Source: a bacterium
Lineage (GTDB): Bacteria; Patescibacteriota; Minisyncoccia; UBA6257; GWB1-50-10
DNA length: 64,000 nucleotides
NCBI GenBank assembly: GCA_030647415.1
Contig: JAUSKB010000026.1
Coordinates: 74,894 to 138,893 of the forward strand
Reading direction: 5' to 3'
Both the position numbers and the translations under genes were made by a program. Below the pieces are notes generated by a model. It had not been told where the DNA came from and searched no databases. It was given only the letters and a program-made list of their open reading frames with translations. Numbering within the stretch: position 1 is the first letter of the stretch; the number at the start of each line of letters is the position of its first letter. This document shows positions 1 to 64,000 of the stretch, in pieces.

Positions 1-810
1 CGCGTCAGCGAGAATGAAGTCAAGGAGGGCCTCCTCGTACTCGAGGCCGCCGGACTTCACCGACACATCATAGTCCGCGAGACGGACCACCGCGTCCCCA
101 CGCACCTGGTAGGCGAGCGAGTTGAAGATTTTGCCGGGTTCGGCGCCGGCGGCGAATAATTGTTCGAGTAGCGCAAGTTTGCTACCGGCAGAACCTGCGC
201 CCGCGAGCATCCGCGCCACGCGAAACACCTCGTCGGTGGCGCCCCACGGGATGAGTTTTTGAAGGTCCGGCAGTGAAACGGGAATTGGAAGTCCGGCAAG
301 CGAAATCCTTTCAAGCTCGTTCACCGCCCGACACGACCGGTCCGGATGGGCGGTGAGATACTCAAGAAAAAACCGTTTCGCATCTGGAGCGAACGCGACG
401 GCGCGTGGCTTCGCCTCCTTCAAAACGAATGTGTCCAAAAACTTCCCCGCAAGTTCCAGAAATTCCTGCACCTTTGCGGGCGGCTCGGCAAGGAACGCAA
501 ACGGCTTCGGTAGCTTCCCCTGCTCCGACACGAGCAGAAAAAAATGTTTGTCGTCCCGGTGCTCTTTCAAAACCACCCGCCATACCTTCTCATTGATTGC
601 GGTCGCCGCTCGAACCACGAGCATCTTCGCCGAAGAAAAGAGTGATGGCTGGAGTATAAACTCGCAGGCGCGGACCCAGGCGTCCGGCTCCTCCTCAAAA
701 TCCACGTCCATGAGGTCCGCATGCGCATGCTTCGCCTGGAAGGTCGCGACGAGCTCGCGGAGCTTTCGGTTCCGGCGATACGAGTCGGGCCCCTGGAGGA
801 GAAGCACCAT
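1..810 (-). CDS. holA: DNA polymerase III subunit delta (HolA), partial; C-terminus continues beyond the window start
   Basis: Hand translation of the minus strand from ATG (complement of 808-810) gives MVLLLQGPDSYRRNRKLRELVATFQAKH..., a typical short HolA N-terminus. The ORF is open to position 1, so it is absent from the ORF track. Confidence 0.65.
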   Translation of the reverse strand, partial: MVLLLQGPDSYRRNRKLRELVATFQAKHAHADLMDVDFEEEPDAWVRACEFILQPSLFSSAKMLVVRAATAINEKVWRVVLKEHRDDKHFFLLVSEQGKLPKPFAFLAEPPAKVQEFLELAGKFLDTFVLKEAKPRAVAFAPDAKRFFLEYLTAHPDRSCRAVNELERISLAGLPIPVSLPDLQKLIPWGATDEVFRVARMLAGAGSAGSKLALLEQLFAAGAEPGKIFNSLAYQVRGDAVVRLADYDVSVKSGGLEYEEALLDFILADA

Positions 811-821
811 GGTGGTAGTTT

Positions 822-925
822 ACCCTGTTAGAAGTTTACATGCACACTACGCACCACTTCACGCGTCAGTGCTAAAAAATACTCCGCCGTCGCTGTAGTG
901 TATGTCTGTAAACTTCTAACAGGGT
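822..925. repeat. Family A palindromic element, copy A1 (ACCCTGTTAGAAGTTTACA ... TGTAAACTTCTAACAGGGT with a unique ~66-bp centre)
   Basis: 19-bp inverted ends read directly; the left end lies 11 nt from the holA start codon. Confidence 0.85.
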
Positions 926-954
926 GAACCCTGAAGATTTGCATACAATTTCAT

Positions 955-1050
955 CCTGTTAGAGTTTTACAGACATACAAATCCTATGAAAACGTGCTTA
1001 CCCGACAACAAACTTTTATATGCAATGGATTGTGTGTAAAACTCTAACAG
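955..1050. repeat. Family A palindromic element, copy A2 (CCTGTTAGAGTTTTACA ... TGTAAAACTCTAACAGG)
   Basis: Tandem with A1 in the divergent holA/yraN intergenic region; the right end lies 16 nt from the yraN ATG. Confidence 0.85.
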
Positions 1051-1066
1051 GATAAACTCATACGGT

Positions 1067-1435
1067 ATGAACGCGCGAGGGACGCTCGGACGGGAGGGGG
1101 AGGATATCGCCGCCGCATACCTGGTACAAAAAGGGTTCCACATCGTCACACGGAACGACCGGCGCCGCTGGGGCGAGCTCGACATTGTTGCCGTCGCACC
1201 GGACCGGACACTGGTGTTTGTCGAGGTGAAAACAATGCGCCCGGGGCGACTGAAACCGGAAGACCAGCTGTCAAAAGGCAAGCTCCGGCGGTTTGCGACG
1301 GCGGCGGGGCTCTACGCCGGAATCCACCAGGAGCTTGCGCGACCGGACCGCGGCTGGCGCATGGACGCGATTGCCGTCATCATCCCGCACGATGGCGCCG
1401 CTCCCAAACTCACCCATTACCTAAATGTCAGGTAA
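1067..1435 (+). CDS. yraN: YraN-family (UPF0102) predicted endonuclease
   Basis: 122 aa; GELDIVA...LVFVEVK motif is typical of the UPF0102/YraN PD-(D/E)XK fold. Confidence 0.7.
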   Translation: MNARGTLGREGEDIAAAYLVQKGFHIVTRNDRRRWGELDIVAVAPDRTLVFVEVKTMRPGRLKPEDQLSKGKLRRFATAAGLYAGIHQELARPDRGWRMDAIAVIIPHDGAAPKLTHYLNVR

Positions 1436-1513
1436 CCCCGCCGCCCCGCCTCTCGAAGCACCGTTGTATCCATCACACCCCCTCTGGTACCATGAGGGAG
1501 TATTACACAACCT

Positions 1514-3367
1514 ATGACACCAAATCTTCGACAACTCTGGCGAAACATCGTCATCGTCATCCTCGCCCTTTCGTTCGTTTCACTCATCTTCTCGTTCCTC
1601 CTTGAGGATGGTGGTGCGCGCGCGGAAGAGCTCACGATGAACCAGGTGGTGGATCGGGTGAACGGCGGCGCGGTGCAGAAGATCACCGTCCAGGGGAATA
1701 GCTTGTCAATAGATCTGGTGGGTGGCGGCAAGGCAACCGCCCAGAAGGAGCGTGAGGTTGGACTCACGGAAACCCTGGTGAACTACGGCGTGAAGCCCGA
1801 CGCGCTCGCGAAGGTCGCGCTCTCCGTTGAGGATGAGGGTGGGTGGAACTACTGGCTCGGTATCCTTGTACCAACCATTCTCCCCATCATCCTCATCGTC
1901 ATCCTCTTTTCATGGATGCTTCGCTCCGCGCGCGCCGGCGCAAGCCAGGCGTTCTCGTTCGGCAAGGCGACCATTCGTCTCGTTGCACCAAGTAAGGACC
2001 GAATCACTTTTAAGGACGTGGCGGGGCTCAAGGAGGCAAAGGAAGAGATGGAGGAGGTGGTGGACTTCCTAAAGAATCCCAAGAAGTTCCTCTCGATGGG
2101 CGCGCGCATCCCCCGCGGCGTGCTCCTCATGGGGCACCCCGGCACCGGAAAGACGCTCCTTGCCCGCGCAGTCGCCGGCGAATCGAATGTCCCCTTCTTC
2201 CACCTCTCGGCATCCGAGTTCGTGGAGATGTTCGTGGGTGTGGGGGCGAGCCGAGTCCGCGACCTCTTCCAGAACGCCAAGAAGGCCGCGCCATCCATCG
2301 TCTTCATTGATGAAATCGACGCGGTGGGTCGCGAGCGGGGCACGGGCATGGGCGGCGGCCACGACGAGCGCGAGCAGACCTTGAACCAGATTCTTGTGGA
2401 GATGGACGGCTTCGAGCGGGAGACGAACGTTATCGTGATGGCCGCGACAAATCGCGCGGACATATTGGATTCCGCCCTCCTCCGACCCGGTCGGTTCGAC
2501 CGCCGTGTCGTGCTTGACATGCCAGACATCCAGGACCGCGAAGCGATTTTGAAGATCCACGCGAAGGAGAAGCCGCTCGCGAAGGACGTGAACCTGAACC
2601 AGATTGCCGTGCGTACCCCCGGGTTCTCGGGCGCTGACCTCGCGAACCTCATGAATGAGGCGGCTATTCTCGCGGCACGAAACGGCAAGAAGGAGATCGT
2701 TCAGCTTGACGTCCTGAACTCCATCGAGAAGGTGCTTCTGGGACCCGCACGCCGCTCCCGCGTCATTACCCCGCACGAGAAGCGGGTGACGGCGTACCAC
2801 GAGGCGGGGCACGCCTTGGTCGCCGCATCGCTCGCGGACGCCGACCCGGTCCATAAGGTCTCCATCGTCTCACGCGGCATGGCGGGCGGGTACACCATCA
2901 AGCTCCCGCTCGAGGAGCGCCGGCTCCGCACGAAGAAACAGTTTCTCACGGACCTCGCGGTCTCGTTCGGCGGGTACGTCGCGGAACTCTTGACGTTCGG
3001 CGACATTACCACCGGCTCATCGAACGACATCAGCCAGGCAACGGAGCTGGCACACCGGCTCGTCACCCAGTACGGCATGAACGAGACCCTGGGACCGCGC
3101 TCATTCGGCAAACAGAACGACCTCATCTTCCTCGGGCGGGAAATCACCTCTGGAAAAGATTATTCAGAGGAGGTTGGTGCGAAAATAGACGCAGAGGTGA
3201 ACCGGCTTATCGTGAACGCCGTCGCCCTCGCGAAGAAAATACTGACGAGGCAGAAGCGAACGCTTAAATCCATCGCCGAGCACCTCATTGAAAAAGAGAC
3301 TATTGAGTACGAGGAATTCAATGCACTCATGAAGACCGCGAAGCTGAAGCCGATGACGATAAGCTAG
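1514..3367 (+). CDS. ftsH: ATP-dependent zinc metalloprotease FtsH
   Basis: 617 aa; N-terminal TM segments, Walker [12 protein letters not shown]+ SRH, zinc site HEAGHAL. Confidence 0.95.
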
Positions 3368-3383
3368 AAGGTATTTATATAGG

Positions 3384-3410
3384 GAAAGCCCCGCCATTGG
3401 CGGGGCTTTC
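3384..3410. terminator. Rho-independent terminator hairpin (GAAAGCCCCGCCATTGGCGGGGCTTTC)
   Basis: Perfect GC-rich stem downstream of ftsH, between convergent genes. Confidence 0.6.
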
Positions 3411-3417
3411 CCTATCC

Positions 3418-3491
3418 TGGTCGGCCCGGCAGGAATCGGACCTACGTTCAATGTGTATAAGACATTTGCTCTACCATTGAGCTACGGGCCG
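3418..3491 (-). tRNA. tRNA-Ile (anticodon UAU), hand-folded
   Basis: Revcomp CGGCCCG TA GCTC AATGGTA GAGC A AATGT CTTATAC ACATT ... CGGGCCG A CCA: 7-bp acceptor, canonical D arm, 5-bp anticodon stem, loop CU-UAU-AC, CCA encoded. T-arm slightly atypical. Confidence 0.55.
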
Positions 3492-4144
3492 AATTTTTCC
3501 CGAACAGCTTTTAATCCCTGAAGTATCTTCTCAGCAACTCTAGCATTGCTTATTTTAATAGTACAGGTTCCATGGCCAAACGTGCCACGATTTATTGATT
3601 GTGAAGAATTTTTTTTGATATAGGGCTTCGTGAACTGCTCTCTCGGCAATTTAAGCGCGTGAGACCAATATGCTATCTCTGATTCTATATTCATATCACT
3701 GTAAAGATGCAGGTGTACGCGTATTTTTTCTTTCTCCAAATTAAGACAATGTGTTGTCCAATAGATAAAAAACTTCGGCACTGCAGGGTCGGTATTTGCA
3801 ACTTCCAGTTCCGAAACCCTCGTTTTTGAACCTTCTCCCCAGTAAAGGAAGAGTCCGGCTATGTACAAGTCTCTTTTCGAAAACGGGAAGATTTCATCTT
3901 TTTGAGACTCGTAAACTACTTGTAGCCGTAGTTCTTTTTTTCTAAACATCGTCTCACGGTATCGCTCAATACGAACTTCATTCCAATCGCGAAGAGCCCT
4001 GACCCGCTCCTTTGAGAGCGGGAGGCCACAAAGCCAGTAACTTAAGGTGCTTTTACTTACCCCTAGTTCTTTCTTGATCTGGCTATAGCTTTTTCCCTCT
4101 TTTCGCAAAGCTAATGCTCTCTGTTTGTCTTTTACTCGAGTCAT
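3482..4144 (-). CDS. HTH-domain protein with a degenerate LAGLIDADG-like motif (possible free-standing homing-endonuclease-like gene) in an AT-rich islet between two tRNAs
   Basis: 220 aa; N-terminal HTH (RKEGKSYSQIKKELGVSKSTLSYWL); motif DLYIAGLFLYWGEGSK resembles LAGLIDADG; local GC is clearly lower than surrounding genes. Confidence 0.35.
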   Translation of the reverse strand: MTRVKDKQRALALRKEGKSYSQIKKELGVSKSTLSYWLCGLPLSKERVRALRDWNEVRIERYRETMFRKKELRLQVVYESQKDEIFPFSKRDLYIAGLFLYWGEGSKTRVSELEVANTDPAVPKFFIYWTTHCLNLEKEKIRVHLHLYSDMNIESEIAYWSHALKLPREQFTKPYIKKNSSQSINRGTFGHGTCTIKISNARVAEKILQGLKAVREKFGP

Positions 4145-4228
4145 GAACAGTGTTTATATCATACGTTATTCACAGGTTCATTTTATCACATTTGCATAAT
4201 AAAAAGCTGTGTATAGAGTAATGCAATA

Positions 4229-4302
4229 GGGCGCTTAGCTCAGCTGGTTAGAGCGACTCGTTTACACCGAGTAGGTCGGGGGTTCGAATCCCTCAGCGCC
4301 CA
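4229..4302 (+). tRNA. tRNA-Val (anticodon UAC)
   Basis: GGGCGCT TA GCTC AGCTGGTTA GAGC G ACTCG TTTACAC CGAGT ... GGTTCGAATCC ... AGCGCCC A; a terminator-like hairpin follows at 4306-4329. Confidence 0.85.
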
Positions 4303-4469
4303 CAAGAAGCCCCGCCGTAGTGGGGCTTCGCGGTTGGGTGCTGGAGCGAGGCGATTGCTCGCCTCGCGTTCGGGATTCGAACGCCGGAGCTTGTCCCGAG
4401 GAGCACCAAGGGACGCGAGGCGGTGGCCAGCCCGAGGAGCGCGACGGCGCGACGAGAGGAGAGGCAGAA

Positions 4470-4489
4470 TCCCTCAGCGCCCACAAAAA
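4470..4489 (+). repeat. Direct duplicate of the last 20 nt of tRNA-Val (GAATCCCTCAGCGCCCACAA), 165 bp downstream of the intact gene
   Basis: Exact 20-nt match to 4285-4304; a T-arm-like fragment (GTTCGGGATTCGAAC) lies between the copies. Confidence 0.7.
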
Positions 4490-4515
4490 ACCCCACACTC
4501 GGTGCGGGGTTTCGA

Positions 4516-5499
4516 TTACAATCCGTATTCGCTCAAATCTTTCCCATCCCGTATATCATCTCGCATCTTCGTGATGCGCGCCTTTTCCCCTGGATGGCTA
4601 GCGAAGTACCGCTTGTGCTTTGGTAGGGCGCTACTCAATATGAACGGATTCAGGCGGCCGACCGCACTCCAGCGTTTTCCAGCTCGGAAATCCTCCTTCG
4701 CCATGTCGACCGCGTTTTCAATCTCCGTCGCGACCTCCCCTTCCCACTTTTTTCCTGAACCGGAGGATTCGATCCTTGCCTCCAGCGACTTTCGGGCGGC
4801 ACCGAAGACTGCAAGCACCTCCTCGCCTGCACCATCTTGCTCCGCATCCCTGCCGGCGTACCCCAACGCTTCAATCACCGTATCGAGACGGCTTCGGTCA
4901 GCATACCCCGCCTCAATCCAGAGCGTGACCGATTTCACGATGTTCTCCGCCTTTTCCACCGAGTCGATGCCATGCATTCGCTGCCCCTCCCGACCCAGAT
5001 CGGCATCGGCTGGAATGCCTTCCTGCGACCGCCAGAAACCGACGATCTCAAGGGCGCGCATTACCAAGGGATTACTCACGTCCCGAGGATTTTTCACCCC
5101 CGCGTCATGCAGAGATTTTGCCGCCGCGAGAATCTGGTCGTAGAAAACGGGCTCGCGTTCAGGATTTAACGGGGGGTTTTCGAGGTCACCCGCCTCCTGT
5201 TCGAGAAAATCCTCTGTTACGTCTCCCGCATACTCTGAATCGGTGAACCCCGCGTCGAGAAATATTTTCGTCCGCTCAATTCCGAATCGTCGAGCGGCGG
5301 CGGGGTCGTTCGCGGTGCGTTCCTCTTCCTGCGCCACCCACTTTTCGAGCAACGCGTTCGCCTCCTGCACCTCCGGGTCGGTCCTGTCGAGATTCGCCGG
5401 GTCCGTGATGCCGCGCCCGGCGAACTTCCGGAACGCGGCGACAACCTCATCACGGGTCACCGGCGTTTCAGGGGGTACGATGTTCTCGTTTCTGTTCAT
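4516..5499 (-). CDS. hypothetical acidic protein
   Basis: 327-aa ORF with plausible composition and no recognisable motif. Confidence 0.5.
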   Translation of the reverse strand: MNRNENIVPPETPVTRDEVVAAFRKFAGRGITDPANLDRTDPEVQEANALLEKWVAQEEERTANDPAAARRFGIERTKIFLDAGFTDSEYAGDVTEDFLEQEAGDLENPPLNPEREPVFYDQILAAAKSLHDAGVKNPRDVSNPLVMRALEIVGFWRSQEGIPADADLGREGQRMHGIDSVEKAENIVKSVTLWIEAGYADRSRLDTVIEALGYAGRDAEQDGAGEEVLAVFGAARKSLEARIESSGSGKKWEGEVATEIENAVDMAKEDFRAGKRWSAVGRLNPFILSSALPKHKRYFASHPGEKARITKMRDDIRDGKDLSEYGL

Positions 5500-5601
5500 A
5501 GCACCTACTCCTTTGTTTGTTCTTCTGGTACCCTACATCAGAAACTGCCTCGTCGCAATGAGCCCCAACTTTCCCCCAGGCCGAACCAATTCCCCCACCG
5601 C

Positions 5602-6357
5602 ATGAGGATCGCAACATGGAATACGGGCGGCGAGCGGTGGTATTCGCGGACCCGTGGCACACGCTACTACCGCGCGCTTTTCGGTGCCAGTCCCGACATC
5701 ATCTGCCTCCAGGAGGTACCCAACCCAGCCGCGATTCGGGGGTACGCCGCCGACTACACGCTGGTCGCCGCACCTGCGCCCGGCTACACGAACAGCTCCT
5801 TCAACCATAACCTCATCCTCACAAGGTCGCCAGCCAGAGAAACCGGCGAGATTTCATTCCCACACATGGACGACGCGGGAGGGTACGAGCGCGTTCTCTG
5901 GGTAGATGTTGCGTTCGGTCGAGCGACGCTCCGCGTGTACAACTGCCACCTCCGCATCGTTCGTGCTGGCCCCGCGGAACGGCTCCAGCAGCTCCGCGTC
6001 ATCCTTGACCACGCCGCGAAGCACCACGGCCCAGCAATCATCTGCGGTGACATGAACACTGCCGGCGAGGTCGCGGGCATCGCCCAGTGGTTTATCCCCC
6101 GATATTACCACTGGCCGGCACGAGCGAATGAATCGGAGCGAAGCGTTTTTTCCGCGACTGCAAATACCGAAGGATTTCAAGAAGCGCTCCCTCTCGATAC
6201 GCCAACGTGGATTGTGCCGTACCTCCGCCAGCCGTTCATGAATCTCAAGCTCGACTGGTGCCTCTTCAAGGGACTCCGCCCCACACACGCGCGCGCGGTA
6301 ACTTTGGGGTCGGACCACCGCGCAATCATCGTTGACGCCGCACCGAGCGGCGAGTAG
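5602..6357 (+). CDS. endonuclease/exonuclease/phosphatase (EEP) family protein
   Basis: 251 aa; ICLQEV...CGDMN...SDH motifs of the EEP fold. Confidence 0.7.
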   Translation: MRIATWNTGGERWYSRTRGTRYYRALFGASPDIICLQEVPNPAAIRGYAADYTLVAAPAPGYTNSSFNHNLILTRSPARETGEISFPHMDDAGGYERVLWVDVAFGRATLRVYNCHLRIVRAGPAERLQQLRVILDHAAKHHGPAIICGDMNTAGEVAGIAQWFIPRYYHWPARANESERSVFSATANTEGFQEALPLDTPTWIVPYLRQPFMNLKLDWCLFKGLRPTHARAVTLGSDHRAIIVDAAPSGE

Positions 6358-6369
6358 GGTGAGAGTACT

Positions 6370-6852
6370 ATGCTGCCGAAATTCAAAAGTTCGCTCGGCC
6401 TCGACCTCGGCATCCCCGAAGTGGTCCGAGAGATTCTGACCTTCATGCGCGCCGACGCGCGCCGACGGTACACCGTCATCATCGGAAGCGATTCTCTCCT
6501 CCTCCCCTCGAAAAACGCTGACTTCGTGACTGCCATCGTGGTCCACCGCGTGGGGAACGGCGGCCGGTACTTCTGGCGCCGCACAGACCACGGGAAGTTT
6601 CACACGCTCCGCGACCGCATCATCCGCGAGGTGCTCCTGTCGCTCGAGGCGGCAGACCTCCTCCTGAAAGAGTTGCGCGATCAGGCGGGAGACATCGAGT
6701 GGAGCTTCGAAATCCACGCGGACGTGGGCGAGAATGGTCCTACAAAGGCGCTCATCCAGGAGGTGGTGGGCATGATCCGCGCCTCTAACTTCGAAGCAAG
6801 GACAAAGCCGCAGAGCTACGCGGCGTCAAAGGTGGCGGACCGGCACGTATAG
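6370..6852 (+). CDS. DUF458/YkuK-like predicted RNase H-like protein
   Basis: 160 aa; RRYTVIIGSDS...FVTAIVVHRVGNGGRYF resembles the YkuK family; 12-bp gap after the EEP gene suggests an operon. Confidence 0.45.
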   Translation: MLPKFKSSLGLDLGIPEVVREILTFMRADARRRYTVIIGSDSLLLPSKNADFVTAIVVHRVGNGGRYFWRRTDHGKFHTLRDRIIREVLLSLEAADLLLKELRDQAGDIEWSFEIHADVGENGPTKALIQEVVGMIRASNFEARTKPQSYAASKVADRHV

Positions 6853-6894
6853 TAATCGCGAATAATGCGAATCGGGGGAGGTAATAATGCGAAT
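6851..6894. repeat. Family B terminal repeat, left arm (AGTAATCGCGAATAATGCGAAT + GGTAATAATGCGAAT)
   Basis: Inverted partner at 7320-7362; contains GGAGG and the ATG of the GxxExxY gene. Confidence 0.85.
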
Positions 6895-7303
6895 GGGGAA
6901 CGAACCCGATACGAGTAGCGGAAACAAAGAGCTGATACTCCCGGAATTGAGCTACGCTATCATCGGCGCAGCGTTCACCGTATTCAACCATCTCGGTTGG
7001 GGATTTTCCGAGAAAGACTACGGAAATGCGCTTGCAATAGAGCTTCAAAAACAAACTATTAACTTCAAGCGAGAGGTGTATGTCCCGTTACGGTATGGAC
7101 CGGAAAATGTCGGCAGGTATTTTGCCGATTTCATCATCGAGGGAAAAATATTGGTTGAGTTGAAAGTTGTCCACAAATTAGGGTACACTCATGCGAAGCA
7201 GGTGCTAGGGTACCTCCGATCTGGGGGGTTCCGGCTCGGTCTGCTCATCTATTTTACGAACGGCGGGGTGAAATATCGCCGCATTCTGAACAGCGGCGTA
7301 TAA
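6887..7303 (+). CDS. GxxExxY protein (PD-(D/E)XK nuclease superfamily; 23S rRNA intervening-sequence-type protein)
   Basis: 138 aa; ELSYAIIGAAFTVFNHLGWGFSEKDYGNALAIEL is the family signature (GxxExxY); the alternative start at 6893 lies inside the repeat. Confidence 0.8.
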   Translation: MRMGNEPDTSSGNKELILPELSYAIIGAAFTVFNHLGWGFSEKDYGNALAIELQKQTINFKREVYVPLRYGPENVGRYFADFIIEGKILVELKVVHKLGYTHAKQVLGYLRSGGFRLGLLIYFTNGGVKYRRILNSGV

Positions 7304-7319
7304 TGTTCGCTTCGTAACT

Positions 7320-7362
7320 ATTCGCATTATTACGCATCAATTCGCATTATTCGCGATTACTC
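7320..7362. repeat. Family B terminal repeat, right arm (ATTCGCATTATTAC + ATTCGCATTATTCGCGATTACT), inverted relative to 6851-6894
   Basis: Reverse complement of the left arm units; the next gene's ATG at 7364 follows immediately. Confidence 0.85.
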
Positions 7363-7363
7363 C

Positions 7364-7939
7364 ATGGCACACGACAAAATCGTATTCGACATAGAAACCA
7401 AGAACACCTTCGAGGATGTGGGTGGGCAGGCGAACATCACGAAGCTCGAGGCCTCCGTCATTGGCGTCTACTCCTACAACCGGGACCAGTACCGCGCCTT
7501 CGAGGAGCGAGAGTTTCCAGAGCTCGGCGAGTGGCTCCAGCAGGCGCACCTGCTCGTCGGCTTCTACAGCAAGAAGTTCGATGTGCCGGTCATGGAGAAG
7601 TATTTCTCCTTCAAGCTCGCCGCCATCCGGCACTTCGATATGCTGGAGGAAATCGAGAAGCGGCTCGGGCGCCGCATCGGCCTCGGCGTCCTCGCGGAGG
7701 CGAACCTCGGGGAGGGGAAGAGTGGCCACGGCCTCGAGGCAATCGACCTCTGGCGAAACGGCGAACTTGAGAAGCTCAAATCTTACTGCCTCCAGGATGT
7801 GAAAATCACAAGGGACCTCTACGAACGCATCCTCACGCAGAAATACCTCTGGATACCCGAGCGGAACGTGCCGCAGATGACGAAACTCGACTTCTCGGAC
7901 TATACTGAATCGAAGGCGCCACAGGCCGCCCTGCTATGA
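7364..7939 (+). CDS. DEDDy-type 3'-5' exonuclease (DnaQ-like fold)
   Basis: 191 aa; Exo I FDIET, Exo III YCLQDVKITRDLY; flanked on both sides by family B repeats. Confidence 0.65.
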   Translation: MAHDKIVFDIETKNTFEDVGGQANITKLEASVIGVYSYNRDQYRAFEEREFPELGEWLQQAHLLVGFYSKKFDVPVMEKYFSFKLAAIRHFDMLEEIEKRLGRRIGLGVLAEANLGEGKSGHGLEAIDLWRNGELEKLKSYCLQDVKITRDLYERILTQKYLWIPERNVPQMTKLDFSDYTESKAPQAALL

Positions 7940-8092
7940 GTAATCGCCAATAATGCGAATAGCACTCGGTAATAATGCGAATGAAAGGAGTAATCGCGAA
8001 TAATGCGAATGGCAGAGGTAATAATGCGAATGAAATGCGCATGTATTCGCATTATTACTGAATTTTAATTAGCATTATTAGCGACTACTCCA
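7939..8092. repeat. Family B repeat cluster without cargo (two forward 22+14 units, then reversed units), an 'empty' TIR pair
   Basis: AGTAATCGCCAATAATGCGAAT, GGTAATAATGCGAAT, AGTAATCGCGAATAATGCGAAT, GGTAATAATGCGAAT, then ATTCGCATTATTAC and ATTAGCATTATTAGCGACTACTCC abutting the ATG at 8092. Confidence 0.8.
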
Positions 8093-8346
8093 TGATGAAG
8101 ATTTTGAAAAATGAAAAATTGGCCCGCTGGGTCATCGGCATCGTGGTCGTGGGCCTCGTCATGGCCTACGTGCCGCTTCTTTTTGTTCCGCAACCGGCAC
8201 AGGCACCGGAACCAACGCCGCAACCCGCTCCGGACCAGTATCTACCCCAACAGCCGATCGAATTGCCTGCAGTGACGCCGCCCGAAATCGTAACCTCGAC
8301 CGTCGGCGTCTCGGTCACCAGCACCGCGACCGGAACGACGCAGTAG
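8092..8346 (+). CDS. small membrane-anchored Pro-rich hypothetical protein
   Basis: 84 aa; one TM helix, then a PEPTPQPAP-type low-complexity region. Confidence 0.35.
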   Translation: MMKILKNEKLARWVIGIVVVGLVMAYVPLLFVPQPAQAPEPTPQPAPDQYLPQQPIELPAVTPPEIVTSTVGVSVTSTATGTTQ

Positions 8347-8477
8347 GGTGTGGGTGCGGTACTACCGCTCACTATCGAAGTCGGACTTCGATAATTGCGC
8401 TTTGAATTGCGCGAGGCAAGAGGCAACTATGGAGGTTCAACCTCGATAGTCTGGCATGGATGCTAGTCCTTTTCGTG

Positions 8478-8508
8478 ATTGACATTTATGCATAATTAGT
8501 GTTATCAT
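8478..8508 (+). promoter_or_regulatory. conserved promoter-like sequence ATTGACATTTATGCATAATTAGTGTTATCAT (TTGACA ... TGCATAAT / TATCAT)
   Basis: Near-identical copy (30 of 33 positions) at 20614-20644; both head low-GC islets. Confidence 0.5.
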
Positions 8509-8590
8509 TTCATCAGCAACGTCCACTAAGGGCGTGCTTCACAAAAAATCTTCGTGGCCCGAACGAAAGGGCTAACGAAAGGAGATTTAT

Positions 8591-9205
8591 GTGTCAAAAT
8601 TCCAAATTCTGCGACCCGTGATCGTGGTAGTGGTCGCAATATGCTCATACCAAATCCTGGATTCGGTATGGGGCAACGACGACGCTTCTCTGTTTGGCGC
8701 AATGTTTTTCTGTGTTCTCGCGGTCGCCTTCTTATTCCCCTTCGGGGGAAATGTGGCACTGTATGACCTCCTCATGAAAAAGCAGCGGGCGATCAAAAGG
8801 ATCGCTACGCTCATTGTAAATGAGTGCGCGTACGGTCCGGGCGGCGTCAAAATAGATCCTGAATTATTCGAAATGTCCTTGAGGGAAAAGTCGAAACGCG
8901 AGGAGATGCAGGCGCTTCTCGATTCTCTCGTCGCCGAAAAAGCGCGGGAGGCGGCGGATGCGTTCATTGAGCAGAAGGGCGCCCAAACCGCACTGCAAAA
9001 TATGCGCCGCGACCTGAAAAACAGAATCGGATGGGGCTCGAAGACTCGGAATCAAATCGACACAGAGCTCGAAGTTGTCCAGAGAGCAGATGAAAAAGCG
9101 ACGGTAGCGAAAGTATGGTTTAATCGACGCCGAGATGTCGTTCGCGACGCGGGATTCGAGGTGTGGGACGATTTTGAGTGTTATCTAGCACTTAAAATCA
9201 ACTGA
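8591..9205 (+). CDS. hypothetical membrane protein (low-GC islet); GTG start
   Basis: 204 aa; SD AAAGGAG 6 nt upstream; N-terminal hydrophobic segments. Confidence 0.5.
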   Translation: MSKFQILRPVIVVVVAICSYQILDSVWGNDDASLFGAMFFCVLAVAFLFPFGGNVALYDLLMKKQRAIKRIATLIVNECAYGPGGVKIDPELFEMSLREKSKREEMQALLDSLVAEKAREAADAFIEQKGAQTALQNMRRDLKNRIGWGSKTRNQIDTELEVVQRADEKATVAKVWFNRRRDVVRDAGFEVWDDFECYLALKIN

Positions 9206-9249
9206 CAGAGTTAATCCGAGCCCCTGCGTGAACCGCGGGGGCTTCGACT

Positions 9250-9633
9250 TTATTCTTTATCTTTTTCCTGTCTACCAGTATCTTTATCAAATTTCATTGT
9301 CTCTTCTCTGCTTGATATCCCAGTGACCCTTCGTAAGACATCCAAAAGGTTGAGAATTTCGATATATGTTTCTTGGAGTTTTTCATCAGTTCTTTTAAAT
9401 TGTTCATCGTATTGCGCCCTCTTATCTACCCACTGGTCGAGTGCGGGGAGCTCTCGCATATCCACCTTTCCTTCTCCAGCAAGATTGTTGTACCCTGCTG
9501 GCACTCTCTGCAAGCGTCCAATTTGGTCAACCACGCTGGTCAAGCTGTCGATACTCTCGCGCATTTTTTGAATACCAGCTTCAAGTCCGCCCTCTTTTGC
9601 CGATTTCGGTTGTTCGGTGTTTGGGATTTCCAT
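9250..9633 (-). CDS. hypothetical protein (low-GC islet)
   Basis: 127-aa charged ORF convergent with the 8591 gene. Confidence 0.45.
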   Translation of the reverse strand: MEIPNTEQPKSAKEGGLEAGIQKMRESIDSLTSVVDQIGRLQRVPAGYNNLAGEGKVDMRELPALDQWVDKRAQYDEQFKRTDEKLQETYIEILNLLDVLRRVTGISSREETMKFDKDTGRQEKDKE

Positions 9634-9756
9634 ATTTTTTATTTTACACTATAAGCAGAAAAACACCAACAGAGAGAAGGTTTATTATCCGAGCCACTGC
9701 ACACAGCGCAGGAGCTTAGACTTTAATACGTGGTAATATGTAATCGGTAATAGGAA

Positions 9757-10926
9757 ATGAAAGACCAGGAAATCAAAAAACTCATCGCGCGTGAGGAAGA
9801 GCGCCAGAGGAAGGTGGTCAATTTGATTGCATCGGAAAACTACGTTTCGGACGACGTGCTCGCCGCACTCGGCTCCGTCCTCACCAACAAGTATGCCGAG
9901 GGGTACCCCGGCCGCCGCTACTACGGCGGGAACGAAATCATGGACGAGGTCGAGGAGGTCGCGAGAAAGCGGGCACTAAAGCTCTTCAAGCTCTCGCCGA
10001 AGCGGTGGGCAGTGAACGTCCAGCCGCTCTCCGGCTCCCCCGCAAACCTCGCGGTTTATCTCGCGCTTGTCCCCCCCGGTGGGAAGATCATGGGACTCTC
10101 GCTCGCAATGGGTGGCCACCTCACGCACGGTTCACCTGTTTCTGCGACCGGAAAGCTTTGGACGTGGGTACACTACGGCGTGGACCAGAAAACGGAGCGG
10201 TTGAATTACAACGCCATACTGAAACTGGCGAAAAAGGAAAGGCCAAATCTCGTCGTCTGCGGCTTCACCGCCTACTCCCGAACCATTGATTTCAAGAAAT
10301 TCCGGAAAATCGCCGACGCGGCAGGCGCGTATCTCATGGTGGATATGTCACATATCGCGGGGCTCGTCGCGGCAGGCGCGTATCCTTCTCCATTTCCACA
10401 CGCCGACGTCGTGACCACCACGACGCACAAAACACTGCGTGGTCCGCGGGCGGCAATCGTATTCTCAAACAAACAAATACCAATCACTGAGGTGATTGAT
10501 AAGGCTGTCTTCCCCGGCCTCCAAGGCGGGCCACACATGAATACGATTGCGGCCGTGGCCGTCGCGCTCGCGGAGGCGGCGACGCCAGCATTCAAACGGT
10601 ACGCGAGGCAGGTCGTGCGGAACGCGGCGGCGCTCGCTGGCGCACTTGCCCGCCTTGGTTGGCGGGTCGTCTCCGGCGGCACCGACACGCACCTCTTCCT
10701 CGTAGACACGATGGCGGGCGGCATCTCAGGCAAGCTCGCGAGCGAGAAACTCGAGCGGGCGGGCATTATCGTGAACAAAAACACGATCCCCTTCGACACA
10801 CGAAAGCCGACCGACCCTTCCGGCATTCGTCTCGGTACCGCCGCGGTCACGACGCGCGGTATGAAGGAGGCGGATATGCGCCGCCTCGCCCGTCGCATCA
10901 ACCGAGCGCTCTGCGACAAGCGGTAA
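9757..10926 (+). CDS. glyA: serine hydroxymethyltransferase
   Basis: 389 aa; LIASENY, PLP-lysine region TTTTHKTLRGPR. Confidence 0.92.
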   Translation: MKDQEIKKLIAREEERQRKVVNLIASENYVSDDVLAALGSVLTNKYAEGYPGRRYYGGNEIMDEVEEVARKRALKLFKLSPKRWAVNVQPLSGSPANLAVYLALVPPGGKIMGLSLAMGGHLTHGSPVSATGKLWTWVHYGVDQKTERLNYNAILKLAKKERPNLVVCGFTAYSRTIDFKKFRKIADAAGAYLMVDMSHIAGLVAAGAYPSPFPHADVVTTTTHKTLRGPRAAIVFSNKQIPITEVIDKAVFPGLQGGPHMNTIAAVAVALAEAATPAFKRYARQVVRNAAALAGALARLGWRVVSGGTDTHLFLVDTMAGGISGKLASEKLERAGIIVNKNTIPFDTRKPTDPSGIRLGTAAVTTRGMKEADMRRLARRINRALCDKR

Positions 10927-10940
10927 AAAAACCCAAAAAA

Positions 10941-10980
10941 TTCTCATTCTAACCCCGCCATGGCGGGGTTAGAATGAGAA
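10941..10980. terminator. perfect 19-bp-stem hairpin TTCTCATTCTAACCCCGCC-AT-GGCGGGGTTAGAATGAGAA
   Basis: Perfect palindrome directly after the glyA stop codon. Confidence 0.6.
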
Positions 10981-11027
10981 TTTTCCGCGCCTGTACACAG
11001 CGCGCCGGTCCGAATACCATTACCATC

Positions 11028-11912
11028 ATGGTCATCAACGGAAAGCGAATGGCCCAGGACGTCATAGGGCATCTGAAGGCGCTCCCGCGGCCAGACCGGT
11101 TCCTCGTCGCCATCGTCGCGCGAACGGACGAAGCGACCCAGAGCTTCATTCGCCAGAAGGAGCGCACGGCACACGAGCTCGGCATTAATTTCCGCGTCTA
11201 TCAATGCTCCGGGAGCGTCACCACCGACGAGGTCGCAGGTACCGTCCTCGCGTATGTGGCGGACCCGGCCTGCGGCGGCATCGTAATCCAGCTCCCGCTC
11301 CCGCCACAGGTGAGCCTGGCCGCCGTGCTCGCCGAACTCCCCGTCGAAAAGGATGTGGATGCTATCGGCGAGCAAGCCATACGAGCTCTGGCGGCCGGGA
11401 CGGCGCAAGTGCTCCCGCCTGCCGTCGGAACGGTCCGGCACATTATCCTCTCCATCCTCGGCATACCCCAGGAAGCCATGCCTGGCGAGGAGGATGGTGC
11501 GGTGACCGCATGGCTCTCGTCGCGCCGCGTCGCCATCCTCGGCCGCGGTATCCTCGTCGGCCAGCCCGTCGCCCGCTGGCTCGAGGGGAAGGTGCCGAAT
11601 CTGACGACAATCGACGTCGGCGACGACCACTCCCCCGTACGCGATGCGGACCTGGTGGTCTCCGGCATGGGCCAGGCGGGCGGGCTGAAACCGAATGACT
11701 TGCGGCCAGGCACGACAGTCATCGACTTCGGATACTCGAAGGTAACAGGTAATGAGCAAGAGGTGATAGGAAAGAAAATTTCAGGGGACCTGGATACATC
11801 CGAACTTCAAACTTCAAACTTACAGCGTATAAACTTCACACCGACCCCCGGCGGAACTGGCCCCATCCTCGTCGCGCAACTTTTCGAGAATTTCTACGAG
11901 CTGAACCAGTAG
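11028..11912 (+). CDS. folD: bifunctional methylenetetrahydrofolate dehydrogenase/cyclohydrolase FolD
   Basis: Starts MVINGKRMAQDV...; Rossmann GRGILVG; the ORF-track start at 10974 lies inside the terminator, so ATG 11028 was chosen. Adjacent to glyA (one-carbon pair). Confidence 0.8.
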   Translation: MVINGKRMAQDVIGHLKALPRPDRFLVAIVARTDEATQSFIRQKERTAHELGINFRVYQCSGSVTTDEVAGTVLAYVADPACGGIVIQLPLPPQVSLAAVLAELPVEKDVDAIGEQAIRALAAGTAQVLPPAVGTVRHIILSILGIPQEAMPGEEDGAVTAWLSSRRVAILGRGILVGQPVARWLEGKVPNLTTIDVGDDHSPVRDADLVVSGMGQAGGLKPNDLRPGTTVIDFGYSKVTGNEQEVIGKKISGDLDTSELQTSNLQRINFTPTPGGTGPILVAQLFENFYELNQ

Positions 11913-11985
11913 GCTCAAATGAATCACGACAAATATACGATTACTGACGGCCGTGGCTAATCGTATATTCGCCACGCAGAAGCAG

Positions 11986-12028
11986 TGAATGTTACCCTAG
12001 ATTATAACCTAGGGTAACTTATGCATTC
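11986..12028. promoter_or_regulatory. palindromic operator-like site TGAATG-GTTACCCTAG-ATTATAA-CCTAGGGTAAC-TTATGCATTCA
   Basis: 10-bp perfect inverted repeat with extended outer arms, about 25 bp upstream of a consensus -35. Confidence 0.45.
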
Positions 12029-12038
12029 AGAATCTATC

Positions 12039-12067
12039 TTGACATATCTGTTGTAATAGTGTATGAT
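12039..12067 (+). promoter_or_regulatory. consensus sigma70-type promoter TTGACA-N17-TATGAT
   Basis: TTGACA 12039-12044, TATGAT 12062-12067; about 240-nt leader before the ATG at 12308. Confidence 0.55.
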
Positions 12068-12307
12068 GTAGACACAGTTCATTCCTAAATTCTGACCTCA
12101 AATGCAACTGGAGGTGGACACCTGGATATTGAGAGCTGGATATGCGTTTGAAGGGCGGTCAGTAGGGAGGAATGAGAAAAGGATAGGAACACTCTCATCT
12201 TTTTCCCGTTTCTTCACAATTCAATAACGAAGGAACTGGTGAGATGCCGTTTGGATTCACTAAGAATCGAATTGCATTTCAAAGTCGAATTTTCGAGAGA
12301 GGTTGTC

Positions 12308-12595
12308 ATGAGTACAAAAAAGTTTTTTGCGGTGATTTCCCCATTTTTATTTTTTGTCGCTGCCGGGATGTCAGCGATGATTCTCTCCGCCGGCGAAAAT
12401 GCGAGGTTGATCGGCGGACCCCACTGGGAAATGGGTGGAGTCGCCCTCTTCGGAATTGTGCTGGGCGCATACGGCATGAGGAGGATGTCCGAAAAGGGTG
12501 GTGATGACGGAATCCCGATGGCCGCGCTCGTGGTCATGATCATGCTGTGCCTGATCGTCGGGATGGTCTCCACGGCCGCCCCGCTCTTCGTGTAG
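12308..12595 (+). CDS. small hypothetical membrane protein
   Basis: 95 aa from the internal ATG with GAGAGG upstream; three hydrophobic segments. Confidence 0.45.
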   Translation: MSTKKFFAVISPFLFFVAAGMSAMILSAGENARLIGGPHWEMGGVALFGIVLGAYGMRRMSEKGGDDGIPMAALVVMIMLCLIVGMVSTAAPLFV

Positions 12596-12611
12596 GGTGG
12601 CAAAAGACAGT

Positions 12612-12640
12612 AAAGCCCCAACAAACATCGTCGGGGCTTT
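12612..12640. terminator. terminator hairpin AAAGCCCCAACAAACATCGTCGGGGCTTT
   Basis: GC stem plus T-run after the 12308 gene; a related CCCCGGCACATCGCCGGG hairpin follows at 12662-12680. Confidence 0.55.
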
Positions 12641-12823
12641 GCACTTGCAGTGGCAACCAAAAGCCCCGGCACATCGCCGGGAATTTTCATATTTACTCCG
12701 TTATATATCTCAATCTTACTATTTTTCCCCCTTCTTATGAGCCATTGACATTATAAATATTCGGTGATATAATCACTTCAGTTTTTCACCACTTAACAAT
12801 TCACCAACAAAAAGAGGTTTTGT

Positions 12824-14173
12824 ATGAAGATTATCGATCGGTTCCTCGAAAACATGGATCGCTCTATCATGGAGCGAGACCCCGTTGAAGAGGCTCGTGC
12901 GGAGCAGGTGGGGCCAACACTAATATTCCTACTCGTCACCGCGGGACTACTCACCTCGATGGAGCTTCGATGGTTCGTTGTTTCATGGCTCGCGCTTGGC
13001 TTCATCGCACTTGCGGCGCGGGTGTGGTTTCTTGCCGACCAGAGGAAGGGGTCCAATTTCTTCCTGCGATTTCTCGCGGGGGAATTAGCGGTACTGCTCC
13101 GATCGGGTGACTTCGTGTGGTACCTGTCGTTCTGGCCAGTGAGCTTAATTGCCTCAACGATTTTCTTCCTAGCTGGGTGGAGGATCACAAGCTTTGCGGA
13201 ACGGCTGGAACGAGAGCTCTCCTCACTCTACCTCCAGGGCGGGAAGTACCACGGCATACACGGCGACACCGCCTGGCAGTTCGCCAACAGCGACATTGCG
13301 GCGCTCCAAGCAACAGGAGCGAGCGCGGTGAGAGCTATCGAGGAAATGCCGGCAACCGTCGAGCGGAAATCGAAATTTGCGCTCGCCTGCGGCTCGATAC
13401 TCGCATTCCTCGCAAGTCCATTCGGCGTAGTCCAGAGTCGGGCTCAGGAAAAACCGAGGGACTTTATCTTCGGCTCAACCGTGCTCGGCATCGAACCGGA
13501 CTTCACGCTCTCCCTCGCGCGTCTGGGAGCCCGCGGACAACGGGGATCGTTCCAGTACCTCGCTGAAGTGGAGTTCGCCGGAACACCGAAGCTCCGAATA
13601 GCATCGATGCGACGCGCGCTCAATCCAGTGGTAGGCGTGAAAGCCGGACAGTTCTCGACACCACAGCTCCAGATCGCGCCGCCGCCAGCAAAATCCCCCT
13701 TCGCGCACGACTTCGCTCACGCGAATGAAATTTCACCGCTTGCACGAGGGCTGGGCATCGACATCGCGATCGGCAGCATCAAAAGCGAGGTGATGATGAG
13801 TAGAGAGCGACTTCGAACGCGGGTCATGGCAAACATGTCCGCATCGCTCGGAAAATTCGGAGCACTCGTCGTGGGAGACGCATTCCGCGGATTCACGAAG
13901 GCGGGTGTAGAAATAACCTGGTCCGATAGTTCATTTGAGAGCCATGCGGGCATCATGGGAACTAACGAGCGGGCTCCGTCCATCTGGGTGACTGGTGCCT
14001 ACACCATAACCGACGGGCTCCGCGCTCTCGCGCGCTACGAACGGTCGCCTTGGTTGAAACGTAAGGAGCAGTGGACCTTCGGTTTCAGTTATCTCATTGA
14101 GACCATCCTCCTGCGCGGCAGTTGGGCGAGCGACGAGAAGGATGTACGCATTCAACTTGCGTACACGTTCTGA
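12824..14173 (+). CDS. hypothetical membrane protein (N-terminal TM segments; C-terminus ends ...IQLAYTF)
   Basis: 449-aa ORF with an N-terminal TM region and a C-terminal aromatic residue. Confidence 0.5.
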   Translation: MKIIDRFLENMDRSIMERDPVEEARAEQVGPTLIFLLVTAGLLTSMELRWFVVSWLALGFIALAARVWFLADQRKGSNFFLRFLAGELAVLLRSGDFVWYLSFWPVSLIASTIFFLAGWRITSFAERLERELSSLYLQGGKYHGIHGDTAWQFANSDIAALQATGASAVRAIEEMPATVERKSKFALACGSILAFLASPFGVVQSRAQEKPRDFIFGSTVLGIEPDFTLSLARLGARGQRGSFQYLAEVEFAGTPKLRIASMRRALNPVVGVKAGQFSTPQLQIAPPPAKSPFAHDFAHANEISPLARGLGIDIAIGSIKSEVMMSRERLRTRVMANMSASLGKFGALVVGDAFRGFTKAGVEITWSDSSFESHAGIMGTNERAPSIWVTGAYTITDGLRALARYERSPWLKRKEQWTFGFSYLIETILLRGSWASDEKDVRIQLAYTF

Positions 14174-14188
14174 ATCCCATAAAACATG

Positions 14189-14209
14189 GCCCCGGCACAT
14201 CGCCGGGGC
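14189..14209. terminator. bidirectional terminator hairpin GCCCCGGCACATCGCCGGGGC
   Basis: Between convergent 12824 gene and recA; same loop sequence as 12662-12680. Confidence 0.55.
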
Positions 14210-14254
14210 TTTCACTTTCATCTTGTGATATTTAAATATTTAAACTTTCTATTT

Positions 14255-15325
14255 CTATTCCTCCTCCTTTCCCACACCGGATTTCGGAGGGATGACGCCT
14301 GAGGCGACAAGCTTCATACGCGCCTCGGAGGCGACGAGCGTCGCCTTCTTAATCGCGCCTAAGAGCTTCCCGTCCTCCTTCAGCCGGTTCCGCACCGTGT
14401 CGAACCCGACGCCGAGTTTCTCGCCTTCATAACTGTAGCTCGCACCTGCCTTCTTCACCACATCCAAGGCGATTGCGGTATTCAGCACATCCCCCTCATA
14501 CGAGATACCTTGTCCGAAAAGGATGTCGAACTCGGCGATCTTAAAGGGCGGCGCCACCTTGTTCTTCGCGACCTTCACCTTCACGCGGTTTCCGACACTG
14601 TCCTCCCCCTTCTTAATCTGCGCGGTGCGGCGAATGTCGAGGCGGACCGAGGCGTAGAATTTCAGCGCCAGGCCGCCCGGTGTCGTTTCGGGGTTTCCGA
14701 ATACGATGCCGATCTTCATGCGAATCTGATTGATAAAAATGACGATGGTGCCGGACTTCGCCGCAATCGCGGTGAGCTTCCGGAGCGCCTGCGACAAGAG
14801 ACGCGCCTGGAGCCCCATGTGCGACGCACCCATCTCGCCCTCGATTTCCGCGCGCGGCGTCAAGGCCGCGACCGAGTCCACCACCACGATATCAATGATG
14901 TTCGAGCGGACGAGACTCTCCACGATGTTCAGCGCCTCCTCCCCGTTGTCCGGCTGTGAGACGATGAGGTCCTTCACCTTCACTCCGATGCGCCCCGCGT
15001 ACTCGGGGTCCAGGGCGTGCTCCGCATCGATGAAGGCGGCCTTCCCGCCCTTCTTCTGCACCTCGGCGACAGCATGGAGCGCGAGTGTGGTCTTGCCCGA
15101 CGACTCGGGACCATAGATTTCGATGACGCGCCCCTTTGGCAGGCCGCCGCCAAGCGCGAGGTCGAGCGAAAAGGAGCCGGAGGAGACGGTCTCCACCTTC
15201 TGCCGCATCCCTGTTCCCATCTGCATGACCGCGCCCTCGCCGAACCGCGACTGGAGCGATTCCATAAGCGTCTCGAGGTCCTTTGTATCCGCTTCCTTAG
15301 GAGCCGGTTTTGGTTTCGGTGCCAT
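14255..15325 (-). CDS. recA: recombinase RecA
   Basis: 356 aa; [13 protein letters not shown] Walker A, canonical RecA core. Confidence 0.95.
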
Positions 15326-16004
15326 TGGTGTGTGGTTCTTGCAACACGGCGGCCGGCGACGATTCCGGTTGGTAGAAGACCTGTTCGGTCCTGGTCACTT
15401 CGCGACCCAGGAATCGCTTCGCCTGGAACACAAACGTATTAAACCCCGGCTCGAGCCGCACCTGCTTTGTAAAACTCCCATCCGGCCCGAGACGCAACAG
15501 CTCGCGGTTCACCGAAACCTCGTCGGCCGGGTCTGCGGTACCCGCGAGGATGAACGACGGCGCTGTCACCACCACCCTACCCACGGGGCTCGTCACCGAG
15601 AGCGCTGGCGTCCCGGTGATCGCTGGCAGGCGAACGATGAGGTACGTGATGATGAGTGCTGCAACGACAATCGCGATAATAAGCCGCTTTGAGAGCCACC
15701 GTGACGTCGTGAACCGGTTCTCGGGGAGGGTGTCGCGCTTACCCGAACGTCGAATATCGGTATGCTCGCGAACGTATGCCTGCCACAGCGAGCTTCCGTC
15801 GAGACTGAGGGTTTCCGCAACCTTCAAAACATACCCACGAGTGTACGGAACTGCCGGCAAAAGCTCGAAGGTCTCGTTCACGAGACTGGTCAGGTAGCGC
15901 TCGGAGATGCCGGTCGAAAGCGACAGCTTCTCGATGGAAAGGTTTCGTCCCCGGAGCGCATCTAGAATCATCGCGGAAACGGTTTGTGTGGGCTCGTGGT
16001 CCAT
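15297..16004 (-). CDS. rodZ: RodZ-like HTH (XRE-type) membrane protein
   Basis: N-terminal HTH ([23 protein letters not shown]), one TM helix, periplasmic C-domain; upstream of recA. Confidence 0.5.
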
Positions 16005-16028
16005 GGTTAGTCGGTGACGGCTTCTATA

Positions 16029-18146
16029 TTACTCCTCTCCCCCGACTTCGTACACTTCCCGCGGCTTCGCCCCCTCGCCGGGACCGATGACACCGCGCTC
16101 CTCCATCATGTCGAGGAGGCGCGCCGCGCGGGCGTACCCGACCTTCAACCGGCGCTGGAGGAGGGAGGCGGAGGCCTTCTGTGCAACCTTCACCAACTCG
16201 ACCGCCTGCACGTACAGTGCGTCATCATCGCCATCTTCCGCGAATCCCTCAAAGAGTCCCTTACTATCACCGATGCCGAGCCCTGTCGCCTCATTCCCCC
16301 CGTTTACCGCCTCGATCATAATAGAGCTCTCACGAGGCTCGTTATTGTCCCGGATGAACGAAGTGACCGCTTTAATCTCTTCTTCGGGTACGAAAGCGCC
16401 CTGGATGCGCCGCGGTTTCGAGAGCTCGGCAGAGACGAGGAGCAGGTCGCCACGGCCCAATAGTTTCTCCGCGCCCCCAGTGTCCAAGATGGTTCTCGAG
16501 TCGATTTGGCTCGCCACCTGAAGTGCGATGCGCGTCGTGATGTTCGCCTTGATGAGACCGGTGACGACCTCGACCGAGGGGCGCTGGGTCGAAACGATGA
16601 GGTGGATACCAGTCGCACGCGCCATCTGGGCGAGCCGGATGATGGACCCCTCGACCTCACGGCCATAGGTCTGCATGAGATCCGCGAGTTCGTCAATGAC
16701 GATGACGATGTAGGAGAGCTTCTCGCCCGCCGATTTATTGTAGCTGCCAACATCCCGTGCCCCCGCAGTAAGGAGCGTCTCGTAGCGGCGGTCCATCTCC
16801 TGGATGACCCACCGGAGTGCCCCGATGGCGTGTTTGTTATCGGTCACGACTGGCGCAATGAGGTGCGGCAGGCCGTCATAGATCGAGAGCTCCACCCGCT
16901 TTGGGTCAATAAGAATGAGGTTCAGCATCTCCGGGGAATTTTTATAGAGCAGTGAGAGTAGGATGCTGTGAATGGTGATGGATTTACCTGACCCAGTTGC
17001 ACCAGCGACCATAAGGTGCGGCATCTTCTCGATGTTTAGGAAGATGGGCTCGCCCTGCACGTTCCTGCCTAATGCGAATGTGAGCGGGTCCGCCTTCTGG
17101 AACTCGGGGTAGAGGAGGAGGCTCCCCAGTCGGACCATTGCCGCCGCCTTGTTCGGCACTTCGATGCCGACGAGCGACTTGCCCGGAATTGGCGCCTCGA
17201 TGCGGATAGGATGCGCCGCGAGCGAGAGTGCGAGGTCCGGCGAGAGCGCGGTGATGCGGGAAATCTTCACCCCTTCCGCCGGCTTCAGGGTGTACCGGGT
17301 GATGGTGGGGCCCACGCTAATTTCACCCATCTCCACCGGAATGCCGAAGCTGTCGAGGGTTCGCTTAATGATGTTTGCGTTCGCCTGGAGGTCACCCGCG
17401 GTCGGCTTCTCCACGGATGAGACGAGGAGCGAGAGTGGGGGGGCAATATAATTCCGAATTGGTTTCTGCTTTGCCGCCCGCGGTGCATCCAGTTCCGGTC
17501 CTGGTGCCGCCTCCAACTCTTTCGTGTGGCGGCTCGCCCTCCGGTCAGATTCGCCGTCAGTGCTCGCCATAAGCGCATCTGGAGCAGACGCCGTTTCCTG
17601 GATTGGCACGAGTTTATTATCTGCCACATCCCGTGCACGGCCGAAGAGGCGGGATAGTAGTGAGAGTTTGAATGGCCGATTCACCATCGTGAGGAACGAG
17701 ATGGTGAGGAGCGCGACCATAATAATGACTGATGCGGGCACGCCAAACGGCACTTGTAGTTTCCCCACAACAGTCCCAATCCATCCGCCGCTACCCGGGA
17801 AGATGATGTCAATGAACCCAAGACCGGAGAGGACGAATATGCAGGCGCCGATAAGCGTTACCCCAACCAGTCTGGTACGTTCCGGCGCAAAAAATGAGGC
17901 GGCGATTAAAAAGCAGGTGAGGGGAATGAGCACGTACCCCCACCCGAAGAGCGTCTCCATGATCCCATAGAACCACCCGCCGGCCGGACCGGCCTGACCC
18001 GCGGCAGCAAGTATCGCGAGTAAGCCCGCGCCAAAAAACACGACGATCCAAATTACCTTCCGAATGTCCGGATGAAGGTTTACGAATGGAGATTCGGGAC
18101 GGCGCGATTCGCGATCCCGCTGTTCTCTAGTGCGACGAGCGGTCAT
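16029..18146 (-). CDS. ftsK: DNA translocase FtsK/SpoIIIE
   Basis: 705 aa; N-terminal TM domain, Walker A GATGSGKS, C-terminal gamma winged helix. Confidence 0.9.
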   Translation of the reverse strand: MTARRTREQRDRESRRPESPFVNLHPDIRKVIWIVVFFGAGLLAILAAAGQAGPAGGWFYGIMETLFGWGYVLIPLTCFLIAASFFAPERTRLVGVTLIGACIFVLSGLGFIDIIFPGSGGWIGTVVGKLQVPFGVPASVIIMVALLTISFLTMVNRPFKLSLLSRLFGRARDVADNKLVPIQETASAPDALMASTDGESDRRASRHTKELEAAPGPELDAPRAAKQKPIRNYIAPPLSLLVSSVEKPTAGDLQANANIIKRTLDSFGIPVEMGEISVGPTITRYTLKPAEGVKISRITALSPDLALSLAAHPIRIEAPIPGKSLVGIEVPNKAAAMVRLGSLLLYPEFQKADPLTFALGRNVQGEPIFLNIEKMPHLMVAGATGSGKSITIHSILLSLLYKNSPEMLNLILIDPKRVELSIYDGLPHLIAPVVTDNKHAIGALRWVIQEMDRRYETLLTAGARDVGSYNKSAGEKLSYIVIVIDELADLMQTYGREVEGSIIRLAQMARATGIHLIVSTQRPSVEVVTGLIKANITTRIALQVASQIDSRTILDTGGAEKLLGRGDLLLVSAELSKPRRIQGAFVPEEEIKAVTSFIRDNNEPRESSIMIEAVNGGNEATGLGIGDSKGLFEGFAEDGDDDALYVQAVELVKVAQKASASLLQRRLKVGYARAARLLDMMEERGVIGPGEGAKPREVYEVGGEE

Positions 18147-18215
18147 GGAGTACGTGTGTGCCGAGATGGAGAAACAGTTCTATTAAAGCTGAAAATGAGG
18201 TACCATGCAATTAAT

Positions 18216-18316
18216 CCTGTTAGAAGTTTACATACACATAGGACTGGTTGTAGGCGTGTCGGTGCCAGCACTTCCCTGTGGATATCACAAGTGTGTGTGG
18301 GTAAACTTCTAACAGG
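18216..18316. repeat. Family A palindromic element, copy A3
   Basis: CCTGTTAGAAGTTTACATACACAT ... GTGTGTGGGTAAACTTCTAACAGG. Confidence 0.8.
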
Positions 18317-18376
18317 TCGTTCGACTCTGAGAGTCTCGGACTCGAAGAGATAAACCCGCCACATAAAACCTAACCA

Positions 18377-19706
18377 ATGTCCCACTTGCAACGACTTTCA
18401 CCAAGTATATTCCGCGCCTATGACATCCGCGGGGAGTACCCCCGTGAGGTAAACGCCTATGTGGTAGAGACCGTCGCGGCGGCAATTGGCAGCTTGTTCC
18501 CGCCGGGACCCATGATTGTCGCGCACGACGGCCGCACCAGCTCGCCGGCGCTCGCATTCGCGGTGCTTCGCGGGCTTGCCTCGGTCCGCTCGCGGGCAAG
18601 GCTCATTGACCTCGGCACTACCACGACGCCGATGTTCTATTTTTTTGTCGAGCGCCTAAAGGCCGCGGGCGGCATTATGGTGACCGCATCGCACAACCCG
18701 AAGACTATGAATGGCCTGAAGGTGGTCGGGGCGCACGCCGTTATGATTCCCGGTACTGAACTTGCGGCGTTGGTCCATAAAAAATCCCATGCTCAAAACG
18801 CGTAACTATGCAGGCGAGTATGCCTTGTTCCTCCGCACCTTTCTCGCTCCCGCCCGCCCGCTCCGGGTCGTCTTCGATTTCTCGAACGGTCCTGCGGGCA
18901 TAATCGTCCCCGACGTGGTCCGGAGCGAACCGAACCTCACCGCGTTTTTCGTTGACCGGGCGCTCTCGGGAAACTTCCCGGGACACGGACCAAACCCACT
19001 CGCCGGCGCCGGTCTCCTACACCTCCATACGGAGGTTCTTGCCCGGCACGCGAACCTGGGGCTCATCTTCGACGCGGACGGCGACCGGGTCTTCGTTGTG
19101 GACGAGCGTGGCCGGTGGGTGCCACCCCACCTCGTGGCACACCTCCTTGCGCGGAGGGCGGCAACGCCCTTCGTATTCGATACCCGGACGGCGCTCGCAC
19201 TCCGGTACGCGGGTCTTTTCGAACCCGCGGCGGCAATTCTCTCCCCAGTCGGCTCCGTCTACATAAAGGAACGGATGCGGGCGAGTGGGGCGGGGTTCGG
19301 CGCCGAGTATTCCGGCCACTACTACTTCAAGGAGTTTCTCTCCGTGGATTCGGGCATCCTCGCCGCCGTGAACGTCCTGAATGCCGTCTCCCGTCTTCCC
19401 TACTCGCTCGCGGAGTTCGTCGACCTTGCCCCCCGCGACGTCCGGTTCGAGGAGCGGAATATGCCCACGAAGAAGCCACGCGTCACCGTCGCTGCGCTCA
19501 CGAGCGCGCTCCGGCCGGGCGCGCGACGCGTCACGCCCGCCGCCCGGATGATAGGCGTCCAAGACGGCATGGTCATCGAGGCGGATGCATGGTTCGCCAC
19601 GGTCCGCCCCTCGAACACCGAGCCATTGGTCCGCGTCTGCGTCGGTAGCATCGAACCGCGCATCACCAAGGAAAAGCGCGTGGTGCTCGCTGCGTTTTCG
19701 GTATAG
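18377..19706 (+). CDS. phosphomannomutase/phosphoglucomutase, interrupted by a +1 frameshift at an A6 run (ORFs 18377-18805 and 18762-19706); possible pseudogene or sequencing error
   Basis: N-terminal part carries the active-site loop TASHNP; C-terminal part matches PGM/PMM domains III-IV; 142+314 aa equals a normal PMM length; the frames meet at CATAAAAAATCC (18776-18787). Confidence 0.65.
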
Positions 19707-19711
19707 TAACC

Positions 19712-20407
19712 ATGCACCACGGGACCCACACGGACATTCTCATCGTCTCCGACATCCACCTCGGCTCCCCGGTGTGCCGCTCCAAGGCGCTCTTACGGTT
19801 CCTGAAAACGGTGAAGTTCCGGACGCTCATCCTGAACGGCGACATCTTCGACGATTTGAACTTCAACCGGCTCTCGCACGACGACTGGGAGCTTCTCGCC
19901 CACCTCCGCGAGCTCTCGAAACTGAACCACCACACCGCGGTCATTTGGATTGCGGGGAACCACGACGGTGCGGCGGCGACCCTCTCGCGCCTCATCGGCG
20001 TGCCGGTCGTAAATGAGTACGTCTTCTACTGGAACGGCACAAAGTGCCTTGCCATCCACGGCCACCAGTTCGACCGCTTCCTCTCCAAAAATATTGTCAT
20101 CTCGACTATCGCGGGCGCTATCTACCTCGCGATCCAGCGCATCGACGGCCAGGAACAGCATGTCGCGCGTCTCGTGAAACGCTTCTCGAAGTCTTGGCTC
20201 CGCGTCTCCGCGAAGGTGATGAAGGGCGCCGTTCGGTACAACCTCGTTTTCAAGCGTGCCGCCTACGTCTTCTGTGGCCACACGCACAAGGAGCATGAGG
20301 AGGTTGTGCACGGCGTCGAGTACCTAAACAGCGGCTGCTGGACGGACATCCCCTCCGCCTACATCACGCTCGACGAGCAGGGTGCGAGGGTGCATACGAT
20401 TGGGTAA
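19712..20407 (+). CDS. metallophosphoesterase (calcineurin-like; LpxH-like family)
   Basis: 231 aa; SDIHLG, GDIFD, GNHD, GHTH motifs. Confidence 0.8.
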   Translation: MHHGTHTDILIVSDIHLGSPVCRSKALLRFLKTVKFRTLILNGDIFDDLNFNRLSHDDWELLAHLRELSKLNHHTAVIWIAGNHDGAAATLSRLIGVPVVNEYVFYWNGTKCLAIHGHQFDRFLSKNIVISTIAGAIYLAIQRIDGQEQHVARLVKRFSKSWLRVSAKVMKGAVRYNLVFKRAAYVFCGHTHKEHEEVVHGVEYLNSGCWTDIPSAYITLDEQGARVHTIG

Positions 20408-20420
20408 GAAAAAGATTCAC

Positions 20421-20523
20421 CCTGTTAGAAGTTTACAGACACTCATTGAGTGTGTAGTGTAGCGTGTTATCTAAAACAACATGTGTAACATGAACACAGC
20501 GTGCGCGTAAACTTCTAACAGGG
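20421..20523. repeat. Family A palindromic element, copy A4, with conserved outer flanks TAAGAAAAAGATTCACCCTG... and ...CAGGGTGAAAGAAAAAGGAGGG
   Basis: The same outer flanks occur at copy A6. Confidence 0.85.
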
Positions 20524-20613
20524 TGAAAGAAAAAGGAGGGGAGGAGGGTTTAAAAAATGAGATATAAATGATGGAGATACTAGAAACCAGCATATATGCT
20601 GGTGTTTTTTACT

Positions 20614-20644
20614 ATTGACATTTATGTATAATTGGTGTTAACAT
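20614..20644 (+). promoter_or_regulatory. conserved promoter-like sequence ATTGACATTTATGTATAATTGGTGTTAACAT (second copy)
   Basis: Preceded by hairpin ACCAGCATATATGCTGGT plus T-run; heads the second low-GC islet. Confidence 0.5.
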
Positions 20645-20693
20645 ATAACCAGCGTTTTAGAATAAATCGTTCAAAAAACTAAAGGAGGCTGTA

Positions 20694-21008
20694 ATGAATT
20701 CATTCGGGATAGTCGAGAGGGTTGAGTACCTCACGCGTCTAGCTGACACTGACGATGGTGAACAACGGGTACTCACGGTTATTGAAGGTAAACACCTCGG
20801 CGGCAAACAAATCATCGTGTGGGCAGAGTGGGCCCACGGACCATTCCCTAGCTTTGGAAATTTCACGGTCCATAGCAAATCCCTCGACCCTGCAATCTAT
20901 GCAAAGGTCCAGGTGACGGACGCCGCAGAGGGAAAGTTTGAGGGGAAGTCTCTCTTTGGATCACCAGAGGCATATAAGAGATTTAGAGAAACCATTTGGT
21001 CCGAGTAG
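20694..21008 (+). CDS. hypothetical protein (low-GC islet)
   Basis: 104 aa; SD AAAGGAGG upstream. Confidence 0.45.
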   Translation: MNSFGIVERVEYLTRLADTDDGEQRVLTVIEGKHLGGKQIIVWAEWAHGPFPSFGNFTVHSKSLDPAIYAKVQVTDAAEGKFEGKSLFGSPEAYKRFRETIWSE

Positions 21009-21183
21009 TTCAGGCCAAAAGTACTCCCCCACACAATTTTGTGTCCGGGGGATTTTTCTTTCTCACGTCAGCTATCACCATGCCGCGCCGATTCTTTTTA
21101 CGAAGCGGAAAACTATGGAGGTCGAACCCTAATACCCAGATGGGAGGTTTTAGGGGTTAGGGGAAGCTCACAAAACAGGGAAT

Positions 21184-21427
21184 TATCGATTTATCGGGTT
21201 TATCGGGTTAACCGGGAAAACCTGATAAATCAAATAAACACGATAAACCCGATAATGCGATGAAACCTACATAGTCATTTTTTGACCGTTCCGGACCCCC
21301 GAAATCTGTTTCAAAGTGTTTTGTGTAAAACATTTTTGGTGGGAGTATACTGGTGTAAAACATTTCTAAAACAAGCCGATAGGTAGACCGTTATTGATAT
21401 ATTTAGGTGTAAAACACTGTAAAACAT
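21184..21427. other. origin-like noncoding region: TTATC/GATAA (DnaA-box-like) cluster with 15-bp inverted repeat TTATCGGGTTTATCG / CGATAAACCCGATAA, plus four GTGTAAAACA direct repeats (iterons)
   Basis: Repeats read directly at 21193-21207, 21241-21255, 21333-21342, 21353-21362, 21408-21417 and 21419-21427; AT-rich; lies between convergent genes. Confidence 0.4.
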
Positions 21428-21498
21428 CAATTTGTTTACCGTTAAACACTTTGACCCAAATTTTAAGGGCGACCACGTGGTCGCCCTCGAACTACTGC

Positions 21499-22503
21499 CT
21501 ATGCTGCCCTCGCTCCGGCAACAAGCTGGAGCTTCCCGTACCCCTGCTTTCGTCCATGCCGATTTCCAGAACCTCCTCCATTACTGGAGAGTTTCTTGAT
21601 TATAAGGTTCCAAATTTCGTCAGGGACGCTACCCCGTCGATACTTGTTTCCCACAAAATGCGAGAATGACCCCGTGACCTCCTCAACCGAGAACACTTTC
21701 TCCGAGAAGGCAATGCGGATGAAGTTCGACTCAAACGCGTTTCTCCCGGCGAAGAACGATATCGTTCCCGGCTTGTTCTCCTTCACCATCCGGAAGGTCA
21801 ATGTTGACTCCCTGACCTTTCGGGTCCGAAGCCCGTCGACCTTCCCGAGCAACGCCTTGTATCCTCTGTGGGCATCAAGAAAGAGGGTTACTAGATCCTT
21901 GATACTCTCCTTCTCTGGAAACAACGGTTCGTACGACACGTTCCGCGTTCCGGGGACGACCACTCCAAAAATCTTATTCGACGGTTTAAGATTTTCCCGG
22001 ATGGTCGCTTCCTCCAATGCGACCTCGTACATTCTTCGGATATTCGCGAGCTCGAGTTCGATTGCCTGCGGGGGTAGCCGCAGGGCACTTGAACATCGTT
22101 CATTAATCGACTTCAAGAACTTTCGAAGCCCGCCGAACGCGCCGATCCCAAGCAGTTCATTGCGCTCGAACTGTACATCGCCGACCACCTCTCCCGTGAG
22201 CGTGAACTCTTGGAAGGTGTCGGAGACATAGCTAGCTAGTTCCCAAATCCGTCGATTTATTCGATCCCGGACCTGATAGATTTTGTCTTCGCACTCGCAA
22301 CGCGTGAGAGATGCGTCGCTCTTCAGTGCGAGAATCTGGCAATTTAGTTCCTGCGCGGATGCAAAGAACCCTCGCATCATACGTAGGTACTTCTTGAATG
22401 CCGCCACAGCCGCGACATTCTCGGGATTCAGGAGATACTCCTGAATGATTTCGGCGTCCTCGTGCGCGAGGCGCTCGATCATTTCTTTTTTTGTTTTTTG
22501 CAC
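21499..22503 (-). CDS. hypothetical protein (low-GC islet)
   Basis: 334-aa ORF with no recognisable motif. Confidence 0.45.
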   Translation of the reverse strand: MQKTKKEMIERLAHEDAEIIQEYLLNPENVAAVAAFKKYLRMMRGFFASAQELNCQILALKSDASLTRCECEDKIYQVRDRINRRIWELASYVSDTFQEFTLTGEVVGDVQFERNELLGIGAFGGLRKFLKSINERCSSALRLPPQAIELELANIRRMYEVALEEATIRENLKPSNKIFGVVVPGTRNVSYEPLFPEKESIKDLVTLFLDAHRGYKALLGKVDGLRTRKVRESTLTFRMVKENKPGTISFFAGRNAFESNFIRIAFSEKVFSVEEVTGSFSHFVGNKYRRGSVPDEIWNLIIKKLSSNGGGSGNRHGRKQGYGKLQLVAGARAA

Positions 22504-22697
22504 TGCTTCCTCCCCGGGCCTGGTGGGGCCCTTTATTGGTGGTGATTTTGTGAATTAGATACTAAAAACAGAATATCACTTAGTGGCTAATATGTCAAAT
22601 GTAGTTCAATATTTGGAAGTCAGACTACCTCCGCATACAACGAGCATGAATCCGGTAGAGCGAATCGCGGATTCGTATTCGCACCTCTCTATACAAA

Positions 22698-22733
22698 AAA
22701 ATGTTCGATTTACGAAATCGAACATTTTTCACT
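22698..22733. terminator. terminator hairpin AATGTTCGATTT-ACG-AAATCGAACATT flanked by A/T runs
   Basis: Perfect 12-bp stem downstream of rpsA. Confidence 0.6.
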
Positions 22734-22758
22734 ATCCTCTTTCTCTTTTCCTTTTTTT

Positions 22759-23874
22759 CTATTTCTTCAGCTTCAGGACGATACGCCGCTCCTCGGGTTT
22801 CACGCTCTCGACGGTGAAGTCATAGGACGTGCCAGCCGCGAGGGACTTCTTCATCTCCTCCACGCCGCCGAAGTCCGTGACGTGCACCTGACCCTGGATA
22901 TCTCCGCCGAGGTTCACCGTCGCGCCGAACGGGTTGAAGCTGTAAACCGTGCCTGACACCATTTGCCCCTCGGCATAGCGACCAATGCCCGCGAGCCACG
23001 GGTCGTCTTTGAGCGCCTTCAGGGAGAGTGAGACCTTGCCGTCCTTGATGTCCATAATCTTTGCCGTTACCACCTCATCCACCTTCACTACCTCCTTCGG
23101 GTTCTCCACGACCCGCCACTCGAGTTCCGATACATGGATGAGCCCCTCGATCGCCGGGTTGTCGGTAAACTTCACGAACGCCCCGAAGTCCGCCACGCCG
23201 GAGATAATGCCCTCAATCACCTGCCCCACCGCATACCCCGTGAGAAGCTCCTTCGTGTTCTCTTCGACCGCCTCCCGTTCCGAGACGATGAGCTTTGCCG
23301 TCCGCGGGTTCGCCTCGATGATCTTCACCGAGATTTCCTGCCCGATGAGGCCCTGGAGGGCCTGGGTAAGCGCCGTCTTATCCTCTCCAATCGTCTTGGG
23401 ATAGTGGTCGCCCACGAGCTGTGAGAGTGGGAGAAATGCGGCAAGCTGCCCGACATTCGCGGTGAGCCCGCCTCGATTTGCGCCGTTGATTTTCACCATG
23501 AATGGCTGGTCAGCACCCTGTAGCTCAGCTATTTCCGCCCACGCCTTCTGGCGGCTCGCCTCGGAAACCGAGAGTTCCACGAACCCGTCCTCGTTGTCTG
23601 CGGAAATGACTTTCGCGTGTATCGAATCGCCGGGCTTCAAATTCCGGACGACGTCGCGGGCATTCTGAAGCTCGCCGCGGTACACCACGCCCGTCCCATG
23701 GCGGCCGAGGTCGACGAGGAGCCGATTCGCGCCTGAGCCGAGCACCACGCCCTCCACAAGGTCGCCCGCTTTCAGAAGGACGAGCGCGCCGGGAGAGGTC
23801 TTCAAAAATTGCGCGAGCGCATTGTTTATGTTTTTCGTTGGTCGCACGAGGTCCACACTACCACACGACTCCAT
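22759..23874 (-). CDS. rpsA: 30S ribosomal protein S1 (four S1 domains)
   Basis: Repeated S1-domain motifs; start chosen at the internal Met (MESCGS...NALAQFLK), because the ORF-track start 23922 adds an implausible Cys-rich 16-aa extension and overlaps the divergent gene. Confidence 0.75.
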   Translation of the reverse strand: MESCGSVDLVRPTKNINNALAQFLKTSPGALVLLKAGDLVEGVVLGSGANRLLVDLGRHGTGVVYRGELQNARDVVRNLKPGDSIHAKVISADNEDGFVELSVSEASRQKAWAEIAELQGADQPFMVKINGANRGGLTANVGQLAAFLPLSQLVGDHYPKTIGEDKTALTQALQGLIGQEISVKIIEANPRTAKLIVSEREAVEENTKELLTGYAVGQVIEGIISGVADFGAFVKFTDNPAIEGLIHVSELEWRVVENPKEVVKVDEVVTAKIMDIKDGKVSLSLKALKDDPWLAGIGRYAEGQMVSGTVYSFNPFGATVNLGGDIQGQVHVTDFGGVEEMKKSLAAGTSYDFTVESVKPEERRIVLKLKK

Positions 23875-23911
23875 TGCAGCGCAAGCGAACGTGCGGTAGC
23901 ATGACGTATGC

Positions 23912-24484
23912 ATGGTCATCACCTACCACGGGGAGGGTTCGTTTCGCCTGCAGGCGGGTGCGGCGGTAGTGCTCGTGGACCCCGAGCACCAGCGCTCCTT
24001 CAAGGGCGCGCACTGCATCATCGCGACCACGCGGCCGGCGCACGTCGACCCGCCCGCCGCGGGAGATGACGCGCCGTTCTGGATCGACCATCAGGGCGAG
24101 TATGACCTTGGGTCGGTCATGGTCCACGGCGTCACGGCCGAGTGGGACCGTGACGACGAGCACACCGCGTACCGCGTGACTATGGACGACATCTCAATCG
24201 GTCTCCTCGGCTTCCTCACGGCGGATCCGGAACCGGCGGTCCGCGAACTACTCGCAGGTGTTGACATCCTCATTGTGCCCGCGGGTGGCAAACCGTTCCT
24301 CACAACCGCGGCCGCGGCGAAGCTCGCCCGCCAGCTTGAGCCGTCCATCGTCATCCCCTCGCTCACGGACCCAAAGCCACTCGTAAAGGAGTTGGGAAAC
24401 GGCGGAGCACCGGAGGAGCGACTCACGATCAAGAAAAAGGACCTCGTCTCAAAGGCGGTCCGCGTCGTCGTTCTGACATCATGA
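23912..24484 (+). CDS. MBL-fold metal-dependent hydrolase (UPF0173-like)
   Basis: 190 aa; N-terminal MVITYHGEGSFRL typical of this family. Confidence 0.5.
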   Translation: MVITYHGEGSFRLQAGAAVVLVDPEHQRSFKGAHCIIATTRPAHVDPPAAGDDAPFWIDHQGEYDLGSVMVHGVTAEWDRDDEHTAYRVTMDDISIGLLGFLTADPEPAVRELLAGVDILIVPAGGKPFLTTAAAAKLARQLEPSIVIPSLTDPKPLVKELGNGGAPEERLTIKKKDLVSKAVRVVVLTS

Positions 24485-24490
24485 CGCCCC

Positions 24491-24934
24491 ATGCTATTCC
24501 GCACCACATGGAGAGCCTACCTGCGACGCATTCGAGCATCGAGCGACGCCACAAAGCGGCGATGGATTGCCGTCGTGGGATTGGGCTCGGGAGGACTCGT
24601 CATCGCCCTCTGGGTCATCTACCTCTCCTCCACGCTGCCCGCCCGACTGGACAGTCGTTCGGGCGGGCCCACCCGGACGAATACGCCTCCGCTCGCGACC
24701 ACAACGGCGTCTGAATCGCCCCAGGAGCGAAGGGGGGATGTGTTTACGAACGGCGTCCGAGGCATCCGGGATATGATGGCAAAACAATGGCAGGGCGCAC
24801 GAAACACTATCGACAGTTCCTGGCAATCGCTGGGGGCGCTTATCACCGAGGGAAACGAATTCTCGGTGACGGGAACCACCACGCCCGCTTTGCCGGAATC
24901 GAGTGAGTCGAGCGAGCCACCGCACACACCATGA
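24491..24934 (+). CDS. hypothetical membrane protein
   Basis: 147 aa with one TM helix; overlaps the gyrA start by 4 nt. Confidence 0.4.
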
Positions 24935-27876
24935 CCACTGCAGAACCAAAGAAAACGCCCGGCGGCTCCATCGAGCCCCGCGAGATTGTGGACGAGCTCC
25001 GGCAGTCCTACCTATCGTACGCCATGTCGGTTATCGTCTCGCGCGCCATCCCGGACGTCCGTGACGGCTTGAAACCGGTGCAACGGCGCATCCTCTGGGC
25101 GATGTGGGACACCGGACTCACCCACAGCGCGAAGTTCAAAAAGTCCGCGAATGTGGTCGGCGAGGTGCTCGGCAAGTACCACCCGCACGGCGACGTTGCG
25201 GTCTACGACACCATGGCGCGTATGGCGCAGGACTTCTCGCTCCGCGCACCGCTCGTCGACGGCCAGGGAAATTGGGGGTGTTTTACTAAAGATACAAAAG
25301 TAAAACTCGCCGACGGTCGAAACGCGAGCTTTAGTGAACTCGTAGAAGAACACCGCCAGGGCAAGAAAAACTATACCTTTGCCGTTAATTCGGCTGGGCT
25401 CATTTCCATCGCGGAAATAAAAAATCCGCGCCTCACAAAAAAGAATGCAGAGCTCGTCAGGGTGATTTTGGACAATGGCGAGAAGATTCGTTGCACGCCG
25501 AATCACCGCTTTATGTTAAAAGACGGCTCCTACAAAGAGGCACACTACCTCACAAACGGGAATAGTCTTATGCCCCTATACGAGAAGTTGTCCACAAAAG
25601 AGGGCCGATTAAACAGCGACCCACGCCCGGTTTTATATGAACTAAATAAAAACCATAAAGTTGTTAGGGTTGAAAAGTTAGCGGAGCAGGAGGATGTTTA
25701 TGATTTAACGATTGATAAATATCATAATTTTGCGCTCGCGGCTGGTGTCTTTGTGCACAATTCGATCGACGGCGACAGCCCGGCGGCAATGCGTTATACT
25801 GAGGCTAGGCTTACAAAAGTCGCCGAGGAGCTCTTGACGGACATCGAGAAGGAGACGGTCGACTGGGGACCAAACTACGACAACTCCCGCGTGGAGCCGC
25901 TCGTCCTGCCGGGGAAGCTCCCGAACCTCATTGTGAACGGCGCGGTCGGCATCGCGGTCGGTATGGCAACCTCCATCCCGCCGCACAACCTCGGCGAGGT
26001 TATAGACGCCATCGCGTACCTTGCCGAGCACGGGGATGCCACGATTGAGGAGCTTATGCAGTTCATCCCGGGTCCCGACTTCCCGACGGGCGGCGTAATC
26101 TACGACACGCGGGCGATCGCCGAAGCCTACCGGACCGGCCGCGGCGCCATCGTCATGCGCGCCGTCGCCGTCATCGAGGAGCGGACGGCGCGAGGGCACC
26201 AGATCGTCGTCACCGAAATTCCCTACCAGGTGAACAAGTCGGACCTCGTCACCTCCATCGCCGAGCTCGTCACGGAGAAGCGAGTGGAGGGCATCCGGGA
26301 CCTCCGCGACGAATCCGATCGCGATGGCCTGCGAATCGTCATCGAGCTGAAAAGCGACGCGGCGCCGCAAAAGATTTTAAATCAGCTCTACAAGTACACC
26401 GAGCTCCAGAAGAGTTTCCACTCAAACCTCCTCGCATTGACCGGCGGACTCCAGCCGGAGGTGCTCTCCCTGAAGGATATCCTCGCCGCATACCTCGACC
26501 ACCGGAAGCTGGTCGTGAAGCGGCGAACAGAGTTTGACCTCCGAAAGGCGACGGAGCGGGCACATATCCTCGAGGGGCTCGTGAAAGCCTTGGACCACAT
26601 CGACCGGATCATCGAGACCATCAAGAAGTCCAAGGACCGCGAGGATGCCCAGCGGAACCTCATCGCGAAGTTCAAGTTCTCGGAGCTCCAGGCGAACGCC
26701 ATCCTCGAAATGAAGCTCGCCGCGCTCGCGGCGCTCGAACGCAAAAAGCTCGAAGATGAACTTACGGAAAAGCGGAATATCATCGAGGAGCTCACTGCGC
26801 TCCTCAAGAACCCGAAGAAGATGCTGGGGCTCATCGTCACGGAGCTCGGCAATCTCAAGGCCGCCTTCCCGAGCGAGCGGCGCACGAAGGTGGTTCCGCA
26901 CGGGCTCACGGAGTTCCGCGAGGAGGACCTGGTGCCGCAGGAGGAGGCAATCGTCACGCTCTCGGTGGACGGCTACATCAAACGGATGCCGCCCGATACC
27001 TTCCGGGCGCAACGGCGCGGCGGGAAGGGGCTCATCGGGTTCGATTTGAAGGACGAGGACCATATCCGACAGCTCATGGCGGCACGAACCCACGATAACT
27101 GCCTCTTTTTCACGGACCGGGGGAAGGTTTTCCAGACCAAGGTGTTCGAGATACCCGCCGCGGAGCGGGCGGCTAAAGGCAAACTCGTGCACAACTTCCT
27201 CGAAGTCCCACCGAACGAGCATATCACGGCGATGGTCGCCTACGGCGGATCGTCGAGCGGGTACCTCACCATGGTGACGCAGGGCGGAACCATCAAGAAA
27301 ACGCCGCTCAAGGACTTTGTGAGCGTCCGGCGGACGGGCATTATCGCCCTCAGGCTCCAGCCGAACGACATTCTTGAGTGGGCCCAGCTCTCCTCCGGCG
27401 GCGACGAGATGCTCCTCGTGACCTCCGCCGGTCAGGCGATCCGGTTCCGTGAAAAGGATGTCCGTCCAATGAGCCGCACCGCGGGCGGCACGCGCGCAAT
27501 CCGCCTGAAGCGAAAGGACCAGGTCGCCGGCGTCGGCATCATACCCAAGGAGGCCGGCGCCGCCGACCGGAAGGGGCTCCGCGTGGTCGCCGTCATGGCC
27601 CGCGGGTTCGCGAAGCAGACGCCGCTCTCGGATTACAAGGTACAGCACCGCGGCGGCGGCGGCATCAAGACCGCGAAGGTGACGGAGAAAACAGGGCCGG
27701 TGATCGCCGCGGCGATCGTCGGACCGGAGACGGAGGTTGTGCTCGCCTTCTCGAAAAAAGGCCAGGCATTGAAAACACCGCTCTCGAACGTCCGCATCGC
27801 GGGTCGCGCGACACAGGGCGTCCGCATTATGAACGTCGAGGCGGATGATGCGCTGATTGGGGTACTCTGTCTGTAG
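24931..27876 (+). CDS. gyrA: DNA gyrase subunit A, containing a mini-intein
   Basis: 981 aa; conserved GyrA blocks ([15 protein letters not shown]-terminal beta-pinwheel repeats); 161-aa insertion between GNWG and SIDGD. Confidence 0.95.
25279..25761 (+). mobile_element. mini-intein (161 aa, no homing-endonuclease domain) within gyrA
   Basis: Begins Cys ([13 protein letters not shown], block A), TPNH block B, ends VFVHN followed by Ser+1; DNA is markedly AT-rich relative to the flanking gyrA sequence. Confidence 0.8.
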
Positions 27877-27918
27877 GTAACAAACAACCTACGACACACA
27901 ACTAACAACCTATTTATC

Positions 27919-28019
27919 CTGTTAGAAGTTTACAAATAATCATTTTCCTATGAATTTGATGGTTATATTCAAAACCAAAACTATGCAGGAATACAAATTT
28001 TGCGTAAACTTCTAACAGG
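27919..28019. repeat. Family A palindromic element, copy A5; the right end CTAACAGG is immediately followed by the ATG at 28020
   Basis: CCTGTTAGAAGTTTACAAATAAT ... TTGCGTAAACTTCTAACAGG-ATGAACCTC. Confidence 0.85.
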
Positions 28020-29324
28020 ATGAACCTCACAAAGAAACAGCTCATCATCCTCGGCGGTATCGTCCTTGTAGTCATCATTCTGGTGCTCATGGGGCTCGGT
28101 ATCATCCCGGGACTGAAGACTGGCCCGGTCACCATGAAACCGGTTTCGCTCACCGTATGGGGCGTAGAGGACGCCGTACAGGAGCTGCAACCCGCGGTGC
28201 AATCGTTCGCCAGGAACCACCCCGGTGCCACCGTCACCTACTGGCAGTTTACCGACACCGAGACGTACCACACCACCCTCCTCGAGGCGCTCGCCGCGGG
28301 CACGGGACCGGATATCTTCGCCATACGGAACACCGAGGTGATGCGCCATGCCTCGAAGCTCGTCGCAATGCCGAAAGAGCGGCTCTCGCTCCTCACTCTC
28401 CGAAACACGTTCGCCCCCGTGGTGGAGCGTGATTTTGTGGTAAACGGCGGGGTCGTTGCGCTGCCGCTTTCCATAGACACGCTCTCACTCATCTATAATC
28501 GGGACCACTTCAACGAGGCGGGCATCGTTTCTGCTCCCGCCACCTGGGACGACCTCGTCGCCATTGCGCCGCGGCTTTCGGTCGTTGACGACTCGCGCCG
28601 GGTCACTCGCGCTTCCATAGCGCTTGGCGGTTCGGGTAGTACCATACCGCGCGTCAGCGACATTATTTCGGCATTGATGCTTCAGGGTGGCATCGTACCC
28701 GTCGGGCCCGACTGGGGCGGCGCCGGTTTCGCAACCCGCGCAGGATATGACGCGGTGAACTTCTACCTGCAGTTTTCGAACACCGGAAGCCCGCTCTACA
28801 CCTGGAATGAGGGGATGCCGAATGCTGTGGATGCGTTCGCACAAGGACGGGTCGCTATGATTATCGACTACGCCCGCGCACTGCCGGACATCCGGGAGCG
28901 AAACCCGCTCATGAACTTCGCCGTCGCACCACTCCCCCAGCAGAAGGGGGCGGAGCGGTCAAAGACCATGGCCTCCTACTGGGGCTATACGGTTTCCCGC
29001 CAATCGAAGCAGGCCCGGCTCGCGTGGGACTTCATCGTGGAAACAGCAACGAACCCGCAGGTGGTCAGTGCATACTTGAATGCTTCAAAACGCCCGCCGG
29101 CGATACCGAAATTCATCGAAGCGTACCGCGACAATCCCAACCTCGCCGTATTCGCCCAGCAAACGCTCACCGCCGATTCCTGGCCGATGCCGAACCGGGA
29201 CCTGGTAGGGGGCATATTCTCCGACATGGTGACGACGGTGCTTGAGAATCGGGCGAGCGTCGAAACGGCCGTAGGCCGCGCGCAGAGCGATATTTCGCGA
29301 CTCATCGGGTCGCGGCCGCGGTAA
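28020..29324 (+). CDS. extracellular solute-binding protein (ABC transporter, family 1), membrane-anchored
   Basis: 434 aa; N-terminal TM anchor, SBP_bac_1-like fold; starts MNL, identical first 9 nt to the gene at 54068. Confidence 0.65.
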   Translation: MNLTKKQLIILGGIVLVVIILVLMGLGIIPGLKTGPVTMKPVSLTVWGVEDAVQELQPAVQSFARNHPGATVTYWQFTDTETYHTTLLEALAAGTGPDIFAIRNTEVMRHASKLVAMPKERLSLLTLRNTFAPVVERDFVVNGGVVALPLSIDTLSLIYNRDHFNEAGIVSAPATWDDLVAIAPRLSVVDDSRRVTRASIALGGSGSTIPRVSDIISALMLQGGIVPVGPDWGGAGFATRAGYDAVNFYLQFSNTGSPLYTWNEGMPNAVDAFAQGRVAMIIDYARALPDIRERNPLMNFAVAPLPQQKGAERSKTMASYWGYTVSRQSKQARLAWDFIVETATNPQVVSAYLNASKRPPAIPKFIEAYRDNPNLAVFAQQTLTADSWPMPNRDLVGGIFSDMVTTVLENRASVETAVGRAQSDISRLIGSRPR

Positions 29325-29333
29325 GCCATTGGG

Positions 29334-29861
29334 ATGTTATACTTACCATTGATGAAATCCTATTTTGCGGTCTCTCTGCTTTTAGTTGGACTGGCTATTG
29401 CCATACCCGTATTCGCCGGCGTCCAAACTGCTAACGCACAAGGGAGCTGCGGCGGCGTGGGGCAACGTTGCTGCCAACCTGCCGAAGCACCCCACCAGTG
29501 CATTACCGCTCTCGTTTGCAGTAACTTCACAAGCCCCATCTGCGAGACCGGAATATGCGCGTGCAGGGGAGTCGCGCCGCCCCCACCAAACCCGAGCACC
29601 ATCACACTCATAAACCCCCTAAGCGGCACGTCCGACGTGCGCGGTCTCATCGAGCGGTTTGTCACCATCCTCCGCGATTTTGCGACGCCCATTGCGGTCC
29701 TCATGATTCTCTTTGGGGCGTTCCGAATCCTCACTGCCGCTGGGGACCCCGCGAAGTTCGAGACGGGGAAAAAGATACTCCTGTACACCGCCATAGGGTA
29801 TGCTATAATCTTTGTCGGGTGGGGAATCACCTCGATTATCGAGAGTCTGCTCTCTTCGTGA
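29334..29861 (+). CDS. VirB2/TrbC-like pilin-type protein with an N-terminal 8-Cys domain
   Basis: Signal peptide, Cys-rich domain, then two hydrophobic helices separated by AAGDPAKFETGKK. Confidence 0.45.
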   Translation: MLYLPLMKSYFAVSLLLVGLAIAIPVFAGVQTANAQGSCGGVGQRCCQPAEAPHQCITALVCSNFTSPICETGICACRGVAPPPPNPSTITLINPLSGTSDVRGLIERFVTILRDFATPIAVLMILFGAFRILTAAGDPAKFETGKKILLYTAIGYAIIFVGWGITSIIESLLSS

Positions 29862-29916
29862 TGATTCCTTATCACACTGTAAAGGTCGGTTTTCCTTCAC
29901 GGTTCAATCCTATCAC

Positions 29917-30279
29917 ATGAAACTATCAACATTCGGAAAGTTTGCTGCCGGTATTGTCTTGGCATCCGCTATCGCGACTCCGTTTGCGGTGCTCGCGCAG
30001 CCGGATCCGACACTCACCGACTTCTCGCTCTCTGGTATTTCAGGCATTTCGAAGCTCGGTGGCAAGATTGGGGGCTGGATGCTCGGCATCCTCCTGGTCC
30101 TCGCGGTCATCTTCATCCTCGCCGCGGCGTTCCTCTACCTGACCTCCGGCGGCGACGAGGCAAAGGTGGGAAAGGCGAAGAGCTACATTATCTACGCCAT
30201 CGTCGCGGTCGTCGTGGGCATCCTCGCGAAAACCATCATCACACTCGTCCAGAGTCTTGTTAACACCGCCGGAACCTAA
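29917..30279 (+). CDS. VirB2/TrbC-like pilin-type protein (paralog 2)
   Basis: Signal peptide; helix-SGGDEAKVGKAK-helix architecture. Confidence 0.45.
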   Translation: MKLSTFGKFAAGIVLASAIATPFAVLAQPDPTLTDFSLSGISGISKLGGKIGGWMLGILLVLAVIFILAAAFLYLTSGGDEAKVGKAKSYIIYAIVAVVVGILAKTIITLVQSLVNTAGT

Positions 30280-30281
30280 TT

Positions 30282-30644
30282 TTGTTAAACCTGTTTAAGG
30301 CACTCGGACCTACCATGAGACATGCAGTTCTTCGTGCTTTCGTTGCCGCTGCGGGTTTTCTTCCCGCGGCGGTTGCGTATGCGCGGGACTACCCCACGAT
30401 AACCAATTACAGCGACCTCATCCGCGTTATAAACACCGCGGCGGATTGGCTCTTCGGAATACTGCTTTCACTCGCGGTCATCTTCGTCATCTTCGCCGCC
30501 TACCGATTCCTGAACGCCGCCGGCGATCCGAAGTCGCTTGAGACCGCAAAGATGACGATTCTGTACGCCATCGTCGCCGTGGTGGTCGCCGTTCTCGCAA
30601 AGACACTCATCGGACTGGTCGACTCATTCTTCTCGTCCGTATAA
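30282..30644 (+). CDS. VirB2/TrbC-like pilin-type protein (paralog 3)
   Basis: Helix-NAAGDPKSLETAKM-helix architecture. Confidence 0.45.
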   Translation: MLNLFKALGPTMRHAVLRAFVAAAGFLPAAVAYARDYPTITNYSDLIRVINTAADWLFGILLSLAVIFVIFAAYRFLNAAGDPKSLETAKMTILYAIVAVVVAVLAKTLIGLVDSFFSSV

Positions 30645-30761
30645 AAGGAGGGGGACGCAGAGGAAAAAGGGGGGTGAACCCTCCTTTTTCTTTTATCATC
30701 CCGTCAGAACGTTCCCGCGCCGCTTCCCCAAACGCCCTAAGTATGGCTGAATAGAGGCTGG

Positions 30762-32141
30762 ATGCATACTGATAACCGTAAACCGCTAACCCTGCTTGTC
30801 GCCCTCGTTGCGGCAACGACGGCGCTCCGACTCGTGAACCTTTCATACCCCGCGAGTCCCGTGTTCGACGAGGCACACTTCGCGACCTACGCGTCCAACT
30901 ACGCGGTCGGGCGGCCATTTTTCGACATCCACCCGCCACTCGGGAAGCTCCTCTATGCACTGCCACTCCTCGGCGCATCCCCAGAAGCGCGCGACATTGA
31001 ATTTATCCGTTTCGGCGTTCAACCCGGCGAACGGTTCACCACGCTTTCCACGAACCGGACCCAGTACGACGCGTTCCCGTACGTCTCGCTCCGGCTCCTT
31101 TCGGTACTCTTCGGCGCACTCCTCATCGTAGCCGTCTACGCCTTCCTCACCGCTCTCTCCGGCAGCCAGGTCGTCGGCCTCCTCGGCGCGCTCTTCGTCG
31201 CGCTCGACAGCGCCTTCGCGGTCGAGGCGCGCGGCATATTCTTGAACTCGCTCTTCCTCGCGCTCGGCTTCTTCGCGCTCGCGGCGGTCGCTCAGAACCG
31301 ACCGCGGCATCTCGCGGGCGGCGCGCTCCTGGGGCTCGCGCTTGCCGTGAAGCTCATCGCCATCGTCTTCGTGCCCGCCTTTATACTGCTCCTCTACGAC
31401 CCGCGGCGCGAGGCGGAGGACCGGGCGCAGGCGCGCCGCCGGGCCGAACGGGGGCTCGCCGCCACGTTCGTGGTACTTACCTGCTTCCTCGTGCTCCCGA
31501 ACAGCTTTATATTCTCCGCACGCGAGCGCCTGGACATCTACCGCGGCATCCCGGTGGCGACGACCACCCCGAGCCGCGCGATACTACTCGGCCGGGAAGC
31601 TATGGAGCGGGTTCCCGCCCTAAAGCACGTCGCGCTCTCCGCATTCGAGTTCGAGCTCTCGATCGCCGGGTACACCGTGGGGGCGCCACCACACACCTAC
31701 CAAAGCGCCTGGTACCGCTGGCCGTTTGCCGCAGGCCCCATGCCGTACTATCTCCAACGGGACCGTGAAGGCGAGGGGGTCATCGCGCTCGCAGGGAACC
31801 CCGCGGTCTGGGGGCTCGCGCTAGGCCTCATGCTCGCGTCGGTTGCGCTCATGCGCCGCTTCCGGGACGATATTGAAAAGGGGTGGCCGCTTTTCGTGCT
31901 CATCGTGGGGTACCTTTCCTCGCTCCTGCCCTTTGCCCTCATCGCCCGTTCAACTTTCATGTACCACTACTTCCCCGCCCTCCTTTTTTCCATCGGTATT
32001 GCCGCGCTCTTCCTCAAGGACTTCTTCGACCGGGTGGACCCCCGAACCGCGCGCGCGGTCGGGCTCATCCTCGTCATCGCCCTCCTCGCGGGCTTCTGGC
32101 TCATATTGCCCTACACGCTGGGGCTGGCGTCGTTTGCATAA
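30762..32141 (+). CDS. dolichyl-phosphate-mannose-protein mannosyltransferase (PMT, GT39)
   Basis: 459 aa; FDEAHFATYA and HPPLGKLL motifs; multiple TM segments. Confidence 0.8.
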   Translation: MHTDNRKPLTLLVALVAATTALRLVNLSYPASPVFDEAHFATYASNYAVGRPFFDIHPPLGKLLYALPLLGASPEARDIEFIRFGVQPGERFTTLSTNRTQYDAFPYVSLRLLSVLFGALLIVAVYAFLTALSGSQVVGLLGALFVALDSAFAVEARGIFLNSLFLALGFFALAAVAQNRPRHLAGGALLGLALAVKLIAIVFVPAFILLLYDPRREAEDRAQARRRAERGLAATFVVLTCFLVLPNSFIFSARERLDIYRGIPVATTTPSRAILLGREAMERVPALKHVALSAFEFELSIAGYTVGAPPHTYQSAWYRWPFAAGPMPYYLQRDREGEGVIALAGNPAVWGLALGLMLASVALMRRFRDDIEKGWPLFVLIVGYLSSLLPFALIARSTFMYHYFPALLFSIGIAALFLKDFFDRVDPRTARAVGLILVIALLAGFWLILPYTLGLASFA

Positions 32142-32154
32142 GAAAAAGGATTTA

Positions 32155-32255
32155 CCCTGTTAGAGTTTTACAAACACTTTAGTTATATGCATTTGGTTGG
32201 TACCGCATACCACCGGTATCAAGCATAGTAGTGTGCGTGTAAAACTCTAACAGGG
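32155..32255. repeat. Family A palindromic element, copy A6
   Basis: TAAGAAAAAGGATTTACCCTGTTAGAGTTTTACAAACAC ... GTGTGCGTGTAAAACTCTAACAGGGTAAAAGAAAAAGGAGGG. Confidence 0.85.
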
Positions 32256-32277
32256 TAAAAGAAAAAGGAGGGATTTA

Positions 32278-32379
32278 CCCTGTTAGAAATTTACATACAC
32301 CCATACCACATGATGTCGTCTGTCTCCTGAAACTGCACCGTATTCATGAATACGGTGTGCGTGTAAATTTCTAATAGGG
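32278..32379. repeat. Family A palindromic element, copy A7 (tandem with A6)
   Basis: CCCTGTTAGAAATTTACATACAC ... GTGTGCGTGTAAATTTCTAATAGGG. Confidence 0.85.
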
Positions 32380-32446
32380 AAGCAAAAGCCCCGCTCTGGT
32401 TTTCCAGAAACGGGGCTACAACTTTGCCTGCTTCAGCACAAGATAC

Positions 32447-33442
32447 TTATTTCTTGTGCACCCATACGCTTACGCGCACGGGATTTGTATCGCCGGTCAG
32501 CCGCTTGAGCCGAAGCGGCTGGGTTTGCTCAGCCTGCTTCAGCATCGCCAAGCTGTAAAACCCGCGCGCGCCGGTCACACGGTCGCGATAGTCATCCCCA
32601 CTCTTGGTTTTGACTACCACCTCGAACGAGACTGGGCTCTCCACCTCGAGGTAATGGAGAGTGTCGAGTCCTATCGTCGTTGTTACCACGCTGTCGCTCG
32701 TGAGAACGACGGTGGTTTCCCGCGCCGCAGGCAAATACATCCCAGGCCGCGCGCCGTCGACCCTCGCGAGGTCGCCGACATGCTCTTCCGGCACACCGGC
32801 ACTGGAACCGATGCCCGCAGCTGACACTGGCTGCTCGGTTTTTCCCCACCGTAGCAATCTGGCCATCCAGTCGCCGAGCGATGAGAATCCATCGCCCGCC
32901 GCCTCCCTCACCTGCGGGAAGAGAAGTAGGAACAGACTAAATCCAATCACCCACTTCATTTTCCCATATAATGCTTTCGCATTTTTTATGAGGTCTTCTT
33001 TCAAGAAAAAGACTCGCGACAGGAGAAACATAACGATTATTGCCAAAACAATGGCCGTAAGAAGCACCTGATCCGTTACCGGCTGGTGATCGCGCATTGC
33101 GATAACCATACCGATGAACGAAATGCCAACCGCGAGGGCCATATTAGCCCCCAAGAGGAAAAAGAAATTCCGCCAGAACTTCCCTCCATCGGTCATCTCG
33201 ATGAGGATGTAGAGCGCTGGGTACCGGAACTTCCAAATGAGGATATACGCGATAAGACACAGGACCACGATTGCGATCGTCCCCATTCCAACGGTGACCC
33301 CGTTGAGAAGCAGTACCAGCTGAACCAGAGGGAATCCAACAATCAGAATGAGCGCGACGCGCACCCACCAGTTGCCAGTATCCCACACATCTATAACCCA
33401 CTGCCACACCCCGCCGAAAAACCCCGAAAGTGCTGGATTCAT
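32447..33442 (-). CDS. hypothetical polytopic membrane protein
   Basis: 331 aa with multiple hydrophobic helices. Confidence 0.5.
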   Translation of the reverse strand: MNPALSGFFGGVWQWVIDVWDTGNWWVRVALILIVGFPLVQLVLLLNGVTVGMGTIAIVVLCLIAYILIWKFRYPALYILIEMTDGGKFWRNFFFLLGANMALAVGISFIGMVIAMRDHQPVTDQVLLTAIVLAIIVMFLLSRVFFLKEDLIKNAKALYGKMKWVIGFSLFLLLFPQVREAAGDGFSSLGDWMARLLRWGKTEQPVSAAGIGSSAGVPEEHVGDLARVDGARPGMYLPAARETTVVLTSDSVVTTTIGLDTLHYLEVESPVSFEVVVKTKSGDDYRDRVTGARGFYSLAMLKQAEQTQPLRLKRLTGDTNPVRVSVWVHKK

Positions 33443-34404
33443 GGTAAATCTCCTTCCCCAAATTTTTTCATGAGCTCGTCCCGGTATCTCCGGGCGCGCT
33501 CCTCTTCCGTTTCGAAGAGTCGTCCAATGGTTCTTCTGATAAAGCCGCCGCGAGCCGCTTTCACAGCATCCCGCTCGGCACGCTCGCTTTCTCTCCGGGT
33601 GCGCATTTCTTTTCGGATTTCTGCCGCGCGCGCCTGAAACTCCGCCCTCTTCTCGAGACGCTGGAGTTTCTTTTCCTCCCGCTCCTCTTCGGCCCTCCCC
33701 ATGTACTTCTTCCTACCCCATGGGTCCCGGACCCACTCTTGCCGTTCGCGAGCCGCTTTCATGCTCGTGGTCCGATTGTTCCACTTTTTCTCCTCCTCGG
33801 GAGTAATGGTGGTCCAATCCTTCCAGACCTCTCCGAGTTTTTGTCGGAGCTCGGTAAACCATTCGCCGAATGATTGAAACTTTTCGGTCTTTTCCCCCTC
33901 ACTGGGGGAGGTTTCCCTTTCGTCCTTCCCGACAACTTTTTCCTTGAAGAGTGCGGCGAGCACGTCCGCGAACTCCACCTCGAGCATCACCTGCTTGATG
34001 ATCTCGGCGGTATCATCCGCATTCTTTGCTTTCGAAAACCGGCCGATGAGTTCCTTTTTGTACTCATTCGACCAGACATCAAAAAGCTTCTGTGTTTGAT
34101 CCTTGGGAAGCTCCGCGCTCGTGTGCGGATTGTCGTGCCCGAGCTTGCCGCTCAGGAAGTCCCCAAAATCGGTCATCTTTTCGACGACCGGACCGAGGTA
34201 TGGTCCCATGAACTTCGCAAACGACTCGACAACTCCCTTCGTCACTGCAAAGATCGTACGGAACTCTTTGGTCCGAAGAAAGCTGTCTGGGCGAATTCTT
34301 TTCTCGACCACATCAGCAAGGTTGTCGAGAGTCTCATCGGTGAGACCAAGACCACCGCTTACAAGGGCGTCTTTGATTACCGCTTTTGCATCTATGGTGG
34401 CCAT
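33439..34404 (-). CDS. hypothetical charged (coiled-coil-like) protein
   Basis: 321 aa; K/E/R-rich C-terminal half. Confidence 0.45.
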   Translation of the reverse strand: MATIDAKAVIKDALVSGGLGLTDETLDNLADVVEKRIRPDSFLRTKEFRTIFAVTKGVVESFAKFMGPYLGPVVEKMTDFGDFLSGKLGHDNPHTSAELPKDQTQKLFDVWSNEYKKELIGRFSKAKNADDTAEIIKQVMLEVEFADVLAALFKEKVVGKDERETSPSEGEKTEKFQSFGEWFTELRQKLGEVWKDWTTITPEEEKKWNNRTTSMKAARERQEWVRDPWGRKKYMGRAEEEREEKKLQRLEKRAEFQARAAEIRKEMRTRRESERAERDAVKAARGGFIRRTIGRLFETEEERARRYRDELMKKFGEGDLP

Positions 34405-34715
34405 AGTGGCCTCCTTTCATTTTTGTGATTATTGAGTTGTGTATATTCTGGCGCAATTATAGCAGTTTTGTATAAAATTGTCAAATGCGCCGGTTTGTGG
34501 TGCAATCACTGGAGCAAGGCCCCCTTCGTACCTGCATTTCTAGCCTCTGGGCGGTAGGGGGCGCCGGATACCCCTGGCGTACTCCGTTTCACACCCGTAC
34601 CCCGTTCGCCGCCAATCAACCCGGCGACCCCACCCTAGTTCGTTTCCCACCTCCGCCGTCCGCCGCACCCGCCCCCGCCATGCAGTCAGCCTATTCCCGC
34701 GGCGTGCGTTTCAGT

Positions 34716-34758
34716 TGCTAAAATAACTCGACGGCCGTTCTGTTATTTTAGCAGTACT
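34716..34758. repeat. hairpin repeat GTTGCTAAAATAAC-TCGACGGCCGTTC-TGTTATTTTAGCAG (copy 1)
   Basis: 11-bp stem; an inverted-orientation copy lies at 35468-35515; the pair flanks the Cas2-like gene. Confidence 0.75.
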
Positions 34759-34836
34759 CCAAACACGATATCATACACATATACGCAAAAAACGCGGCGG
34801 CGGGTTGTCGGCGATGATGCGGATGCCGCAATTGGG

Positions 34837-35463
34837 CTAGACAAGACTCCGGAGTGTGCCGCGTTCGGTCACTGAAAAAATCTGGATGTGTGGAATAAGC
34901 CCAAGTTCGGCCACGTTATCAAGGAGCACCTGCGGGATGACCACTTTCCCGACAAAAACACTCTGCTGCACCTTATGAAAACCGAGCTGTATGAGCACCG
35001 CCCGAAGCCAGTCACGCTTCCGGCGCTCCCGTTCCGGAACATCGAATGCGACGATAACAACCTTCTTCGATGGCTCCCCACGGTACCGGTCCGGGGCATA
35101 GGAAACGGCGAGATTACTACGAAACTCAACCAAACGCTCGAGGCCAAATTTGGTGAGTATGAGCTTCGCCGCGCCGCCGGAAACACGGGTTTCGGCGACA
35201 AGCCCCGTCTTTTTGAGGTGGGTGAGCATACTCCAGTACCGTTGCCACTCGCGGCTCGATTCTTTCGCGAGTTCGCGGTCTCTGACAAGCTCTCCGCGAA
35301 CCCGCTCGAACGATCCGCGCGATGCGCCGCAGGGGAGCACGAGCATCGCGATGCCGAGGTCCATGACACTTAATGCCGCGCCTTCGAGCGCTTCAAGGAT
35401 CGCCTTTGTCTTTGCACCACGCACCACCCGCTGTTCCGGCACTCTTTTCTTCTTTGGCGCCAT
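34837..35463 (-). CDS. winged-HTH + Cas2-like (VapD/Cas2-fold) domain protein
   Basis: 208 aa; the C-terminal VVIVAFDVPERERRKRDWLRAVLIQLGFHKVQQSVFVGKV matches the Cas2 core pattern (YDV..RRLRKV....G.RVQ.SVF); there is no cas1 and no array. Confidence 0.45.
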   Translation of the reverse strand: MAPKKKRVPEQRVVRGAKTKAILEALEGAALSVMDLGIAMLVLPCGASRGSFERVRGELVRDRELAKESSREWQRYWSMLTHLKKTGLVAETRVSGGAAKLILTKFGLERLVEFRSNLAVSYAPDRYRGEPSKKVVIVAFDVPERERRKRDWLRAVLIQLGFHKVQQSVFVGKVVIPQVLLDNVAELGLIPHIQIFSVTERGTLRSLV

Positions 35464-35467
35464 CTTC

Positions 35468-35515
35468 TTAGTATACTCCGCTGCTAAAATTATCCAACGG
35501 CCGTTCGGTTATTTT
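35468..35515. repeat. hairpin repeat GCTGCTAAAATTATCCAACGGCCGTTCGGTTATTTTAGCAAC (copy 2, inverted relative to copy 1)
   Basis: Near-exact reverse complement of the repeat at 34716-34758. Confidence 0.75.
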
Positions 35516-35707
35516 AGCAACTGTCATACTCACCCCTCCGTGTGGTTTCGCGGAGTGTGTATGTAGTGTGCGGCCTCGTGCACCCGGCGCGGTGGTTTCC
35601 GCTTTGACCACAGGGTATGCTGAACTTCAGGCGATACAATGCCCGAGTGGTGAAACTAGCATTCACCCCGCGTCATTTCTACGCTAGACTAATTGTGTAT
35701 AAAGGGG

Positions 35708-35792
35708 GGGCGAGTGGCGGAACTGGCAGACGCGCACGGTTTAGGGCCGTGTTCCGAAAGGAGTGTGGGTTCGACCCCCACCTCGCCCACCA
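35708..35792 (+). tRNA. tRNA-Leu (anticodon UAG), class II with long variable arm, CCA encoded
   Basis: GGGCGAG TG GCG GAACTGGCAGA CGC G CACGG TTTAGGG CCGTG (variable arm) GTGGG TTCGACC CCCAC CTCGCCC A CCA. Confidence 0.85.
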
Positions 35793-35830
35793 ATACATTA
35801 CATTCCCCCTGTTAGCACTCGGTTGAGTAT

Positions 35831-37018
35831 ATGAAAAATGTTTTTATCAAAAAGACATGCGGTGCTCTCCTCGCGCTCATCGCACTGGGGGCCGCACTTC
35901 TTCTTATTAAAAATAGTTTGAATAATCCATGGGAGCAGTTCTCGCTCCAAACACGGAGCTTCCTTGAGGGGCACCTTTACATCCCGCCGCAATCGTTTGA
36001 TACTGCCGTTCATGATGGCAGACACTACTGGCCACAGGGACCATTTCCCTCAATCACGCTCATCCCCGGCCAACTTATTTTCGGACCAGAATTCACTCAA
36101 GGAGCGATGCAGGGTGTACTTGTTGTCATCCTCGCAACGCTCCTCTACAAACTCACACGTCTCAAACACTACAGCCGTGAGAGTGCGGTCTATCTCGCCG
36201 CCGCTTTTCTCCTTAGCTCGCCCGCAGTGGGCGTCATCGTTCACCCAGGGAGCTGGTACTTTTCCCAGGTGGTGACACTCACCCTTCTTGTTGCCCTCCT
36301 CTTTGAGTGGGAAATGAAACGCCGCCCGCTCCTTATGGGATTGCTCGTCGCCGCACTCATTGCAACCCGCCCGACAGCTGCCTTCTTCGGTCTTATTATT
36401 GTCTTCGCGCTCATCTCAAAAAAACATGCGGAGCGCGTGCTGACAGTACGCACGTTCGCTTCGTTTCTCATTCCGATTTTAATCACTGCCGCCACCCTGC
36501 TGTGGCTGAACTATGCCCGTTTCGGAAATCCGTTTGATAACGGATATGCAACAAATCACCTTGGCTCACCGCTCCTTGAGAACATGCGGACGGATGGCGT
36601 CTTTAATATACTATACATACCACGCAATATATTCTTTTACTTTTTCATGCCGTTTTTCAATACAGGTGAAGCCGGTTCGCCGCTCACGTTTCCATTCGTC
36701 ACATACAGTTCGTGGGGATTGAGTTTTTTTATTGTTGCCCCATTCTTCCTCTATGCGGCGAAATCGCTCCGATTACAGGAGCCGTTTATAAAACAACTCT
36801 GGCTCACCGTCGCGCTTACCCTTCTCGTTCTTTTGAGTTTCGCATTCCCCGGTGCCGCGCAATTCGGCCCACGGTACATACTTGATCTCGTTCCGCTTCT
36901 GTATCTTCTCATACTCTATGGGCTCACTCCGCCCGACCTCACGCGCACGCATCAGTTTATTATCCTCACAAGCGGTCTTTTTAATGTCTATTTATTAGCT
37001 ACGTCGCCGTTTGCGTAA
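35831..37018 (+). CDS. polytopic membrane glycosyltransferase (ArnT/PMT_2-like, GT-C fold)
   Basis: 395 aa; at least 9 TM helices; architecture of undecaprenyl/dolichyl-phosphate sugar transferases. Confidence 0.55.
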   Translation: MKNVFIKKTCGALLALIALGAALLLIKNSLNNPWEQFSLQTRSFLEGHLYIPPQSFDTAVHDGRHYWPQGPFPSITLIPGQLIFGPEFTQGAMQGVLVVILATLLYKLTRLKHYSRESAVYLAAAFLLSSPAVGVIVHPGSWYFSQVVTLTLLVALLFEWEMKRRPLLMGLLVAALIATRPTAAFFGLIIVFALISKKHAERVLTVRTFASFLIPILITAATLLWLNYARFGNPFDNGYATNHLGSPLLENMRTDGVFNILYIPRNIFFYFFMPFFNTGEAGSPLTFPFVTYSSWGLSFFIVAPFFLYAAKSLRLQEPFIKQLWLTVALTLLVLLSFAFPGAAQFGPRYILDLVPLLYLLILYGLTPPDLTRTHQFIILTSGLFNVYLLATSPFA

Positions 37019-37735
37019 GTTTGCGCGCCACACGAACTTTTGAAATCGCAGTTTCCACGGCACGATAAGTCCCTCATAAATAATGCGGTTTGAGAGCTTA
37101 GACACACCGTGTGTCCGCCCGGCAAATGTGATGGGAATTTCTGTAATGCGTGCGCCAAGAATATGTGCGCCAATTTTCATTTCCATAAGAAATGCGAATC
37201 CGGTGGATGAGATGGCGTCAAAATCGTACCGCCGCAATAGTTCACCGCGGAAACAGTGGAAGCCGGTGGTCATGTCTCGTACCGGAACCCTAATCACGGT
37301 ACGCGCATACCTGTTTCCCCAACGGCTGAGCATCCGGCGCCAAAAATTCCATGCCACGACACTGCCCCCCACCACATACCGCGAACCAATCACAATATCG
37401 TGTGATTCAAGCGCACGGAGCATGACTGCTATCGTCTTCGGGTCATGCGAAAAATCAGCATCCATCGTGACCACTGCCCACACATCGTTTGTGCGTAAGA
37501 CATCGCGCATTGCTTCAATGTAGGCGCTCCCCAAACCAAACTTTCCGGAGCGCACACGGAGCGCAAGGCGTGGATAGGAGCGCATGAGTTCACGCACGGC
37601 AGATGCCGTACCATCAGGCGAGTTATCATCAATAACGAGTATATAAATTGATGGGTAGAGATTGAAGAGAATAGGTACGAGGCGCACAATGTTTTCTCGT
37701 TCGTTGTAGGTCGGAATAATAATAACGTCTCTCAT
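36995..37735 (-). CDS. polyprenol/dolichol-phosphate mannosyltransferase (GT2, Dpm1-like)
   Basis: 246 aa; IIIPTYNERENI and VIDDNSPDGT motifs. Confidence 0.85.
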   Translation of the reverse strand: MRDVIIIPTYNERENIVRLVPILFNLYPSIYILVIDDNSPDGTASAVRELMRSYPRLALRVRSGKFGLGSAYIEAMRDVLRTNDVWAVVTMDADFSHDPKTIAVMLRALESHDIVIGSRYVVGGSVVAWNFWRRMLSRWGNRYARTVIRVPVRDMTTGFHCFRGELLRRYDFDAISSTGFAFLMEMKIGAHILGARITEIPITFAGRTHGVSKLSNRIIYEGLIVPWKLRFQKFVWRANLRKRRRS

Positions 37736-37820
37736 AAAAATAATTGTCGGTGTTTCAATCTTTCTTTTTTTCTGATGTACGTGTGTGTCCTACGTCATTT
37801 AATCTCAAGTCCTACTGCTG

Positions 37821-37994
37821 CTACCGCGCATGGAACATCTCATGCACCTCGCGGAGCTCCTTGTTCGTCAGGTGTGTATACACCTGTATGGTCGTGAGGA
37901 ATCGTCCGCAGTTCTCCCGCGTCATCGCCGAGCGGTTTTTCTCGATCTCTAGGTAGTCGAGGTGTTCCCTTACGAGCCGTTCCGTCTCGGTCAT
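37821..37994 (-). pseudogene. tyrosine recombinase (XerC/XerD-type integrase) remnant, 57 aa, internally deleted
   Basis: Hand translation gives MTETERLVREHLDYLEIEKNRSAMTRENCGRFLTTIQVYTHLTNKELREVHEMFHAR: N-terminal core-binding-like start fused to the C-terminal catalytic-Tyr motif TTIQVYTHL; shorter than 60 aa, so absent from the ORF track. Confidence 0.4.
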
Positions 37995-38006
37995 ACCACT
38001 ACTTTA

Positions 38007-38107
38007 CCCTGTAAGAGTTTTACATACACGCTTTCATTTTGAACATCTATTGCCCTGTAATACGAATGGAACACAGTGAATGGCGTGCTGGTAAAACCCT
38101 AACAAGG
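38007..38107. repeat. Family A palindromic element, degenerate copy A8
   Basis: CCCTGTAAGAGTTTTACATACAC ... GGTAAAACCCTAACAAGG; the left end lies 12 nt from the integrase-remnant start. Confidence 0.7.
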
Positions 38108-38197
38108 TGAGCTACAGTATTGCGCAACACGTCGTTTTCCAGTTTCTGAGCTATTTTTGACATTTTTGGGGTTCCTTGGTACCATGAAAACAATCGT

Positions 38198-38464
38198 ATG
38201 CTCTCAAAACGAAAGAAGCAGAATACTATCAAGGAATATGCTCGCCACGCGACCGACACCGGCTCCGCGGAGGTTCAGATCGCGCTCCTCACAAAGCAGA
38301 TTGCGGCGCTCGCAAACCACCTGAAAACACACCCGAAGGACCACCACTCCCGCCGCGGACTCCTCATGATGGTGGGGAACCGTCGGAAGTTCCTTCGGTA
38401 CCTCCAGACCGAGAACGAGACCCGGTATAAAAAACTGGTGAAGAAATTTGAGATTGAGGCCTAA
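38198..38464 (+). CDS. rpsO: 30S ribosomal protein S15
   Basis: 88 aa with the canonical S15 sequence; followed by pnp. Confidence 0.92.
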   Translation: MLSKRKKQNTIKEYARHATDTGSAEVQIALLTKQIAALANHLKTHPKDHHSRRGLLMMVGNRRKFLRYLQTENETRYKKLVKKFEIEA

Positions 38465-38486
38465 ACGAGCCGGGAGCTGGACACCC

Positions 38487-39194
38487 ATGAATACTTCGCA
38501 GCGGGTCGGTATCTTCATTGACGCGCAAAACCTGTATCACTCCGCAAAGCACCTGCACAACGCGCGGGTGAATTTCGCGGAGTTGGTGTCGGTCGCCGCG
38601 AACGGCCGGACGGTGTTCCGTGCGCTCGCCTATGTGGTGAAAAGTGAGGGGATTGCCACAACCGACGCGGGTTCGACCAACTCACCGCAGGTCGAGCCGG
38701 TGGGGGAGCGATTGTTCTTCGATGCCCTCCGGAACGCCGGTATCGAGCTCCGGTTGAAGGACCTACAGGTCTTTGCGGGCGGCGCGAAGAAGGCGGACTG
38801 GGACGTGGGGCTCGCCGTTGATGCCATCCGTACCGCAGGCGCCTACGACGTGGCAGTACTCGCAACCGGCGACGGCGATTTCGTCCCGCTCATCGAGTAC
38901 CTCCGGTGGGGGCTCGGAAAACAGGTGGAGGTCATCTCATTCGGCAAGGCGACCTCGGGAAAGTTGAAGGAGGCCGCGGACCGCTTCACAGATCTTGATG
39001 ACGTCCGACGGGTCCTTATGCAGCCCGGCTCGCGCGGCGCGCCCCGGCGGCGAGTGCCGCCGGTCGCGCGGAACGCCGTTCGACCTCGAAGAGAACACCG
39101 AGGCGCCCCGCTTCGCCAAAGCTCCAGCCCAGCCTCGACTCGACGTCTCGGCGAGGCGGGCGAGGCGAGACCCGGCGGCAGCCGGCAGCGGTAG
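38487..39194 (+). CDS. NYN-domain (LabA/YacP-like) predicted RNase
   Basis: VGIFIDAQNLY...GDGDF motifs; inserted between rpsO and pnp; Arg-rich low-complexity C-tail. Confidence 0.6.
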   Translation: MNTSQRVGIFIDAQNLYHSAKHLHNARVNFAELVSVAANGRTVFRALAYVVKSEGIATTDAGSTNSPQVEPVGERLFFDALRNAGIELRLKDLQVFAGGAKKADWDVGLAVDAIRTAGAYDVAVLATGDGDFVPLIEYLRWGLGKQVEVISFGKATSGKLKEAADRFTDLDDVRRVLMQPGSRGAPRRRVPPVARNAVRPRREHRGAPLRQSSSPASTRRLGEAGEARPGGSRQR

Positions 39195-39206
39195 CAATCG
39201 AAAAAC

Positions 39207-41282
39207 ATGGAACAACATATTCAGACACTGCATCGAAAAAAGTTTGCGACCACTCTCTCGGGCGACGAGCTCACACTCGAGGTGTCCGAGCTCGCGAAAC
39301 AGGCGAACGGGGCGGTCATCGCGACGCACGGCGAAACCGTCGTACTCGCGACGGCGACACTGGGCCCCTCGAACCGCGTGACGGACTACTTCCCGCTCAC
39401 CGTGGACTACGAGGAGCGCTTCTACGCGACCGGGAAGATACTCGGTAGCCGGTTCGTCCGGCGCGAGGGGCGCCCCTCGGAGGAGGGAACGCTCTCGGCA
39501 CGCCTCATCGACCGGACCATCCGCCCGCTCTTCGACCAACGGCTGCGGTCCGAGGTGCATGTAGTTGCAACCATCCTCGCGTACGACGGGACGCACGATC
39601 CAGACCCGGTCGCGCTTATCGCCGCCTCAGCGGCGCTCGCCATCTCGGATATCCCGTGGGGCGGTCCGGTCGCAGGCATCAGGACCGAGCGTCGCGGCGC
39701 AAACGGGGAGGTTGAATTCATCTCGTTCTTCGCCGGCACCTCGGACCGCGTCAATATGATTGAGTTCGAAGGAAACGAACGACTCGAGGCCGAGGCGCTC
39801 GAGCTATTTCAAGCCGCGCAGACGGAAATTAGGCGGCTCACCTCGTTCCAGCGCGAGATGGTGGCGGCGGTCGGGAAGCCGAAAACAAGCCCCACGCGTG
39901 CCGAGCCAAACCCCGAATTCGCGGCGAAGGTCCGCACGCTCATCACCACGCGATTGAATGAGGCTTATACAAAGCAGTCGAATGAGGCGTTGCATGATGC
40001 TTCCGGGCAAATCCGGATGAAACTCGTCGAGGAGGGCGAGTCTGCGGAAAACCTTGCCGAGCTTCCCGAGATCATCGAAGCGGAGACCGATGCCTACGTG
40101 CATCGCCGCGCAGTCACCGATGGCGTTCGGATGGACGGCCGCGCATTCGACGAAATCCGACCGCTCGGGGCGGAAGTGGGGCTCCTCGCCCGCACGCACG
40201 GCAGCGGCCTCTTCATGCGGGGCGATACACAGGTCCTCGCAGTCGTGACGCTCGCCTCACCGGAAGGCGAGCAGCTCGTGGAGTCTATGGAGGGGAAGAC
40301 GAAACGGCGCTTTATGCTCCACTACAACTTCCCGAGCTTTGCGACCGGCGAACCCGGCCGTTCCCGGAGCCCGGGCAGGCGGGAAATCGGACATGGCGCC
40401 TTGGCGCATAAGGCCCTGAAGTGGGTACTGCCTCCGAAGGAGACGTTCCCCTACACCATCCGCATCGTCTGCGAGACGCTCTCATCGAACGGCTCCTCAT
40501 CGATGGCATCAACCTGCGCGGGCTGCCTCGCGCTCATGGATGCCGGGGTTCCCATTCGGAAACCGGTCGCCGGCATCGCGATGGGTCTCATGACCCACGG
40601 CGACGACTACCGCGTCTTGACCGACATCCAGGGCCTCGAAGACCATTTCGGCGGTATGGACTTTAAGGTCGCCGGCACCATGGACGGTGTAACCGCCATC
40701 CAACTCGACATGAAAGTGGACGGACTCACGGAGCCGATGTTTGAGGAGGCGCTCGCAAAGGCTCATGACGCGCGACTCAAGATTCTCGAGGTCATGCGCG
40801 CCACGCTTCCCGCGCCGCGAGCGGCACTCTCGCCCTACGCGCCCACCATCCTCACGATGCCCATCGACCCCAGCCGCATCGGCGAGGTCATCGGTCCCGG
40901 CGGTAAGGTCATCAACGGCATCATCGCGGCCGCGGGTGGAAACATCACCATCGACATCGAGGATGAGGGGAAGGTGTACGTGGGCGGCACCGACCGCGCG
41001 ATGGTCGAGTGGGCATTTCAGGAAATCAAAAATATCCTTCGCGAATTCACGATCGGGGAGGTGGTGGAGGGCGACGTGGTGAAGATGCTCGACTTCGGCG
41101 CGATTATCGACCTCGGAGCCGGTCGAGACGGGATGCTCCATGTATCCGAGCTGCGCGAGGGATTCGTGAAACAGGTAACCGATGTCGTGAATATGGGCGA
41201 CCACGTGCGTGTGAAAATCATCCGCGCGGACCCGGACGGCCGCATCGGGCTCTCGTTGAAGCAGATGGGGAAGGGGGAGTAG
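39207..41282 (+). CDS. pnp: polynucleotide phosphorylase
   Basis: 691 aa; two RNase PH domains, KH and S1 domains. Confidence 0.95.
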   Translation: MEQHIQTLHRKKFATTLSGDELTLEVSELAKQANGAVIATHGETVVLATATLGPSNRVTDYFPLTVDYEERFYATGKILGSRFVRREGRPSEEGTLSARLIDRTIRPLFDQRLRSEVHVVATILAYDGTHDPDPVALIAASAALAISDIPWGGPVAGIRTERRGANGEVEFISFFAGTSDRVNMIEFEGNERLEAEALELFQAAQTEIRRLTSFQREMVAAVGKPKTSPTRAEPNPEFAAKVRTLITTRLNEAYTKQSNEALHDASGQIRMKLVEEGESAENLAELPEIIEAETDAYVHRRAVTDGVRMDGRAFDEIRPLGAEVGLLARTHGSGLFMRGDTQVLAVVTLASPEGEQLVESMEGKTKRRFMLHYNFPSFATGEPGRSRSPGRREIGHGALAHKALKWVLPPKETFPYTIRIVCETLSSNGSSSMASTCAGCLALMDAGVPIRKPVAGIAMGLMTHGDDYRVLTDIQGLEDHFGGMDFKVAGTMDGVTAIQLDMKVDGLTEPMFEEALAKAHDARLKILEVMRATLPAPRAALSPYAPTILTMPIDPSRIGEVIGPGGKVINGIIAAAGGNITIDIEDEGKVYVGGTDRAMVEWAFQEIKNILREFTIGEVVEGDVVKMLDFGAIIDLGAGRDGMLHVSELREGFVKQVTDVVNMGDHVRVKIIRADPDGRIGLSLKQMGKGE

Positions 41283-41295
41283 GCAATGGTGTATA

Positions 41296-41506
41296 CCCTG
41301 TTAGAGTTTTACAAATACACCTGTACAAGCTGAATTATTTGTCACCTCATACCAAGCTGTGCACAACCCAACGGCGTGCCCCGTGAGAGATTTACGCGCA
41401 AACTACTTGCTGGGAAATGGTTTTGTTATAATCAGTAAGTGAAATTCGATACTAGGAAATGGTCTGTAAATCTCTAACGGGGCGTGCAAGTAAAACTCTA
41501 ACAGGG
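41296..41506. repeat. Family A palindromic element, copy A9 (outer, 211 bp), carrying a nested copy
   Basis: Left CCCTGTTAGAGTTTTACAAATACAC at 41296; right GCAAGTAAAACTCTAACAGGGT at 41487-41506. Confidence 0.75.
41389..41482. repeat. Family A variant copy A10, nested inside A9
   Basis: CCCCGTGAGAGATTTACG ... TGTAAATCTCTAACGGGG. Confidence 0.7.
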
Positions 41507-41519
41507 TAAACTTAAGTAT

Positions 41520-42797
41520 ATGAATGAACCGTCGAATCCCCAACCGACATCCTGGTCGCCACAGCCACCGCGTCCGTCCGTAGCCGTAGGCGGGGGGGGG
41601 CCTCGTCCGCCCCAACCGACCTTCGGCGGGACAAACTCCACCCTCGGCACGGGGGAGGGGGAGGTGCCGCTCGCGAAACCGCCCGCCTCGTCGGTGAGTG
41701 TCCGAACTATGGCGTCGGACCTCGCCTCGTTGCAGTCAACCGGCGGGACACAGCCGCGACCCTACGCGCCCTCGCCGGCTGGTGGAGCCGGAGCGACTCC
41801 ACGGCCCATGTCCCCGCCGAACGTGCCGCCCGCGTCGCCCATGCCTCCAAGCGCGCCCCGTCCATTCAATGCGCCTTCCACAGCGCCGCAACCGCCGGTA
41901 CCACCGCCCACTGGACGGCCGGGCGTCCCGAATATGCCCCAGACCCCACAACGCGGACCGGCGCCTGCAAAGAGCTCTAAGGGATTCCTCGTCGGTACCA
42001 TTATTGTTGTCGCCGTCATCGGGCTCGGCGCGCTCGGCTACTTCGTCGTCTACCCCCTCATCGCGGAACCTGCTGTTTCCGAGCCGCCACCACCCGCGCC
42101 CCCGGAACCGGCCCCCGTGCCAGAGCCGCCGGCACTGATTATCACCGAACCAACATCAACGCCGGCCACACCAACATCAACGCCCTCCGATGCACTCCCT
42201 ACCCCGTTGCACACATCACTCTTCAGAGCGCCGGCTGACCTAACCGAGGAGCTCATACTCGTATCTTCGGACCTAACGAGCTTCCGCTCCCAGATTCCGT
42301 TTGATACCGCAGAGGTTTCCATTCTTCGAGAAATCAATGTCGCCCTGCCAAGCGCGCCTTCACAGCCGCTGCTCGGAACCGGTGGGGTGAACACAGATCC
42401 AATCACCCTCGAGCAACTTCTGCCGTTCGTCGCGCCTGGACTCTTCGACCGCGACACAATGCGCGCCTTCGGGAACGACGTAACGGTGTTCACCTATACC
42501 GACTCGAAGGGGACCTGGCCCGGATTCGCCGTCCGCGCAACAAATAATGTCCCGCTTGCCGCGGTGCAGATGAAGGTAAACCAGACCCTTGAACAGGCAG
42601 TTGCCTTGAAACAGTTCTTCCTTACCAACCCAGGAACGGCGGGGGCATGGAAGTCGGGTTCCACCGGGAACGTCCAGAACCGGTACCAGACCTTTTCACT
42701 TCCTGGTGCGGCGTTGAACTACGCCTGGACCGACCGGACGCTCGTCGTCGCCACCTCGTACGACACTTTCCAGACTGCGCTCGGACGGATAAAATAG
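41520..42797 (+). CDS. Pro-rich single-pass membrane protein, hypothetical
   Basis: 425 aa; N-terminal P/S/A-rich region (contains a G9 run), one TM helix, C-terminal globular domain. Confidence 0.55.
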   Translation: MNEPSNPQPTSWSPQPPRPSVAVGGGGPRPPQPTFGGTNSTLGTGEGEVPLAKPPASSVSVRTMASDLASLQSTGGTQPRPYAPSPAGGAGATPRPMSPPNVPPASPMPPSAPRPFNAPSTAPQPPVPPPTGRPGVPNMPQTPQRGPAPAKSSKGFLVGTIIVVAVIGLGALGYFVVYPLIAEPAVSEPPPPAPPEPAPVPEPPALIITEPTSTPATPTSTPSDALPTPLHTSLFRAPADLTEELILVSSDLTSFRSQIPFDTAEVSILREINVALPSAPSQPLLGTGGVNTDPITLEQLLPFVAPGLFDRDTMRAFGNDVTVFTYTDSKGTWPGFAVRATNNVPLAAVQMKVNQTLEQAVALKQFFLTNPGTAGAWKSGSTGNVQNRYQTFSLPGAALNYAWTDRTLVVATSYDTFQTALGRIK

Positions 42798-42900
42798 TGT
42801 TTGGAGAGGTGAAACCTTACATGAATCTCAAGGTCTCGCCTCGGGCGATTGACACACTCGACGCGAGTGATACAGTTTGTGCATGGTAATACCATCATCC

Positions 42901-43251
42901 ATGCTCTCTGCCGACCAACTTGAGGGATTCCGCGCGAAGCTCACCGCGGCACGCGCAACCATCGCAGACCAACTTACTCATGTCGTTGACGACGTGAGCT
43001 TCGGGCGAGACACCGAAGACACGGAGGAGGAAACTGATGAGGTGGAGGAAATCTCCAACCGGTTGGGGATGAAAGTAGCGCTCCAGGACCAACTCTCACG
43101 AGTTTCCGCGGCACTCGATAAAATCGGTGCCGGAACCTACGGTGCCTGCGAGCGTTGCGTGAGCCCTATCGATATCGAGGTCCTCGACGTCGACCCTGAA
43201 TCAACGCTCTGCCGGAACTGCAAACGCGGCACCCGAGACGCATCAAAGTAG
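42901..43251 (+). CDS. DksA/TraR-family C4 zinc-finger protein
   Basis: CERC...CRNC C4 motif preceded by an acidic coiled-coil region. Confidence 0.7.
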   Translation: MLSADQLEGFRAKLTAARATIADQLTHVVDDVSFGRDTEDTEEETDEVEEISNRLGMKVALQDQLSRVSAALDKIGAGTYGACERCVSPIDIEVLDVDPESTLCRNCKRGTRDASK

Positions 43252-43318
43252 ACAGTAGCTGAATGCATCCCAGCTCCCGACAGCGTGGGTACGGCACCGG
43301 GGTCGGGCACACTCACAT

Positions 43319-44860
43319 ATGCGACCCGTGGCACAGCTCTTCTCCGCAGACCTGGAGGGCATCACCGCCCACCTCGTCACCGTTGAAGCCGACCTAAACG
43401 TCGGCCTACATTCGTTCACTATCGTCGGACTCGCCGATAAGGCGGTGTCTGAGGCAAAAGAACGCGTGAACTCCGCCTTGAAAAACAGCGGTATCAGGCC
43501 GCCGACCCGCGAGAACCGACGGATTACCGTGAATCTCGCGCCCGCAGATGTCCGAAAGAGCGGCTCGCGGTTCGATCTCGCCATCGCGCTCGCCTACCTC
43601 CTCGCAAGCGAACAGCTTAAACCGTTCGACACCGCGGCGTACCTCTTTGCGGGGGAGCTCGCGCTCGACGGCTCGCTTCGTCCTGTTCCGGGGGTACTTG
43701 CGCTCGCGCTCCTCGCCGAGGCACGCGGCATACCGAATGTCGTGGTCCCCGGCGACAATGCCGCCGAGGCGGCAGTGGTTCGAGCGGTCCGGGTAATACC
43801 AGTGTCCACACTCGAGGCGCTCATACGGCACCTTGAGGGGTCACGACCGATCGAGCCGGCTCCGCCGACCGAGGTCGCCGCATCGTTTCCCCGATCGTGC
43901 GCGACGCTCGACCAGATCCACGGGCTCCATGCCGCGAAACGGGCGCTCATTGTGGCGGCGGCGGGCGCGCATAACGTCCTTCTCTCGGGACCGCCGGGCA
44001 CGGGAAAGACCATGCTCGCGCAGGCATTTGCCTCGCTTTTGCCACCACCAACCCTTCCCGAAACGCTCGAGATCACGCAAATCTGGAGCGCAGCCGGACT
44101 CACCAATCGGGAACCGCTCATTGCCGCGCGGCCATTCCGGTCGCCCCACCACTCGACGTCATCCGTCGCCGTTCTGGGCGGCGGTACCATTCCCCGACCA
44201 GGAGAGATCTCACTCGCGCACCGCGGCGTGCTGTTCCTGGACGAGCTCCCCGAATTCCATCGGGACGTACTGGAGGGCCTGCGACAACCGCTTGAAGACG
44301 GTTTAATAACCGTCGCGCGCGCAAAACAATCACTCGTGTTTCCCGCCCGGTTCACGCTCATCGCCGCGATGAACCCGTGTCCCTGCGGATACTTCGAGGA
44401 CCCCGACCGGGAGTGCCGCTGCACCGCGCATGAGGTGCTCCGGTACCAGCGCAAGATCTCGGGACCCCTCCTGGACCGTATTGATATGCACCTCGACGTT
44501 CCACGGACGCCGATCGAGGAGCTTCGTGCCCATGAGCACACGGGCAGCACGGAGACCGACCGCGCTCGCGCGGTGATCGCGACCGCGCGGAACCGACAGC
44601 TGGAACGGTTCCGTGGGCTTCCCGAACCGGTGTTCGCAAACAGCGAGCTCCGCTCGCACCTCGTCGACACACTCATCGAGCTCACCCCTGCCGCCGAAAC
44701 GCTCGTGAAACAGACCCTCGAGCACGCGTTCCTGTCGCCGCGCGGCTACTACCGGACCCTGAAGGTCGCCCAGACGATTGCGGACCTCGACGGGGCCCCG
44801 AACGTGGACGCGCCCCACCTCGCCGAGGCGTTCCAGTACCGGGTCCGTATCGGGTCATAG
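43319..44860 (+). CDS. comM: Mg-chelatase-like AAA+ ATPase YifB/ComM
   Basis: 513 aa; N-terminal Lon-protease-like domain, Walker A GPPGTGKT, Cys cluster. Confidence 0.9.
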   Translation: MRPVAQLFSADLEGITAHLVTVEADLNVGLHSFTIVGLADKAVSEAKERVNSALKNSGIRPPTRENRRITVNLAPADVRKSGSRFDLAIALAYLLASEQLKPFDTAAYLFAGELALDGSLRPVPGVLALALLAEARGIPNVVVPGDNAAEAAVVRAVRVIPVSTLEALIRHLEGSRPIEPAPPTEVAASFPRSCATLDQIHGLHAAKRALIVAAAGAHNVLLSGPPGTGKTMLAQAFASLLPPPTLPETLEITQIWSAAGLTNREPLIAARPFRSPHHSTSSVAVLGGGTIPRPGEISLAHRGVLFLDELPEFHRDVLEGLRQPLEDGLITVARAKQSLVFPARFTLIAAMNPCPCGYFEDPDRECRCTAHEVLRYQRKISGPLLDRIDMHLDVPRTPIEELRAHEHTGSTETDRARAVIATARNRQLERFRGLPEPVFANSELRSHLVDTLIELTPAAETLVKQTLEHAFLSPRGYYRTLKVAQTIADLDGAPNVDAPHLAEAFQYRVRIGS

Positions 44861-44906
44861 GCATGCTGATAATTGGTAAAAAGTATTACCTATCTCTTGT
44901 CACCTC

Positions 44907-45623
44907 TTACTTTTTACCTTTTACTACCGCAATCGGCTTCGCGCCGGGGAGCATCAACAACCCGGAACCTTCCATGAGAATCTCCTGGTAGCGCGGATTG
45001 AATTGCCGAATCGTCTCGGGGTCGATGCCGTACCGCGCGGCGATAGTTGTGAGTGAATCGCCAGCTATGACCGCGTAGCGCACGCCGGAAACCGGCAGTA
45101 TGGTAAGTTCAGCGCCGGGACGGATCGTGCGCCCCACGGACAGGTTCGCCCACCGGATCGTCTCCGGCGTTATGCCGAACCGGGCGGCGAGCGCGGCGAG
45201 CGTGTCACCTCGCTGTACACGGTACCGGATGGTCCCGTCCGCTACGGGAATGGTTACGGTAAACGGCATCGCGGCTGCAGTAAGGTCGCTCTCCGTCACC
45301 GTCCCCAGGTCGGGGACAGCGCCTGCCTGTCCGGCCCGCCCAGATGACTCGGTCGGACGGGTAGGCAGCGCTGACAATCCCACCGCACCCGCCCGGATGA
45401 CTCGGTCGGACGGGTCATCGAACGGATTTATCTCGCCTGTCTGCGCAGGCGGGTTTGGAAGTGTTGTTATATCTGAAAATACACCCTCCCCGTCCGACCG
45501 AGTCATCCGGGCGGGCACGCCGTCGTTTTTGGACTCATCCACATAGCTGCTCACAATCTTGTCTGCGGAGACCCCAGAAGCGCCAATAAGGCCTGTAATT
45601 CCCAGGAGAATGAGCGACCACAT
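44907..45623 (-). CDS. LysM-domain protein (two LysM repeats); linker region carries three copies of the 28-bp dispersed repeat
   Basis: YRVQRGDTLAALAARFGI and YAVIAGDSLTTIAARYGI; N-terminal TM anchor. Confidence 0.8.
   Translation of the reverse strand: MWSLILLGITGLIGASGVSADKIVSSYVDESKNDGVPARMTRSDGEGVFSDITTLPNPPAQTGEINPFDDPSDRVIRAGAVGLSALPTRPTESSGRAGQAGAVPDLGTVTESDLTAAAMPFTVTIPVADGTIRYRVQRGDTLAALAARFGITPETIRWANLSVGRTIRPGAELTILPVSGVRYAVIAGDSLTTIAARYGIDPETIRQFNPRYQEILMEGSGLLMLPGAKPIAVVKGKK
45336..45363. repeat. 28-bp dispersed repeat GCCCGCCC(A/G)GATGACTCGGTCGGACGGG, copy 1 (inside the LysM gene)
   Basis: Further copies at 45389-45416 (same orientation), 45490-45518 (inverted), 47774-47801 and 54641-54672 (variant). 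Confidence 0.85.
45389..45416. repeat. 28-bp dispersed repeat, copy 2 (inside the LysM gene)
   Basis: Exact core match. Confidence 0.85.
45490..45518. repeat. 28-bp dispersed repeat, copy 3, inverted (inside the LysM gene)
   Basis: CCCCGTCCGACCGAGTCATCCGGGCGGGC. Confidence 0.85.
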
Positions 45624-45770
45624 GACCGCCGATCGGAGAAAACCATTCCCGAATGGCTTAAGGTTACGTAGAATCGTACTGATAAACTAATGGTATCATG
45701 AAAAAGGATAGAAGAGAAGAAAAGAGCAAGGAGAGAAGAAAAATGACAAAGGCGCAATTTGAATAGTGTG

Positions 45771-45895
45771 TACACAAATGTCTAACAGGGTACACCCTGT
45801 TAGAGTTTTGCACATACTCCGTTATATTCCATATGGATGTTTCAGAAAGACCAATTTCTTCTAGTAAAAAGATGATCTGCAAAACTCTAACAGGG
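45771..45895. repeat. Family A palindromic element, copy A11, plus an extra solo right-half immediately upstream
   Basis: CACAAATGTCTAACAGGGT-ACACCCTGTTAGAGTTTTGCACA ... TGCAAAACTCTAACAGGGTAA-ATG (ksgA start). Confidence 0.8.
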
Positions 45896-45898
45896 TAA

Positions 45899-46708
45899 AT
45901 GCGAGCACGAATCGGACAGCATTTTCTGAAAGACGCGAGTGTTGCTCGGCGTATTGTCTGCGCGCTCCCCATCGCCGAGCACGCGACAGTTATTGAGGTC
46001 GGGCCGGGGAAGGGCGCGCTTACCGCATTCCTCGCGGAGCGCGTGGGGGAGGTTCCCGAGGCGGAGCTCGTCTGTATTGAACGAGACCCTGCCCTTGCGG
46101 CGGCGCTTGCCGCTCAATCCCAATCGTGGCGAGGTGTGCTGCCCACCGTACACACCGGCGACGTGCGCACACTCCTCCGCGAGGTCGTCCGGAGCGTTCC
46201 CCGGACGCGGCGGTACGCCATCATCGGGAATCTGCCGTACTACCTCACGGGGCACCTCTTCCGAATCCTCGGCGAGCTGCCGCGCCTGCCTGAGGCGGCG
46301 GTCTTCATGGTGCAGCGGGAGGTCGCGGAGCGGCTTGCCGCCGTGCCGCCGTGCATGAACATGCTTGCGGCGAGCGTGCAGGCGTGGGCGAAACCCTCCA
46401 TCCTATTCCGTGTGCCACCATCCGCATTCTCGCCGAAACCGAGCGTGGAAAGCGCGGTGGTGTCGCTTGTCGCGGTAAGAACCACCCCGCCACCTGCAGA
46501 ATACTATCGGGCCGCCCGGACACTCTTTCGGCAACCACGGAAAACAATTTTGAATAACCTTGCGGCTGAAATCGGGCGCACGGACGCCGTGCGCATCCTC
46601 ACCGAAGCGGGGCTCAACCCATCGGACCGTCCGCAGACACTTTCACCGGACAAGATTCTTTTGCTATCAAAACACCCGCCGTTCACCGAAGCGGCGGGTG
46701 ATGTTTGA
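45899..46708 (+). CDS. rsmA: 16S rRNA (adenine1518/1519-N6)-dimethyltransferase RsmA/KsgA
   Basis: GQHFL and VIEVGPGKGALT motifs. Confidence 0.85.
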   Translation: MRARIGQHFLKDASVARRIVCALPIAEHATVIEVGPGKGALTAFLAERVGEVPEAELVCIERDPALAAALAAQSQSWRGVLPTVHTGDVRTLLREVVRSVPRTRRYAIIGNLPYYLTGHLFRILGELPRLPEAAVFMVQREVAERLAAVPPCMNMLAASVQAWAKPSILFRVPPSAFSPKPSVESAVVSLVAVRTTPPPAEYYRAARTLFRQPRKTILNNLAAEIGRTDAVRILTEAGLNPSDRPQTLSPDKILLLSKHPPFTEAAGDV

Positions 46709-46718
46709 GTAGGTTCCG

Positions 46719-47630
46719 TTATCGTCCGATCTCTCGCCCAACCTCAATAGTTCCCATTCCAGCCTCTATGGCCTGTCGAGCACGAAGGTTTTTAATCTGA
46801 ATATCTATACTTTCAATCTGTGTATTGCGCTCATTTTGCAAACGCACGACCTCCGCGGTACTCACTCCCGCTTGGCCACCCTGCCGCACGCCGGTCGCAC
46901 CGTGGCGGCCGGTTATGCGCAACCTATCGGCCTTAATTCGATCGAGCCGCGCTTGGTATCGAAGCGTGTCGGACTTCGTTGGATTGGTTTTTTCTGCAAA
47001 CGCGGCCTCTTCATCTTTTCGTCGTGCTTCGAGATCGAGGAGTGCGGATTCAGTACCCGACTGGTTCTCTATCGTACCGGCGCCGAGTTCGGTTCCGGTC
47101 CAGATGCCCAACCGCACCATAGCTGCCTCATAATCGCCATTTATGCGAACTTTTTGCGCCTCAAGTTGATTGATTTGCGCCTCAAAATTTCTGTTCTGTT
47201 CCGCCCGTTGCCTTACAACTTCGCCAGTTCGGCGCGCTGTCTCCCAAAAACTTCCCTGGGCGTGCGCCTGGCTTACCGCCGCATCAAGCGCAAATGCCGC
47301 AGAAACGGATGCGATGAGTGTTGCCACCCGCCGCAGAGCGGTGTTGCCATGCTTGGTCGGCGCAAGCTCCGTCGCAAGGGAGTAGGCGGCGGCTTCGTTT
47401 CGGGCTTCAGCCGGAGCTGTTTCATCCTTCGCAATGGCATCAACCACGATACCGTCTGTGACGGCTTCGGTGAGTGCCGGCATTTCGAGAGTCGCGGCCT
47501 CCTGCTCTAACGCCGCGGCCTCTTCCTCCACTCGGCGAATCTCAAGTTGTAGAGCCTCCGGGTCAATGTTGGGAACCTCCCGCTCCATCTCCATGGGTAT
47601 GCCTCCCGTGTCCTCGATTATATTTTTCAT
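46719..47630 (-). CDS. hypothetical coiled-coil protein
   Basis: About 304 aa from the internal Met; A/E/Q-rich heptad-like segments. Confidence 0.4.
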   Translation of the reverse strand: MKNIIEDTGGIPMEMEREVPNIDPEALQLEIRRVEEEAAALEQEAATLEMPALTEAVTDGIVVDAIAKDETAPAEARNEAAAYSLATELAPTKHGNTALRRVATLIASVSAAFALDAAVSQAHAQGSFWETARRTGEVVRQRAEQNRNFEAQINQLEAQKVRINGDYEAAMVRLGIWTGTELGAGTIENQSGTESALLDLEARRKDEEAAFAEKTNPTKSDTLRYQARLDRIKADRLRITGRHGATGVRQGGQAGVSTAEVVRLQNERNTQIESIDIQIKNLRARQAIEAGMGTIEVGREIGR

Positions 47631-47646
47631 GGTTTGTATTCGTTCA

Positions 47647-47973
47647 ATTTCCACAGAGCGACCTGACCCGTTCCCGCTCGCGGGCGAGGACCTTCCGGAG
47701 GCCATCGAGGTCGTTCTGTACCGCACGCTTTGCCTTCAAGCTTTCGACGAGCGTGTTCATACCTGCCCGATCGGCCCGCCCGGATGACTCGGTCGGACGG
47801 GCAGGCGGGCCCGAGGCGTCATGTTGATATACCTTAATGAAGCGGCCGAGCGTCTCTTCACTCGCGTCCGCGAGCCGGTCCTTCAGTACGCCCTGGTCCG
47901 CCGGCGAAAGCCCGGCGCCGCCCACGATGCGGAAGGCGACCGCAAGCGCATTCGCATTCGGTTGTGGATTCAT
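47647..47973 (-). CDS. hypothetical protein containing an in-frame copy of the 28-bp repeat
   Basis: 109 aa; ...PPARPTESSGRADRAG... is encoded by the repeat at 47774-47801. Confidence 0.35.
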
Positions 47974-48128
47974 GCGACAACGGTACCACGAATACCGGTA
48001 AAAATCAATGGGACATTCTAGGCCATAAATACTGTTACCAAGAGAGGAGTGTATAGCTCATAAATGGGTTACCGTGGTCGTCTATGACTATAGGAATAAA
48101 AAACATCAGATTATGATGGTTCCATGTT

Positions 48129-48170
48129 AAGACTTGTCATTCTGGACGGCCGTCCAGAATGACAAGTCTT
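48129..48170. repeat. perfect 42-bp palindrome without spacer (AAGACTTGTCATTCTGGACGG|CCGTCCAGAATGACAAGTCTT)
   Basis: 21-bp arms, exact reverse complements; within an AT-rich noncoding stretch (about 47990-48350). Confidence 0.85.
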
Positions 48171-48579
48171 TTCGCCGTGAACTTACAAAGAGTCTGGAAA
48201 CAAAAGGCGCCGTGCCCGAAGGCCGTGCGCTCGTGATTCTGTTCACGCAAGACGTTCTATGTCCTGCATAATCTCCGACCTCTCCCGCTTAAGAAGTTGT
48301 TTTGCCTCGCCGCGGAGGGGTTCGATTCACGCCGGGTTTCCTGATTAAAAACGGATTTGTCCGGCCGCCCCCCCGAGCGCCGTGGCAGCAATGGTCACCA
48401 CAAGCGCAACCACAAAATGGATGATGACCGCGGGAACGAATGACCTCGTCCGGTAGGCGATGAAAAGTATATCGAAGTCGAACTTCGATGATGGAGGAAA
48501 AAACTGCTGAACATAGTTCTTTCCTTTATCTCTTTTCTCTTGTCTTTTTTCTTCTATCCTTGTGGTACACTGAAGGCAT

Positions 48580-48951
48580 ATGCGAACGGCTACGCTCATT
48601 GCTACGGTTTCGTTTGTTCTCATTGGTGGCGTTTTTTTACTGCCGAGACCGACACAGGCAATTCCTCTCCCATTCGGGGGGATGGTTATATGGAATATAT
48701 TCCCTCTTGTTGAGTGCTTCGGAAGCGACCCAAACCCGTTTCTCATCGCGCCCGCGGGCTTTGCGCCGCCTGGCCCCTACGGCCTCATCCCTGCCACCGT
48801 ACGGTACCTCATGAGCGTGCCGCTCCACCCTGGGTCGTTCATTCTCGGGTGGTATGACTCGCCGCCGCAGGGAATTTGTATAGCCGGCGTCCCGCCGTTC
48901 GGCTTCCCATTCTTCGCGATGCCAGTGCTCACCATCGGCTCTTCATTGTAG
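48580..48951 (+). CDS. small secreted P/G/F-rich hypothetical protein
   Basis: 123 aa with a signal peptide. Confidence 0.4.
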   Translation: MRTATLIATVSFVLIGGVFLLPRPTQAIPLPFGGMVIWNIFPLVECFGSDPNPFLIAPAGFAPPGPYGLIPATVRYLMSVPLHPGSFILGWYDSPPQGICIAGVPPFGFPFFAMPVLTIGSSL

Positions 48952-49051
48952 GGGCGTCTCGCGAAGAGATATTTCTGTCCGCACGGCAACGGAACGCCTG
49001 AGGAAAAATGTGTATAATGACAGGGACGCTGGCGTTTCCGGCTTTCCCCCC

Positions 49052-49858
49052 ATGCATCCGTATCTCAAACCAGGAATCATACTCGCGGCGGGCTTCTCTC
49101 TTATGCTCGTGCTGTCGTTTCAAGGTTCACTAACCGTACGCACGGGGGGGGGGGCCGTGGACGCGCAACCGAAATCATGGGAACGTTCCCTGACAACCGC
49201 ACCGGCGACTCCCACCACAGCGGCGGGGGGGGCGGCCGACTCTCGGAGTCGGGGTGACACGAGGGGAGGGGAGAACTACACAACAAACCTCACGGACCAG
49301 CTCACCGCTTCGTACGTGAATCAGGTCACCGCGCTCGGCGAACGCGGTATCGCGAATGGAAAACTGGCGGCGCCGAACCAGCAGCAAATCGAGTTGGTGC
49401 TCGCGCAGAATATTTCCACCTCGCTCACGGCGCCGAAAATCGCCGAGCGCGATCTCTCCCAGAGCGCGGGGGGGGCGGCCGACGAGGTGCGATACTTCAA
49501 CGAACTCGGCGCGGTAACGAGCCGGATATTCGGCGAATCTCCGGTCACTGTGTTCGACGCGCTCCGCGAGTACCAGGAGGGGGGGGACGCGGGTTCGTTT
49601 CAGAAACTCGCCAGCATCGCCGAGTTGGCGTCCCAGGAACTGCGAGTGGTAGCCGTTCCTCCGCGGTACCTCGCGCTCCACATGGAGCTCGCGAACCTCT
49701 GGGAGAAGAAGCGTGTCGCCTACACCGCTATTGTGGAAACGGCGAGCGATCCACTCAAGGCATATCTCGCAGTCCAGACGCTCCCCGAGCTCACCACGAA
49801 AACTGACGAGCTCCAGGCCCGCTATGTCGCCGTAGCGGATGGTCCTGCACTACCGTAG
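49052..49858 (+). CDS. hypothetical membrane-anchored protein containing several poly-G tracts
   Basis: TM anchor; four G8-G11 runs inside the ORF (49144-49154, 49225-49232, 49468-49475, 49579-49586) plus another G8 run at 50838-50845 in the adjacent gene; each encodes Gly-Gly-Gly. Confidence 0.5.
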   Translation: MHPYLKPGIILAAGFSLMLVLSFQGSLTVRTGGGAVDAQPKSWERSLTTAPATPTTAAGGAADSRSRGDTRGGENYTTNLTDQLTASYVNQVTALGERGIANGKLAAPNQQQIELVLAQNISTSLTAPKIAERDLSQSAGGAADEVRYFNELGAVTSRIFGESPVTVFDALREYQEGGDAGSFQKLASIAELASQELRVVAVPPRYLALHMELANLWEKKRVAYTAIVETASDPLKAYLAVQTLPELTTKTDELQARYVAVADGPALP

Positions 49859-49863
49859 TTTCC

Positions 49864-51564
49864 ATGCGACACTTCATCATCAGTTTCCTCATCGCCGGTA
49901 TTGTGACCGCCGGGCTCTTCGTGCCGCGCGCTCCCGCGAGCGCGCTCGCGGTTCCCGTGTTCGACCCCGCACATACCGGAACCACCGCTGGCGGATGGGT
50001 TGCACAAGCGGTGCGCTTCACGCTCGAGCAAACGCTGAAGGCGTTGCTCGAAACACTGAAAAAACGCCTCCTCGACACCATGACCGACCAGGTCATCACC
50101 TGGATTCAGGGCGGAGGGGAGCCGCGGTTCGTCCAAAACTTCGGCGACGTCCTGGGCGATGCGGGGAGCATCGCGGTGGACGCGACCGTCCGGGAGCTCC
50201 GGCAGGTGGAGTTCTTCGACCCCGCGCTCCTCTCCATGCTCGAGGGAGGGGTTGCCGCGGGCGCCACGCGTTCGTTCGTGGAACGCCTCACCCCCACCCT
50301 CCCCGACGTCGTGCCGAGCGTGCAGCAGTTTCGGGGGAACTTCGACGCGGGCGGCTTCCTCGCCTACCGCGAGCTCTTCAACCCGCAGAACAATCCGTGG
50401 GGACTCCAGATGCTCGTCGAAGACGAGGTGATCCGGAAGGCGGCGGCGGAAACAGAGAAGGCAAAAATTGAACAGGTCGCCGAGCAGGGGTTCGAGGGAC
50501 AGAAACGGTGTCTCCTCTGGACGCGGAGCGTCCTCATGCAGAGCGGACCTGATGTGGAGCAGACCTTTCAGCCGGGAGACACGGGGTGGCTCGAACAGTT
50601 CTACAACCTAAAGACACCGCCGACTGGCCGGCCCCTCCCCCCCAATCCGGTACCGGGAATCTACCCCTGGCTCTGCGAACCGGGGAACCAGGAGCGCACG
50701 ACGCCGGGGAGTGCAATCGCCGAGGGGGTGCGCCGGTCGCTTTTCACCGACGTTGATTATGTCGCGAACTCGGATAGTCTCGGGAAGTACCTCGCCGCCA
50801 TCATGGACGCGGCCTTCAACCGCATGATCCGCGACGCGGGGGGGGCGGCGGAACGTCTCGTCCGAGGTTTTGCGGGGCTTGAGAAGTCACAAACCGGACG
50901 ACCGCAAAGCCAACAATTTATCCCTCCCCTGCCGGAAACACCATCGGGCCTCCTCGAGGGGTCACAAGGGGGGTACACCTCGGGGACTATTAGCATCCAA
51001 CAGCAGGAAATTGCGGCGCTGAACGATATGAAGCAGCTACTCCTCTCGACGATAGACCGTTTGAAACAGAACCTGACGACGATCCGCCAGACACTCATTG
51101 ATACGCTCGCGGCAGACCAGGCGGGGCTCCGCGCGCTCACCTATGGTTTAACACCGCGGGGGCTCTTCCAGTGCTTCACGCAGGACCCCCTCGACCCCAC
51201 CAGAACGCCGCCGCCCAGCTTCGTGCCGCCAAACTTGAGTATCACCACTATTTCCTCGCACGTTTCCCAAATGTCGCTCGCGGCGACCACGAGGAGGAAT
51301 GATATCAACACGAATAAAATCCCATCCTTGAACGCGACCACCACGCACGCAAACATTCTCCGTGGTCAGATCGCCGCAACCGTGCTCCCGAGAGATCGCG
51401 ACCTCCTCATGAACTCGTTCAGGGTGTCGGTACAGAACCTGGAGAATGATATCGGCTCGTTCGAGGGGTCCGTACAAACCGTCGCTCTGGCATCACAAAC
51501 ATTCAAAAATAACACGCTGCAGAACCTCGCCGAGTGCGAGCGGACCCGCCTCACCCCCCTGTAA
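49864..51564 (+). CDS. secreted hypothetical protein (first gene of the T4SS-like cluster)
   Basis: 566 aa; signal peptide; no catalytic motif. Confidence 0.5.
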   Translation: MRHFIISFLIAGIVTAGLFVPRAPASALAVPVFDPAHTGTTAGGWVAQAVRFTLEQTLKALLETLKKRLLDTMTDQVITWIQGGGEPRFVQNFGDVLGDAGSIAVDATVRELRQVEFFDPALLSMLEGGVAAGATRSFVERLTPTLPDVVPSVQQFRGNFDAGGFLAYRELFNPQNNPWGLQMLVEDEVIRKAAAETEKAKIEQVAEQGFEGQKRCLLWTRSVLMQSGPDVEQTFQPGDTGWLEQFYNLKTPPTGRPLPPNPVPGIYPWLCEPGNQERTTPGSAIAEGVRRSLFTDVDYVANSDSLGKYLAAIMDAAFNRMIRDAGGAAERLVRGFAGLEKSQTGRPQSQQFIPPLPETPSGLLEGSQGGYTSGTISIQQQEIAALNDMKQLLLSTIDRLKQNLTTIRQTLIDTLAADQAGLRALTYGLTPRGLFQCFTQDPLDPTRTPPPSFVPPNLSITTISSHVSQMSLAATTRRNDINTNKIPSLNATTTHANILRGQIAATVLPRDRDLLMNSFRVSVQNLENDIGSFEGSVQTVALASQTFKNNTLQNLAECERTRLTPL

Positions 51565-51570
51565 ACGCCA

Positions 51571-53883
51571 ATGCGCACGAAACGAACGGTAAGCATCTTC
51601 CTCGCCGCCGCGCTCCTCACCGCGGGCGGGTTCTTTGCTGTAACTAATACTGCACACGCGCTGATGTACGGCAATAATTCTAATCCTATTAAGCAGTGGC
51701 TAGTAGGTACAGGCCTCGACATCCTCCAGGCGTTCGCTACCGGCATTTCGTACATCCTGAACTTCCTTGGGGGTCTCGCCTTCGCCTTCGGGAACATGCT
51801 GACCCAGACGATGTTGGCACTCAACTACCAGGTGCTCGACAGTTCGAACACCATCGTAACCGTCGGGTGGGGCATCACGCGGGATGTGGCGAACCTCGGC
51901 TTCGTCCTCCTCATTATCTTGGTCGCGCTCGCGACCATCGTCCGCTACCCCTCGGAGTACCAGGCGCAAAAGCTCCTGCCCCGCCTCATCGCCGCCGCCC
52001 TCCTTGTGAACTTCTCGATCGCCATCGTAACGCCGCTCATTGATTTTTCGGACACCTTGACGCAGAGCTTCGCATCGCGTATCGGTGGCGATGATTTGCC
52101 CGGCATTCCTGGGTCCGGATTCGTCGGGCGAATCTCAAATGCCTTCGGCCCCCATCGGCTTCTTATCCCCCCTGCGGGAGGTTTACCTGAACCGGTAGGT
52201 TTCAATACTTTTAGCAAGGCGTTCCTCACGACCGTCGGCGGGCTCTTTTTCAGCTTCATATTCACCTGGCTCGCCGCCCTCGTCATGCTCGCCATCGCCT
52301 TCATGCTCTTCCTCCGGTATGTGCACCTGACCTTCCTCCTCGCCATCGCGCCTATTGTCTGGCTCTTCTGGGTCTTCCCGGGGCTCGAGAAGCACTGGAG
52401 CACCTGGTGGAGCGATTTCCTCAAGTGGGTTTTCTTCGCGCCCGCGGTCATGTTCTTCATCTACCTCGCGGTTACGGCGATGGATGCTATGGGATCGATG
52501 CCTGTCGAGGGGCTCACGGGGTCGGACTTCTTTGAAACCTTTATTCTTTCGATCATCTCGCAGGGAACCCAGATGGCCGTCCTCGGCGCCTTCCTTGTCG
52601 GCTCGCTCATCGTCGGCCAGAAGTTCGGCATCGCCGGGGCGGGGGCGGCATTGAACATCGCAAAGGCGGCAAAAACGCAGGGGCTGAAGCTCGCGGGCCA
52701 GCGGGTGAAGCTCGCGGGGCGGGCGGCGGCGGGGAAGGCTAGTACGGTACTCAAGGGCGGTCTCGAAGAAAAGGGTTTGATGAAGTACCCGAAGAAGGGG
52801 TTGAATCTCATGGGCCGTGGCACCTCGTTCGTGCTCGGCGGTGGTAAAAAGTTAGATGAGGCATTAAAGGTAAAGGACACTGATTCGGGTTTCAAGAAGC
52901 TTGGCAAGCGTTTTGCGGGTGGTGTTCTTGGCGTCACTGGCGGACGCGCCCTCTTGAAGGGTGCGGGTGGGCTTGAGAAAACACTCACTACCGCCTCCGG
53001 CCGCGACGTGAAGGTGGACTCGGTCGGCGGCGCGATGTTCAAGACCGTGAAGGGGGAGTTCCTGAAAGAGATGGGCTTTGAACAGGAAAAGCCTGAGAAG
53101 ACGACGGACGATCATGTGAAGGATCTGAAGGATGTTGTGAAACAGAAAAAAGCATTGAAAGACAAGGGCGCGCTCACGCCAGAATCAGAGAAGGAGTGGG
53201 ATAAGAAGATCGAGCGGGCGAAGGGGATGGTCCGCAACTCGCTCGAGCGGCCAGGGACCCCAGAGGGGTTGGACAGGCAAATCGAGCAGCTGAAGAGCAA
53301 GCAGGCGGAATTCTACGACCCGAAGAATGGCCTCGATGGCAGCGTATTCGACGACCTCATTAAGGAAAGGGTGATTGAGCGGGATCGGATCATAGAACGC
53401 GAGGGCAGGAAATCCGACGCGACACGCGAGGTTGAGGCGAAAATAGGCGAGCTGAACGGAGGGCGAATCGCCGCGCTGAAGGCGGGGGACCCGGAGGTCA
53501 CCGTCAAAACAAAACAGACGCAACCGGACGGCACCGAAGTGGAGGTTGAGCGGCAGCAGAAGTTGAGTTCGCTGTTTGATGAACAGATCGTGGCCGCGGA
53601 AAAAATCCGAACCGCCCTATTCGACGTCGACGAGCGACTGCGAAAGAACGAGCCGTGGAAGGACCAACAGCTCCAAATGGGGCTTGAAAAACTTCGAGAC
53701 AACATTACGGGCTTGAACAAGGGAATCACCGGTCTCTCCAGGGTCGTTGACAACACGAAAAACGCCGCGTTAGTGAAGCCGGGGTTGATCCAATGGGAAC
53801 CGTTTAAACAAACAGAAGAGAAGGCTAGCGGCGGTGCGAATAAGAAAGGAGATGGTGGCACCGTAGACACCGACACCTCGTAA
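51571..53883 (+). CDS. VirB6/TrbL-like polytopic membrane protein with a long K/E/G-rich C-terminal tail
   Basis: 770 aa; signal peptide, at least 6 TM helices over the first 400 aa, then a hydrophilic repetitive tail. Confidence 0.5.
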   Translation: MRTKRTVSIFLAAALLTAGGFFAVTNTAHALMYGNNSNPIKQWLVGTGLDILQAFATGISYILNFLGGLAFAFGNMLTQTMLALNYQVLDSSNTIVTVGWGITRDVANLGFVLLIILVALATIVRYPSEYQAQKLLPRLIAAALLVNFSIAIVTPLIDFSDTLTQSFASRIGGDDLPGIPGSGFVGRISNAFGPHRLLIPPAGGLPEPVGFNTFSKAFLTTVGGLFFSFIFTWLAALVMLAIAFMLFLRYVHLTFLLAIAPIVWLFWVFPGLEKHWSTWWSDFLKWVFFAPAVMFFIYLAVTAMDAMGSMPVEGLTGSDFFETFILSIISQGTQMAVLGAFLVGSLIVGQKFGIAGAGAALNIAKAAKTQGLKLAGQRVKLAGRAAAGKASTVLKGGLEEKGLMKYPKKGLNLMGRGTSFVLGGGKKLDEALKVKDTDSGFKKLGKRFAGGVLGVTGGRALLKGAGGLEKTLTTASGRDVKVDSVGGAMFKTVKGEFLKEMGFEQEKPEKTTDDHVKDLKDVVKQKKALKDKGALTPESEKEWDKKIERAKGMVRNSLERPGTPEGLDRQIEQLKSKQAEFYDPKNGLDGSVFDDLIKERVIERDRIIEREGRKSDATREVEAKIGELNGGRIAALKAGDPEVTVKTKQTQPDGTEVEVERQQKLSSLFDEQIVAAEKIRTALFDVDERLRKNEPWKDQQLQMGLEKLRDNITGLNKGITGLSRVVDNTKNAALVKPGLIQWEPFKQTEEKASGGANKKGDGGTVDTDTS

Positions 53884-53967
53884 TCTAATCTCAACAAGCA
53901 GAGGCAAGCTGAGGCCGAGCGGCAGCGGAAAGCCGGTGGAGCAACACCAAATCCATAACCCATTTAT

Positions 53968-54067
53968 CCTGTTAGAAGTTTACAGATAGTTATTTATATG
54001 GAAAATATTATTGTTATGCAAAATAAAATTGTGAAGTGGCGGTGTTTGCGCGTAAACTTCTAACAGG
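53968..54067. repeat. Family A palindromic element, copy A12; the right end is followed directly by the ATG at 54068
   Basis: CCTGTTAGAAGTTTACAGATAG ... TTGCGCGTAAACTTCTAACAGG-ATGAACCTC. Confidence 0.85.
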
Positions 54068-55072
54068 ATGAACCTCTCGAATATAACTTTTGAGCTGCTC
54101 TCCGAACGGTACGAGGAGATACCGGAACGGTTTCGGGAGCTCCTCGAGTCACCCGGCACAAAAACAACACTCGTGCGCATCGGGGCGCAACACGCGCTTG
54201 ACCACGAACGGCAAACACTCCTTGAGGCGCTGGTCGGTCTTGTCTTCACCGGTTTCCTCTCCCCGGATGACCTCGCGGGGGAGTTTGTCGACCGCCTCTT
54301 CCTGAACTTCGTCCACGCCCGCGCGCTCGCCCGCGAGGTGGACGAGACCTTCTTCGCGCCGCACCGCCGCGACCTCGTTCGCGTCTACAACCCCGTGGGC
54401 GGGGTACCGCAGGGCCCAACCGTCCGGAGTGCGGAACGACCTATGATTGGATTGCCTTCACAAGTAGGAAAGACGATTTCACTTGAATCCATCGGCGCTT
54501 CAGGCGGTAGGGAACAAAAGCTTCCCATTAACGAGGTTGCGGCGCCGCTCGTGATTCTCGGCTCCAGCTCCCCCACCCTCCGCAAACCGATTATTCCGAA
54601 CCGCCCGCCGGAACGCCTGTTTGCCAGCCAGGCAGGCCTGCCTACCCATCCGACCGAGTTATCCGGGCGAGCCGGACAAACGGTTTCGGAGAAGCCGGTG
54701 TACCACTCACCCTTTTCCTTCCGGTTCCCGTTCCGCTCACCGCAGGCGGCGCGTACCCCGCTGGGCGACTCCACGGGACCGACCGCGACCGTCCGATTGC
54801 CCGGCAGTGCGGCACCAGCGCAGAAGAAGGATGGGCTTCATATTGTCCACTATGCGGAAACACGCGGGAGACTCGGCCCGCCGCTATCAACCGGAAAGGG
54901 GGGGGTAGTGAACCTGGACCAGCTGGGGGCGCAGCAAAGAAAAGAGACAAGAGAAAAAGGACAAGAGACGCCCATCGCACCGACAACCGACAACCGACAA
55001 CCGACAACCATCCCGAAACCACAGCCGAAGATCGATGGGAACACCATAGACCTCCGGGCAAATAAACTCTAA
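54068..55072 (+). CDS. hypothetical Pro-rich protein containing an in-frame variant of the 28-bp repeat
   Basis: 334 aa; starts MNL, identical 5' end to the 28020 gene; PTHPTELSGRAGQT is encoded by the repeat at 54641-54672. Confidence 0.5.
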   Translation: MNLSNITFELLSERYEEIPERFRELLESPGTKTTLVRIGAQHALDHERQTLLEALVGLVFTGFLSPDDLAGEFVDRLFLNFVHARALAREVDETFFAPHRRDLVRVYNPVGGVPQGPTVRSAERPMIGLPSQVGKTISLESIGASGGREQKLPINEVAAPLVILGSSSPTLRKPIIPNRPPERLFASQAGLPTHPTELSGRAGQTVSEKPVYHSPFSFRFPFRSPQAARTPLGDSTGPTATVRLPGSAAPAQKKDGLHIVHYAETRGRLGPPLSTGKGGVVNLDQLGAQQRKETREKGQETPIAPTTDNRQPTTIPKPQPKIDGNTIDLRANKL

Positions 55073-55125
55073 ATCCGAAACTCTAAATCCTAAACAAGCA
55101 CGAAATTCTAAACTCTAAACCACTG
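55066..55125. repeat. Family C repeat (CTCTAAATCCGAAAC(C/T)CTAAATCCTAAACAA...), forward arm C1
   Basis: Inverted partner at 55516-55580; together they bracket the four-helix-bundle gene. Confidence 0.8.
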
Positions 55126-55129
55126 CATT

Positions 55130-55495
55130 ATGGAACCGAGCGTGGGCTTGAAACGGTATGATTTGGAGGCGCGAACGCTTCAATTTACAAGGGATGTCAT
55201 TTCGTTCGTTTCCGCCCTTCCCCGGAGTATTGCCAATATTGAAATCATCAAACAGCTCATCCGGGCGACTGGTTCGGTGGGAGCGAATTATATAGAAGCG
55301 AATGAGTCCGTAAGCAGAAAGGACTTTCTCTTACGAGTTAAGATTTCCAAAAAAGAGTCGCGAGAGGCAATATACTGGTTGGAGCTCGTACAATGCTCAA
55401 ATGAGCAATGTGAAGTTAGGAGGCGTGAATTGATCCGAGAAGCGACCGAGCTCATGAAAATTCTCGGTTCAATCGTCGAAAAATCATCTCGGTGA
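55130..55495 (+). CDS. four-helix-bundle protein (TIGR02436 / 23S rRNA intervening-sequence protein; Avd-like)
   Basis: 121 aa; RATGSVGANYIEANESVSRKDFLLRVKISKKESREAIYWLEL matches the family core; lower GC than neighbours. Confidence 0.7.
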   Translation: MEPSVGLKRYDLEARTLQFTRDVISFVSALPRSIANIEIIKQLIRATGSVGANYIEANESVSRKDFLLRVKISKKESREAIYWLELVQCSNEQCEVRRRELIREATELMKILGSIVEKSSR

Positions 55496-55515
55496 TATTG
55501 CATTCATGATTTTTC

Positions 55516-55580
55516 CCTGTTTCGGATTTGAGATTTGGAATTTGTTTAGGGTTTAGGGTTTCGAATTTAGAATTTATCTG
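55516..55580. repeat. Family C repeat, reverse arm C2 (GTTTAGGGTTTAGGGTTTCGAATTTAGAATTT)
   Basis: Reverse complement of the C1 motifs. Confidence 0.8.
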
Positions 55581-55581
55581 T

Positions 55582-56079
55582 ATGAATTTTCAGGTCCCCC
55601 AATTCATCTCGGAAAAGGCCCACATCATCGGGCCGCTCACCTTCGCCCAGCTCGGCTACCTCATGGGCGCGGGCTTTATCGCGTTCCTTTTCTTCTCATT
55701 TTTCACGCCGTTCGTCGCGGGCTCGTTTTCTGCGGTGTTTGTCGGGGTCGCGCTCGCGCTCGCGCTCGGAAAGTTCAATGGGGTGAGTATTGCATCCATC
55801 CTTGTCGGCGCGGTCGGGTACCTCTGGAAGCCACGGGTGTACACCTGGCAACGGACATTTGCCACACAGACCTTTGACGCCTCAAGCGTAGATAAAATAG
55901 AGGCGATGCGGCGGAAGATGGGCGTCGAGGAAAAACTCAAGGCGATTGCGCTTTCGGTCACCACCGGAAAGATCTTCGCGCCAAAGGCGCCGGAGGTCGC
56001 CGCTGATGCCCAGCGATTCCAAATGGTGAGCTACCTGACCGGTGAAAAGAAGCTCGCGAAGAGAATCGACTACAGGTAG
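55582..56079 (+). CDS. small membrane protein, possibly VirB3-like (by position upstream of virB4)
   Basis: 166 aa from the internal ATG; 2-3 TM helices; matches the VirB3-VirB4 gene order. Confidence 0.3.
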   Translation: MNFQVPQFISEKAHIIGPLTFAQLGYLMGAGFIAFLFFSFFTPFVAGSFSAVFVGVALALALGKFNGVSIASILVGAVGYLWKPRVYTWQRTFATQTFDASSVDKIEAMRRKMGVEEKLKAIALSVTTGKIFAPKAPEVAADAQRFQMVSYLTGEKKLAKRIDYR

Positions 56080-56089
56080 AATAAGGTAA

Positions 56090-56228
56090 GCTCTAAATCC
56101 GAAACCCTAAATCCTAAACAAATTCGAAATTCCAAACACACTCATAAATGATGATGAAACATGATGCCATTTCGAATTTCGTGCTTGGAATTTGTTTAGA
56201 GTTTCGATATTAGGATTTAGAATTTCTA
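56090..56228. repeat. Family C palindromic element C3 (forward and reverse arms, no cargo)
   Basis: GCTCTAAATCCGAAACCCTAAATCCTAAACAAATTCGAAATTCCAA ... TTGGAATTTGTTTAGAGTTTCGATATTAGGATTTAGAATTTC. Confidence 0.8.
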
Positions 56229-56893
56229 TGGAAAAGGGTCTCCCCACACAATCATTTGTCGCCGTCAAAGAGGTTCGAAACGGCATCGTCCACCTGAAAG
56301 ACGGCGGCCTGCGCCAGCTCCTCATCGTCTCCGGCGTGAACTTCGACCTGAAGGCGGAGGAGGAGCAGGCACTTATTCTGAACACCTTCCAAAATTTCCT
56401 GAACACGCTCGACTTCACGATGCAGTGCTTCATCCATTCCCGGAAGGTGAATGTGGACACCTACCTGGACCGCATGCGCTCGCGGCAGCTCGAGGAACCG
56501 AATGAGCTCTTGAAGATCCAGATTGCCGAGTATATCGACTTCATCGCCGCGTTCGTGGACCAGAACGCCATCATATCAAAAACCTTCTTTGTGGTGGTCC
56601 CGTACGATCCGCCAGTGACGTCCGGAGCGGCGACCAAGGGCGTGCTTGGCTTCTTCAAGAAACGCGAGGCGGCGACGGTCATCGCGGACGAGGCGGCAAC
56701 GCTCCAGGAGCACTTGAAGCAGCTCGAACAGCGGGTGACACAGGCGACCGAGGGCCTCCTCCAGATCGGGCTACGGGCAGTCCGGCTCCGCGACGACGAG
56801 ACCATCGAGTTGTTCTACAACCTCTACAATCCGGAACTGGTCGAGAAGAAGGGGCTCGACATAGCAAAGCCAGACAAAGCCGGAAAATCCTAA
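56228..56893 (+). CDS. virB4: VirB4/ConE-family ATPase, N-terminal fragment (split gene)
   Basis: 222 aa; IVHLKDGGLRQLLIVSGVNFDLKAEEEQALILNTFQNFLNTLDFTMQ fits the CagE/TrbE/VirB4 N-terminal domain pattern; 222+587 aa equals a normal VirB4 length. Confidence 0.5.
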   Translation: MEKGLPTQSFVAVKEVRNGIVHLKDGGLRQLLIVSGVNFDLKAEEEQALILNTFQNFLNTLDFTMQCFIHSRKVNVDTYLDRMRSRQLEEPNELLKIQIAEYIDFIAAFVDQNAIISKTFFVVVPYDPPVTSGAATKGVLGFFKKREAATVIADEAATLQEHLKQLEQRVTQATEGLLQIGLRAVRLRDDETIELFYNLYNPELVEKKGLDIAKPDKAGKS

Positions 56894-57012
56894 GCACGAA
56901 ACCCTAAATCCTAAACAAACCCGAATGTTCCAAATCCGAAACGGTGCGCATGCGTTTGTGGTTTCGTGCTTCGATATTGTTTCGGATTTCGATATTAGAA
57001 TTTAGGATTTCT
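56893..57012. repeat. Family C palindromic element C4, lying between the two virB4 fragments
   Basis: AGCACGAAACCCTAAATCCTAAACAAACCCGAATGTTCCAAATCCGAAAC ... GTTTCGTGCTTCGATATTGTTTCGGATTTCGATATTAGAATTTAGGATTTCT. Confidence 0.8.
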
Positions 57013-57038
57013 AACACAGAACTTATACCACTACGACC

Positions 57039-58802
57039 ATGAAGTTCTCCATCCCTAAAGCCTACACCCCCTCTCCCGACGACCTGCCGAGCGTCATCGC
57101 GCCTGCGGGTGTCGAGGTGAATCCGTCGCACCTGAAGCTTGGCGACTACCTCGTGAAGACCTTCTTCATCTTCACCTACCCGCGGTACCTCACCTCGAGC
57201 TGGTTCTCGCCCATCATCAATCTGACGGAGATGATGGAGATCTCGATCTTCTTCCACCCGATGGACACCGCGACGGCGCTCCGGGACCTTCGGAAGAAGG
57301 TGACGCAAATCGAGGCGGAGCTTTCCGAAAAGGAGGAGAAGGGGCTGGTGCGGGACCCGCAGCTCGAGACGGCGTACCAGGACGTGGAATCACTCCGCGA
57401 CTCGCTCCTCCAGGCGCGCGAGAAGCTGTTCTCGGTCGCTGTCTACATCACTCTTTACGGGAGGAACGCGGACGACCTCGAGAAGGTCGCGCAGGCGACG
57501 CAATCCCTCCTTGAGTCAAAGCTGGTGTATATGAAACCGGCGCTCTTCCGCCAAATCGAGGGATTTACCTCCATGCTTCCCATTGGACGCGACGTGCTGG
57601 AAATTCGGACCCCCTTGAACTCCGGCCCCGCCTCCTCGCTCTTCCCCTTCGTCTCGCCGGACCTCTCGTCGGACAAGGGAATCCTGTACGGCGTGAACCT
57701 CCACAACAACTCGCTTGTCATCTTCGACCGCTTCTCGCTCGAGAACGCGAACTCGGTCATCTTCGCAAAATCCGGTGCTGGAAAATCGTTCACCGCGAAG
57801 CTCCAAATCCTCCGGTCGCTCATGGTCGGCACGAACGTCATTGTCATCGACCCGGAGAACGAGTACCAGAACCTTGCGAACGCCATCGGCGGCAGCTACT
57901 TCAAGATCTCTCTCACCTCCCCGAACCATGTGAACCCGTTCGACATCCCCCTTATGCCCGCGGGGGAGGAGCCGGCAGACGTCTTCAAGTCGCACGTCCT
58001 GAATCTCACTGGCCTCGTGAAGCTCATGCTGGGCGCCATCACGCCGGAGGAGGACTCACTCCTCGACCGTGTTATTACCGAGACCTATGCCTCCCGCGAC
58101 ATCACCGCGGCGACCTTCGGCGAAGCCAAGGAAGAGCTGAATCCACCCCTCCTCGAGGACCTGCAAATTATTCTCCAGAACACCGAGGGCGGACAGGGAA
58201 TGTCCCAGCGCCTTGAGAAGTTCGTGCACGGCTCGTACGCCGGGTTCACGAACGCGCCGACGAACGTCGACATCAAGAACCGGCTCATCGTCTTTTCGAT
58301 GCGCGACCTCGAGGAGGAGCTCCGGCCGGTCGCGATGTACATCATCACGAACTTCATCTGGAACCTCATCCGCTCGGAGTTGAAACCCCGGCTCCTCATG
58401 ATCGACGAGGCGTGGATCATGATGAAGTATAAGGATTCGGCGCAGTTTCTCTTCGGCCTCGTGAAGCGCGCCCGAAAGTACTACCTCGGCATCACCACCA
58501 TCTCCCAGGAGGTTGAGGATTTCCTGAAATCTGACTATGGCCGCCCCATCATCACGAACTCCTCCATTCAGCTCCTGATGAAGCAGTCGCCGACCTCCAT
58601 CGAGGCGGTCGCGAAGGCGTTCGACCTGACCGAGGGGGAGCGGGAGCTCCTCCTTGAGGCGGGGATCGGCGAGGGGCTCTTCTTCGCGGGATTGAAACAC
58701 GTCGCCATTAAGGTGGTCGCCTCATACACCGAGGACCAGATTATTACTACCAACCCGGAACAGCTGCTGGAGGCGAAGGGGCTCGGGGGACAGAAGACAT
58801 AA
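57039..58802 (+). CDS. virB4: VirB4/TrbE/ConE-family type IV secretion ATPase, C-terminal portion
   Basis: 587 aa; Walker A FAKSGAGKSFT at about residue 247, Walker B LLMIDEAW; placing Walker A at residue 247 of a full-length protein would be unusually far N-terminal, consistent with a missing N-terminus. Confidence 0.85.
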   Translation: MKFSIPKAYTPSPDDLPSVIAPAGVEVNPSHLKLGDYLVKTFFIFTYPRYLTSSWFSPIINLTEMMEISIFFHPMDTATALRDLRKKVTQIEAELSEKEEKGLVRDPQLETAYQDVESLRDSLLQAREKLFSVAVYITLYGRNADDLEKVAQATQSLLESKLVYMKPALFRQIEGFTSMLPIGRDVLEIRTPLNSGPASSLFPFVSPDLSSDKGILYGVNLHNNSLVIFDRFSLENANSVIFAKSGAGKSFTAKLQILRSLMVGTNVIVIDPENEYQNLANAIGGSYFKISLTSPNHVNPFDIPLMPAGEEPADVFKSHVLNLTGLVKLMLGAITPEEDSLLDRVITETYASRDITAATFGEAKEELNPPLLEDLQIILQNTEGGQGMSQRLEKFVHGSYAGFTNAPTNVDIKNRLIVFSMRDLEEELRPVAMYIITNFIWNLIRSELKPRLLMIDEAWIMMKYKDSAQFLFGLVKRARKYYLGITTISQEVEDFLKSDYGRPIITNSSIQLLMKQSPTSIEAVAKAFDLTEGERELLLEAGIGEGLFFAGLKHVAIKVVASYTEDQIITTNPEQLLEAKGLGGQKT

Positions 58803-58868
58803 GATAAAAACAATTTCCAAGTCCCAATTTCTAATTTCTAAAAATACTAAGAAAAAGGATAGATATAT

Positions 58869-59432
58869 ATGGACGAGCACAAAAAATTCACCGAGGCGGA
58901 GATGCTCGTGGGGGTGCTCCTCCTCACCCTCCCCGTTGACGCGCTCTCCTTCCTCATCGACTGGACCGGGATTGGTCTCGCGATCGCACCGATCATCCAG
59001 AGCGCAGCGATGTTCGGCATCTGGTTGTGGCTCCGCTCGAAGGGGGACACGGCGTCCGTGAAACTCGGGAAACAGCTTCTGCGCTACCTCTCAAACCTCC
59101 TACCGCTTTTGCCGACCGTCACCATCGTCTTCTTGATCGAGGTGTACCTCCACAATCATCCGGAAACCAGCATCGCGAAAGTAGCGCAGGGGGTGAATGC
59201 GGCGAAGGCGGGAATGGGTGCGACCGGAGGCGCCGCCGCGCGCCTCAAGGCCGCCCGAACGGCGTACCGCGAGGCGCCGGTGGATATGAAACAGATCGAG
59301 GCAATGGAGCGAGCACGGGCTGGAGCCCGCCCGGCAGTGCGCCACAACGTACCGTCGCCAGCCGGAAATCCCGCTCCGGTTCAAACTACCTCGTCGGAGG
59401 AGGCTGATGATAAAATTCGAATGGCCGCATAA
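58869..59432 (+). CDS. hypothetical membrane protein (T4SS-like cluster)
   Basis: 187 aa; 2-3 TM helices; A/R-rich tail. Confidence 0.45.
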   Translation: MDEHKKFTEAEMLVGVLLLTLPVDALSFLIDWTGIGLAIAPIIQSAAMFGIWLWLRSKGDTASVKLGKQLLRYLSNLLPLLPTVTIVFLIEVYLHNHPETSIAKVAQGVNAAKAGMGATGGAAARLKAARTAYREAPVDMKQIEAMERARAGARPAVRHNVPSPAGNPAPVQTTSSEEADDKIRMAA

Positions 59433-59461
59433 GGGTCTGCTTCGTGATACAATAGGGGTGT

Positions 59462-60151
59462 ATGGATTTCGCGCGCCACGTCGTATCGCTCGCTATTCTC
59501 GCGGGGATCCTCGGAACACTTACGTTCATTCCCGCACGAGCCCAAGAGCCACCACAAGCGTCCGGGTTGAATCTCATCCTCACCTGGGAGGCGGAGGTTT
59601 TCTCGCCGCCCAGCTACCGCGGCAGGAGTATCCCCCCGCCCGGCGGAGCGGCGGTGGTGATGCTTGCGGCGACGGACGGCCGGGGGGCGCTCACTGACCT
59701 CTCACCGTACCGGATCACCTGGTCGCGCGGCGGAAAGTTCGTGGAGGGCGGGACGGGCCTCACCACCCGCTCCCTCACCCTCGGCGCGAGCCCAAACCGG
59801 GAACTGGTGCGCGCGTCGGTCTACGGCTCGACCGGAGACCTCGTCGCGGAGGTGTCAATGATTATCCCCACGGCAAAGCCACGCATCGTGCTCTCCCCAG
59901 AACCGGCGGCTGAAAATCCAGGGTTCATTCTCCTCCGCGCCCTCCTCCTCTCATTCAGCGTCCCTGATATCGAGGACATCACCGTGTCTTGGGACGTTCC
60001 CGGGGGGGCGCCGGGCGACTCGTTCGACACCTTTTTCGTTCCCGCGGTTCCCAACCTATCCGTTGTGGGATCTGTCACCGCGCGGAACCCTCAACGGGTG
60101 CTCGAGTATGCGAAGCAGTTCATTAAATTGCCCTATGCGACATTCGAGTAA
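59462..60151 (+). CDS. secreted hypothetical protein (T4SS-like cluster)
   Basis: 229 aa with a signal peptide. Confidence 0.45.
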   Translation: MDFARHVVSLAILAGILGTLTFIPARAQEPPQASGLNLILTWEAEVFSPPSYRGRSIPPPGGAAVVMLAATDGRGALTDLSPYRITWSRGGKFVEGGTGLTTRSLTLGASPNRELVRASVYGSTGDLVAEVSMIIPTAKPRIVLSPEPAAENPGFILLRALLLSFSVPDIEDITVSWDVPGGAPGDSFDTFFVPAVPNLSVVGSVTARNPQRVLEYAKQFIKLPYATFE

Positions 60152-60596
60152 AATTTTCTGGCTCGCGCTCCCCGCGCTCCTTCTAGTCGCATCGCAGGTC
60201 GAGGCGCGCGCGGGCTTCCTCGGCGCCTCATCCACCGAGGATTTCATCTCAAAGCTCTACACCTACAGCATCGGGTTGGGCGGCCTCCTCGCAGTCGGCG
60301 CGATCGTCACGGGCGGCATCCTCATCGCGACCTCCGGGGTCGTGAACAAGCAGCAGCTCGGCCGCGACCTCATCGCCGGGGCGCTCTGGGGGCTCGCCCT
60401 CCTCTTAGGCGCCTATTTCCTTCTAAAGACCGTAAACCCGCAACTCGTTAAATTGAAAGTGCCCGGCATCACACTCTGCACTGGCACCCAAACACCGGAG
60501 CGCGACGGGTGTCTCAAGGCCTGCGTTCCGCGCGAGAACAAGATCCCCGGCGTCGAGTGCTACCCGACGGCGGCAACCACGACTCCTCCCATCTAA
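60135..60596 (+). CDS. VirB2-like pilin-type protein with a C-terminal 4-Cys tail
   Basis: Signal peptide; helix-VVNKQQLGRD-helix architecture; start chosen at the internal ATG overlapping the previous gene. Confidence 0.4.
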   Translation: MRHSSKIFWLALPALLLVASQVEARAGFLGASSTEDFISKLYTYSIGLGGLLAVGAIVTGGILIATSGVVNKQQLGRDLIAGALWGLALLLGAYFLLKTVNPQLVKLKVPGITLCTGTQTPERDGCLKACVPRENKIPGVECYPTAATTTPPI

Positions 60597-60611
60597 CATC
60601 TCCACTATGAT

Positions 60612-60716
60612 GCGTCCCGTTAGAAATCTAACGCTTATGAAACATCACGCGAATCACCACAGAAACTGCACATCAGCCGTGTCGGCGGCTGGAACCAATC
60701 CAAATTTCTAACGGGA
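60612..60716. repeat. Family A palindromic element, degenerate copy A13; the right end is followed directly by the ATG at 60716
   Basis: GCGTCCCGTTAGAAATCTAACG ... CAAATTTCTAACGGGATGCG. Confidence 0.7.
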
Positions 60717-61927
60717 TGCGCCTCTGGATAAAAATCGCTCTCTTCTCGATCCTGCTCGTTGTAGTCGGCGTTGGTGTCTACTTCGCGCTCTCAAATCGCG
60801 GACCGGCTATCGTCGAACTGCCTCCGGGCGGGAGGGGTCCCGGCGGCTTTCCCATCCCGTATGCGAGCGGCACTCCGGGAGCTGGCGGATCTGGTGGAGG
60901 CAGCACTACATCAACCGTGCCAGAGAGACCGGAAACGCCCGCTCCAGCCGAAGTCAGCGTTACGCCGATCTCCGACCACCCGGTCTTCGACTTCTGGATG
61001 AACCCGGCGACCAGTGAGGTGTTCTACCTCGCGGCGGACGGTAGGGTCTTCCGGGAACGCGACGGTTTAGATGAGGCGCTCTCAAGCGAGGAGTTATATA
61101 ATCTCATCTCGGTCGAGGTATCCACCGACCGGCAGCGTGTGCTCGTATCGCTCGGTGCCACACATGCTCCAGAGTGGCGTATATTCGACATACTCGACCG
61201 CGCCTGGCGCCCCCTGCCGCCGGGAATTGTCGCCGCCACCTGGGGGTCCAGACCGGACCGCATCATTGCCCAGGTGAGCCGCCCCGCCGAGTCGCGGAAG
61301 CTCGTCGAGGTGGACCTCTCCCGCCCCTCGTTTCCCGAGACGGCGCTCGTGGCGAACTTCGAGCTATTGAACGTCTCGCTCCACGCCGTGCGGCAAAACA
61401 CCCTCCTCATAACCGAACAACCGTCAGAGAAAACGAACGGTCGGGTCTGGAACTTCGATCTCACGAGGAAGACGCTTTCCCTGCTCTTCACTCCCTCGCC
61501 GGGGCTTATGGTATCCATTCCGAGGAACGGCTCGGTGGGGTTTCTCTCTATGTCGCCTCGGGAGTTCCAGATCTTTTCGTTCGGCGCAGGCATCCAGCCG
61601 CTCGCCGCGGTTCCCTTCAGGACCTTCCCGCAAAAGTGCGCCCTCGCCGCGAGCACCACCCTCTGCTTCGCCCCCGTCCGTTTCACCGGGCTTCTCTCGT
61701 CGCTCTCCCTCCCCGACGACTGGCTCTCCGGCGCGGCAATCGCGACGGACCAGCTTTTCCGCACGAACCTCACGGACGGCGAGACGGACCTCATGTTCTC
61801 GAGTGGCGAGACGGACCTCCCGGCACTCGACGCGGTCCGCGTCGAGGCGGCTGCGAATGACCTCTATGTTTTAAACCGGCGCGACCGGACGCTCTACCGC
61901 GTCACCATGCCCGCACAAACCCCATGA
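60716..61927 (+). CDS. hypothetical membrane-anchored protein (G-rich linker, possible beta-propeller domain)
   Basis: 403 aa; TM anchor; GGSGGGSTTS linker. Confidence 0.45.
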   Translation: MRLWIKIALFSILLVVVGVGVYFALSNRGPAIVELPPGGRGPGGFPIPYASGTPGAGGSGGGSTTSTVPERPETPAPAEVSVTPISDHPVFDFWMNPATSEVFYLAADGRVFRERDGLDEALSSEELYNLISVEVSTDRQRVLVSLGATHAPEWRIFDILDRAWRPLPPGIVAATWGSRPDRIIAQVSRPAESRKLVEVDLSRPSFPETALVANFELLNVSLHAVRQNTLLITEQPSEKTNGRVWNFDLTRKTLSLLFTPSPGLMVSIPRNGSVGFLSMSPREFQIFSFGAGIQPLAAVPFRTFPQKCALAASTTLCFAPVRFTGLLSSLSLPDDWLSGAAIATDQLFRTNLTDGETDLMFSSGETDLPALDAVRVEAAANDLYVLNRRDRTLYRVTMPAQTP

Positions 61928-62961
61928 AGCGCATCGGTATTATATTTGTGCTTTCTGCCGCGCTTGGTGTCTCACTTGCGCCCGCCGTCGCCATCGCGCG
62001 CTCGCTCACGAACCCCATCTGGGATGGGCGGTACCCGGTCTCCTGCAATGTGGGGGGATCACCGTGTACCTTCTGCGACCTCCTGAAGGTGGGCGCGAAC
62101 ATTATTGACACCCTGACCCTGCTCGTCATTCCCATCGGCGCCGCAGTCATCGTCTACGGCGGCTTCCGCATCATGACGGCCGGGAGCTCGCCAACCGGTC
62201 TTTCAACTGGAAAAGAGGCGATGAAGATGGCGGGTATCGGCATCGCCATCTCCCTCTCCGGGTGGCTCATTGTGAACACCGTCTTCTCCCTCCTCTCGGG
62301 CGGCGGGTCCCTGACCGCCATCCAGTGCCCCGCGGGCGATATATTCACCAGGGTTCCCTACATACCGGTGGGCGCGGACTGCAGCAGAATCAAGCTCTCA
62401 ATGTCAGGCGATACCCCTCTCGGCACCGTCTGGACGGTGCAGGATGCCACCGCGCGCGGCTACTCACCGACTACCTGGTGCAAACCTGAAAAAGTGGGTT
62501 CAAACCTGATTACAATTCAGAGTGAAATCTCCTGGCTTCAAGAAACAACAAGCCGCAGTATTACACCAAACTCAGCCTTTCGCCCAAAGTCATACCAGAA
62601 ACACCTCCGAGAGGTATGGGATGCGAAGCAACTCCTCACCGAGATTCCCACGCTCACCGCAAACTGTGCCGCCGACGCAGCAATCGTAAACTCGGAGTTC
62701 TCACGCCACGGACTCAATTCGAGAGTGTCTGATGAGGGTAGCAGCCCCCACGAGCGCGGCTACGGCGTGGACCTTTCGATCGGCGGATGCGGAAACGCAA
62801 ATTTTACAGGACAGTGCTCAGAGCTCTACGACAGAATTGATACAATCCTAAAGAGCACGCAGGACAACCATATACCAAAACTCAAGTGGAACAAGATTCG
62901 GGGAGACGAGGTACACTTCGACCTTCTCCCGACCCAGCGGCAGGAAAACAGGGGGTGCTAG
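61924..62961 (+). CDS. fusion protein: VirB2-like pilin domain + peptidase M15 (VanY/LAS-type) cell-wall hydrolase domain
   Basis: N-terminus: signal peptide, helix-TAGSSPTGLSTGKEAMKM-helix; C-terminus: SPHERGYGVDL matches the LAS metallopeptidase SxHxxGxAxD motif. Confidence 0.5.
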   Translation: MKRIGIIFVLSAALGVSLAPAVAIARSLTNPIWDGRYPVSCNVGGSPCTFCDLLKVGANIIDTLTLLVIPIGAAVIVYGGFRIMTAGSSPTGLSTGKEAMKMAGIGIAISLSGWLIVNTVFSLLSGGGSLTAIQCPAGDIFTRVPYIPVGADCSRIKLSMSGDTPLGTVWTVQDATARGYSPTTWCKPEKVGSNLITIQSEISWLQETTSRSITPNSAFRPKSYQKHLREVWDAKQLLTEIPTLTANCAADAAIVNSEFSRHGLNSRVSDEGSSPHERGYGVDLSIGGCGNANFTGQCSELYDRIDTILKSTQDNHIPKLKWNKIRGDEVHFDLLPTQRQENRGC

Positions 62962-63114
62962 CGGCATAACTCACAATAAACAACCTACAACAAACAACGG
63001 AATACACTGAACCGCCCTCATGGGGGCGATCCGTGTTGTCGGCCACTACGTTTTCGGTTGAGGCTCCGACTCTGTGTGTGGCAGATATCAGAGTTGTTGG
63101 TTGTAGGTTGTCGA

Positions 63115-63546
63115 TCACTCCGGAATCTGCTTCACAACCACCCGGCGCTCCTTGCCCTCGCCAGCGCTTTCGGTCTTCAGCGTCGGGTGCGCGGCGATCT
63201 CCACATGCACCAGCCGGCGCTCGTAGGCATTCATCGGCGGGAGCTCCACATCCTCTTTCGTCATAGTCGCCCGCTTCGCGGCGGCGCGCGCGAGCTCGGC
63301 GATCAACCGTTCGCGTTCCTTCCGGTAGTAGTTCAGGTCAATAACAAATGACTGCTTCCCTTCCCGGCGCAAGATGAGGTTGAAGATGTAGTCGAGCGAG
63401 GTGACGAGCGTCGAGAGGTTCGCGCGCACCACATCGTCATCGAGCACGATGGAAACCCGCCGGTGCTCTTCGTCCACGGTGACCTTCGCTTCGCGGCACT
63501 GGAGGTGTCCGACGATTATATTGAATTTTTCGATGATTTGCTTCAT
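63115..63546 (-). CDS. jag: Jag/KhpB (KH + R3H RNA-binding protein)
   Basis: R3H signature NAYERRLVHVEIAAHP; downstream of yidC as in the conserved yidC-jag operon. Confidence 0.8.
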   Translation of the reverse strand: MKQIIEKFNIIVGHLQCREAKVTVDEEHRRVSIVLDDDVVRANLSTLVTSLDYIFNLILRREGKQSFVIDLNYYRKERERLIAELARAAAKRATMTKEDVELPPMNAYERRLVHVEIAAHPTLKTESAGEGKERRVVVKQIPE

Positions 63547-64000
63547 ATGTCTTTTATCCTTTTTCTTTTATCTTTTGGGTCTGCTGTCTGCCTGTCCATC
63601 GCGCGGTTAATATACACCTGTTGCACCACCGAGAAAAGTGTGGAAATGAGCCAGTAGAGCCCCAAGGCCGCGGGGAGGTTCATGAGTACGACGACGGTAA
63701 GTATCGGTCCCACAATAATCATGACCTTCCCTACTGCAGCGGCGCTGGACTTCGCGGGTGTGGTCTTTGGTGGTATTGAAAGCTTTCCTTGGAGGTATTG
63801 GAGCGCGGCGGCAATTAGTATGATTGGAATGCTCTTCGCGCTTAGGTCAACAAACCCAAGTAGAGTGTGGGTAGCGAACACCGTTCCAGCAAGCTCGCGA
63901 CTGAAAATTTGGAAGAGCGCAAAAAAAATCGGCAACTGGAGGATGAGGAGAAAGATGCTCGAGAATGGGTTTAGTTTGTGCTCTTTATAGAGCGCCATGA
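63543..64000 (-). CDS. yidC: membrane protein insertase YidC, C-terminal part (N-terminus beyond the window end)
   Basis: LYKEHKLNPFSS and the following hydrophobic helices match the YidC/Oxa1 core; the true ORF is probably open through position 64000. Confidence 0.75.
   Translation of the reverse strand, partial: MALYKEHKLNPFSSIFLLILQLPIFFALFQIFSRELAGTVFATHTLLGFVDLSAKSIPIILIAAALQYLQGKLSIPPKTTPAKSSAAAVGKVMIIVGPILTVVVLMNLPAALGLYWLISTLFSVVQQVYINRAMDRQTADPKDKRKRIKDI

Follow-up and report, generated by a model that had tools for sequence, protein, structure and literature searches.

An ABC-type solute-binding protein (SBP) gene at position 28020 of the DNA analysed here (a stretch of 64,000 nucleotides, hereafter the window) begins exactly where a short inverted repeat, a member of what is termed Family A, comes to an end, and an unrelated gene at 54068 begins in the same manner. 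A sequence-only reading of the window had proposed that the repeat either donates translation starts to adjacent genes or targets gene 5' ends, and that its long inverted arms, if transcribed, would hold the start codon in a stem. At issue is whether the start codon belongs to the gene or to the repeat, and what kind of element the repeat is.

Matches to the Family A arm motif GTAAACTTCTAACAGG, with up to 3 mismatches and on both strands, numbered 22 in the window against an expectation of 0.13, and paired up in inverted orientation 97-102 nt apart. The window holds 12-13 copies in 64 kb, bounded by perfect 16-nt inverted arms (CCTGTTAGAnnTTTAC...GTAAAnnTCTAACAGG), all intergenic and neighboured by gyrA, ksgA, ftsK, holA and similar housekeeping genes. 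A paired-arm pattern search of metagenomes returned related copies, on contigs belonging to metagenomes Ga0209211, SRR13727527 and SRR22387853, the same search of viral contigs gave zero matches, and a search of the genome collection with the 16-nt arm alone gave only single chance matches in unrelated taxa. The 28 complete copies from the window and the metagenome loci measure 99.9 ± 1.7 nt, or 105.9 ± 1.7 bp with one hexamer added, and the arm pairs are perfectly complementary in 21 of them. The cores, spanning 97-105 nt, are short and non-coding with terminal inverted repeats, as in MITEs. Alignment of the arms gave 24 invariant columns; positions 10 and 11 of the arms show near-perfect covariation inside a copy, leaving 0-1 of 29 cells unpaired, with two pair types at position 10 and three at position 11. 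Most copies bear no relation to each other in the centre of the core, where the median pairwise identity is 0.56 vs 0.54 in shuffled sequences. Oddities of the family, besides its unrelated interiors and covarying arms, are the narrowly held length (100 ± 2) and the existence of two classes of flank. An Rfam search at gathering thresholds matched two tRNAs only and assigned Family A to no family.

For eight copies in the window, the distance to a start codon is 0-15 nt. The copy at the SBP gene (27912-28025) has a core of 102 nt (27918-28019) with perfect 16-nt arms, flanked by the hexamers ATTTAT (27912-27917) and ATGAAC (28020-28025), the latter coinciding with the first two codons of the gene (SBP_bac_1/8, 28020-29324, plus strand), which has a native start codon and the N-terminus MNLTKKQL. 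The copy at 53962-54073 (core 53968-54067, 100 nt) carries the same two hexamers and abuts the ATG of a 334-aa gene (54068-55072); as had been reported, the two start regions are shared, with 27 nt identical, consisting of GC, GTAAACTTCTAACAGG and ATGAACCTC. A degenerate copy at 60610-60721 (core 60616-60715) is flanked by the direct repeat ATGCGT/ATGCGC, the duplicated hexamer (ATGCG(T/C)) being the first two codons of the gene at 60716-61927. At 45774-45900, a solo arm remnant (45774-45789) and the hexamer GTACAC precede a copy (core 45796-45894) whose right hexamer, GTAAAT, is overlapped by the ksgA ATG at 45899. The copy at 949-1057 (core 955-1051, hexamers TTTCAT/ATAAAC) ends 15 nt from the ATG of yraN (UPF0102) at 1067. 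All five right ends described as lying near start codons were recovered, with a gap of 15 nt rather than 16 nt at 1067 and with the junctions CAGG|ATG at 28020 and 54068, CGGG|ATG at 60716 (the degenerate copy) and CAGG-GTAA-ATG at 45899; a sixth case, absent from that description, is a composite element (41291-41511) whose right tip stops 14 nt short of the ATG at 41520. Both left ends said to lie close to minus-strand starts were likewise found, at 13 nt rather than 11-12 nt. One belongs to the copy at 818-929 (core 824-923, hexamers GTTTAC/GTGAAC), beside the holA ATG at 810 on the minus strand (TIGR01128, E 4.5e-19), and this copy reads CAGG-GTGAACC at its right end, in agreement with the GTGAACC noted there earlier. 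The other belongs to a decaying copy at 38002-38112 (core 38008-38106, 3 arm mismatches), next to an Xer-like remnant ORF of 57 aa (37821-37994, minus strand, ATG at 37994) that matches the XerD C-terminus (E 4e-4).

The remaining copies occupy other kinds of spacer. The copy at 18210-18322 (core 18216-18316) lies in the divergent ftsK/PGM spacer between the non-consensus flanks ATTAAT and TCGTTC, and the orthologous copies of L127 and L121 have altered arms, both arms being changed in a compensated way. The copy at 20415-20528 (core 20421-20522) begins 13 nt past the stop codon of a Metallophos-family phosphoesterase gene and is followed by a Shine-Dalgarno-like extension, GTGAAAGAAAAAGGAGGG. 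Two neighbouring copies at 32150-32384 (cores 32156-32254 and 32279-32378) lie in a convergent spacer with GTAAAAGAAAAAGGAGGGATTTAC between them. The start codons called at Family A copies agree with orthologue N-termini, and Pfam alignments that begin close to the N-terminus (KsgA from residue 2, YraN from residue 11, the SSB of L124 from residue 3 and the PrgI-like protein of the window from residue 5) also back the start-codon calls.

The comparison with the N-termini of element-free orthologues, suggested as a check in the sequence-only reading, went against start-codon donation, since these orthologues begin at the same position. Syntenic orthologues of the 28020 gene that lack the element share its start position, the nearest beginning ATGCAA (L130), ATGCAC (L134) and ATGGCG (L135) and the distant ones GTGAAC-TTA (L136/L137) or ATGAAT-TTG (L138), and element-free orthologues of the 54068 gene begin ATGGAC (L133 and L140) or ATGAAC (L139). 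Within the SBP family of the 28020 gene, MNL occurs more often than any other N-terminus (21/120 orthologues). Judged from these orthologues, the ATG and the Met-Asn-Leu beginning is the genes' own and not derived from the Family A repeat, and the identity of codon 2 (AAC) is at most what Family A could have imposed. That the repeat donates the ATG, or the ATG and first codons, leaving element-derived N-termini, is very improbable, although several observations are in its favour: ATGAAC lies within an extended inverted repeat (left TTTAT-CCTG vs right CAGG-ATGAA); codon 2 of the SBP gene is AAC in the element-bearing allele and CAA, CAC or GCG in the nearest orthologues without it; in the 54068 family codon 2 is AAC with the element and GAC in two genes without; and some arm tips share an outward extension ending at the ATG (GTAAACTGAnTATCnT-ATG at the relA/spoT, pheS and Nramp genes). 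However, none of the element-free orthologues has its start codon elsewhere, SBP genes of genomes without any arm encode MNL, the family's most frequent N-terminus, as GTGAAC-TTA or ATGAAT-TTG, the element-free L139 gene already begins ATGAAC, an empty site of the window at 55582 already reads ATGAAT, and the codon-2 differences are single-nucleotide changes. The shared ATGAACCTC was not donated by Family A, which corrects a tempting reading. Neisseria REP2 and Borrelia IR repeats, like Family A, sit right before genes, where translation begins, and are described as containing promoter, RBS and ATG (PMC3184786); unlike them, Family A leaves the gene its own ATG, and the promoter in its arm is a putative one.

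Sequence comparison demonstrated both the mobility of Family A and its duplication of 6 bp, through sites that are filled in one genome and empty in another, a copy nested in a second copy, and copies present in some related genomes but not in others. In L131 an ATGAAT hexamer, equivalent to start codon and second codon, stands on each side of the element, and the syntenic site of the window, at the beginning of a PrgI-like gene (55582-55587, plus strand), is a single ATGAAT with no element. In the composite element, an inner copy (41380-41481) is nested in an outer one (41297-41505) with the 6-bp duplication GCGTGC on either side (41374-41379 and 41482-41487), and removal of the inner copy and one hexamer restores a 101-nt element. 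Further direct repeats were found in L129 (ATTCAT, which read on the other strand is ATGAAT, the beginning of gatA), L126 (GTAAAC) and L142 (GCGTGC/GCGTGT), and in three independent insertions the start codon and the following codon were copied as the 6-bp target duplication. Direct repeats are nevertheless a minority rather than the rule, most copies carrying inverted hexamers. As expected of MITEs, the presence of dispersed copies differs between related genomes: the copy at 27918 is missing from the gyrA-SBP spacer of L130, L134 and L135 and from the syntenic site in L136 and L138, past the stop codon of the SBP gene L130 carries an array of elements that the window lacks, and the site orthologous to that of copy 53968 is occupied in L132 by an element with an unrelated interior. 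The possibility that arms merely bracket native DNA was rejected, as L131 and the nested copy show the whole 100 nt inserted; the interior of copy 27918 aligned weakly with the L130 spacer (25/33, p about 0.02).

The arm tips are followed outward by R-T-R-A-A-(Y), a motif that includes ATGAAY and GTGAAY. Exact RTRAAY was present at 30/56 tips vs a background of 0.18% per position, and about 45 tips read RTRAAY-type outward vs 3 reading RTTYAY. Past position +6 the flanks showed no information content and no second half-site resembling the arm. The suggestion that the repeat targets gene 5' ends was borne out as far as landing on RTRAAY, ATGAAY included, and the start-codon duplications are concerned, but these may reflect no more than a preference for the motif and the survival of harmless insertions; start codons are enriched about 2-fold over other tolerated RTRAAY sites in a rough count, which does not demonstrate active targeting. 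Decayed or hairpin-corrected duplications were rejected as the origin of the hexamers, since either origin should give as many RTRAAY-type as RTTYAY-type tips, contrary to the counts, and since flanks with 3-4 differences stand beside arms with zero. Candidate duplications outside the 22-nt repeat came down to the AAGAAAAAGG group (20421, 32156 and L125), and as the same sequence recurs across this group, no clear duplication is present there.

Taken together, Family A probably represents non-autonomous MITE-like mobile elements that make a 6-bp duplication and whose start-codon insertions survive with the frame intact. Their host is a Patescibacteria (Jorgensenbacteria-like) MAG. A core of ~100 bp between 16-nt inverted arms, usually extended outward by a hexamer reading RTRAAY from each tip, would insert at a staggered 6-bp cut in the target, and the duplication of the hexamer would re-form it beside the downstream DNA. 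Because the hexamer is duplicated and the preferred hexamers include ATGAAY/GTGAAY, insertion exactly on a start codon would keep the reading frame. With spacers as tiny as those of this genome, start-codon insertions may be among the few survivors, and it is because they survive that elements would be found on start codons; two unrelated genes that natively begin Met-Asn-Leu would then have 27 nt in common, their element included. The transposase may be supplied in trans, the non-duplicated flanks may stem from one-ended rearrangements or carried hexamers, and helical phasing may fix the length.

Some features fit a MITE less readily. RTRAAY faces outward at both tips of most copies, which a simple 6-bp duplication cannot yield, unrelated interiors are atypical of a recently amplified bacterial MITE, and covariation of the arms is not required by a transposase that binds each end separately. 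Neither a transposase nor an autonomous partner was found in the window or the fetched loci: a transposase/recombinase search using Pfam and NCBIfam on ~50 window ORFs, with the ORFs of L118-L133 inspected, matched only the Xer remnant and an ORF at 3482-4144 with a weak HTH match, and an autonomous IS with the same terminal repeats was found neither in the window nor in the 25 loci L118-L142. Correia elements (CREE) of Neisseria resemble Family A in being non-coding, ~100-150 bp long, multi-copy and intergenic with terminal inverted repeats, often just 5' of genes, capable of forming long hairpins and present as filled and empty sites between related genomes; they carry outward promoters (review PMC3184786). 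Family A differs from CREE in its duplication (6 bp where CREE have TA, and confined to a minority of the copies), in having no known parent IS, in its mostly unrelated interiors combined with held arms and length (100 ± 2) and covarying arms, and in its host, a Patescibacteria MAG. No description of MITEs in Patescibacteria was found among the papers searched.

A site-specific (tyrosine-type) recombinase moving Family A via a ~106-bp circle, with the two arms as inverted binding sites on either side of a 6-bp overlap and with the hexamers as coupling sequences that can come along from the donor site and are not true duplications, is considered unlikely. In its favour, arm-6 nt-arm junctions occur in arrays (CAGG-GTATAC-CCTG three times in L130, one junction in the window at 45774-45811), related copies at different loci have one hexamer in common while the other differs (GTTTAC on the same side in L118, L119 and L126), an orthologous site retains an identical flank though the arms and interior of the element differ, the 105.9 ± 1.7 bp of core plus hexamer would correspond to about 10 helical turns, a DDE transposase was not found in the searched ORFs, and the Xer-like remnant begins 13 nt from copy 38008. 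Tn916 and Tn554 are tyrosine-recombinase transposons with 6-bp coupling sequences. Similarly, the 6-bp hexamers of Family A are duplicated in some copies only and seem to be inherited in part, and a joined arm-hexamer-arm form, with inverted ends around the hexamer, occurs in tandem arrays; unlike these transposons, Family A has no associated recombinase gene, is only 100 bp long and shows an RTRAAY bias at both tips that is not predicted. Coupling predicts equal numbers of RTRAAY and RTTYAY tips, whereas about 45 to 3 were observed; the flanks beyond the hexamer have no similarity to the arm and hence no second half-site; the sole recombinase evidence is the 57-aa remnant, outside the element; and clean duplications at the non-consensus GCGTGC and ATGCGY are the outcome of a staggered transposase cut. 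Equally doubtful is that Family A, instead of being a decaying MITE, is a cassette of ~106 bp in active exchange, moved in a recombinase-like manner with its hexamers carried along, that replaces the promoters of leaderless genes. One hexamer and the 100-bp core would make up ~10 helical turns, with only the arms, the spacing and the tip hexamer maintained, and insertion would take place at the +1/ATG of such genes, where the outward -10 of the arm (TAAAnT-N8/9-ATG) would replace the promoter. If this were true, leaderless genes of Patescibacteria would have a portable promoter module in Family A. It is extremely unlikely that Family A is a REPIN (RAYT-mobilised) or an integron attC-like site and not a transposon with terminal inverted repeats. 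REPINs and attC sites share with it two conserved inverted modules, here ~100 nt apart, a variable centre and hairpin potential, and the arm sequences GTTAGAA/TTCTAAC resemble the attC boxes GTTRRRY/RYYYAAC. The marks of REPIN/RAYT systems are palindromic REP arms with a GTAG head, a single-copy RAYT gene and no target duplication, and those of integron attC sites are the box order RYYYAAC...GTTRRRY, an adjacent intI and a cassette array. These defining features were looked for and do not describe Family A: its arms are not self-complementary and form no palindromic REP hairpins, its boxes run GTT...AAC (GTTAGAA...TTCTAAC), opposite to the order in attC, it carries target duplications, Y1/RAYT and IntI genes were not found in the ORFs searched, and the neighbours are housekeeping genes rather than cassettes, with the integrase limited to the 57-aa Xer-like remnant.

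The start codon would indeed lie in a stem if the whole element were transcribed, as had been claimed: a perfect stem of 19-21 bp including A-U-G is predicted for copies 27918, 53968 and 60616 (z -3.5 to -9). According to this folding model, the AUG-covering stem would form only in read-through transcripts. A cis-acting RNA hairpin (riboregulator/insulator), its arms maintained by AUG sequestration or as an RNase III site, is an improbable account of the family, despite the predicted stem, the covariation at arm positions 10 and 11 and the compensated changes of both arms between copy 18216 of the window and L127 and L121. Covariation is equally expected of inverted repeats at the DNA level, the arms are conserved in sequence (24 invariant columns) beyond what pairing alone would need, and the length is held within ± 1.7 nt despite a random loop, which fits DNA looping or circularisation; so tight a limit argues for a DNA-level constraint rather than a regulatory RNA. 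Copies moreover lie in convergent spacers, inside each other and in tandem arrays, bear target duplications and have no Rfam match, and an AUG buried in a perfect stem of ~20 bp would leave housekeeping genes such as ssb, gatA and ksgA silent instead of regulated. For the MITE-like elements, expression of abutted genes may instead bypass the hairpin and start from the outward -10-like TAAAnT that each arm has 8-9 nt from its tip. A sigma-70 consensus scan of the arms gave no systematic outward promoter, promoter-like sites being no more frequent than in shuffles. At 28020 the native extended -10 promoter of relatives (TGnTATACT-N6-ATG) is gone, and expression must therefore come from the element or from read-through.

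For specialists in mobile DNA, the unrelated interiors, fixed length and covarying arms of Family A are of interest in themselves. Its loci are good test cases for promoter capture and leaderless initiation in Patescibacteria, and the family provides a concrete case of a small mobile element persisting in a streamlined genome with almost no spare DNA.

The element upstream of the gene for an ABC-type solute-binding protein (SBP; start at 28020, plus strand) has a 102-nt core lying within 27919-28028, which reads CCTGTTAGAAGTTTAC ... GTAAACTTCTAACAGG and is followed immediately by ATGAACCTC. It belongs to a repeat family, here family A, and copies are named by their core coordinates. With up to 3 mismatches allowed, its 16-nt arm motif matched the window 22 times where shuffled sequence predicts 0.13, always as inverted pairs spaced 97-102 nt apart. 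A looser arm scan of the window added a degenerate copy (60616-60715), a copy nested within another (41380-41481) and a solo arm (45774-45789), while a search of metagenome contigs with paired arms yielded 14 further loci, with more arms present in loci fetched afterwards (L-numbered below). Among 28 complete copies the core measures 99.9 ± 1.7 nt and the two arms are perfectly complementary in 21. Their central interiors are not related to one another (pairwise identity has a median of 0.56, versus 0.54 when shuffled), with clear relatedness in four pairs only. Arm variants (AAG, AGT, AAA or AGA at positions 9-11; TTTAC or TTTGC) are matched between both arms of one copy, and across 29 copies the pairing is of two types at position 10 and of three at position 11, with only 0-1 unpaired cells. 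No Rfam family matched family A elements. Outward of every tip stands R-T-R-A-A-(Y), exact RTRAAY occurring at 30 of 56 tips versus a window background of 0.18% per position, and no sequence signal was detected past +6 at these 56 tips; the ATG or GTG following CAGG is thus part of a conserved tip hexamer. Core plus hexamer amounts to 105.9 ± 1.7 bp, about 10 turns of DNA, and this fixed length would point to a constraint on juxtaposing both arms on double-stranded DNA rather than to an RNA hairpin, whose loop length could vary freely.

Both the repeat family and its abutment to start codons are real. Right tips lie 0 nt from the gene starts at 28020, 54068 and 60716, 4 nt from 45899, 14 nt from 41520 and 15 nt from 1067, bearing out the sequence-only reading with small corrections (distances of 0-15 nt). 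The proximity of left ends to two minus-strand starts, those of holA (copy 824) and of a 57-aa Xer-like remnant (copy 38008), also stands, at 13 nt instead of 11-12 nt, and the sequence shared upstream of 28020 and 54068 is identical over 27 nt and not 26 nt. The remnant (ORF 37821-37994, minus strand) joins a XerC/XerD-like N-terminus to a C-terminus with the catalytic Tyr region and has the appearance of an integrase with an internal deletion.

Insertion with a 6-bp duplication was demonstrated by a filled and an empty site, direct repeats and a nested copy. Locus L131 is syntenic with window 55582-56061 at 86% identity and holds a copy that the window lacks at this place: the empty site TCTGT-ATGAAT-TTTCAGG corresponds to TCTGT-ATGAAT-[element]-ATGAAT-TTTCAAG, and a PrgI-like gene begins with this ATGAAT. 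ATGCGT and ATGCGC border copy 60616-60715, the latter being the start of gene 60716, and the L129 element has on either side ATTCAT, the reverse complement of the minus-strand gatA start ATGAAT. GCGTGC flanks the nested copy on both sides, and deleting this copy with one hexamer restores a 101-nt element; the flanks are GCGTGC and GCGTGT in L142 and GTAAAC twice in L126, and tandem arrays have the palindromic hexamer GTATAC in common. In three independent cases the duplicated hexamer comprises the start codon and the next codon.

The proposal that the element donates translation starts was refuted by element-free orthologues, which keep the start position, MNL included. An MNL N-terminus without the element, which the sequence-only reading had itself named as contradicting donation, was sought among SBP orthologues and found. 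The SBP gene lies downstream of gyrA in many relatives, and its start occupies an identical aligned position across syntenic loci with neither element nor arm: L130 (83% amino acid identity; ATGCAA CTT, MQL), L134 (ATGCAC CTC, MHL), L135 (ATGGCG, MAL), L136 and L137 (GTGAAC TTA, MNL) and L138 (ATGAAT TTG, MNL). MNL is the commonest SBP N-terminus (21 of 120 orthologues). For the gene at 54068, the L132 orthologue also has an element abutting ATGAACCTC, with an interior unrelated to that of the window copy, and orthologues without an element start with ATGGAC (L133, L140) or ATGAAC (L139). Judged from these alignments, the start ATG is native to the genes that elements abut. As a residual possibility, codon 2 (AAC) could be imposed by the element, since it is CAA or CAC in the nearest element-free SBP alleles and GAC in two element-free alleles of the 54068 family; these single-base differences are equally explained by an element requiring ATGAAC as its target.

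In size, terminal inverted repeats, dispersed copies, polymorphism between genomes and a duplication evident from comparing a filled with an empty site, family A has the core characters of MITEs. No autonomous partner was found in the window or fetched loci. The host is a metagenome-assembled genome at NCBI (locus tags Q7S84_, 145-kb contig) whose relatives are annotated as Jorgensenbacteria or Patescibacteria, and no paper on MITEs in the Candidate Phyla Radiation came up in a full-text literature search. The elements are neither REPINs nor attC sites, whose defining features were looked for in family A and were absent. Correia elements are MITEs with outward promoters, and Neisseria REP2 and Borrelia IR are repeats at gene starts carrying promoter, RBS and ATG (PMC3184786); at family A sites, in contrast, the ATG is native to the gene.

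Family A also departs from a simple MITE. Most copies, chiefly those with AAG and AGT arms, carry RTRAAY outward at both tips, which makes their flanks inverted instead of direct; such flanks cannot arise from one 6-bp duplication, and decay or hairpin correction of duplications leaves the 45:3 tip bias unexplained. One-ended rearrangements, such as adjacent deletions or exchanges in which copies recombine with each other, could reset the flanks singly, consistent with the absence left of copy 27918 of about 50 nt of native spacer (including a hairpin right arm and the promoter-like TGnTATACT), with the loss of synteny to L127 and L121 at one flank of copy 18216, and with a truncated element against the SBP stop codon in L130. 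By analogy with Tn916 or Tn554, the hexamers could instead be carried with the element, which would suit the arm-6 nt-arm junctions, the hexamer common to L118, L119 and L126 and the Xer remnant adjacent to copy 38008, but gives no reason to expect the tip bias. Two orthologous sites combine a conserved flank with differing arms or interior, which suggests replacement or conversion in place. No explanation accounts for the interiors being unrelated, the length fixed, the arms covarying and the flanks falling into two classes.

Element-free L130 and L134 have TGnTATACT, then 6 nt, then the ATG of the SBP gene, a geometry typical of leaderless mRNAs; this promoter-like sequence is absent before the window gene. 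A Shine-Dalgarno (SD) sequence is recognisable at only about 15 of 56 genes, so its lack at element-abutted genes is not unusual. Every arm contains TAAACT, AAAACT or TAAATT 8-9 nt from its tip, and in copies with the ATG at a distance of 13-16 nt TAAACT arises again from the tip hexamer and one further base, 6-9 nt before the ATG. These sequences make a putative outward -10 in the arm plausible; a promoter consensus scan gave no systematic support for it. If transcribed whole from upstream, the element is predicted to form a 19-21-bp stem including the AUG; arm promoter and whole-element hairpin are mutually exclusive for any one transcript, and riboregulation by the element, as the sequence-only reading had suggested, is unsupported. 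Several arm tips continue into one and the same SD-like extension, GTRAAAGAAAAAGGAGGG (20523-20540 and 32255-32272; L125 28-45 and 385-401), which precedes an ATG-initiated ORF by 3 nt in L125 and no real gene in the window. It may act as a ribosome-binding site that moves with the element, or SD regions may be preferred as targets. At L118 1773-1788, L119 1614-1629 and L127 224-239, three unrelated genes (relA/spoT, pheS, Nramp) start exactly 16 nt past an arm tip, each preceded by a similar sequence, GTAAACTGAnTATCnT-ATG.

Several other features were recorded. gyrA (24931-27876) carries an intein, and a tRNA-Ile(tat) is present. The interior of copy 27918 (27934-28003) matches the native gyrA-SBP spacer of L130 (701-733) weakly, at 25 of 33 positions (p ~0.02 by shuffling), probably by chance in AT-rich sequence. 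Right of copy 18216 (18317-18376), TCGTTCGACTC runs into TGAGAGTCTCGGACTCGAAGAG, conserved in L127 and L121 but broken there by a 62-nt insert; this region could encode a small structured RNA or represent a further insertion. The phosphoglucomutase-family gene at 18377-19706 is split into overlapping ORFs (18377-18805 and 18762-19706) and may be a frameshift or pseudogene. A second repeat family, TAAACTCTAAATCCGAAAC... with inverse ...GTTTCGAATTTAGAATTTA (55063-57015, especially 55068-55560), encloses about 500 nt, with ORF 55130-55495, that are missing from syntenic L131, and recurs at 56087-56230 and 56884-57015 among PrgI and T4SS-like genes. Repeats of AGTAATCGCGAATAATGCGAATG (6851-6895 and 7939-8033) bracket a PD-(D/E)XK nuclease ORF (6887-7303) and an RNase H-like exonuclease ORF (7364-7939), and 43-nt inverted repeats (34712-34754 and 35481-35523, 84% complementary) bracket a Cas2/PaaX_M-like ORF (34837-35463). 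Between tRNA-Ile(tat) and tRNA-Val lies ORF 3482-4144 (minus strand), which is low in GC (~41-47%). Its N-terminal HTH bears a weak resemblance to IS21 and IS630 transposases, and the ORF may be what is left of a different mobile element. A 64-nt promoter-like repeat with TTGACA (8454-8517 and 20590-20653, 77% identity) lies upstream of two different genes.

The window is ~85-90% coding with very short spacers; a 106-bp insertion would be tolerated only within a spacer or where the duplication rebuilds the gene, as it would at the first six bases of an ORF. ATGAAY and GTGAAY fall within RTRAAY, and about 8 of 56 window genes start with ATGAAY. By a rough count, ~10% of the RTRAAY sites where an insertion would be tolerated are start codons, versus 3 of 12 window copies, an excess of about two-fold that is not decisive. 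Of the suggestion that the element targets gene 5' ends, a hexamer preference with a frame-restoring 6-bp duplication is supported; a stronger version, insertion at +1 of putative leaderless genes, is possible. Since the excess is only roughly two-fold, the location of copies on start codons is best read as motif preference combined with survival.

Follow-up and report, generated by a model that had tools for sequence, protein, structure and literature searches.

A putatively T4SS-linked operon of VirB2-like pilins from a Patescibacteria bacterium with a near-fixed pilin core and a probably swappable cysteine-rich cassette

RESULTS

Three tandem genes encode putative VirB2-like pilins

The DNA analysed here, a 64-kb stretch of a Patescibacteria/CPR genome referred to as the window, bears three consecutive small genes, g1, g2 and g3, on the plus strand (Table 1), in agreement with a preliminary description of this DNA that had also ascribed to each product a signal peptide followed by a helix/charged loop/helix layout. 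The best start codons are the ATGs at 29352 (g1; the same in the NCBI annotation), 29917 (g2) and 30315 (g3); a Logan gene call puts the g1 start at 29334, and the g3 start at 30282 in the preliminary description is an upstream TTG. When signal peptides and helices were called by simple hydropathy and −3/−1 rules, a heuristic and not SignalP, each protein showed an N-terminal signal-like peptide with an AxA-type site (ANA/Q in g1, VLA/Q in g2, AYA/R in g3), followed by two hydrophobic helices that flank a short charged loop (AAGDPAKFETGKK, SGGDEAKVGKAK and AAGDPKSLETAK, respectively).

Table 1. Features of the pilin locus and of the downstream T4SS cluster (positions are those of the window)
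Feature	Position	Strand	Characteristics
Inverted pair of 16-nt motif GTAAACTTCTAACAGG	27918–28019	.	plus copy ends right at the SBP start codon
Orphan MalE-like solute-binding protein (SBP; SBP_bac_1)	28020–29324	+	PF01547 E=1.9e-27; N-terminal membrane anchor; directly upstream of g1
Hypervariable 5' cassette of g1	29325–29597	+	short intergenic region, signal peptide, Cys module, first linker codons
g1	29352–29861	+	T4SS_pilin-family pilin, 169 aa; PF18895 36.4 bits (cutoff 26.6)
g1 signal peptide	29352–29438		aa 1–29
g1 8-Cys module	29448–29564		aa 33–71
g1 Pro-rich linker	29565–29612		aa 72–87
g1 conserved hairpin core	29613–29858		aa 88–169
g2	29917–30279	+	T4SS_pilin-family pilin, 120 aa, 0 Cys; PF18895 37.1 bits
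g3	30315–30644	+	T4SS_pilin-family pilin, 109 aa, 0 Cys; PF18895 48.0 bits
Terminator-like hairpin and T-run	30665–30699	+	10-bp stem, then CTTTTATCAT; closes the SBP-g1-g2-g3 unit
PMT-family (GT-C) protein O-mannosyltransferase-like gene	30762–32141	+	PF02366 E=2.7e-26, PF16192 E=4.9e-23; downstream of g3
Polytopic membrane protein, candidate VirB6/PrgH-like channel subunit	51571–53883	+	about 6 hydrophobic segments; weak CD3337/EF1877 match, E=0.003
PrgI/VirB3-like protein	55528–56079	+	PF12666 25.9 bits (cutoff 27), E=1.5e-5; two hydrophobic segments
TrsD-like protein, resembling the VirB4 N-terminal domain	56192–56893	+	NF041427 TrsD E=8.5e-11, under cutoff
VirB4-like conjugal transfer ATPase, CD1110 family (monoderm MPF-FATA type)	57039–58802	+	NF045971 361.8 bits (cutoff 325); TraG P-loop E=6.5e-27
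g4, divergent pilin-class paralog with 4-Cys C-terminal tail	60135–60596	+	PF18895 21.0 bits, under cutoff; beside VirB4
g5, pilin domain with CxxxxxxCxxC N-terminal motif and 220-aa C-terminal domain	61924–62961	+	PF18895 23.9 bits, under cutoff

All three proteins clear the curated gathering cutoff of the Pfam T4SS_pilin profile PF18895 (36–48 bits versus 26.6 bits), and the same profile is matched by 106 of 106 relatives. The TrbC/VirB2 profile PF04956 matched none of g1–g5 even at E≤1, but was matched by 73 of the 106 relatives at E≤0.01 (best value, 3.2e-10). The VirB2 kinship of the trio would thus be indirect, running through its relatives and not through its own sequences. An AlphaFold (AF2) model of g1 has a helical hairpin as its core (helices 95–127 and 132–167, pLDDT 83–88). 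A Foldseek search of the model against the PDB gave nothing at E≤0.001 and returned generic helical hairpins only, an archaeal conjugation pilin (8dfu) ranking 35th; the family profile retrieved no solved pilin from the PDB sequences. Identities among the three proteins are 26–47% over the last 75 residues and 21–29% over the full alignment; g3 is a paralog of g2 (46.6% identity over the last 75 aa), and these two genes have the nucleotide repeats D9 and D12 in common. The pilin identity proposed in the preliminary description thus stands on the PF18895 scores, the NCBI name of g1 ('pilin') and the modelled hairpin, and the sequence features speak for an operon, located on the chromosome, whose products are VirB2-like pilins (T4SS_pilin in Pfam).

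The trio appears to share a transcription unit with an orphan SBP

The SBP upstream of g1 gave weak MalE/GanS matches, and no ABC permease or ATPase was found near it. Its gene is separated from g1 by 27 nt. The 16-nt motif GTAAACTTCTAACAGG occurs in 20 copies in the window versus 0 expected and is paired at 10 intergenic sites; the pair upstream of the SBP gene is likely a leader or boundary element of its transcription unit. No copy lies between the SBP gene and g1 in the window; in the related locus L002 the element does stand between them. The PMT-like product downstream of g3 could conceivably glycosylate the Pro/Ser/Thr linker of g1. We rejected such glycosylation as a general feature, since, among the 59 loci whose downstream flank is long enough to tell, a PMT gene adjoins the array in only 7; it would be lineage-specific at best. 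An Rfam scan of the window found two tRNAs only, neither of them near the pilin locus.

A monoderm-type T4SS cluster lies 27 kb downstream

As the preliminary description had it, the trio is remote from a T4SS-like cluster, the VirB4 gene being located about 27 kb downstream. The window encodes a putatively cognate T4SS core consisting of VirB4, a TrsD-like and a PrgI/VirB3-like protein (both under cutoff) and a weak VirB6-like candidate; no relaxase was seen in the window. The fourth paralog, g4, does bear the 4-Cys C-terminal tail that had been noted, with the cysteines at positions 115, 126, 130 and 142, all four of which are kept in two related proteins (P0167 and P0168). Its identity to g4-type genes from the arrays of L020, L027, L036, L037, L039, L050 and L069, all of which are recognised by the pilin HMM, is 40–47%. 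A fifth paralog, g5, absent from the preliminary description, is named 'pilin' by NCBI; like g4, it scores under the PF18895 cutoff but belongs to a class with members in related arrays that a family HMM does detect. For its C-terminal domain, we took assignment to the LAS/peptidase M15 group to consist in a profile match above cutoff plus a LAS fold bearing the zinc motif H-x6-D...H. The domain matches VanY at E=0.023 (14.9 bits versus a cutoff of 25) and carries the motifs SAFRPxxYQ, SPHxRGxGVD and DEVHF, the latter two being invariant in four homologs; its AF2 model has a mean pLDDT of 52.6, with VanYB ranking 9th in a fold search (E=2.4), and its profile retrieved nothing from the PDB sequences. 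We tentatively regard it as a candidate LAS/M15 (VanY-like) peptidase. A PF05635 (Avd-family) gene without a TR/VR partner is situated at 55130–55495.

g1 carries a cysteine-rich module between signal peptide and pilin core

The 8-Cys N-terminal domain that the preliminary description had assigned to the first gene comprises exactly eight cysteines within 39 residues, a cluster expected by chance with P ~3e-13 given the 0.29% Cys share of 13 large window proteins. The module is inserted downstream of where the signal peptide would be cleaved and ahead of the NPL motif that is conserved in the family. Cys counts in the modules of orthologs are all even (8, 8, 6, 6, 6 and 6), and the modules have a common framework, C-x6/8-CC-x5/10-C...C; in two orthologs we find the C-C-CC-C-C pattern that is typical of inhibitor cystine knots. 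Because of the even counts and the common framework, the module is presumably disulfide-bonded. The disulfide-rich knot envisaged in the preliminary description fits these regularities; in the structure model, the module has a pLDDT of ~35. A Pfam scan of five isolated Cys modules identified no family, the lone match being to the EB module (E=0.036). Like knottins, conotoxins and defensins, the g1 module has a conserved framework with an even number of cysteines, while the loops separating these are hypervariable; it differs from them in being tethered to a pilin instead of secreted free, and it has neither a sequence-family match nor a confident fold.

Paralog classes recur in a fixed order in a conserved genomic block

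Related loci were retrieved with an ortholog alignment; the broad family alignment has no conserved stretch. A block consisting of GyrA, SBP and pilin array is present in 37–44 of 71 reference genomes. Of 71 reference loci, 44 have an SBP homolog no more than 300 bp from the array, while VirB4 lies within 10 kb in only three; GyrA (43 loci) and Lactamase_B_3 (41 loci) are retained in the block with a frequency like that of the SBP. A g5-type gene comes directly after the SBP in 37 of these 44 loci, and the g5, g4, g1 and g2/g3 classes recur in an unchanging order throughout the phylum. The paralogs are old and specialised and not recent antigenic variants; they seem to fill separate structural roles (backbone, accessory, enzyme-bearing) and not to be antigenic copies that could stand in for one another. 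In addition, g4 and g5 adjoin VirB4 here, and in relatives it is with a g5-type gene that the SBP-linked array begins; this links the remote array to the T4SS.

The g1 core is nearly fixed while its 5' cassette appears to be replaced

We compared the g1 of the window (W) with related loci (L-numbers) and proteins (P-numbers). Versus L002, the g1 core shows 97.6% amino acid identity and a dN/dS of 0.03, compared with 83–86% identity for neighbouring genes and a dN/dS of 0.15–0.16 for SBP and PMT. As the core dS (0.49) is near the value of the flanks, the core was inherited vertically. The L002 orthologs of g2 and g3 are 62.6% (dN/dS 0.35) and 67.3% (dN/dS 0.24) identical, respectively.

Between genomes that share ~84% DNA identity in the flanks, neither the signal peptide nor the Cys module can be aligned. 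DNA homology of the window to L002 and L005 ends near the SBP stop codon and restarts at 29591–29598, and module identity is either 73% or ~30% at equal core dS (0.43–0.49). A metagenome scan yielded one further close ortholog only, L084 (contig Ga0209211_10085337), which is 99.9% identical to L002 over 977 nt and then diverges totally upstream of the linker. The L084/L002 junction is sharp and falls in the Pro-rich linker, at the position matching the 29591–29598 break in the window. L084 is a mosaic, with a signal peptide nearest that of W, a module nearest that of P0003 and a core identical to that of P0005. W and P0002, which derive from separate assemblies, have similar modules (81% nt identity) but not signal peptides (60%). 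The presence of different Cys modules on contigs that are 99.9% identical, together with the sharp linker junction, indicates that the 5' cassette of g1 is replaced en bloc by recombination with a downstream junction in the linker. The sharpest of this evidence hangs on L084, a single 2.5-kb metagenome contig that ends within the variable region and for which a chimeric assembly retains some residual likelihood.

The antigenic or functional diversification proposed in the preliminary description therefore has to be relocated: paralog divergence reflects old specialisation, as the fixed class order shows, and diversification is real but confined to the 5' cassette of g1, which appears to be replaced between near-identical strains. 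Positive selection on the Cys module is unsupported, the only alignable pair (W versus P0002) having a module dN of 0.18 and a dN/dS of ~0.2. We also rejected variation driven by a diversity-generating retroelement (DGR): no repeat involves 29.3–29.6 kb, no RT domain was present in the ORFs scanned, and the differences among module variants extend to length and Cys pattern and are not limited to A positions. In a six-frame scan of the 64-kb window for silent donor cassettes, the Cys framework was found in g1 alone, and a tblastn search for a phage origin gave no match among 50,697 phage records.

DISCUSSION

A model for the pilin operon

We consider it reasonably probable that the locus is a T4SS-linked VirB2-like pilin operon in which a near-fixed g1 core is combined with a swappable outer Cys cassette. 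In such a scheme, each product would be exported by Sec, its signal peptide being cut at the AxA site, and the pilins would be placed in the membrane as two-helix hairpins with both ends outside. The monoderm-type T4SS 27 kb downstream (VirB4, TrsD, PrgI/VirB3, VirB6-like, g4, g5) could draw on these pilins, from which it would build or prime a surface filament, with g1 as the conserved backbone subunit and g2 and g3 as a faster-evolving accessory class. In F and T pili, the pilin termini point outward; by analogy, the g1 Cys module may sit on the filament exterior. Turnover of the cassette would then likely be driven by selection for partner-cell recognition or for escape from pilus-targeting phages. 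As a more specific and tentative proposal, a possibility rather than an expectation, the module might be a strain-specific recognition determinant along a T4SS-type pilus of a monoderm episymbiont, serving host binding or pilus-phage evasion, and might be exchanged together with its signal peptide and regulatory leader, as one cassette, via natural transformation and homologous recombination, with the SBP gene and the linker/core as homology arms. Natural competence has been described in Patescibacteria (PMC10633639). The cited reviews credit these bacteria with just the 'potential to elaborate' pili (PMC12857230), and for this family no filament, processing, disulfide or binding is known from any Patescibacterium.

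Alternative explanations

Instead of polymerising into a filament, the T4SS_pilin hairpin might be a membrane anchor, with both ends outside, that displays modules such as Cys knots and cell-wall hydrolase-like domains at the surface or at the mouth of the T4SS channel. Large appended domains, such as the 130–250-aa C-terminal tails of the g4 and g5 types, with their sub-threshold SLT_3 and VanY matches, or the 453-aa N-terminal region found in L073, would be hard to accommodate if each subunit of a helical filament carried one. Moreover, 33 of 160 top representatives carry two to seven tandem pilin domains in one chain (e.g. P0012), and pili are classically absent from monoderm MPF-FATA systems (PMC12102498). 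Enzyme-like fusions and up to seven tandem domains fit an anchor at least as well as a filament. We nevertheless judge an anchor rather unlikely: the g1 core including the loop is more conserved than its housekeeping neighbours, to a degree beyond the needs of a simple anchor, which fits tight subunit packing, the TrbC/VirB2 profile matches most family members, and small undecorated proteins dominate the family (0–1 Cys in 100 of 127 single-domain representatives; median g1-type insert, 10 aa). That the small Sec-signal proteins are instead cargo of the T4SS, effector or toxin subunits like those of pertussis toxin, was proposed by McLean et al. 2020 for a homologous signal-peptide array of Saccharibacteria (PMC7427843), and signal peptides are real features of the trio. 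This explanation seems to us very improbable, given that two long hydrophobic helices dominate each protein, that the T4SS_pilin model is passed, that the proposed similarity to Ptx S1 amounts to 11% identity (PMC7427843) and that such arrays were later reinterpreted as VirB2-like pilins (PMC12102498, PMC12857230, PMC10633639).

Array and orphan SBP could together form a device independent of the T4SS, for example a capture or uptake apparatus; SBP genes adjoin arrays far more often than VirB4 does, the 27-nt gap to g1 contains no leader motif, a terminator follows g3, and the SBP has no ABC partners nearby. We reject SBP adjacency as proof of functional coupling, as the equal retention of GyrA and Lactamase_B_3 means that it may be inherited gene order. 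In L002, a perfect 16-bp palindrome along with the leader motif parts SBP from g1, suggesting separate transcription there, and in the present genome it is VirB4 that g4- and g5-type pilins adjoin; a separate device is accordingly improbable. Similarly improbable in our estimation is that the cassette swap is an artefact and that point mutations and indels simply make the module diverge very rapidly around a Cys scaffold that is itself conserved, in the manner of conotoxins and defensins. The Cys framework common to all module types does fit common descent, W and P0002 differ gradually, and L084 is a lone contig, but point mutation cannot explain how 99.9% identity along 977 nt gives way, in the space of a few codons, to a complete lack of detectable homology. 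Mosaicism is seen without L084 as well, in the unequal similarity of module and signal peptide between W and P0002, and a chimeric join would need a second strain with an identical linker sequence.

Comparison with known systems

The pilin array itself is of a kind already published for Patescibacteria: VirB2-like arrays of 2–11 genes, with a mean paralog identity of 25%, have been reported in 383 assemblies (Quinonero-Coronel et al. 2025, PMC12102498). The trio resembles them in consisting of tandem small signal-peptide genes that belong to a PF18895/PF04956-matching family, in its low paralog identity (21–47%), and in lying on the chromosome of a monoderm that has an MPF-FATA-like VirB4, with no relaxase seen in the window; it falls within the array definition of that study (2–11 tandem low-identity pilins plus a Patescibacteria-type VirB4). 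For Southlakia epibionticum, an essential pilin array has been reported (Wang et al. 2023, PMC10633639; also PMC12857230), which lies within the T4SS cluster, unlike the remote trio described here; the homologous array of TM7x was termed a 'Sec secreted array' (McLean et al. 2020, PMC7427843). In the array papers (PMC12102498, PMC10633639, PMC7427843) we found no mention of Cys-rich modules, the GyrA-SBP-array block, a fixed class order or strain-level module replacement. The block with its class order, the contrast of fixed g1 core and variable cassette, and the strain-level swap of Cys modules thus appear new.

With VirB2/TrbC/TraA of T- and F-pili, the trio has in common the signal peptide, two helices with a short charged loop, small size, and VirB4 and VirB3-like partners; it differs by the lack of a direct PF04956 match and by its monoderm host. 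We know of no classical VirB2-family pilin with a disulfide-rich N-terminal domain. Neisseria pilE/pilS offers a parallel: in this naturally competent organism, recombination swaps a variable region that is exposed at the surface and contains a disulfide, while the assembly core attached to it is conserved. The pilins concerned belong to the type IV pilus superfamily, which is unrelated to T4SS pilins; their variable part is C-terminal and is donated by silent pilS copies, whereas that of g1 is N-terminal, includes the signal peptide and has no silent copy in the window. Bartonella and Anaplasma, likewise host-associated, possess several divergent VirB2 paralogs, read as diversity for host interaction or immune evasion (cited in PMC12102498). 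Here, in contrast, the classes are old and keep their order throughout the phylum, and variation is concentrated in the appended module of one paralog.

In the only Patescibacterium probed genetically, neither the T4SS nor its pilin arrays are dispensable, yet their role has been called 'completely unknown' (PMC11665869). An invariant core with a swappable, presumably disulfide-rich outer module makes a testable candidate for the specificity determinant of host choice by episymbionts, and module swapping may mark their recognition of partner cells. If so, g1 would represent the first case of a VirB2-family pilin with a built-in adhesin that is modular and swappable, and module typing in metagenomes could predict the partner range of uncultivated Patescibacteria; the GyrA-SBP-array block and the fixed class order help annotation in any case. 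Cys-rich decoration also recurs in other lineages: at least four cysteines are found in the N-terminal region of 14 of the 127 single-domain representatives of the family, and a second Cys framework is present in a Jorgensenbacteria-like lineage.

Pilin genes in the window and their family

Three consecutive plus-strand genes, g1, g2 and g3, lie where the preliminary description had placed them and, by heuristic prediction, share the layout it had reported: a signal-like peptide at the N-terminus, here with an AxA site, and behind it a pair of long hydrophobic helices with a short charged loop between them; its observation is thus confirmed. All three pass the Pfam curated cutoff of 26.6 bits for T4SS_pilin (PF18895; g1 36.4, g2 37.1, g3 48.0 bits), in agreement with the pilin identity proposed for them. 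The likeness to TrbC/VirB2 (PF04956) was borne out only in part, as the trio itself gave no direct match even at E≤1, whereas 73 of 106 relatives did (best E 3e-10); the tie to classical VirB2 is therefore indirect. An AlphaFold2 model based on an ortholog alignment folds the g1 core as a helical hairpin (helices 95–127 and 132–167, pLDDT 83–88), while the Cys module preceding it, at a pLDDT of about 35, has no resolved structure. Fold and sequence-profile searches against solved structures returned nothing informative, as expected for a simple hairpin. We establish here both family membership and the hairpin architecture. Searched exhaustively, 1.84 billion representative proteins yielded 5,442 clusters at E≤0.001. 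Among the 160 top representatives, 33 carry 2–7 tandem T4SS_pilin domains in one chain, joined by short linkers in P0012 (606 aa), P0020 (820 aa) and P0022 (641 aa); such chains may be genuine "polypilins" or membrane proteins of 14 helices, or may stem from read-through in gene calling under alternative genetic codes.

A solute-binding protein gene (SBP) ends 27 nt before the trio. The window has 20 copies (0 expected) of a 16-nt motif, GTAAACTTCTAACAGG, or GTAAA[CA][TC]TCTAACAGG with its variable positions; they lie at 10 intergenic sites, mostly paired in inverted orientation at a spacing of about 85 nt. The end of its plus-strand copy often abuts a start codon (exactly so at SBP; also at the ORF at 54068), and no Rfam family matched it; a role as leader, regulatory element or boundary is possible. 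Since a copy stands at the SBP start and none in the SBP-g1 gap, SBP-g1-g2-g3 looks like a single transcription unit in this genome. L002, a close relative, has both a palindrome and the 16-nt leader motif between SBP and g1.

Coordinates of features in the window and, where a locus is named, in related loci
Feature	Position	Strand	Description
gyrA	24931-27876		GyrA
Mini-intein in gyrA	25279-25761		161 aa; Cys1 in CFTKD..., end ...VFVHN followed by S
SBP	28020-29324		Orphan, membrane-anchored, MalE-like
g1	ATG 29352	+	169 aa; NCBI annotation 'MAG: pilin [bacterium]'; Logan gene call start 29334
g2	ATG 29917	+	120 aa
g3	ATG 30315	+	109 aa
Terminator-like hairpin	30665-30699		3' end of trio
16-nt motif pairs	824/908, 955/1036, 18216/18301, 20421/20507, 27918/28004, 32156/32239, 41297/41490, 45796/45879, 53968/54052, and others		
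g4	60135-60596		Pilin-class paralog beside T4SS cluster; 4-Cys C-terminal tail
g5	61924-62961		Pilin domain plus 220-aa C-terminal domain
Inverted repeats D6/D7	55063-57015		AT-rich; arms ~50-60 nt; between T4SS genes
PF05635 gene	55130-55495		23S rRNA intervening-sequence / Avd family; flanked by one D6/D7 pair
D6/D7 hairpin	56080-56235		-33.9 kcal/mol, z = -3.25
Cas2-like / PaaX_M-domain gene	34837-35463	-	
43-nt repeats	34711-35519		Two, 84% identical, flanking the Cas2-like gene
64-nt repeat	8454-8517, 20590-20653		77% identical
Cys-rich-tail pilins	L027 500-1378; L069 7558-8439; L037 8464-9360; L039 8411-9265; L040 8967-9866		Other Patescibacteria
g5-type pilin	L006 7305-8799		Conserved 4 Cys

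A T4SS cluster with two further paralogs

As the preliminary description had noted, the trio is remote from the T4SS machinery present in the window, a monoderm-type cluster about 27 kb downstream with a VirB4-like ATPase of the CD1110 family (361.8 bits, cutoff 325), TrsD-like and PrgI/VirB3-like members and a polytopic VirB6-like candidate. The fourth paralog it had listed, g4, is indeed of the pilin class and sits at this cluster, as does g5, which it had overlooked. Because g5 and g4 types adjoin VirB4 here, the remote array can be tied to the T4SS. Conserved motifs in the g5 C-terminal domain (SAFRPxxYQ, SPHxRGxGVD, DEVHF) tentatively point to a zinc peptidase of the LAS/M15 (VanY-like) type; every database match was sub-threshold (g5-type tail against VanY, E=0.023). 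If so, g5 could supply a cell-wall hydrolase (VirB1-like) function apparently absent from most Patescibacteria T4SS loci. In g5-type pilins of L006 and most SBP-linked loci, four conserved Cys (C-x6-C-x2-C before helix 1 and one near the C-terminus) suggest a disulfide staple particular to the array's first gene.

Of the D6/D7 inverted-repeat pairs between the T4SS genes, the one around the PF05635 gene resembles an rRNA intervening-sequence stem with an ORF in its loop; two others are intergenic hairpins.

A known array type with conserved gene order

VirB2-like arrays have been reported in Patescibacteria (441 arrays of 2–11 genes in 383 assemblies, mean identity 25%; Quinonero-Coronel et al. 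2025, PMC12102498), so the trio is another case of a published type, and the array itself is known biology. Such arrays were earlier described as "Sec secreted" proteins (McLean et al. 2020, PMC7427843), and a 2025 review grants no more than a "potential to elaborate conjugative pili" (PMC12857230). The array in Southlakia is essential (Wang et al. 2023, PMC10633639) and lies inside the T4SS cluster, unlike the trio described here. Neither these four papers nor the wider literature searched mentions Cys-rich modules on such pilins. What appears new and worth pursuing is a cysteine-module pilin with strain-level cassette replacement, together with the conserved array order.

We compared 71 reference-genome loci from Jorgensenbacteria, Brennerbacteria, Liptonbacteria, Paceibacterota, Saccharibacteria, Microgenomates, Peribacteria, Berkelbacteria and others. 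Their g1-type pilins lie in arrays of up to nine pilin genes, usually at least three, with an SBP homolog within 300 bp in 44 loci, GyrA about 1.3 kb upstream in 43 and VirB4 within 10 kb in only three. SBP-linked arrays begin with a g5-type gene in 37/44 cases and have a g1-type gene second in 34/44, g5-g1-g2 being the commonest order. From this we conclude that the paralog classes are old and keep their places in the array; distinct structural roles fit such a pattern better than recent antigenic diversification does. SBP adjacency alone was rejected as a sign of functional coupling, as Lactamase_B_3 and GyrA are kept near the array equally often and L002 has SBP split from g1. An O-mannosyltransferase-like gene (PMT), downstream of the trio here, is adjacent downstream in only 7/59 loci.

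A constrained core and a rapidly changing 5' cassette

The flanks of L002 have about 84% DNA identity to those in the window; against this background, the g1 core and the 5' cassette (signal peptide and module side) differ sharply in how far they have diverged.

Protein divergence between the window and L002
Region	Amino acid identity	dN/dS
g1 core	97.6%	0.03 (dS 0.49)
g1 signal peptide + module	29.5%, unalignable	Not computable
SBP	82.9%	about 0.15
PMT	85.6%	about 0.16
g2	62.6%	0.35
g3	67.3%	0.24

DNA homology to both L002 and L005 is lost near the SBP stop codon and returns at 29591-29598, inside the Pro-rich linker between module and core. At equal core dS (0.43–0.49), module identity is 73% (window versus P0002) or about 30% (others). 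Module dN is eight times core dN between the window and P0002; with a module dN/dS of about 0.2, positive selection on the module is not shown. The g1 orthologs retain 8, 8, 6, 6, 6 and 6 Cys in a common framework, C-x6/8-CC-x5/10-C...C, followed by the linker; Cys content in the window's large proteins is only 0.29%. We document extreme constraint on the g1 core and rapid turnover and mosaicism of the 5' cassette.

Over 977 nt comprising linker, core and downstream genes, the metagenome contig L084 matches L002 at 99.9% identity, up to a sharp junction at the linker's first Pro codons; upstream, there is no detectable homology, and a P0003-type module stands in place of that of L002. Its signal peptide is closest to the window's (76% nt), its module to P0003, and its core matches P0005 at 100% identity. 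Independently of L084, the window has its module in common with P0002 (81% nt) and not its signal peptide (60% nt). This mosaic pattern indicates recombination within and around the cassette and, with the caveat that L084 is a single short contig ending inside the variable region, replacement of the cassette. The 64-kb window holds no silent donor copy of the module; no DGR-type repeat was found, nor an RT in the ORFs scanned, and g1 had no match in a phage collection. Diversification as previously proposed thus holds for the g1 cassette, but not for the paralogs as a recent antigenic process.

Across 31 species-level g1-type orthologs, the insert between signal peptide and conserved NPL motif has a median of 10 aa and contains at least four Cys only in this lineage and one Jorgensenbacteria genome; 14 of 127 single-domain representatives have at least four Cys in the N-terminal region. 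P0027, P0045, P0060 and L009 bear Cys modules at both termini or in a different framework, those of P0027 and P0045 being divergent on a conserved core (85% identity). In other Patescibacteria, g4-type and one g1-type pilins have 160–215-aa Cys-rich C-terminal tails, some with lytic-transglycosylase-like motifs (ES...GLFQIN), others LAS-like (H-x-S-x-H...D...H-x-H). Some g4-/g5-type tails resemble lysozyme at sub-threshold scores (SLT_3, E=0.005 and 0.012), and one g2-type tail exceeds the Dickkopf_N cutoff. The lysozyme- and LAS-peptidase-like assignments are tentative, and fusion of a pilin to a hydrolase may be a recurrent arrangement.

Filament subunit or membrane anchor

On the most likely reading, the pilins would be exported by Sec, lose their signal peptides and insert into the membrane so that both ends lie outside; from there the VirB4 machine would recruit them into a surface filament. 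In F and T pili, pilin termini face outward; by analogy, g1 could be a backbone subunit displaying its N-terminal disulfide module on the exterior via the Pro-rich linker. The main rival reading is that the hairpin merely anchors extracellular modules in the membrane, a reading supported by the enzyme-like fusions in the family and by chains with up to seven tandem pilin domains. The interpretation given in the preliminary description is supported, with the above refinements.

Other features of the window

Most GyrA homologs align to residues 1–121 and then from about 256–278 to 981 of the window's GyrA, lacking its mini-intein; L075 GyrA aligns along the full protein (residues 4–981), possibly because it has an insert at this position too. 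A palindrome (GCTAAAATAAC...GTTATTTTAGC) lies within each 43-nt repeat beside the Cas2-like gene; there was no sign of a CRISPR array. Both copies of the 64-nt repeat lie in low-GC intergenic stretches and contain a near-consensus promoter-like sequence (TTGACATTTATG.ATAATT).

Follow-up and report, generated by a model that had tools for sequence, protein, structure and literature searches.

Nested insertion within a probable family of small non-autonomous transposons in a Patescibacteria lineage

The window, the whole 64-kb stretch of Patescibacteria DNA analysed here, contains a composite of inverted repeats at 41296–41506, between pnp and a downstream gene encoding 425 aa. The composite is delimited by its outer terminal inverted repeat (TIR) arms and by reconstruction, and has no assigned strand. 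It consists of two complete elements of a single repeat family (family A), one within the other, and both arm pairs lie where the initial annotation had put them. The outer arms (41291–41312 and 41490–41511) are 22 nt long and 95% complementary, and the inner arms (41378–41395 and 41466–41483) are 18 nt long and 94% complementary. On its left, the composite adjoins GCAATGGTGTATA (41283–41295, + strand), which in comparison with the related contigs L002, L005 and L006 equals the upstream half of a conserved −10-like box, TGGTGTATACT, before the downstream gene in these relatives. On its right, it adjoins TAAACTTAAGTAT (41507–41522, + strand), then the ATG (41520) of the 425-aa gene, with TAAACT as the remaining −10-like hexamer 7 nt before that ATG.

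Several other features occur in the window. The gyrA gene (24931–27876) carries an intein (Intein_splicing PF14890, residues 125–277), and phosphoglucomutase (18377–19706) is divided between two overlapping ORFs (18377–18805 with domain I, 18762–19706 with domains II–IV), reflecting a frameshift, a pseudogene or a sequencing error. At 3418–4303, a tRNA-Ile with the unusual anticodon TAT (− strand) abuts a low-GC3 ORF (3482–4144, − strand), followed by tRNA-Val; this ORF has an HTH_23 domain and a LAGLIDADG-like GLFLYWGEGSK motif, and judged by sequence the region looks like a homing-endonuclease-type insertion between tRNA genes. GC-rich 27–32-nt repeats (CCCGCCCGGATGACTCGGTCGGACGGG), inverted and up to 100% complementary, lie at 45334–45516 inside ORF 44907–45623 (− strand), while perfect or near-perfect palindromes with 23–25-nt arms were observed at 10937–10984, 48129–48170 and 35482–35519, the first of which separates the SHMT and FolD genes and resembles a bidirectional terminator. 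A second repeat family (55068–55571, 56092–56221 and 56885–57010) comprises inverted arms of 7-nt units, TCTAAAT / CCGAAAC / CCTAAAC (25 matches, 3.2 expected), and its arms are also matched in contig L126. One of its arm pairs encloses a ~507-bp block with an ORF (55130–55495) for a 23S rRNA-intervening-sequence protein (PF05635), and this block is absent from the orthologous contig L133.

Family A is strongly over-represented in the window. The end motif CCCTGTTAGAGTTTTAC (≤3 mismatches) occurs at 24 sites against 0.09 expected, a number reached in 0 of 100 shuffles, and all 24 (24/24) combine into 12 elements: 11 simple elements of 99–104 bp and a twelfth arm pair spanning 211 bp around one of them. 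Elements e1 (823–924) and e2 (954–1052) share a spacer with a remnant left arm (927–949) between them; e3 (18215–18317), like e1 and e2, is an arm pair without assigned strand, and e4 (20420–20523) was placed on the + strand by its asymmetry. Also unstranded, e5 (27917–28020) lies between gyrA and a solute-binding-protein (SBP) gene, whose ATG straddles the right end of the element. On the + strand, e6 (32155–32255), with an interior 68–77% identical to the copies in contigs L127 and L132, is separated by 22 nt from e7 (32278–32379, + strand), and e8 (38007–38107, + strand), with partly decayed arms, lies upstream of rpsO. The unstranded e10 (45795–45895) is 3 nt upstream of the ksgA ATG and is accompanied by a remnant right arm (45774–45790), and e11 (53967–54068, + strand) has the downstream ATG straddling its right end. 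Shared spacers are thus frequent (e1/e2 with a remnant, e6/e7, the nested e9, and e10 with a remnant).

Two of these elements, e4 (20408–20540) and e6 (32142–32277), each lie between copies of one and the same 9–10-bp direct repeat, AGAAAAAG(G/A)A. This repeat looks like a ribosome-binding region; e6 is not followed by any gene that it could serve, and the flanks of the L127 copies are similar. Element e8 sits exactly where synteny upstream of rpsO with L002 and L005 breaks, homology to L002 resumes at CTACAGTA right after it, and CTAC is repeated on both sides, outside a TTTA/TGAG shell. Solo, partly deleted arms adjoin complete copies both in the window (927–949 and 45774–45790) and in the metagenome contigs (L124 466–482, L128 1037–1053 and L132 2073–2089), often forming R-TNNA-L junctions; they are what is left of older copies after later insertions or deletions broke them up.

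A paired-arm pattern scan added 16 copies, found in 14 metagenome contigs, to the 12 of the window, and all 28 are 99–107 bp long. Their TIR is 17 bp (CCCTGTTAGArnTTTAC) and nearly always perfectly complementary, with 87% of cells paired over 26 positions across the 28 copies. Arm positions 2–17 are near-invariant except for positions 11–12 (AG, GT, AA or GA) and 16, while position 1 is C or T. At positions 1, 11, 12 and 16 the arms co-vary, changes occurring in both arms together (pair 11 is GC in 16 copies and AU in 11; pair 12 is UA in 12, AU in 10 and GC in 6, with none unpaired), and the covariation score of 0.223 compares with 0.145 in shuffles, 0 of 500 of which reach the observed value. 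Inside the 17-nt arms the two sides differ, with A[ATG]ACA (‘alpha’) on one side and [AG]CGCA (‘beta’) on the other, and position 19 is non-complementary in 23 of the 28 copies. The predicted stems are long and stable (−34 to −52 kcal/mol).

In contrast to these ends, the interiors have little in common beyond an AT-rich composition (41% GC vs 57.5% for the window). Their mean identity (0.572 vs 0.545 shuffled) makes the copies as dissimilar as shuffled sequence, with 5 of 378 interior pairs above the null maximum and none of these within the window; no interior k-mers were common to copies beyond chance relative to shuffles, and no conserved sequence or ORF was found in the interiors of the 28 copies. 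A promoter within the loop was considered and rejected: TGnTAnnnT-like motifs do occur at element centres, but no interior k-mer exceeds shuffles, and the best example, TGTTATAAT in the inner element e9in, falls on the ‘wrong’ strand once the element is oriented. For arms to stay perfect while interiors are randomised, lineages must be long-lived and filtered at every jump, or selection must act in place, or one arm must convert the other; perfect TIRs with randomised interiors and covariation fit a hairpin constraint at least as well as simple recognition of each end by a protein.

Scanning of viral contigs with the paired-arm pattern returned no match, BLAST against plasmids and phages gave nothing or chance-level matches, and a scan of genome contigs with CCTGTTAGANNTTTACA, a pattern too unspecific for this purpose, yielded single chance matches across unrelated phyla only. 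With Rfam 15 at gathering thresholds, the whole window produced two tRNAs only, and 41200–41600 had no match even at E ≤ 1.

Comparison with relatives revealed empty and filled sites. The PNPase of the window is 100% identical to an NCBI ‘MAG: bacterium’ protein, its remoter relatives being labelled Jorgensenbacteria/Paceibacterota, and contigs L002, L005 and L006 encode PNPases 83%, 76% and 74% identical to it, with rpsO–NYN–pnp synteny kept. In these three contigs neither the motif nor a comparable inverted repeat was found and e5–e10 are absent, and the orthologous regions downstream of pnp (PNPase 74–83% identical), the comparison suggested by the initial annotation, present short, element-free spacers. 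The distance from pnp to the next gene is 237 nt in the window vs ~23 nt (stop to ATG) in L002; the relatives’ spacers carry TGGTATACT / GTGTATACT / TTGTATACT a few bases before the ATG, for which the counterpart in the window is ATGGTGTATA[211 bp]TAAACTTAAGTATATG. For the outer element, length comparison with L005 and L006 favours a target duplication of +4 nt, while L002 allows 0.

Two closer metagenome relatives, L132 and L133, carry the family at sites other than those occupied in the window. The gyrA–SBP region of L132 is 82–88% identical to that of the window at the nucleotide level and lacks e5, with TTGTTATACTAGATTCATG in place, and the e5 site is also empty in L005; L132 has elements directly after the SBP gene, where the window retains an intact TGTTATACT box. 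A further site, empty in the window (55566–55581, + strand; AATTTATCTGTATGAA, continuing TTTTCAGG), is filled in L133. There the window is uninterrupted, CTGTATGAATTTTCAGG, with one TGAA (ATGAAT), and the filled allele of L133 reads CTGTA-TGAA-[TCCTG...CAGGA]-TGAA-TTTTCAAG, so this filled/empty pair shows a clean 4–6-bp target duplication. Taking L132 and L133 together, occupancy differs from the window at 3 of 3 comparable sites, and such differences between close relatives indicate recent activity. Copies in L121 and L128 are 90% identical over the whole element in unrelated flanks. Whole units of family A have therefore been copied to new places with duplication of a 4–6-bp target, and the sites they occupy differ among relatives.

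These observations bear on the suggestion that the repeats are non-mobile paired binding sites or RNA hairpins (operators, RNase III sites or terminators) that evolved in place, the nesting then being an overlap of sites. Copies in 5′ regions and short spacers, long stable stems of −34 to −52 kcal/mol and co-varying arms would suit such sites. Against them stand the insertion polymorphism, the target-site duplication (TSD) at a verified empty site and the 90%-identical copies in unrelated flanks, as well as the occupation of convergent, divergent and tandem gene spacers alike, the lack of Rfam matches at E ≤ 1 and the presence of truncated solo arms. An in-place regulatory origin of family A is largely refuted, and we consider it very improbable, although a host function on top of mobility may exist. 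The initial annotation’s view that nesting is hard to explain by conserved regulatory sites alone is borne out, as insertion polymorphism and duplicated targets contradict static palindromes.

The anatomy of the composite is in agreement with insertion. Taken by itself, the outer element is 41296–41378 plus 41487–41506 (103 bp), and its TIR, CCCTGTTAGAGTTTTAC at 41296–41312 with the complement at 41490–41506, has 0 mismatches to the consensus. The inner element e9in (41379–41482, − strand; 104 bp, with arms at 41379–41395 and 41466–41482) is flanked by one copy of CGTG on the left (41375–41378) and one on the right (41483–41486), neither assigned to a strand, and its duplication reads GCGTGC (41374–41379 and 41482–41487) once TIR position 1 is counted. 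Deleting e9in with one CGTG copy in silico restores a canonical 103-bp outer element, whose right subterminal, ACGGCGTGCAA|GTAAAAC, fits the family pattern (e4 ACAGCGTGCGC|GTAAAC, and also e6 and e7). The insertion point is not the apical loop of the outer element, as had been proposed, but lies in its right subterminal region, 3 nt inside the 17-nt right TIR. The subterminal asymmetry (left GCGCA = beta, right AGACC = alpha) places e9in in inverted orientation relative to the outer element, a structure that local duplication would not yield.

The inner element is a TIR variant, with C for T at arm position 4 compensated in both arms and GA at positions 11–12. The G at the TT position named in the initial annotation as the mark of this variant proved to be a single mismatch confined to one arm (CCCCGTGAGAG on the left, with the right arm reading CCCCGTTAGAG), and the distinct subfamily envisaged for it found no further member: C at TIR position 4 is unique to e9in among the 28 copies.

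An assembly artefact or a local tandem duplication could in principle mimic nesting, and assemblies do break at repeats, with elements at the ends of many Ga0209211 contigs and an identical tandem repeat at the end of L132. The composite is, however, 100% identical, base for base over 261 nt, in an independent Logan assembly of the same sample (L001) and hence is not a mis-assembly, while the inner element has a different TIR variant, interior and orientation from the outer one, so that neither is a duplicate of the other; an origin of this kind is scarcely credible. The orientation of interiors, which in e9in and the L133 copy departs from the majority, would also be expected of invertible promoter cassettes (invertons), in which the inverted repeats are recombinase sites flipping the ~65-bp interior, and inverted repeats around AT-rich DNA upstream of genes agree with such cassettes. 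Yet a 65-bp segment is very small for site-specific inversion, the 64 kb contain 12 copies beside essential housekeeping genes, the window ORFs yielded no recombinase, no conserved promoter motif occurs in the interiors, and the polymorphism between relatives is one of presence and absence rather than of flipping, making invertons extremely improbable. Element-in-element insertion by transposition is the best supported reading of 41296–41506: the inner element is complete and inverted, CGTG flanks it, the outer element is restored by its removal, and the mobility of the family is demonstrated independently, in line with the footprint of transposition or recombination claimed by the initial annotation.

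Across the family, direct 4-mers abutting both ends (4/4) occur in 6 of 28 copies vs 1.45 expected by permutation (P = 0.001), and five of these six give a 6-bp repeat once arm position 1 is counted in. Roughly half (about 14/28) instead have reverse-complementary flanks, RTTYA...TRAAY, with no direct repeat; the opposite polarity (TRAA...TTYA) was seen in 0 of 28, and TA is present on both sides in only 7 of 28. If TTYA...TRAA is counted as part of a longer form, a weak duplication signal appears at offset 4 (P = 0.003, from partial matches with one 4/4 case, e8). Palindromic flanks are predicted neither by fixed-stagger DDE insertion nor by recombination between copies, and inversion between copies was rejected as their source, since opposite polarity is 0/28. 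They may reflect carry-over of 4 nt from the donor, HUH-type insertion into a palindromic target, or transposition of a longer form.

Palindromic flanks also suit hairpin-based single-strand transposition (REPIN/RAYT or IS200/IS605-derived palindromic elements), in which a single-stranded hairpin would be cut and inserted beside TTYA by an HUH/Y1 enzyme with no target duplication. In roughly half of the copies TTYA stands on the left and TRAA on the right without a direct repeat, never in opposite polarity, the arms co-vary strongly around a conserved internal mismatch at position 19 (23/28 unpaired), the R-TNNA-L junctions (L132, e10) resemble circle or tandem junctions, and orientation is biased, as in about 11 of 13 cases the beta arm faces the downstream gene. 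Y1 transposition makes no direct repeats, though, and exact 4–6-bp direct repeats are present in six copies, including e9in and the site with the verified empty allele; moreover, individual arms, read from their sequence, are not palindromic REP hairpins, and no Y1_Tnp/RAYT domain was detected in the window or contigs. We therefore regard hairpin transposition as unlikely.

The tetranucleotides adjoining the elements nearly always fit T-N-N-A (TATA, TAAA, TGAA or their complements), and the sites hit are TATACT −10-like boxes and ATG-AAx gene starts. Genes in this lineage are commonly preceded by TGnTATACT, 6–8 nt before the ATG, and many start with ATG-AAx; this TGnTATACT box is the preferred landing site of family A. 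In six copies (e5, e11, L123b, L126, L131 and L133), the end of the element falls within or directly beside the ATG of the gene that follows. Convergent (e6/e7), divergent (e3, e8, e10) and tandem gene spacers are occupied alike, and the identified neighbours are all housekeeping or type IV secretion genes, core genes with copies at their boxes or starts including the pnp neighbour, gyrA–SBP, rpsO and ksgA in the window and SSB, PheS and GatA in relatives. Given how often spacers are co-occupied, the nested copy would be the extreme case of crowding into few permissive sites. Boxes of this type without a Shine–Dalgarno sequence lie 6–8 nt 5′ of the ATG at 29335–29357 in the window, at 6325–6347 in L002, at ~195–220 and ~12125–12145 in L005 and at ~735–757 in L132. 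Their recurrence without a Shine–Dalgarno sequence suggests that leaderless or near-leaderless transcripts may be common in the lineage.

We propose, with a probability of roughly 0.8, that family A is a family of non-autonomous DNA transposons (MITEs) of one Patescibacteria lineage; it is previously undescribed and is an ordinary kind of small non-autonomous transposon. Each copy has perfect 17-bp TIRs with short asymmetric subterminal motifs just inside them, enclosing ~60 bp of AT-rich filler that is unconstrained in sequence and constant in length. A transposase encoded elsewhere would recognise the TIRs in trans and would prefer T-N-N-A sites (TATA, TAAA, TGAA), which in a 58% GC genome would be mostly TATACT −10-like boxes and ATG-AAx starts, so that copies would pile up in very short spacers directly upstream of genes. 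The composite would have begun with one copy landing in the TATA(CT) box of the spacer downstream of pnp; a variant copy would then have inserted, in reverse orientation, into the right subterminal region of this earlier one, with (G)CGTG(C) as the duplicated target.

Domain searches of 60+ window ORFs (64 kb) and of 20 ORFs from the metagenome contigs (about 28 kb) detected neither a transposase nor a recombinase. ORF 3482–4144 (− strand), with transposase-like HTH matches, was rejected as a partner, as it looks like an HTH plus LAGLIDADG-type protein and lacks family A ends. A doubtful but not negligible possibility is that family A is moved by a bacterial piggyBac/IS1380-like enzyme, the excised product keeping 4-nt donor flanks as overhangs. 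If such carry-over is real, each new copy would have a donor-derived flank on one side and a target-derived flank on the other, which would explain the palindromic TTYA...TRAA shell beside clean 4–6-bp duplications, and the element could act as a ‘portable spacer’ that splits the −10 boxes and start-codon regions of essential genes non-lethally in a minimal CPR genome. The host may also have put the perfectly maintained, co-varying stem, with its fixed internal mismatch, to use as a hairpin signal in RNA or DNA.

Patescibacteria/CPR genomes are tiny and gene-dense and are usually regarded as poor in mobile DNA. One MITE-like family accounts here for about 2% of the 64-kb stretch, roughly one copy per 5 kb, and family A is notable mainly for this density in a very small genome and for landing in promoters and gene starts. 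It is a useful marker of strain-level variation, a likely cause of assembly breaks in the metagenome-assembled genomes of the lineage and a possible driver of promoter turnover in organisms whose gene regulation is almost unknown, and the nested copy shows directly that transposition into one and the same spacer happened more than once.

Among known systems, integron attC sites have R″(RYYYAAC)...R′(GTTRRRY) polarity and are found at cassette boundaries next to intI. Family A resembles them in its conserved structure and length around a variable centre and in imperfect inverted repeats with GTT/AAC triplets, but attC identity was rejected: the box polarity is reversed (GTTAGAG...CTCTAAC vs RYYYAAC...GTTRRRY), the window contains no integrase or cassette array, and the elements are flanked by core housekeeping functions. 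Duplication of TA of the IS630/Tc1-mariner type was likewise rejected, as the L133/window pair duplicates TGAA/ATGAAT.

IS1380/piggyBac elements have CC(C)...(G)GG ends, a TSD of the 4-bp class and a preference for T..A tetranucleotides such as TTAA. The CC...GG termini, 4-bp-class duplication and T..A targets of family A resemble these when compared by family properties alone, while its duplication, unlike theirs, may be 6 bp, and no IS1380/piggyBac-type transposase was found in the window or metagenome contigs. The affinity, for which the IS1380–piggyBac relationship was taken as used in PMC10813416, is a lead only. By analogy, piggyBac-type chemistry, with 4-nt donor flanks as 5′ overhangs, could explain the TTYA/TRAA shells in many copies.

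REPINs are REP doublets that form hairpins and are mobilised by RAYT, each REP being a small palindrome after a conserved tetranucleotide, and they have no TSD. They share with family A the ~100-bp unit, two conserved inverted ends around a less conserved spacer of fixed length, the long hairpin and intergenic abundance, and many family A copies also lack a direct repeat. Unlike REPINs, the family A arm CCCTGTTAGAGTTTTAC has no internal palindrome and at least 6 copies have a TSD; no RAYT (Y1 transposase) gene was seen among the window ORFs.

Correia/NEMIS of Neisseria and RUP of Streptococcus pneumoniae are bacterial MITEs that duplicate TA and whose copies share internal sequence. Family A copies, in contrast, have only their ends and length in common, duplicate 4–6 bp and reside in Patescibacteria, for which no description of MITEs was found in the searchable literature. 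Both groups nevertheless consist of non-coding elements of about 100–150 bp with long TIRs, high copy number and, for family A in 6 of 28 copies, short TSDs, located in intergenic regions near genes and capable of forming a long hairpin in transcripts, and Correia/NEMIS and RUP, like family A, insert beside or into one another.
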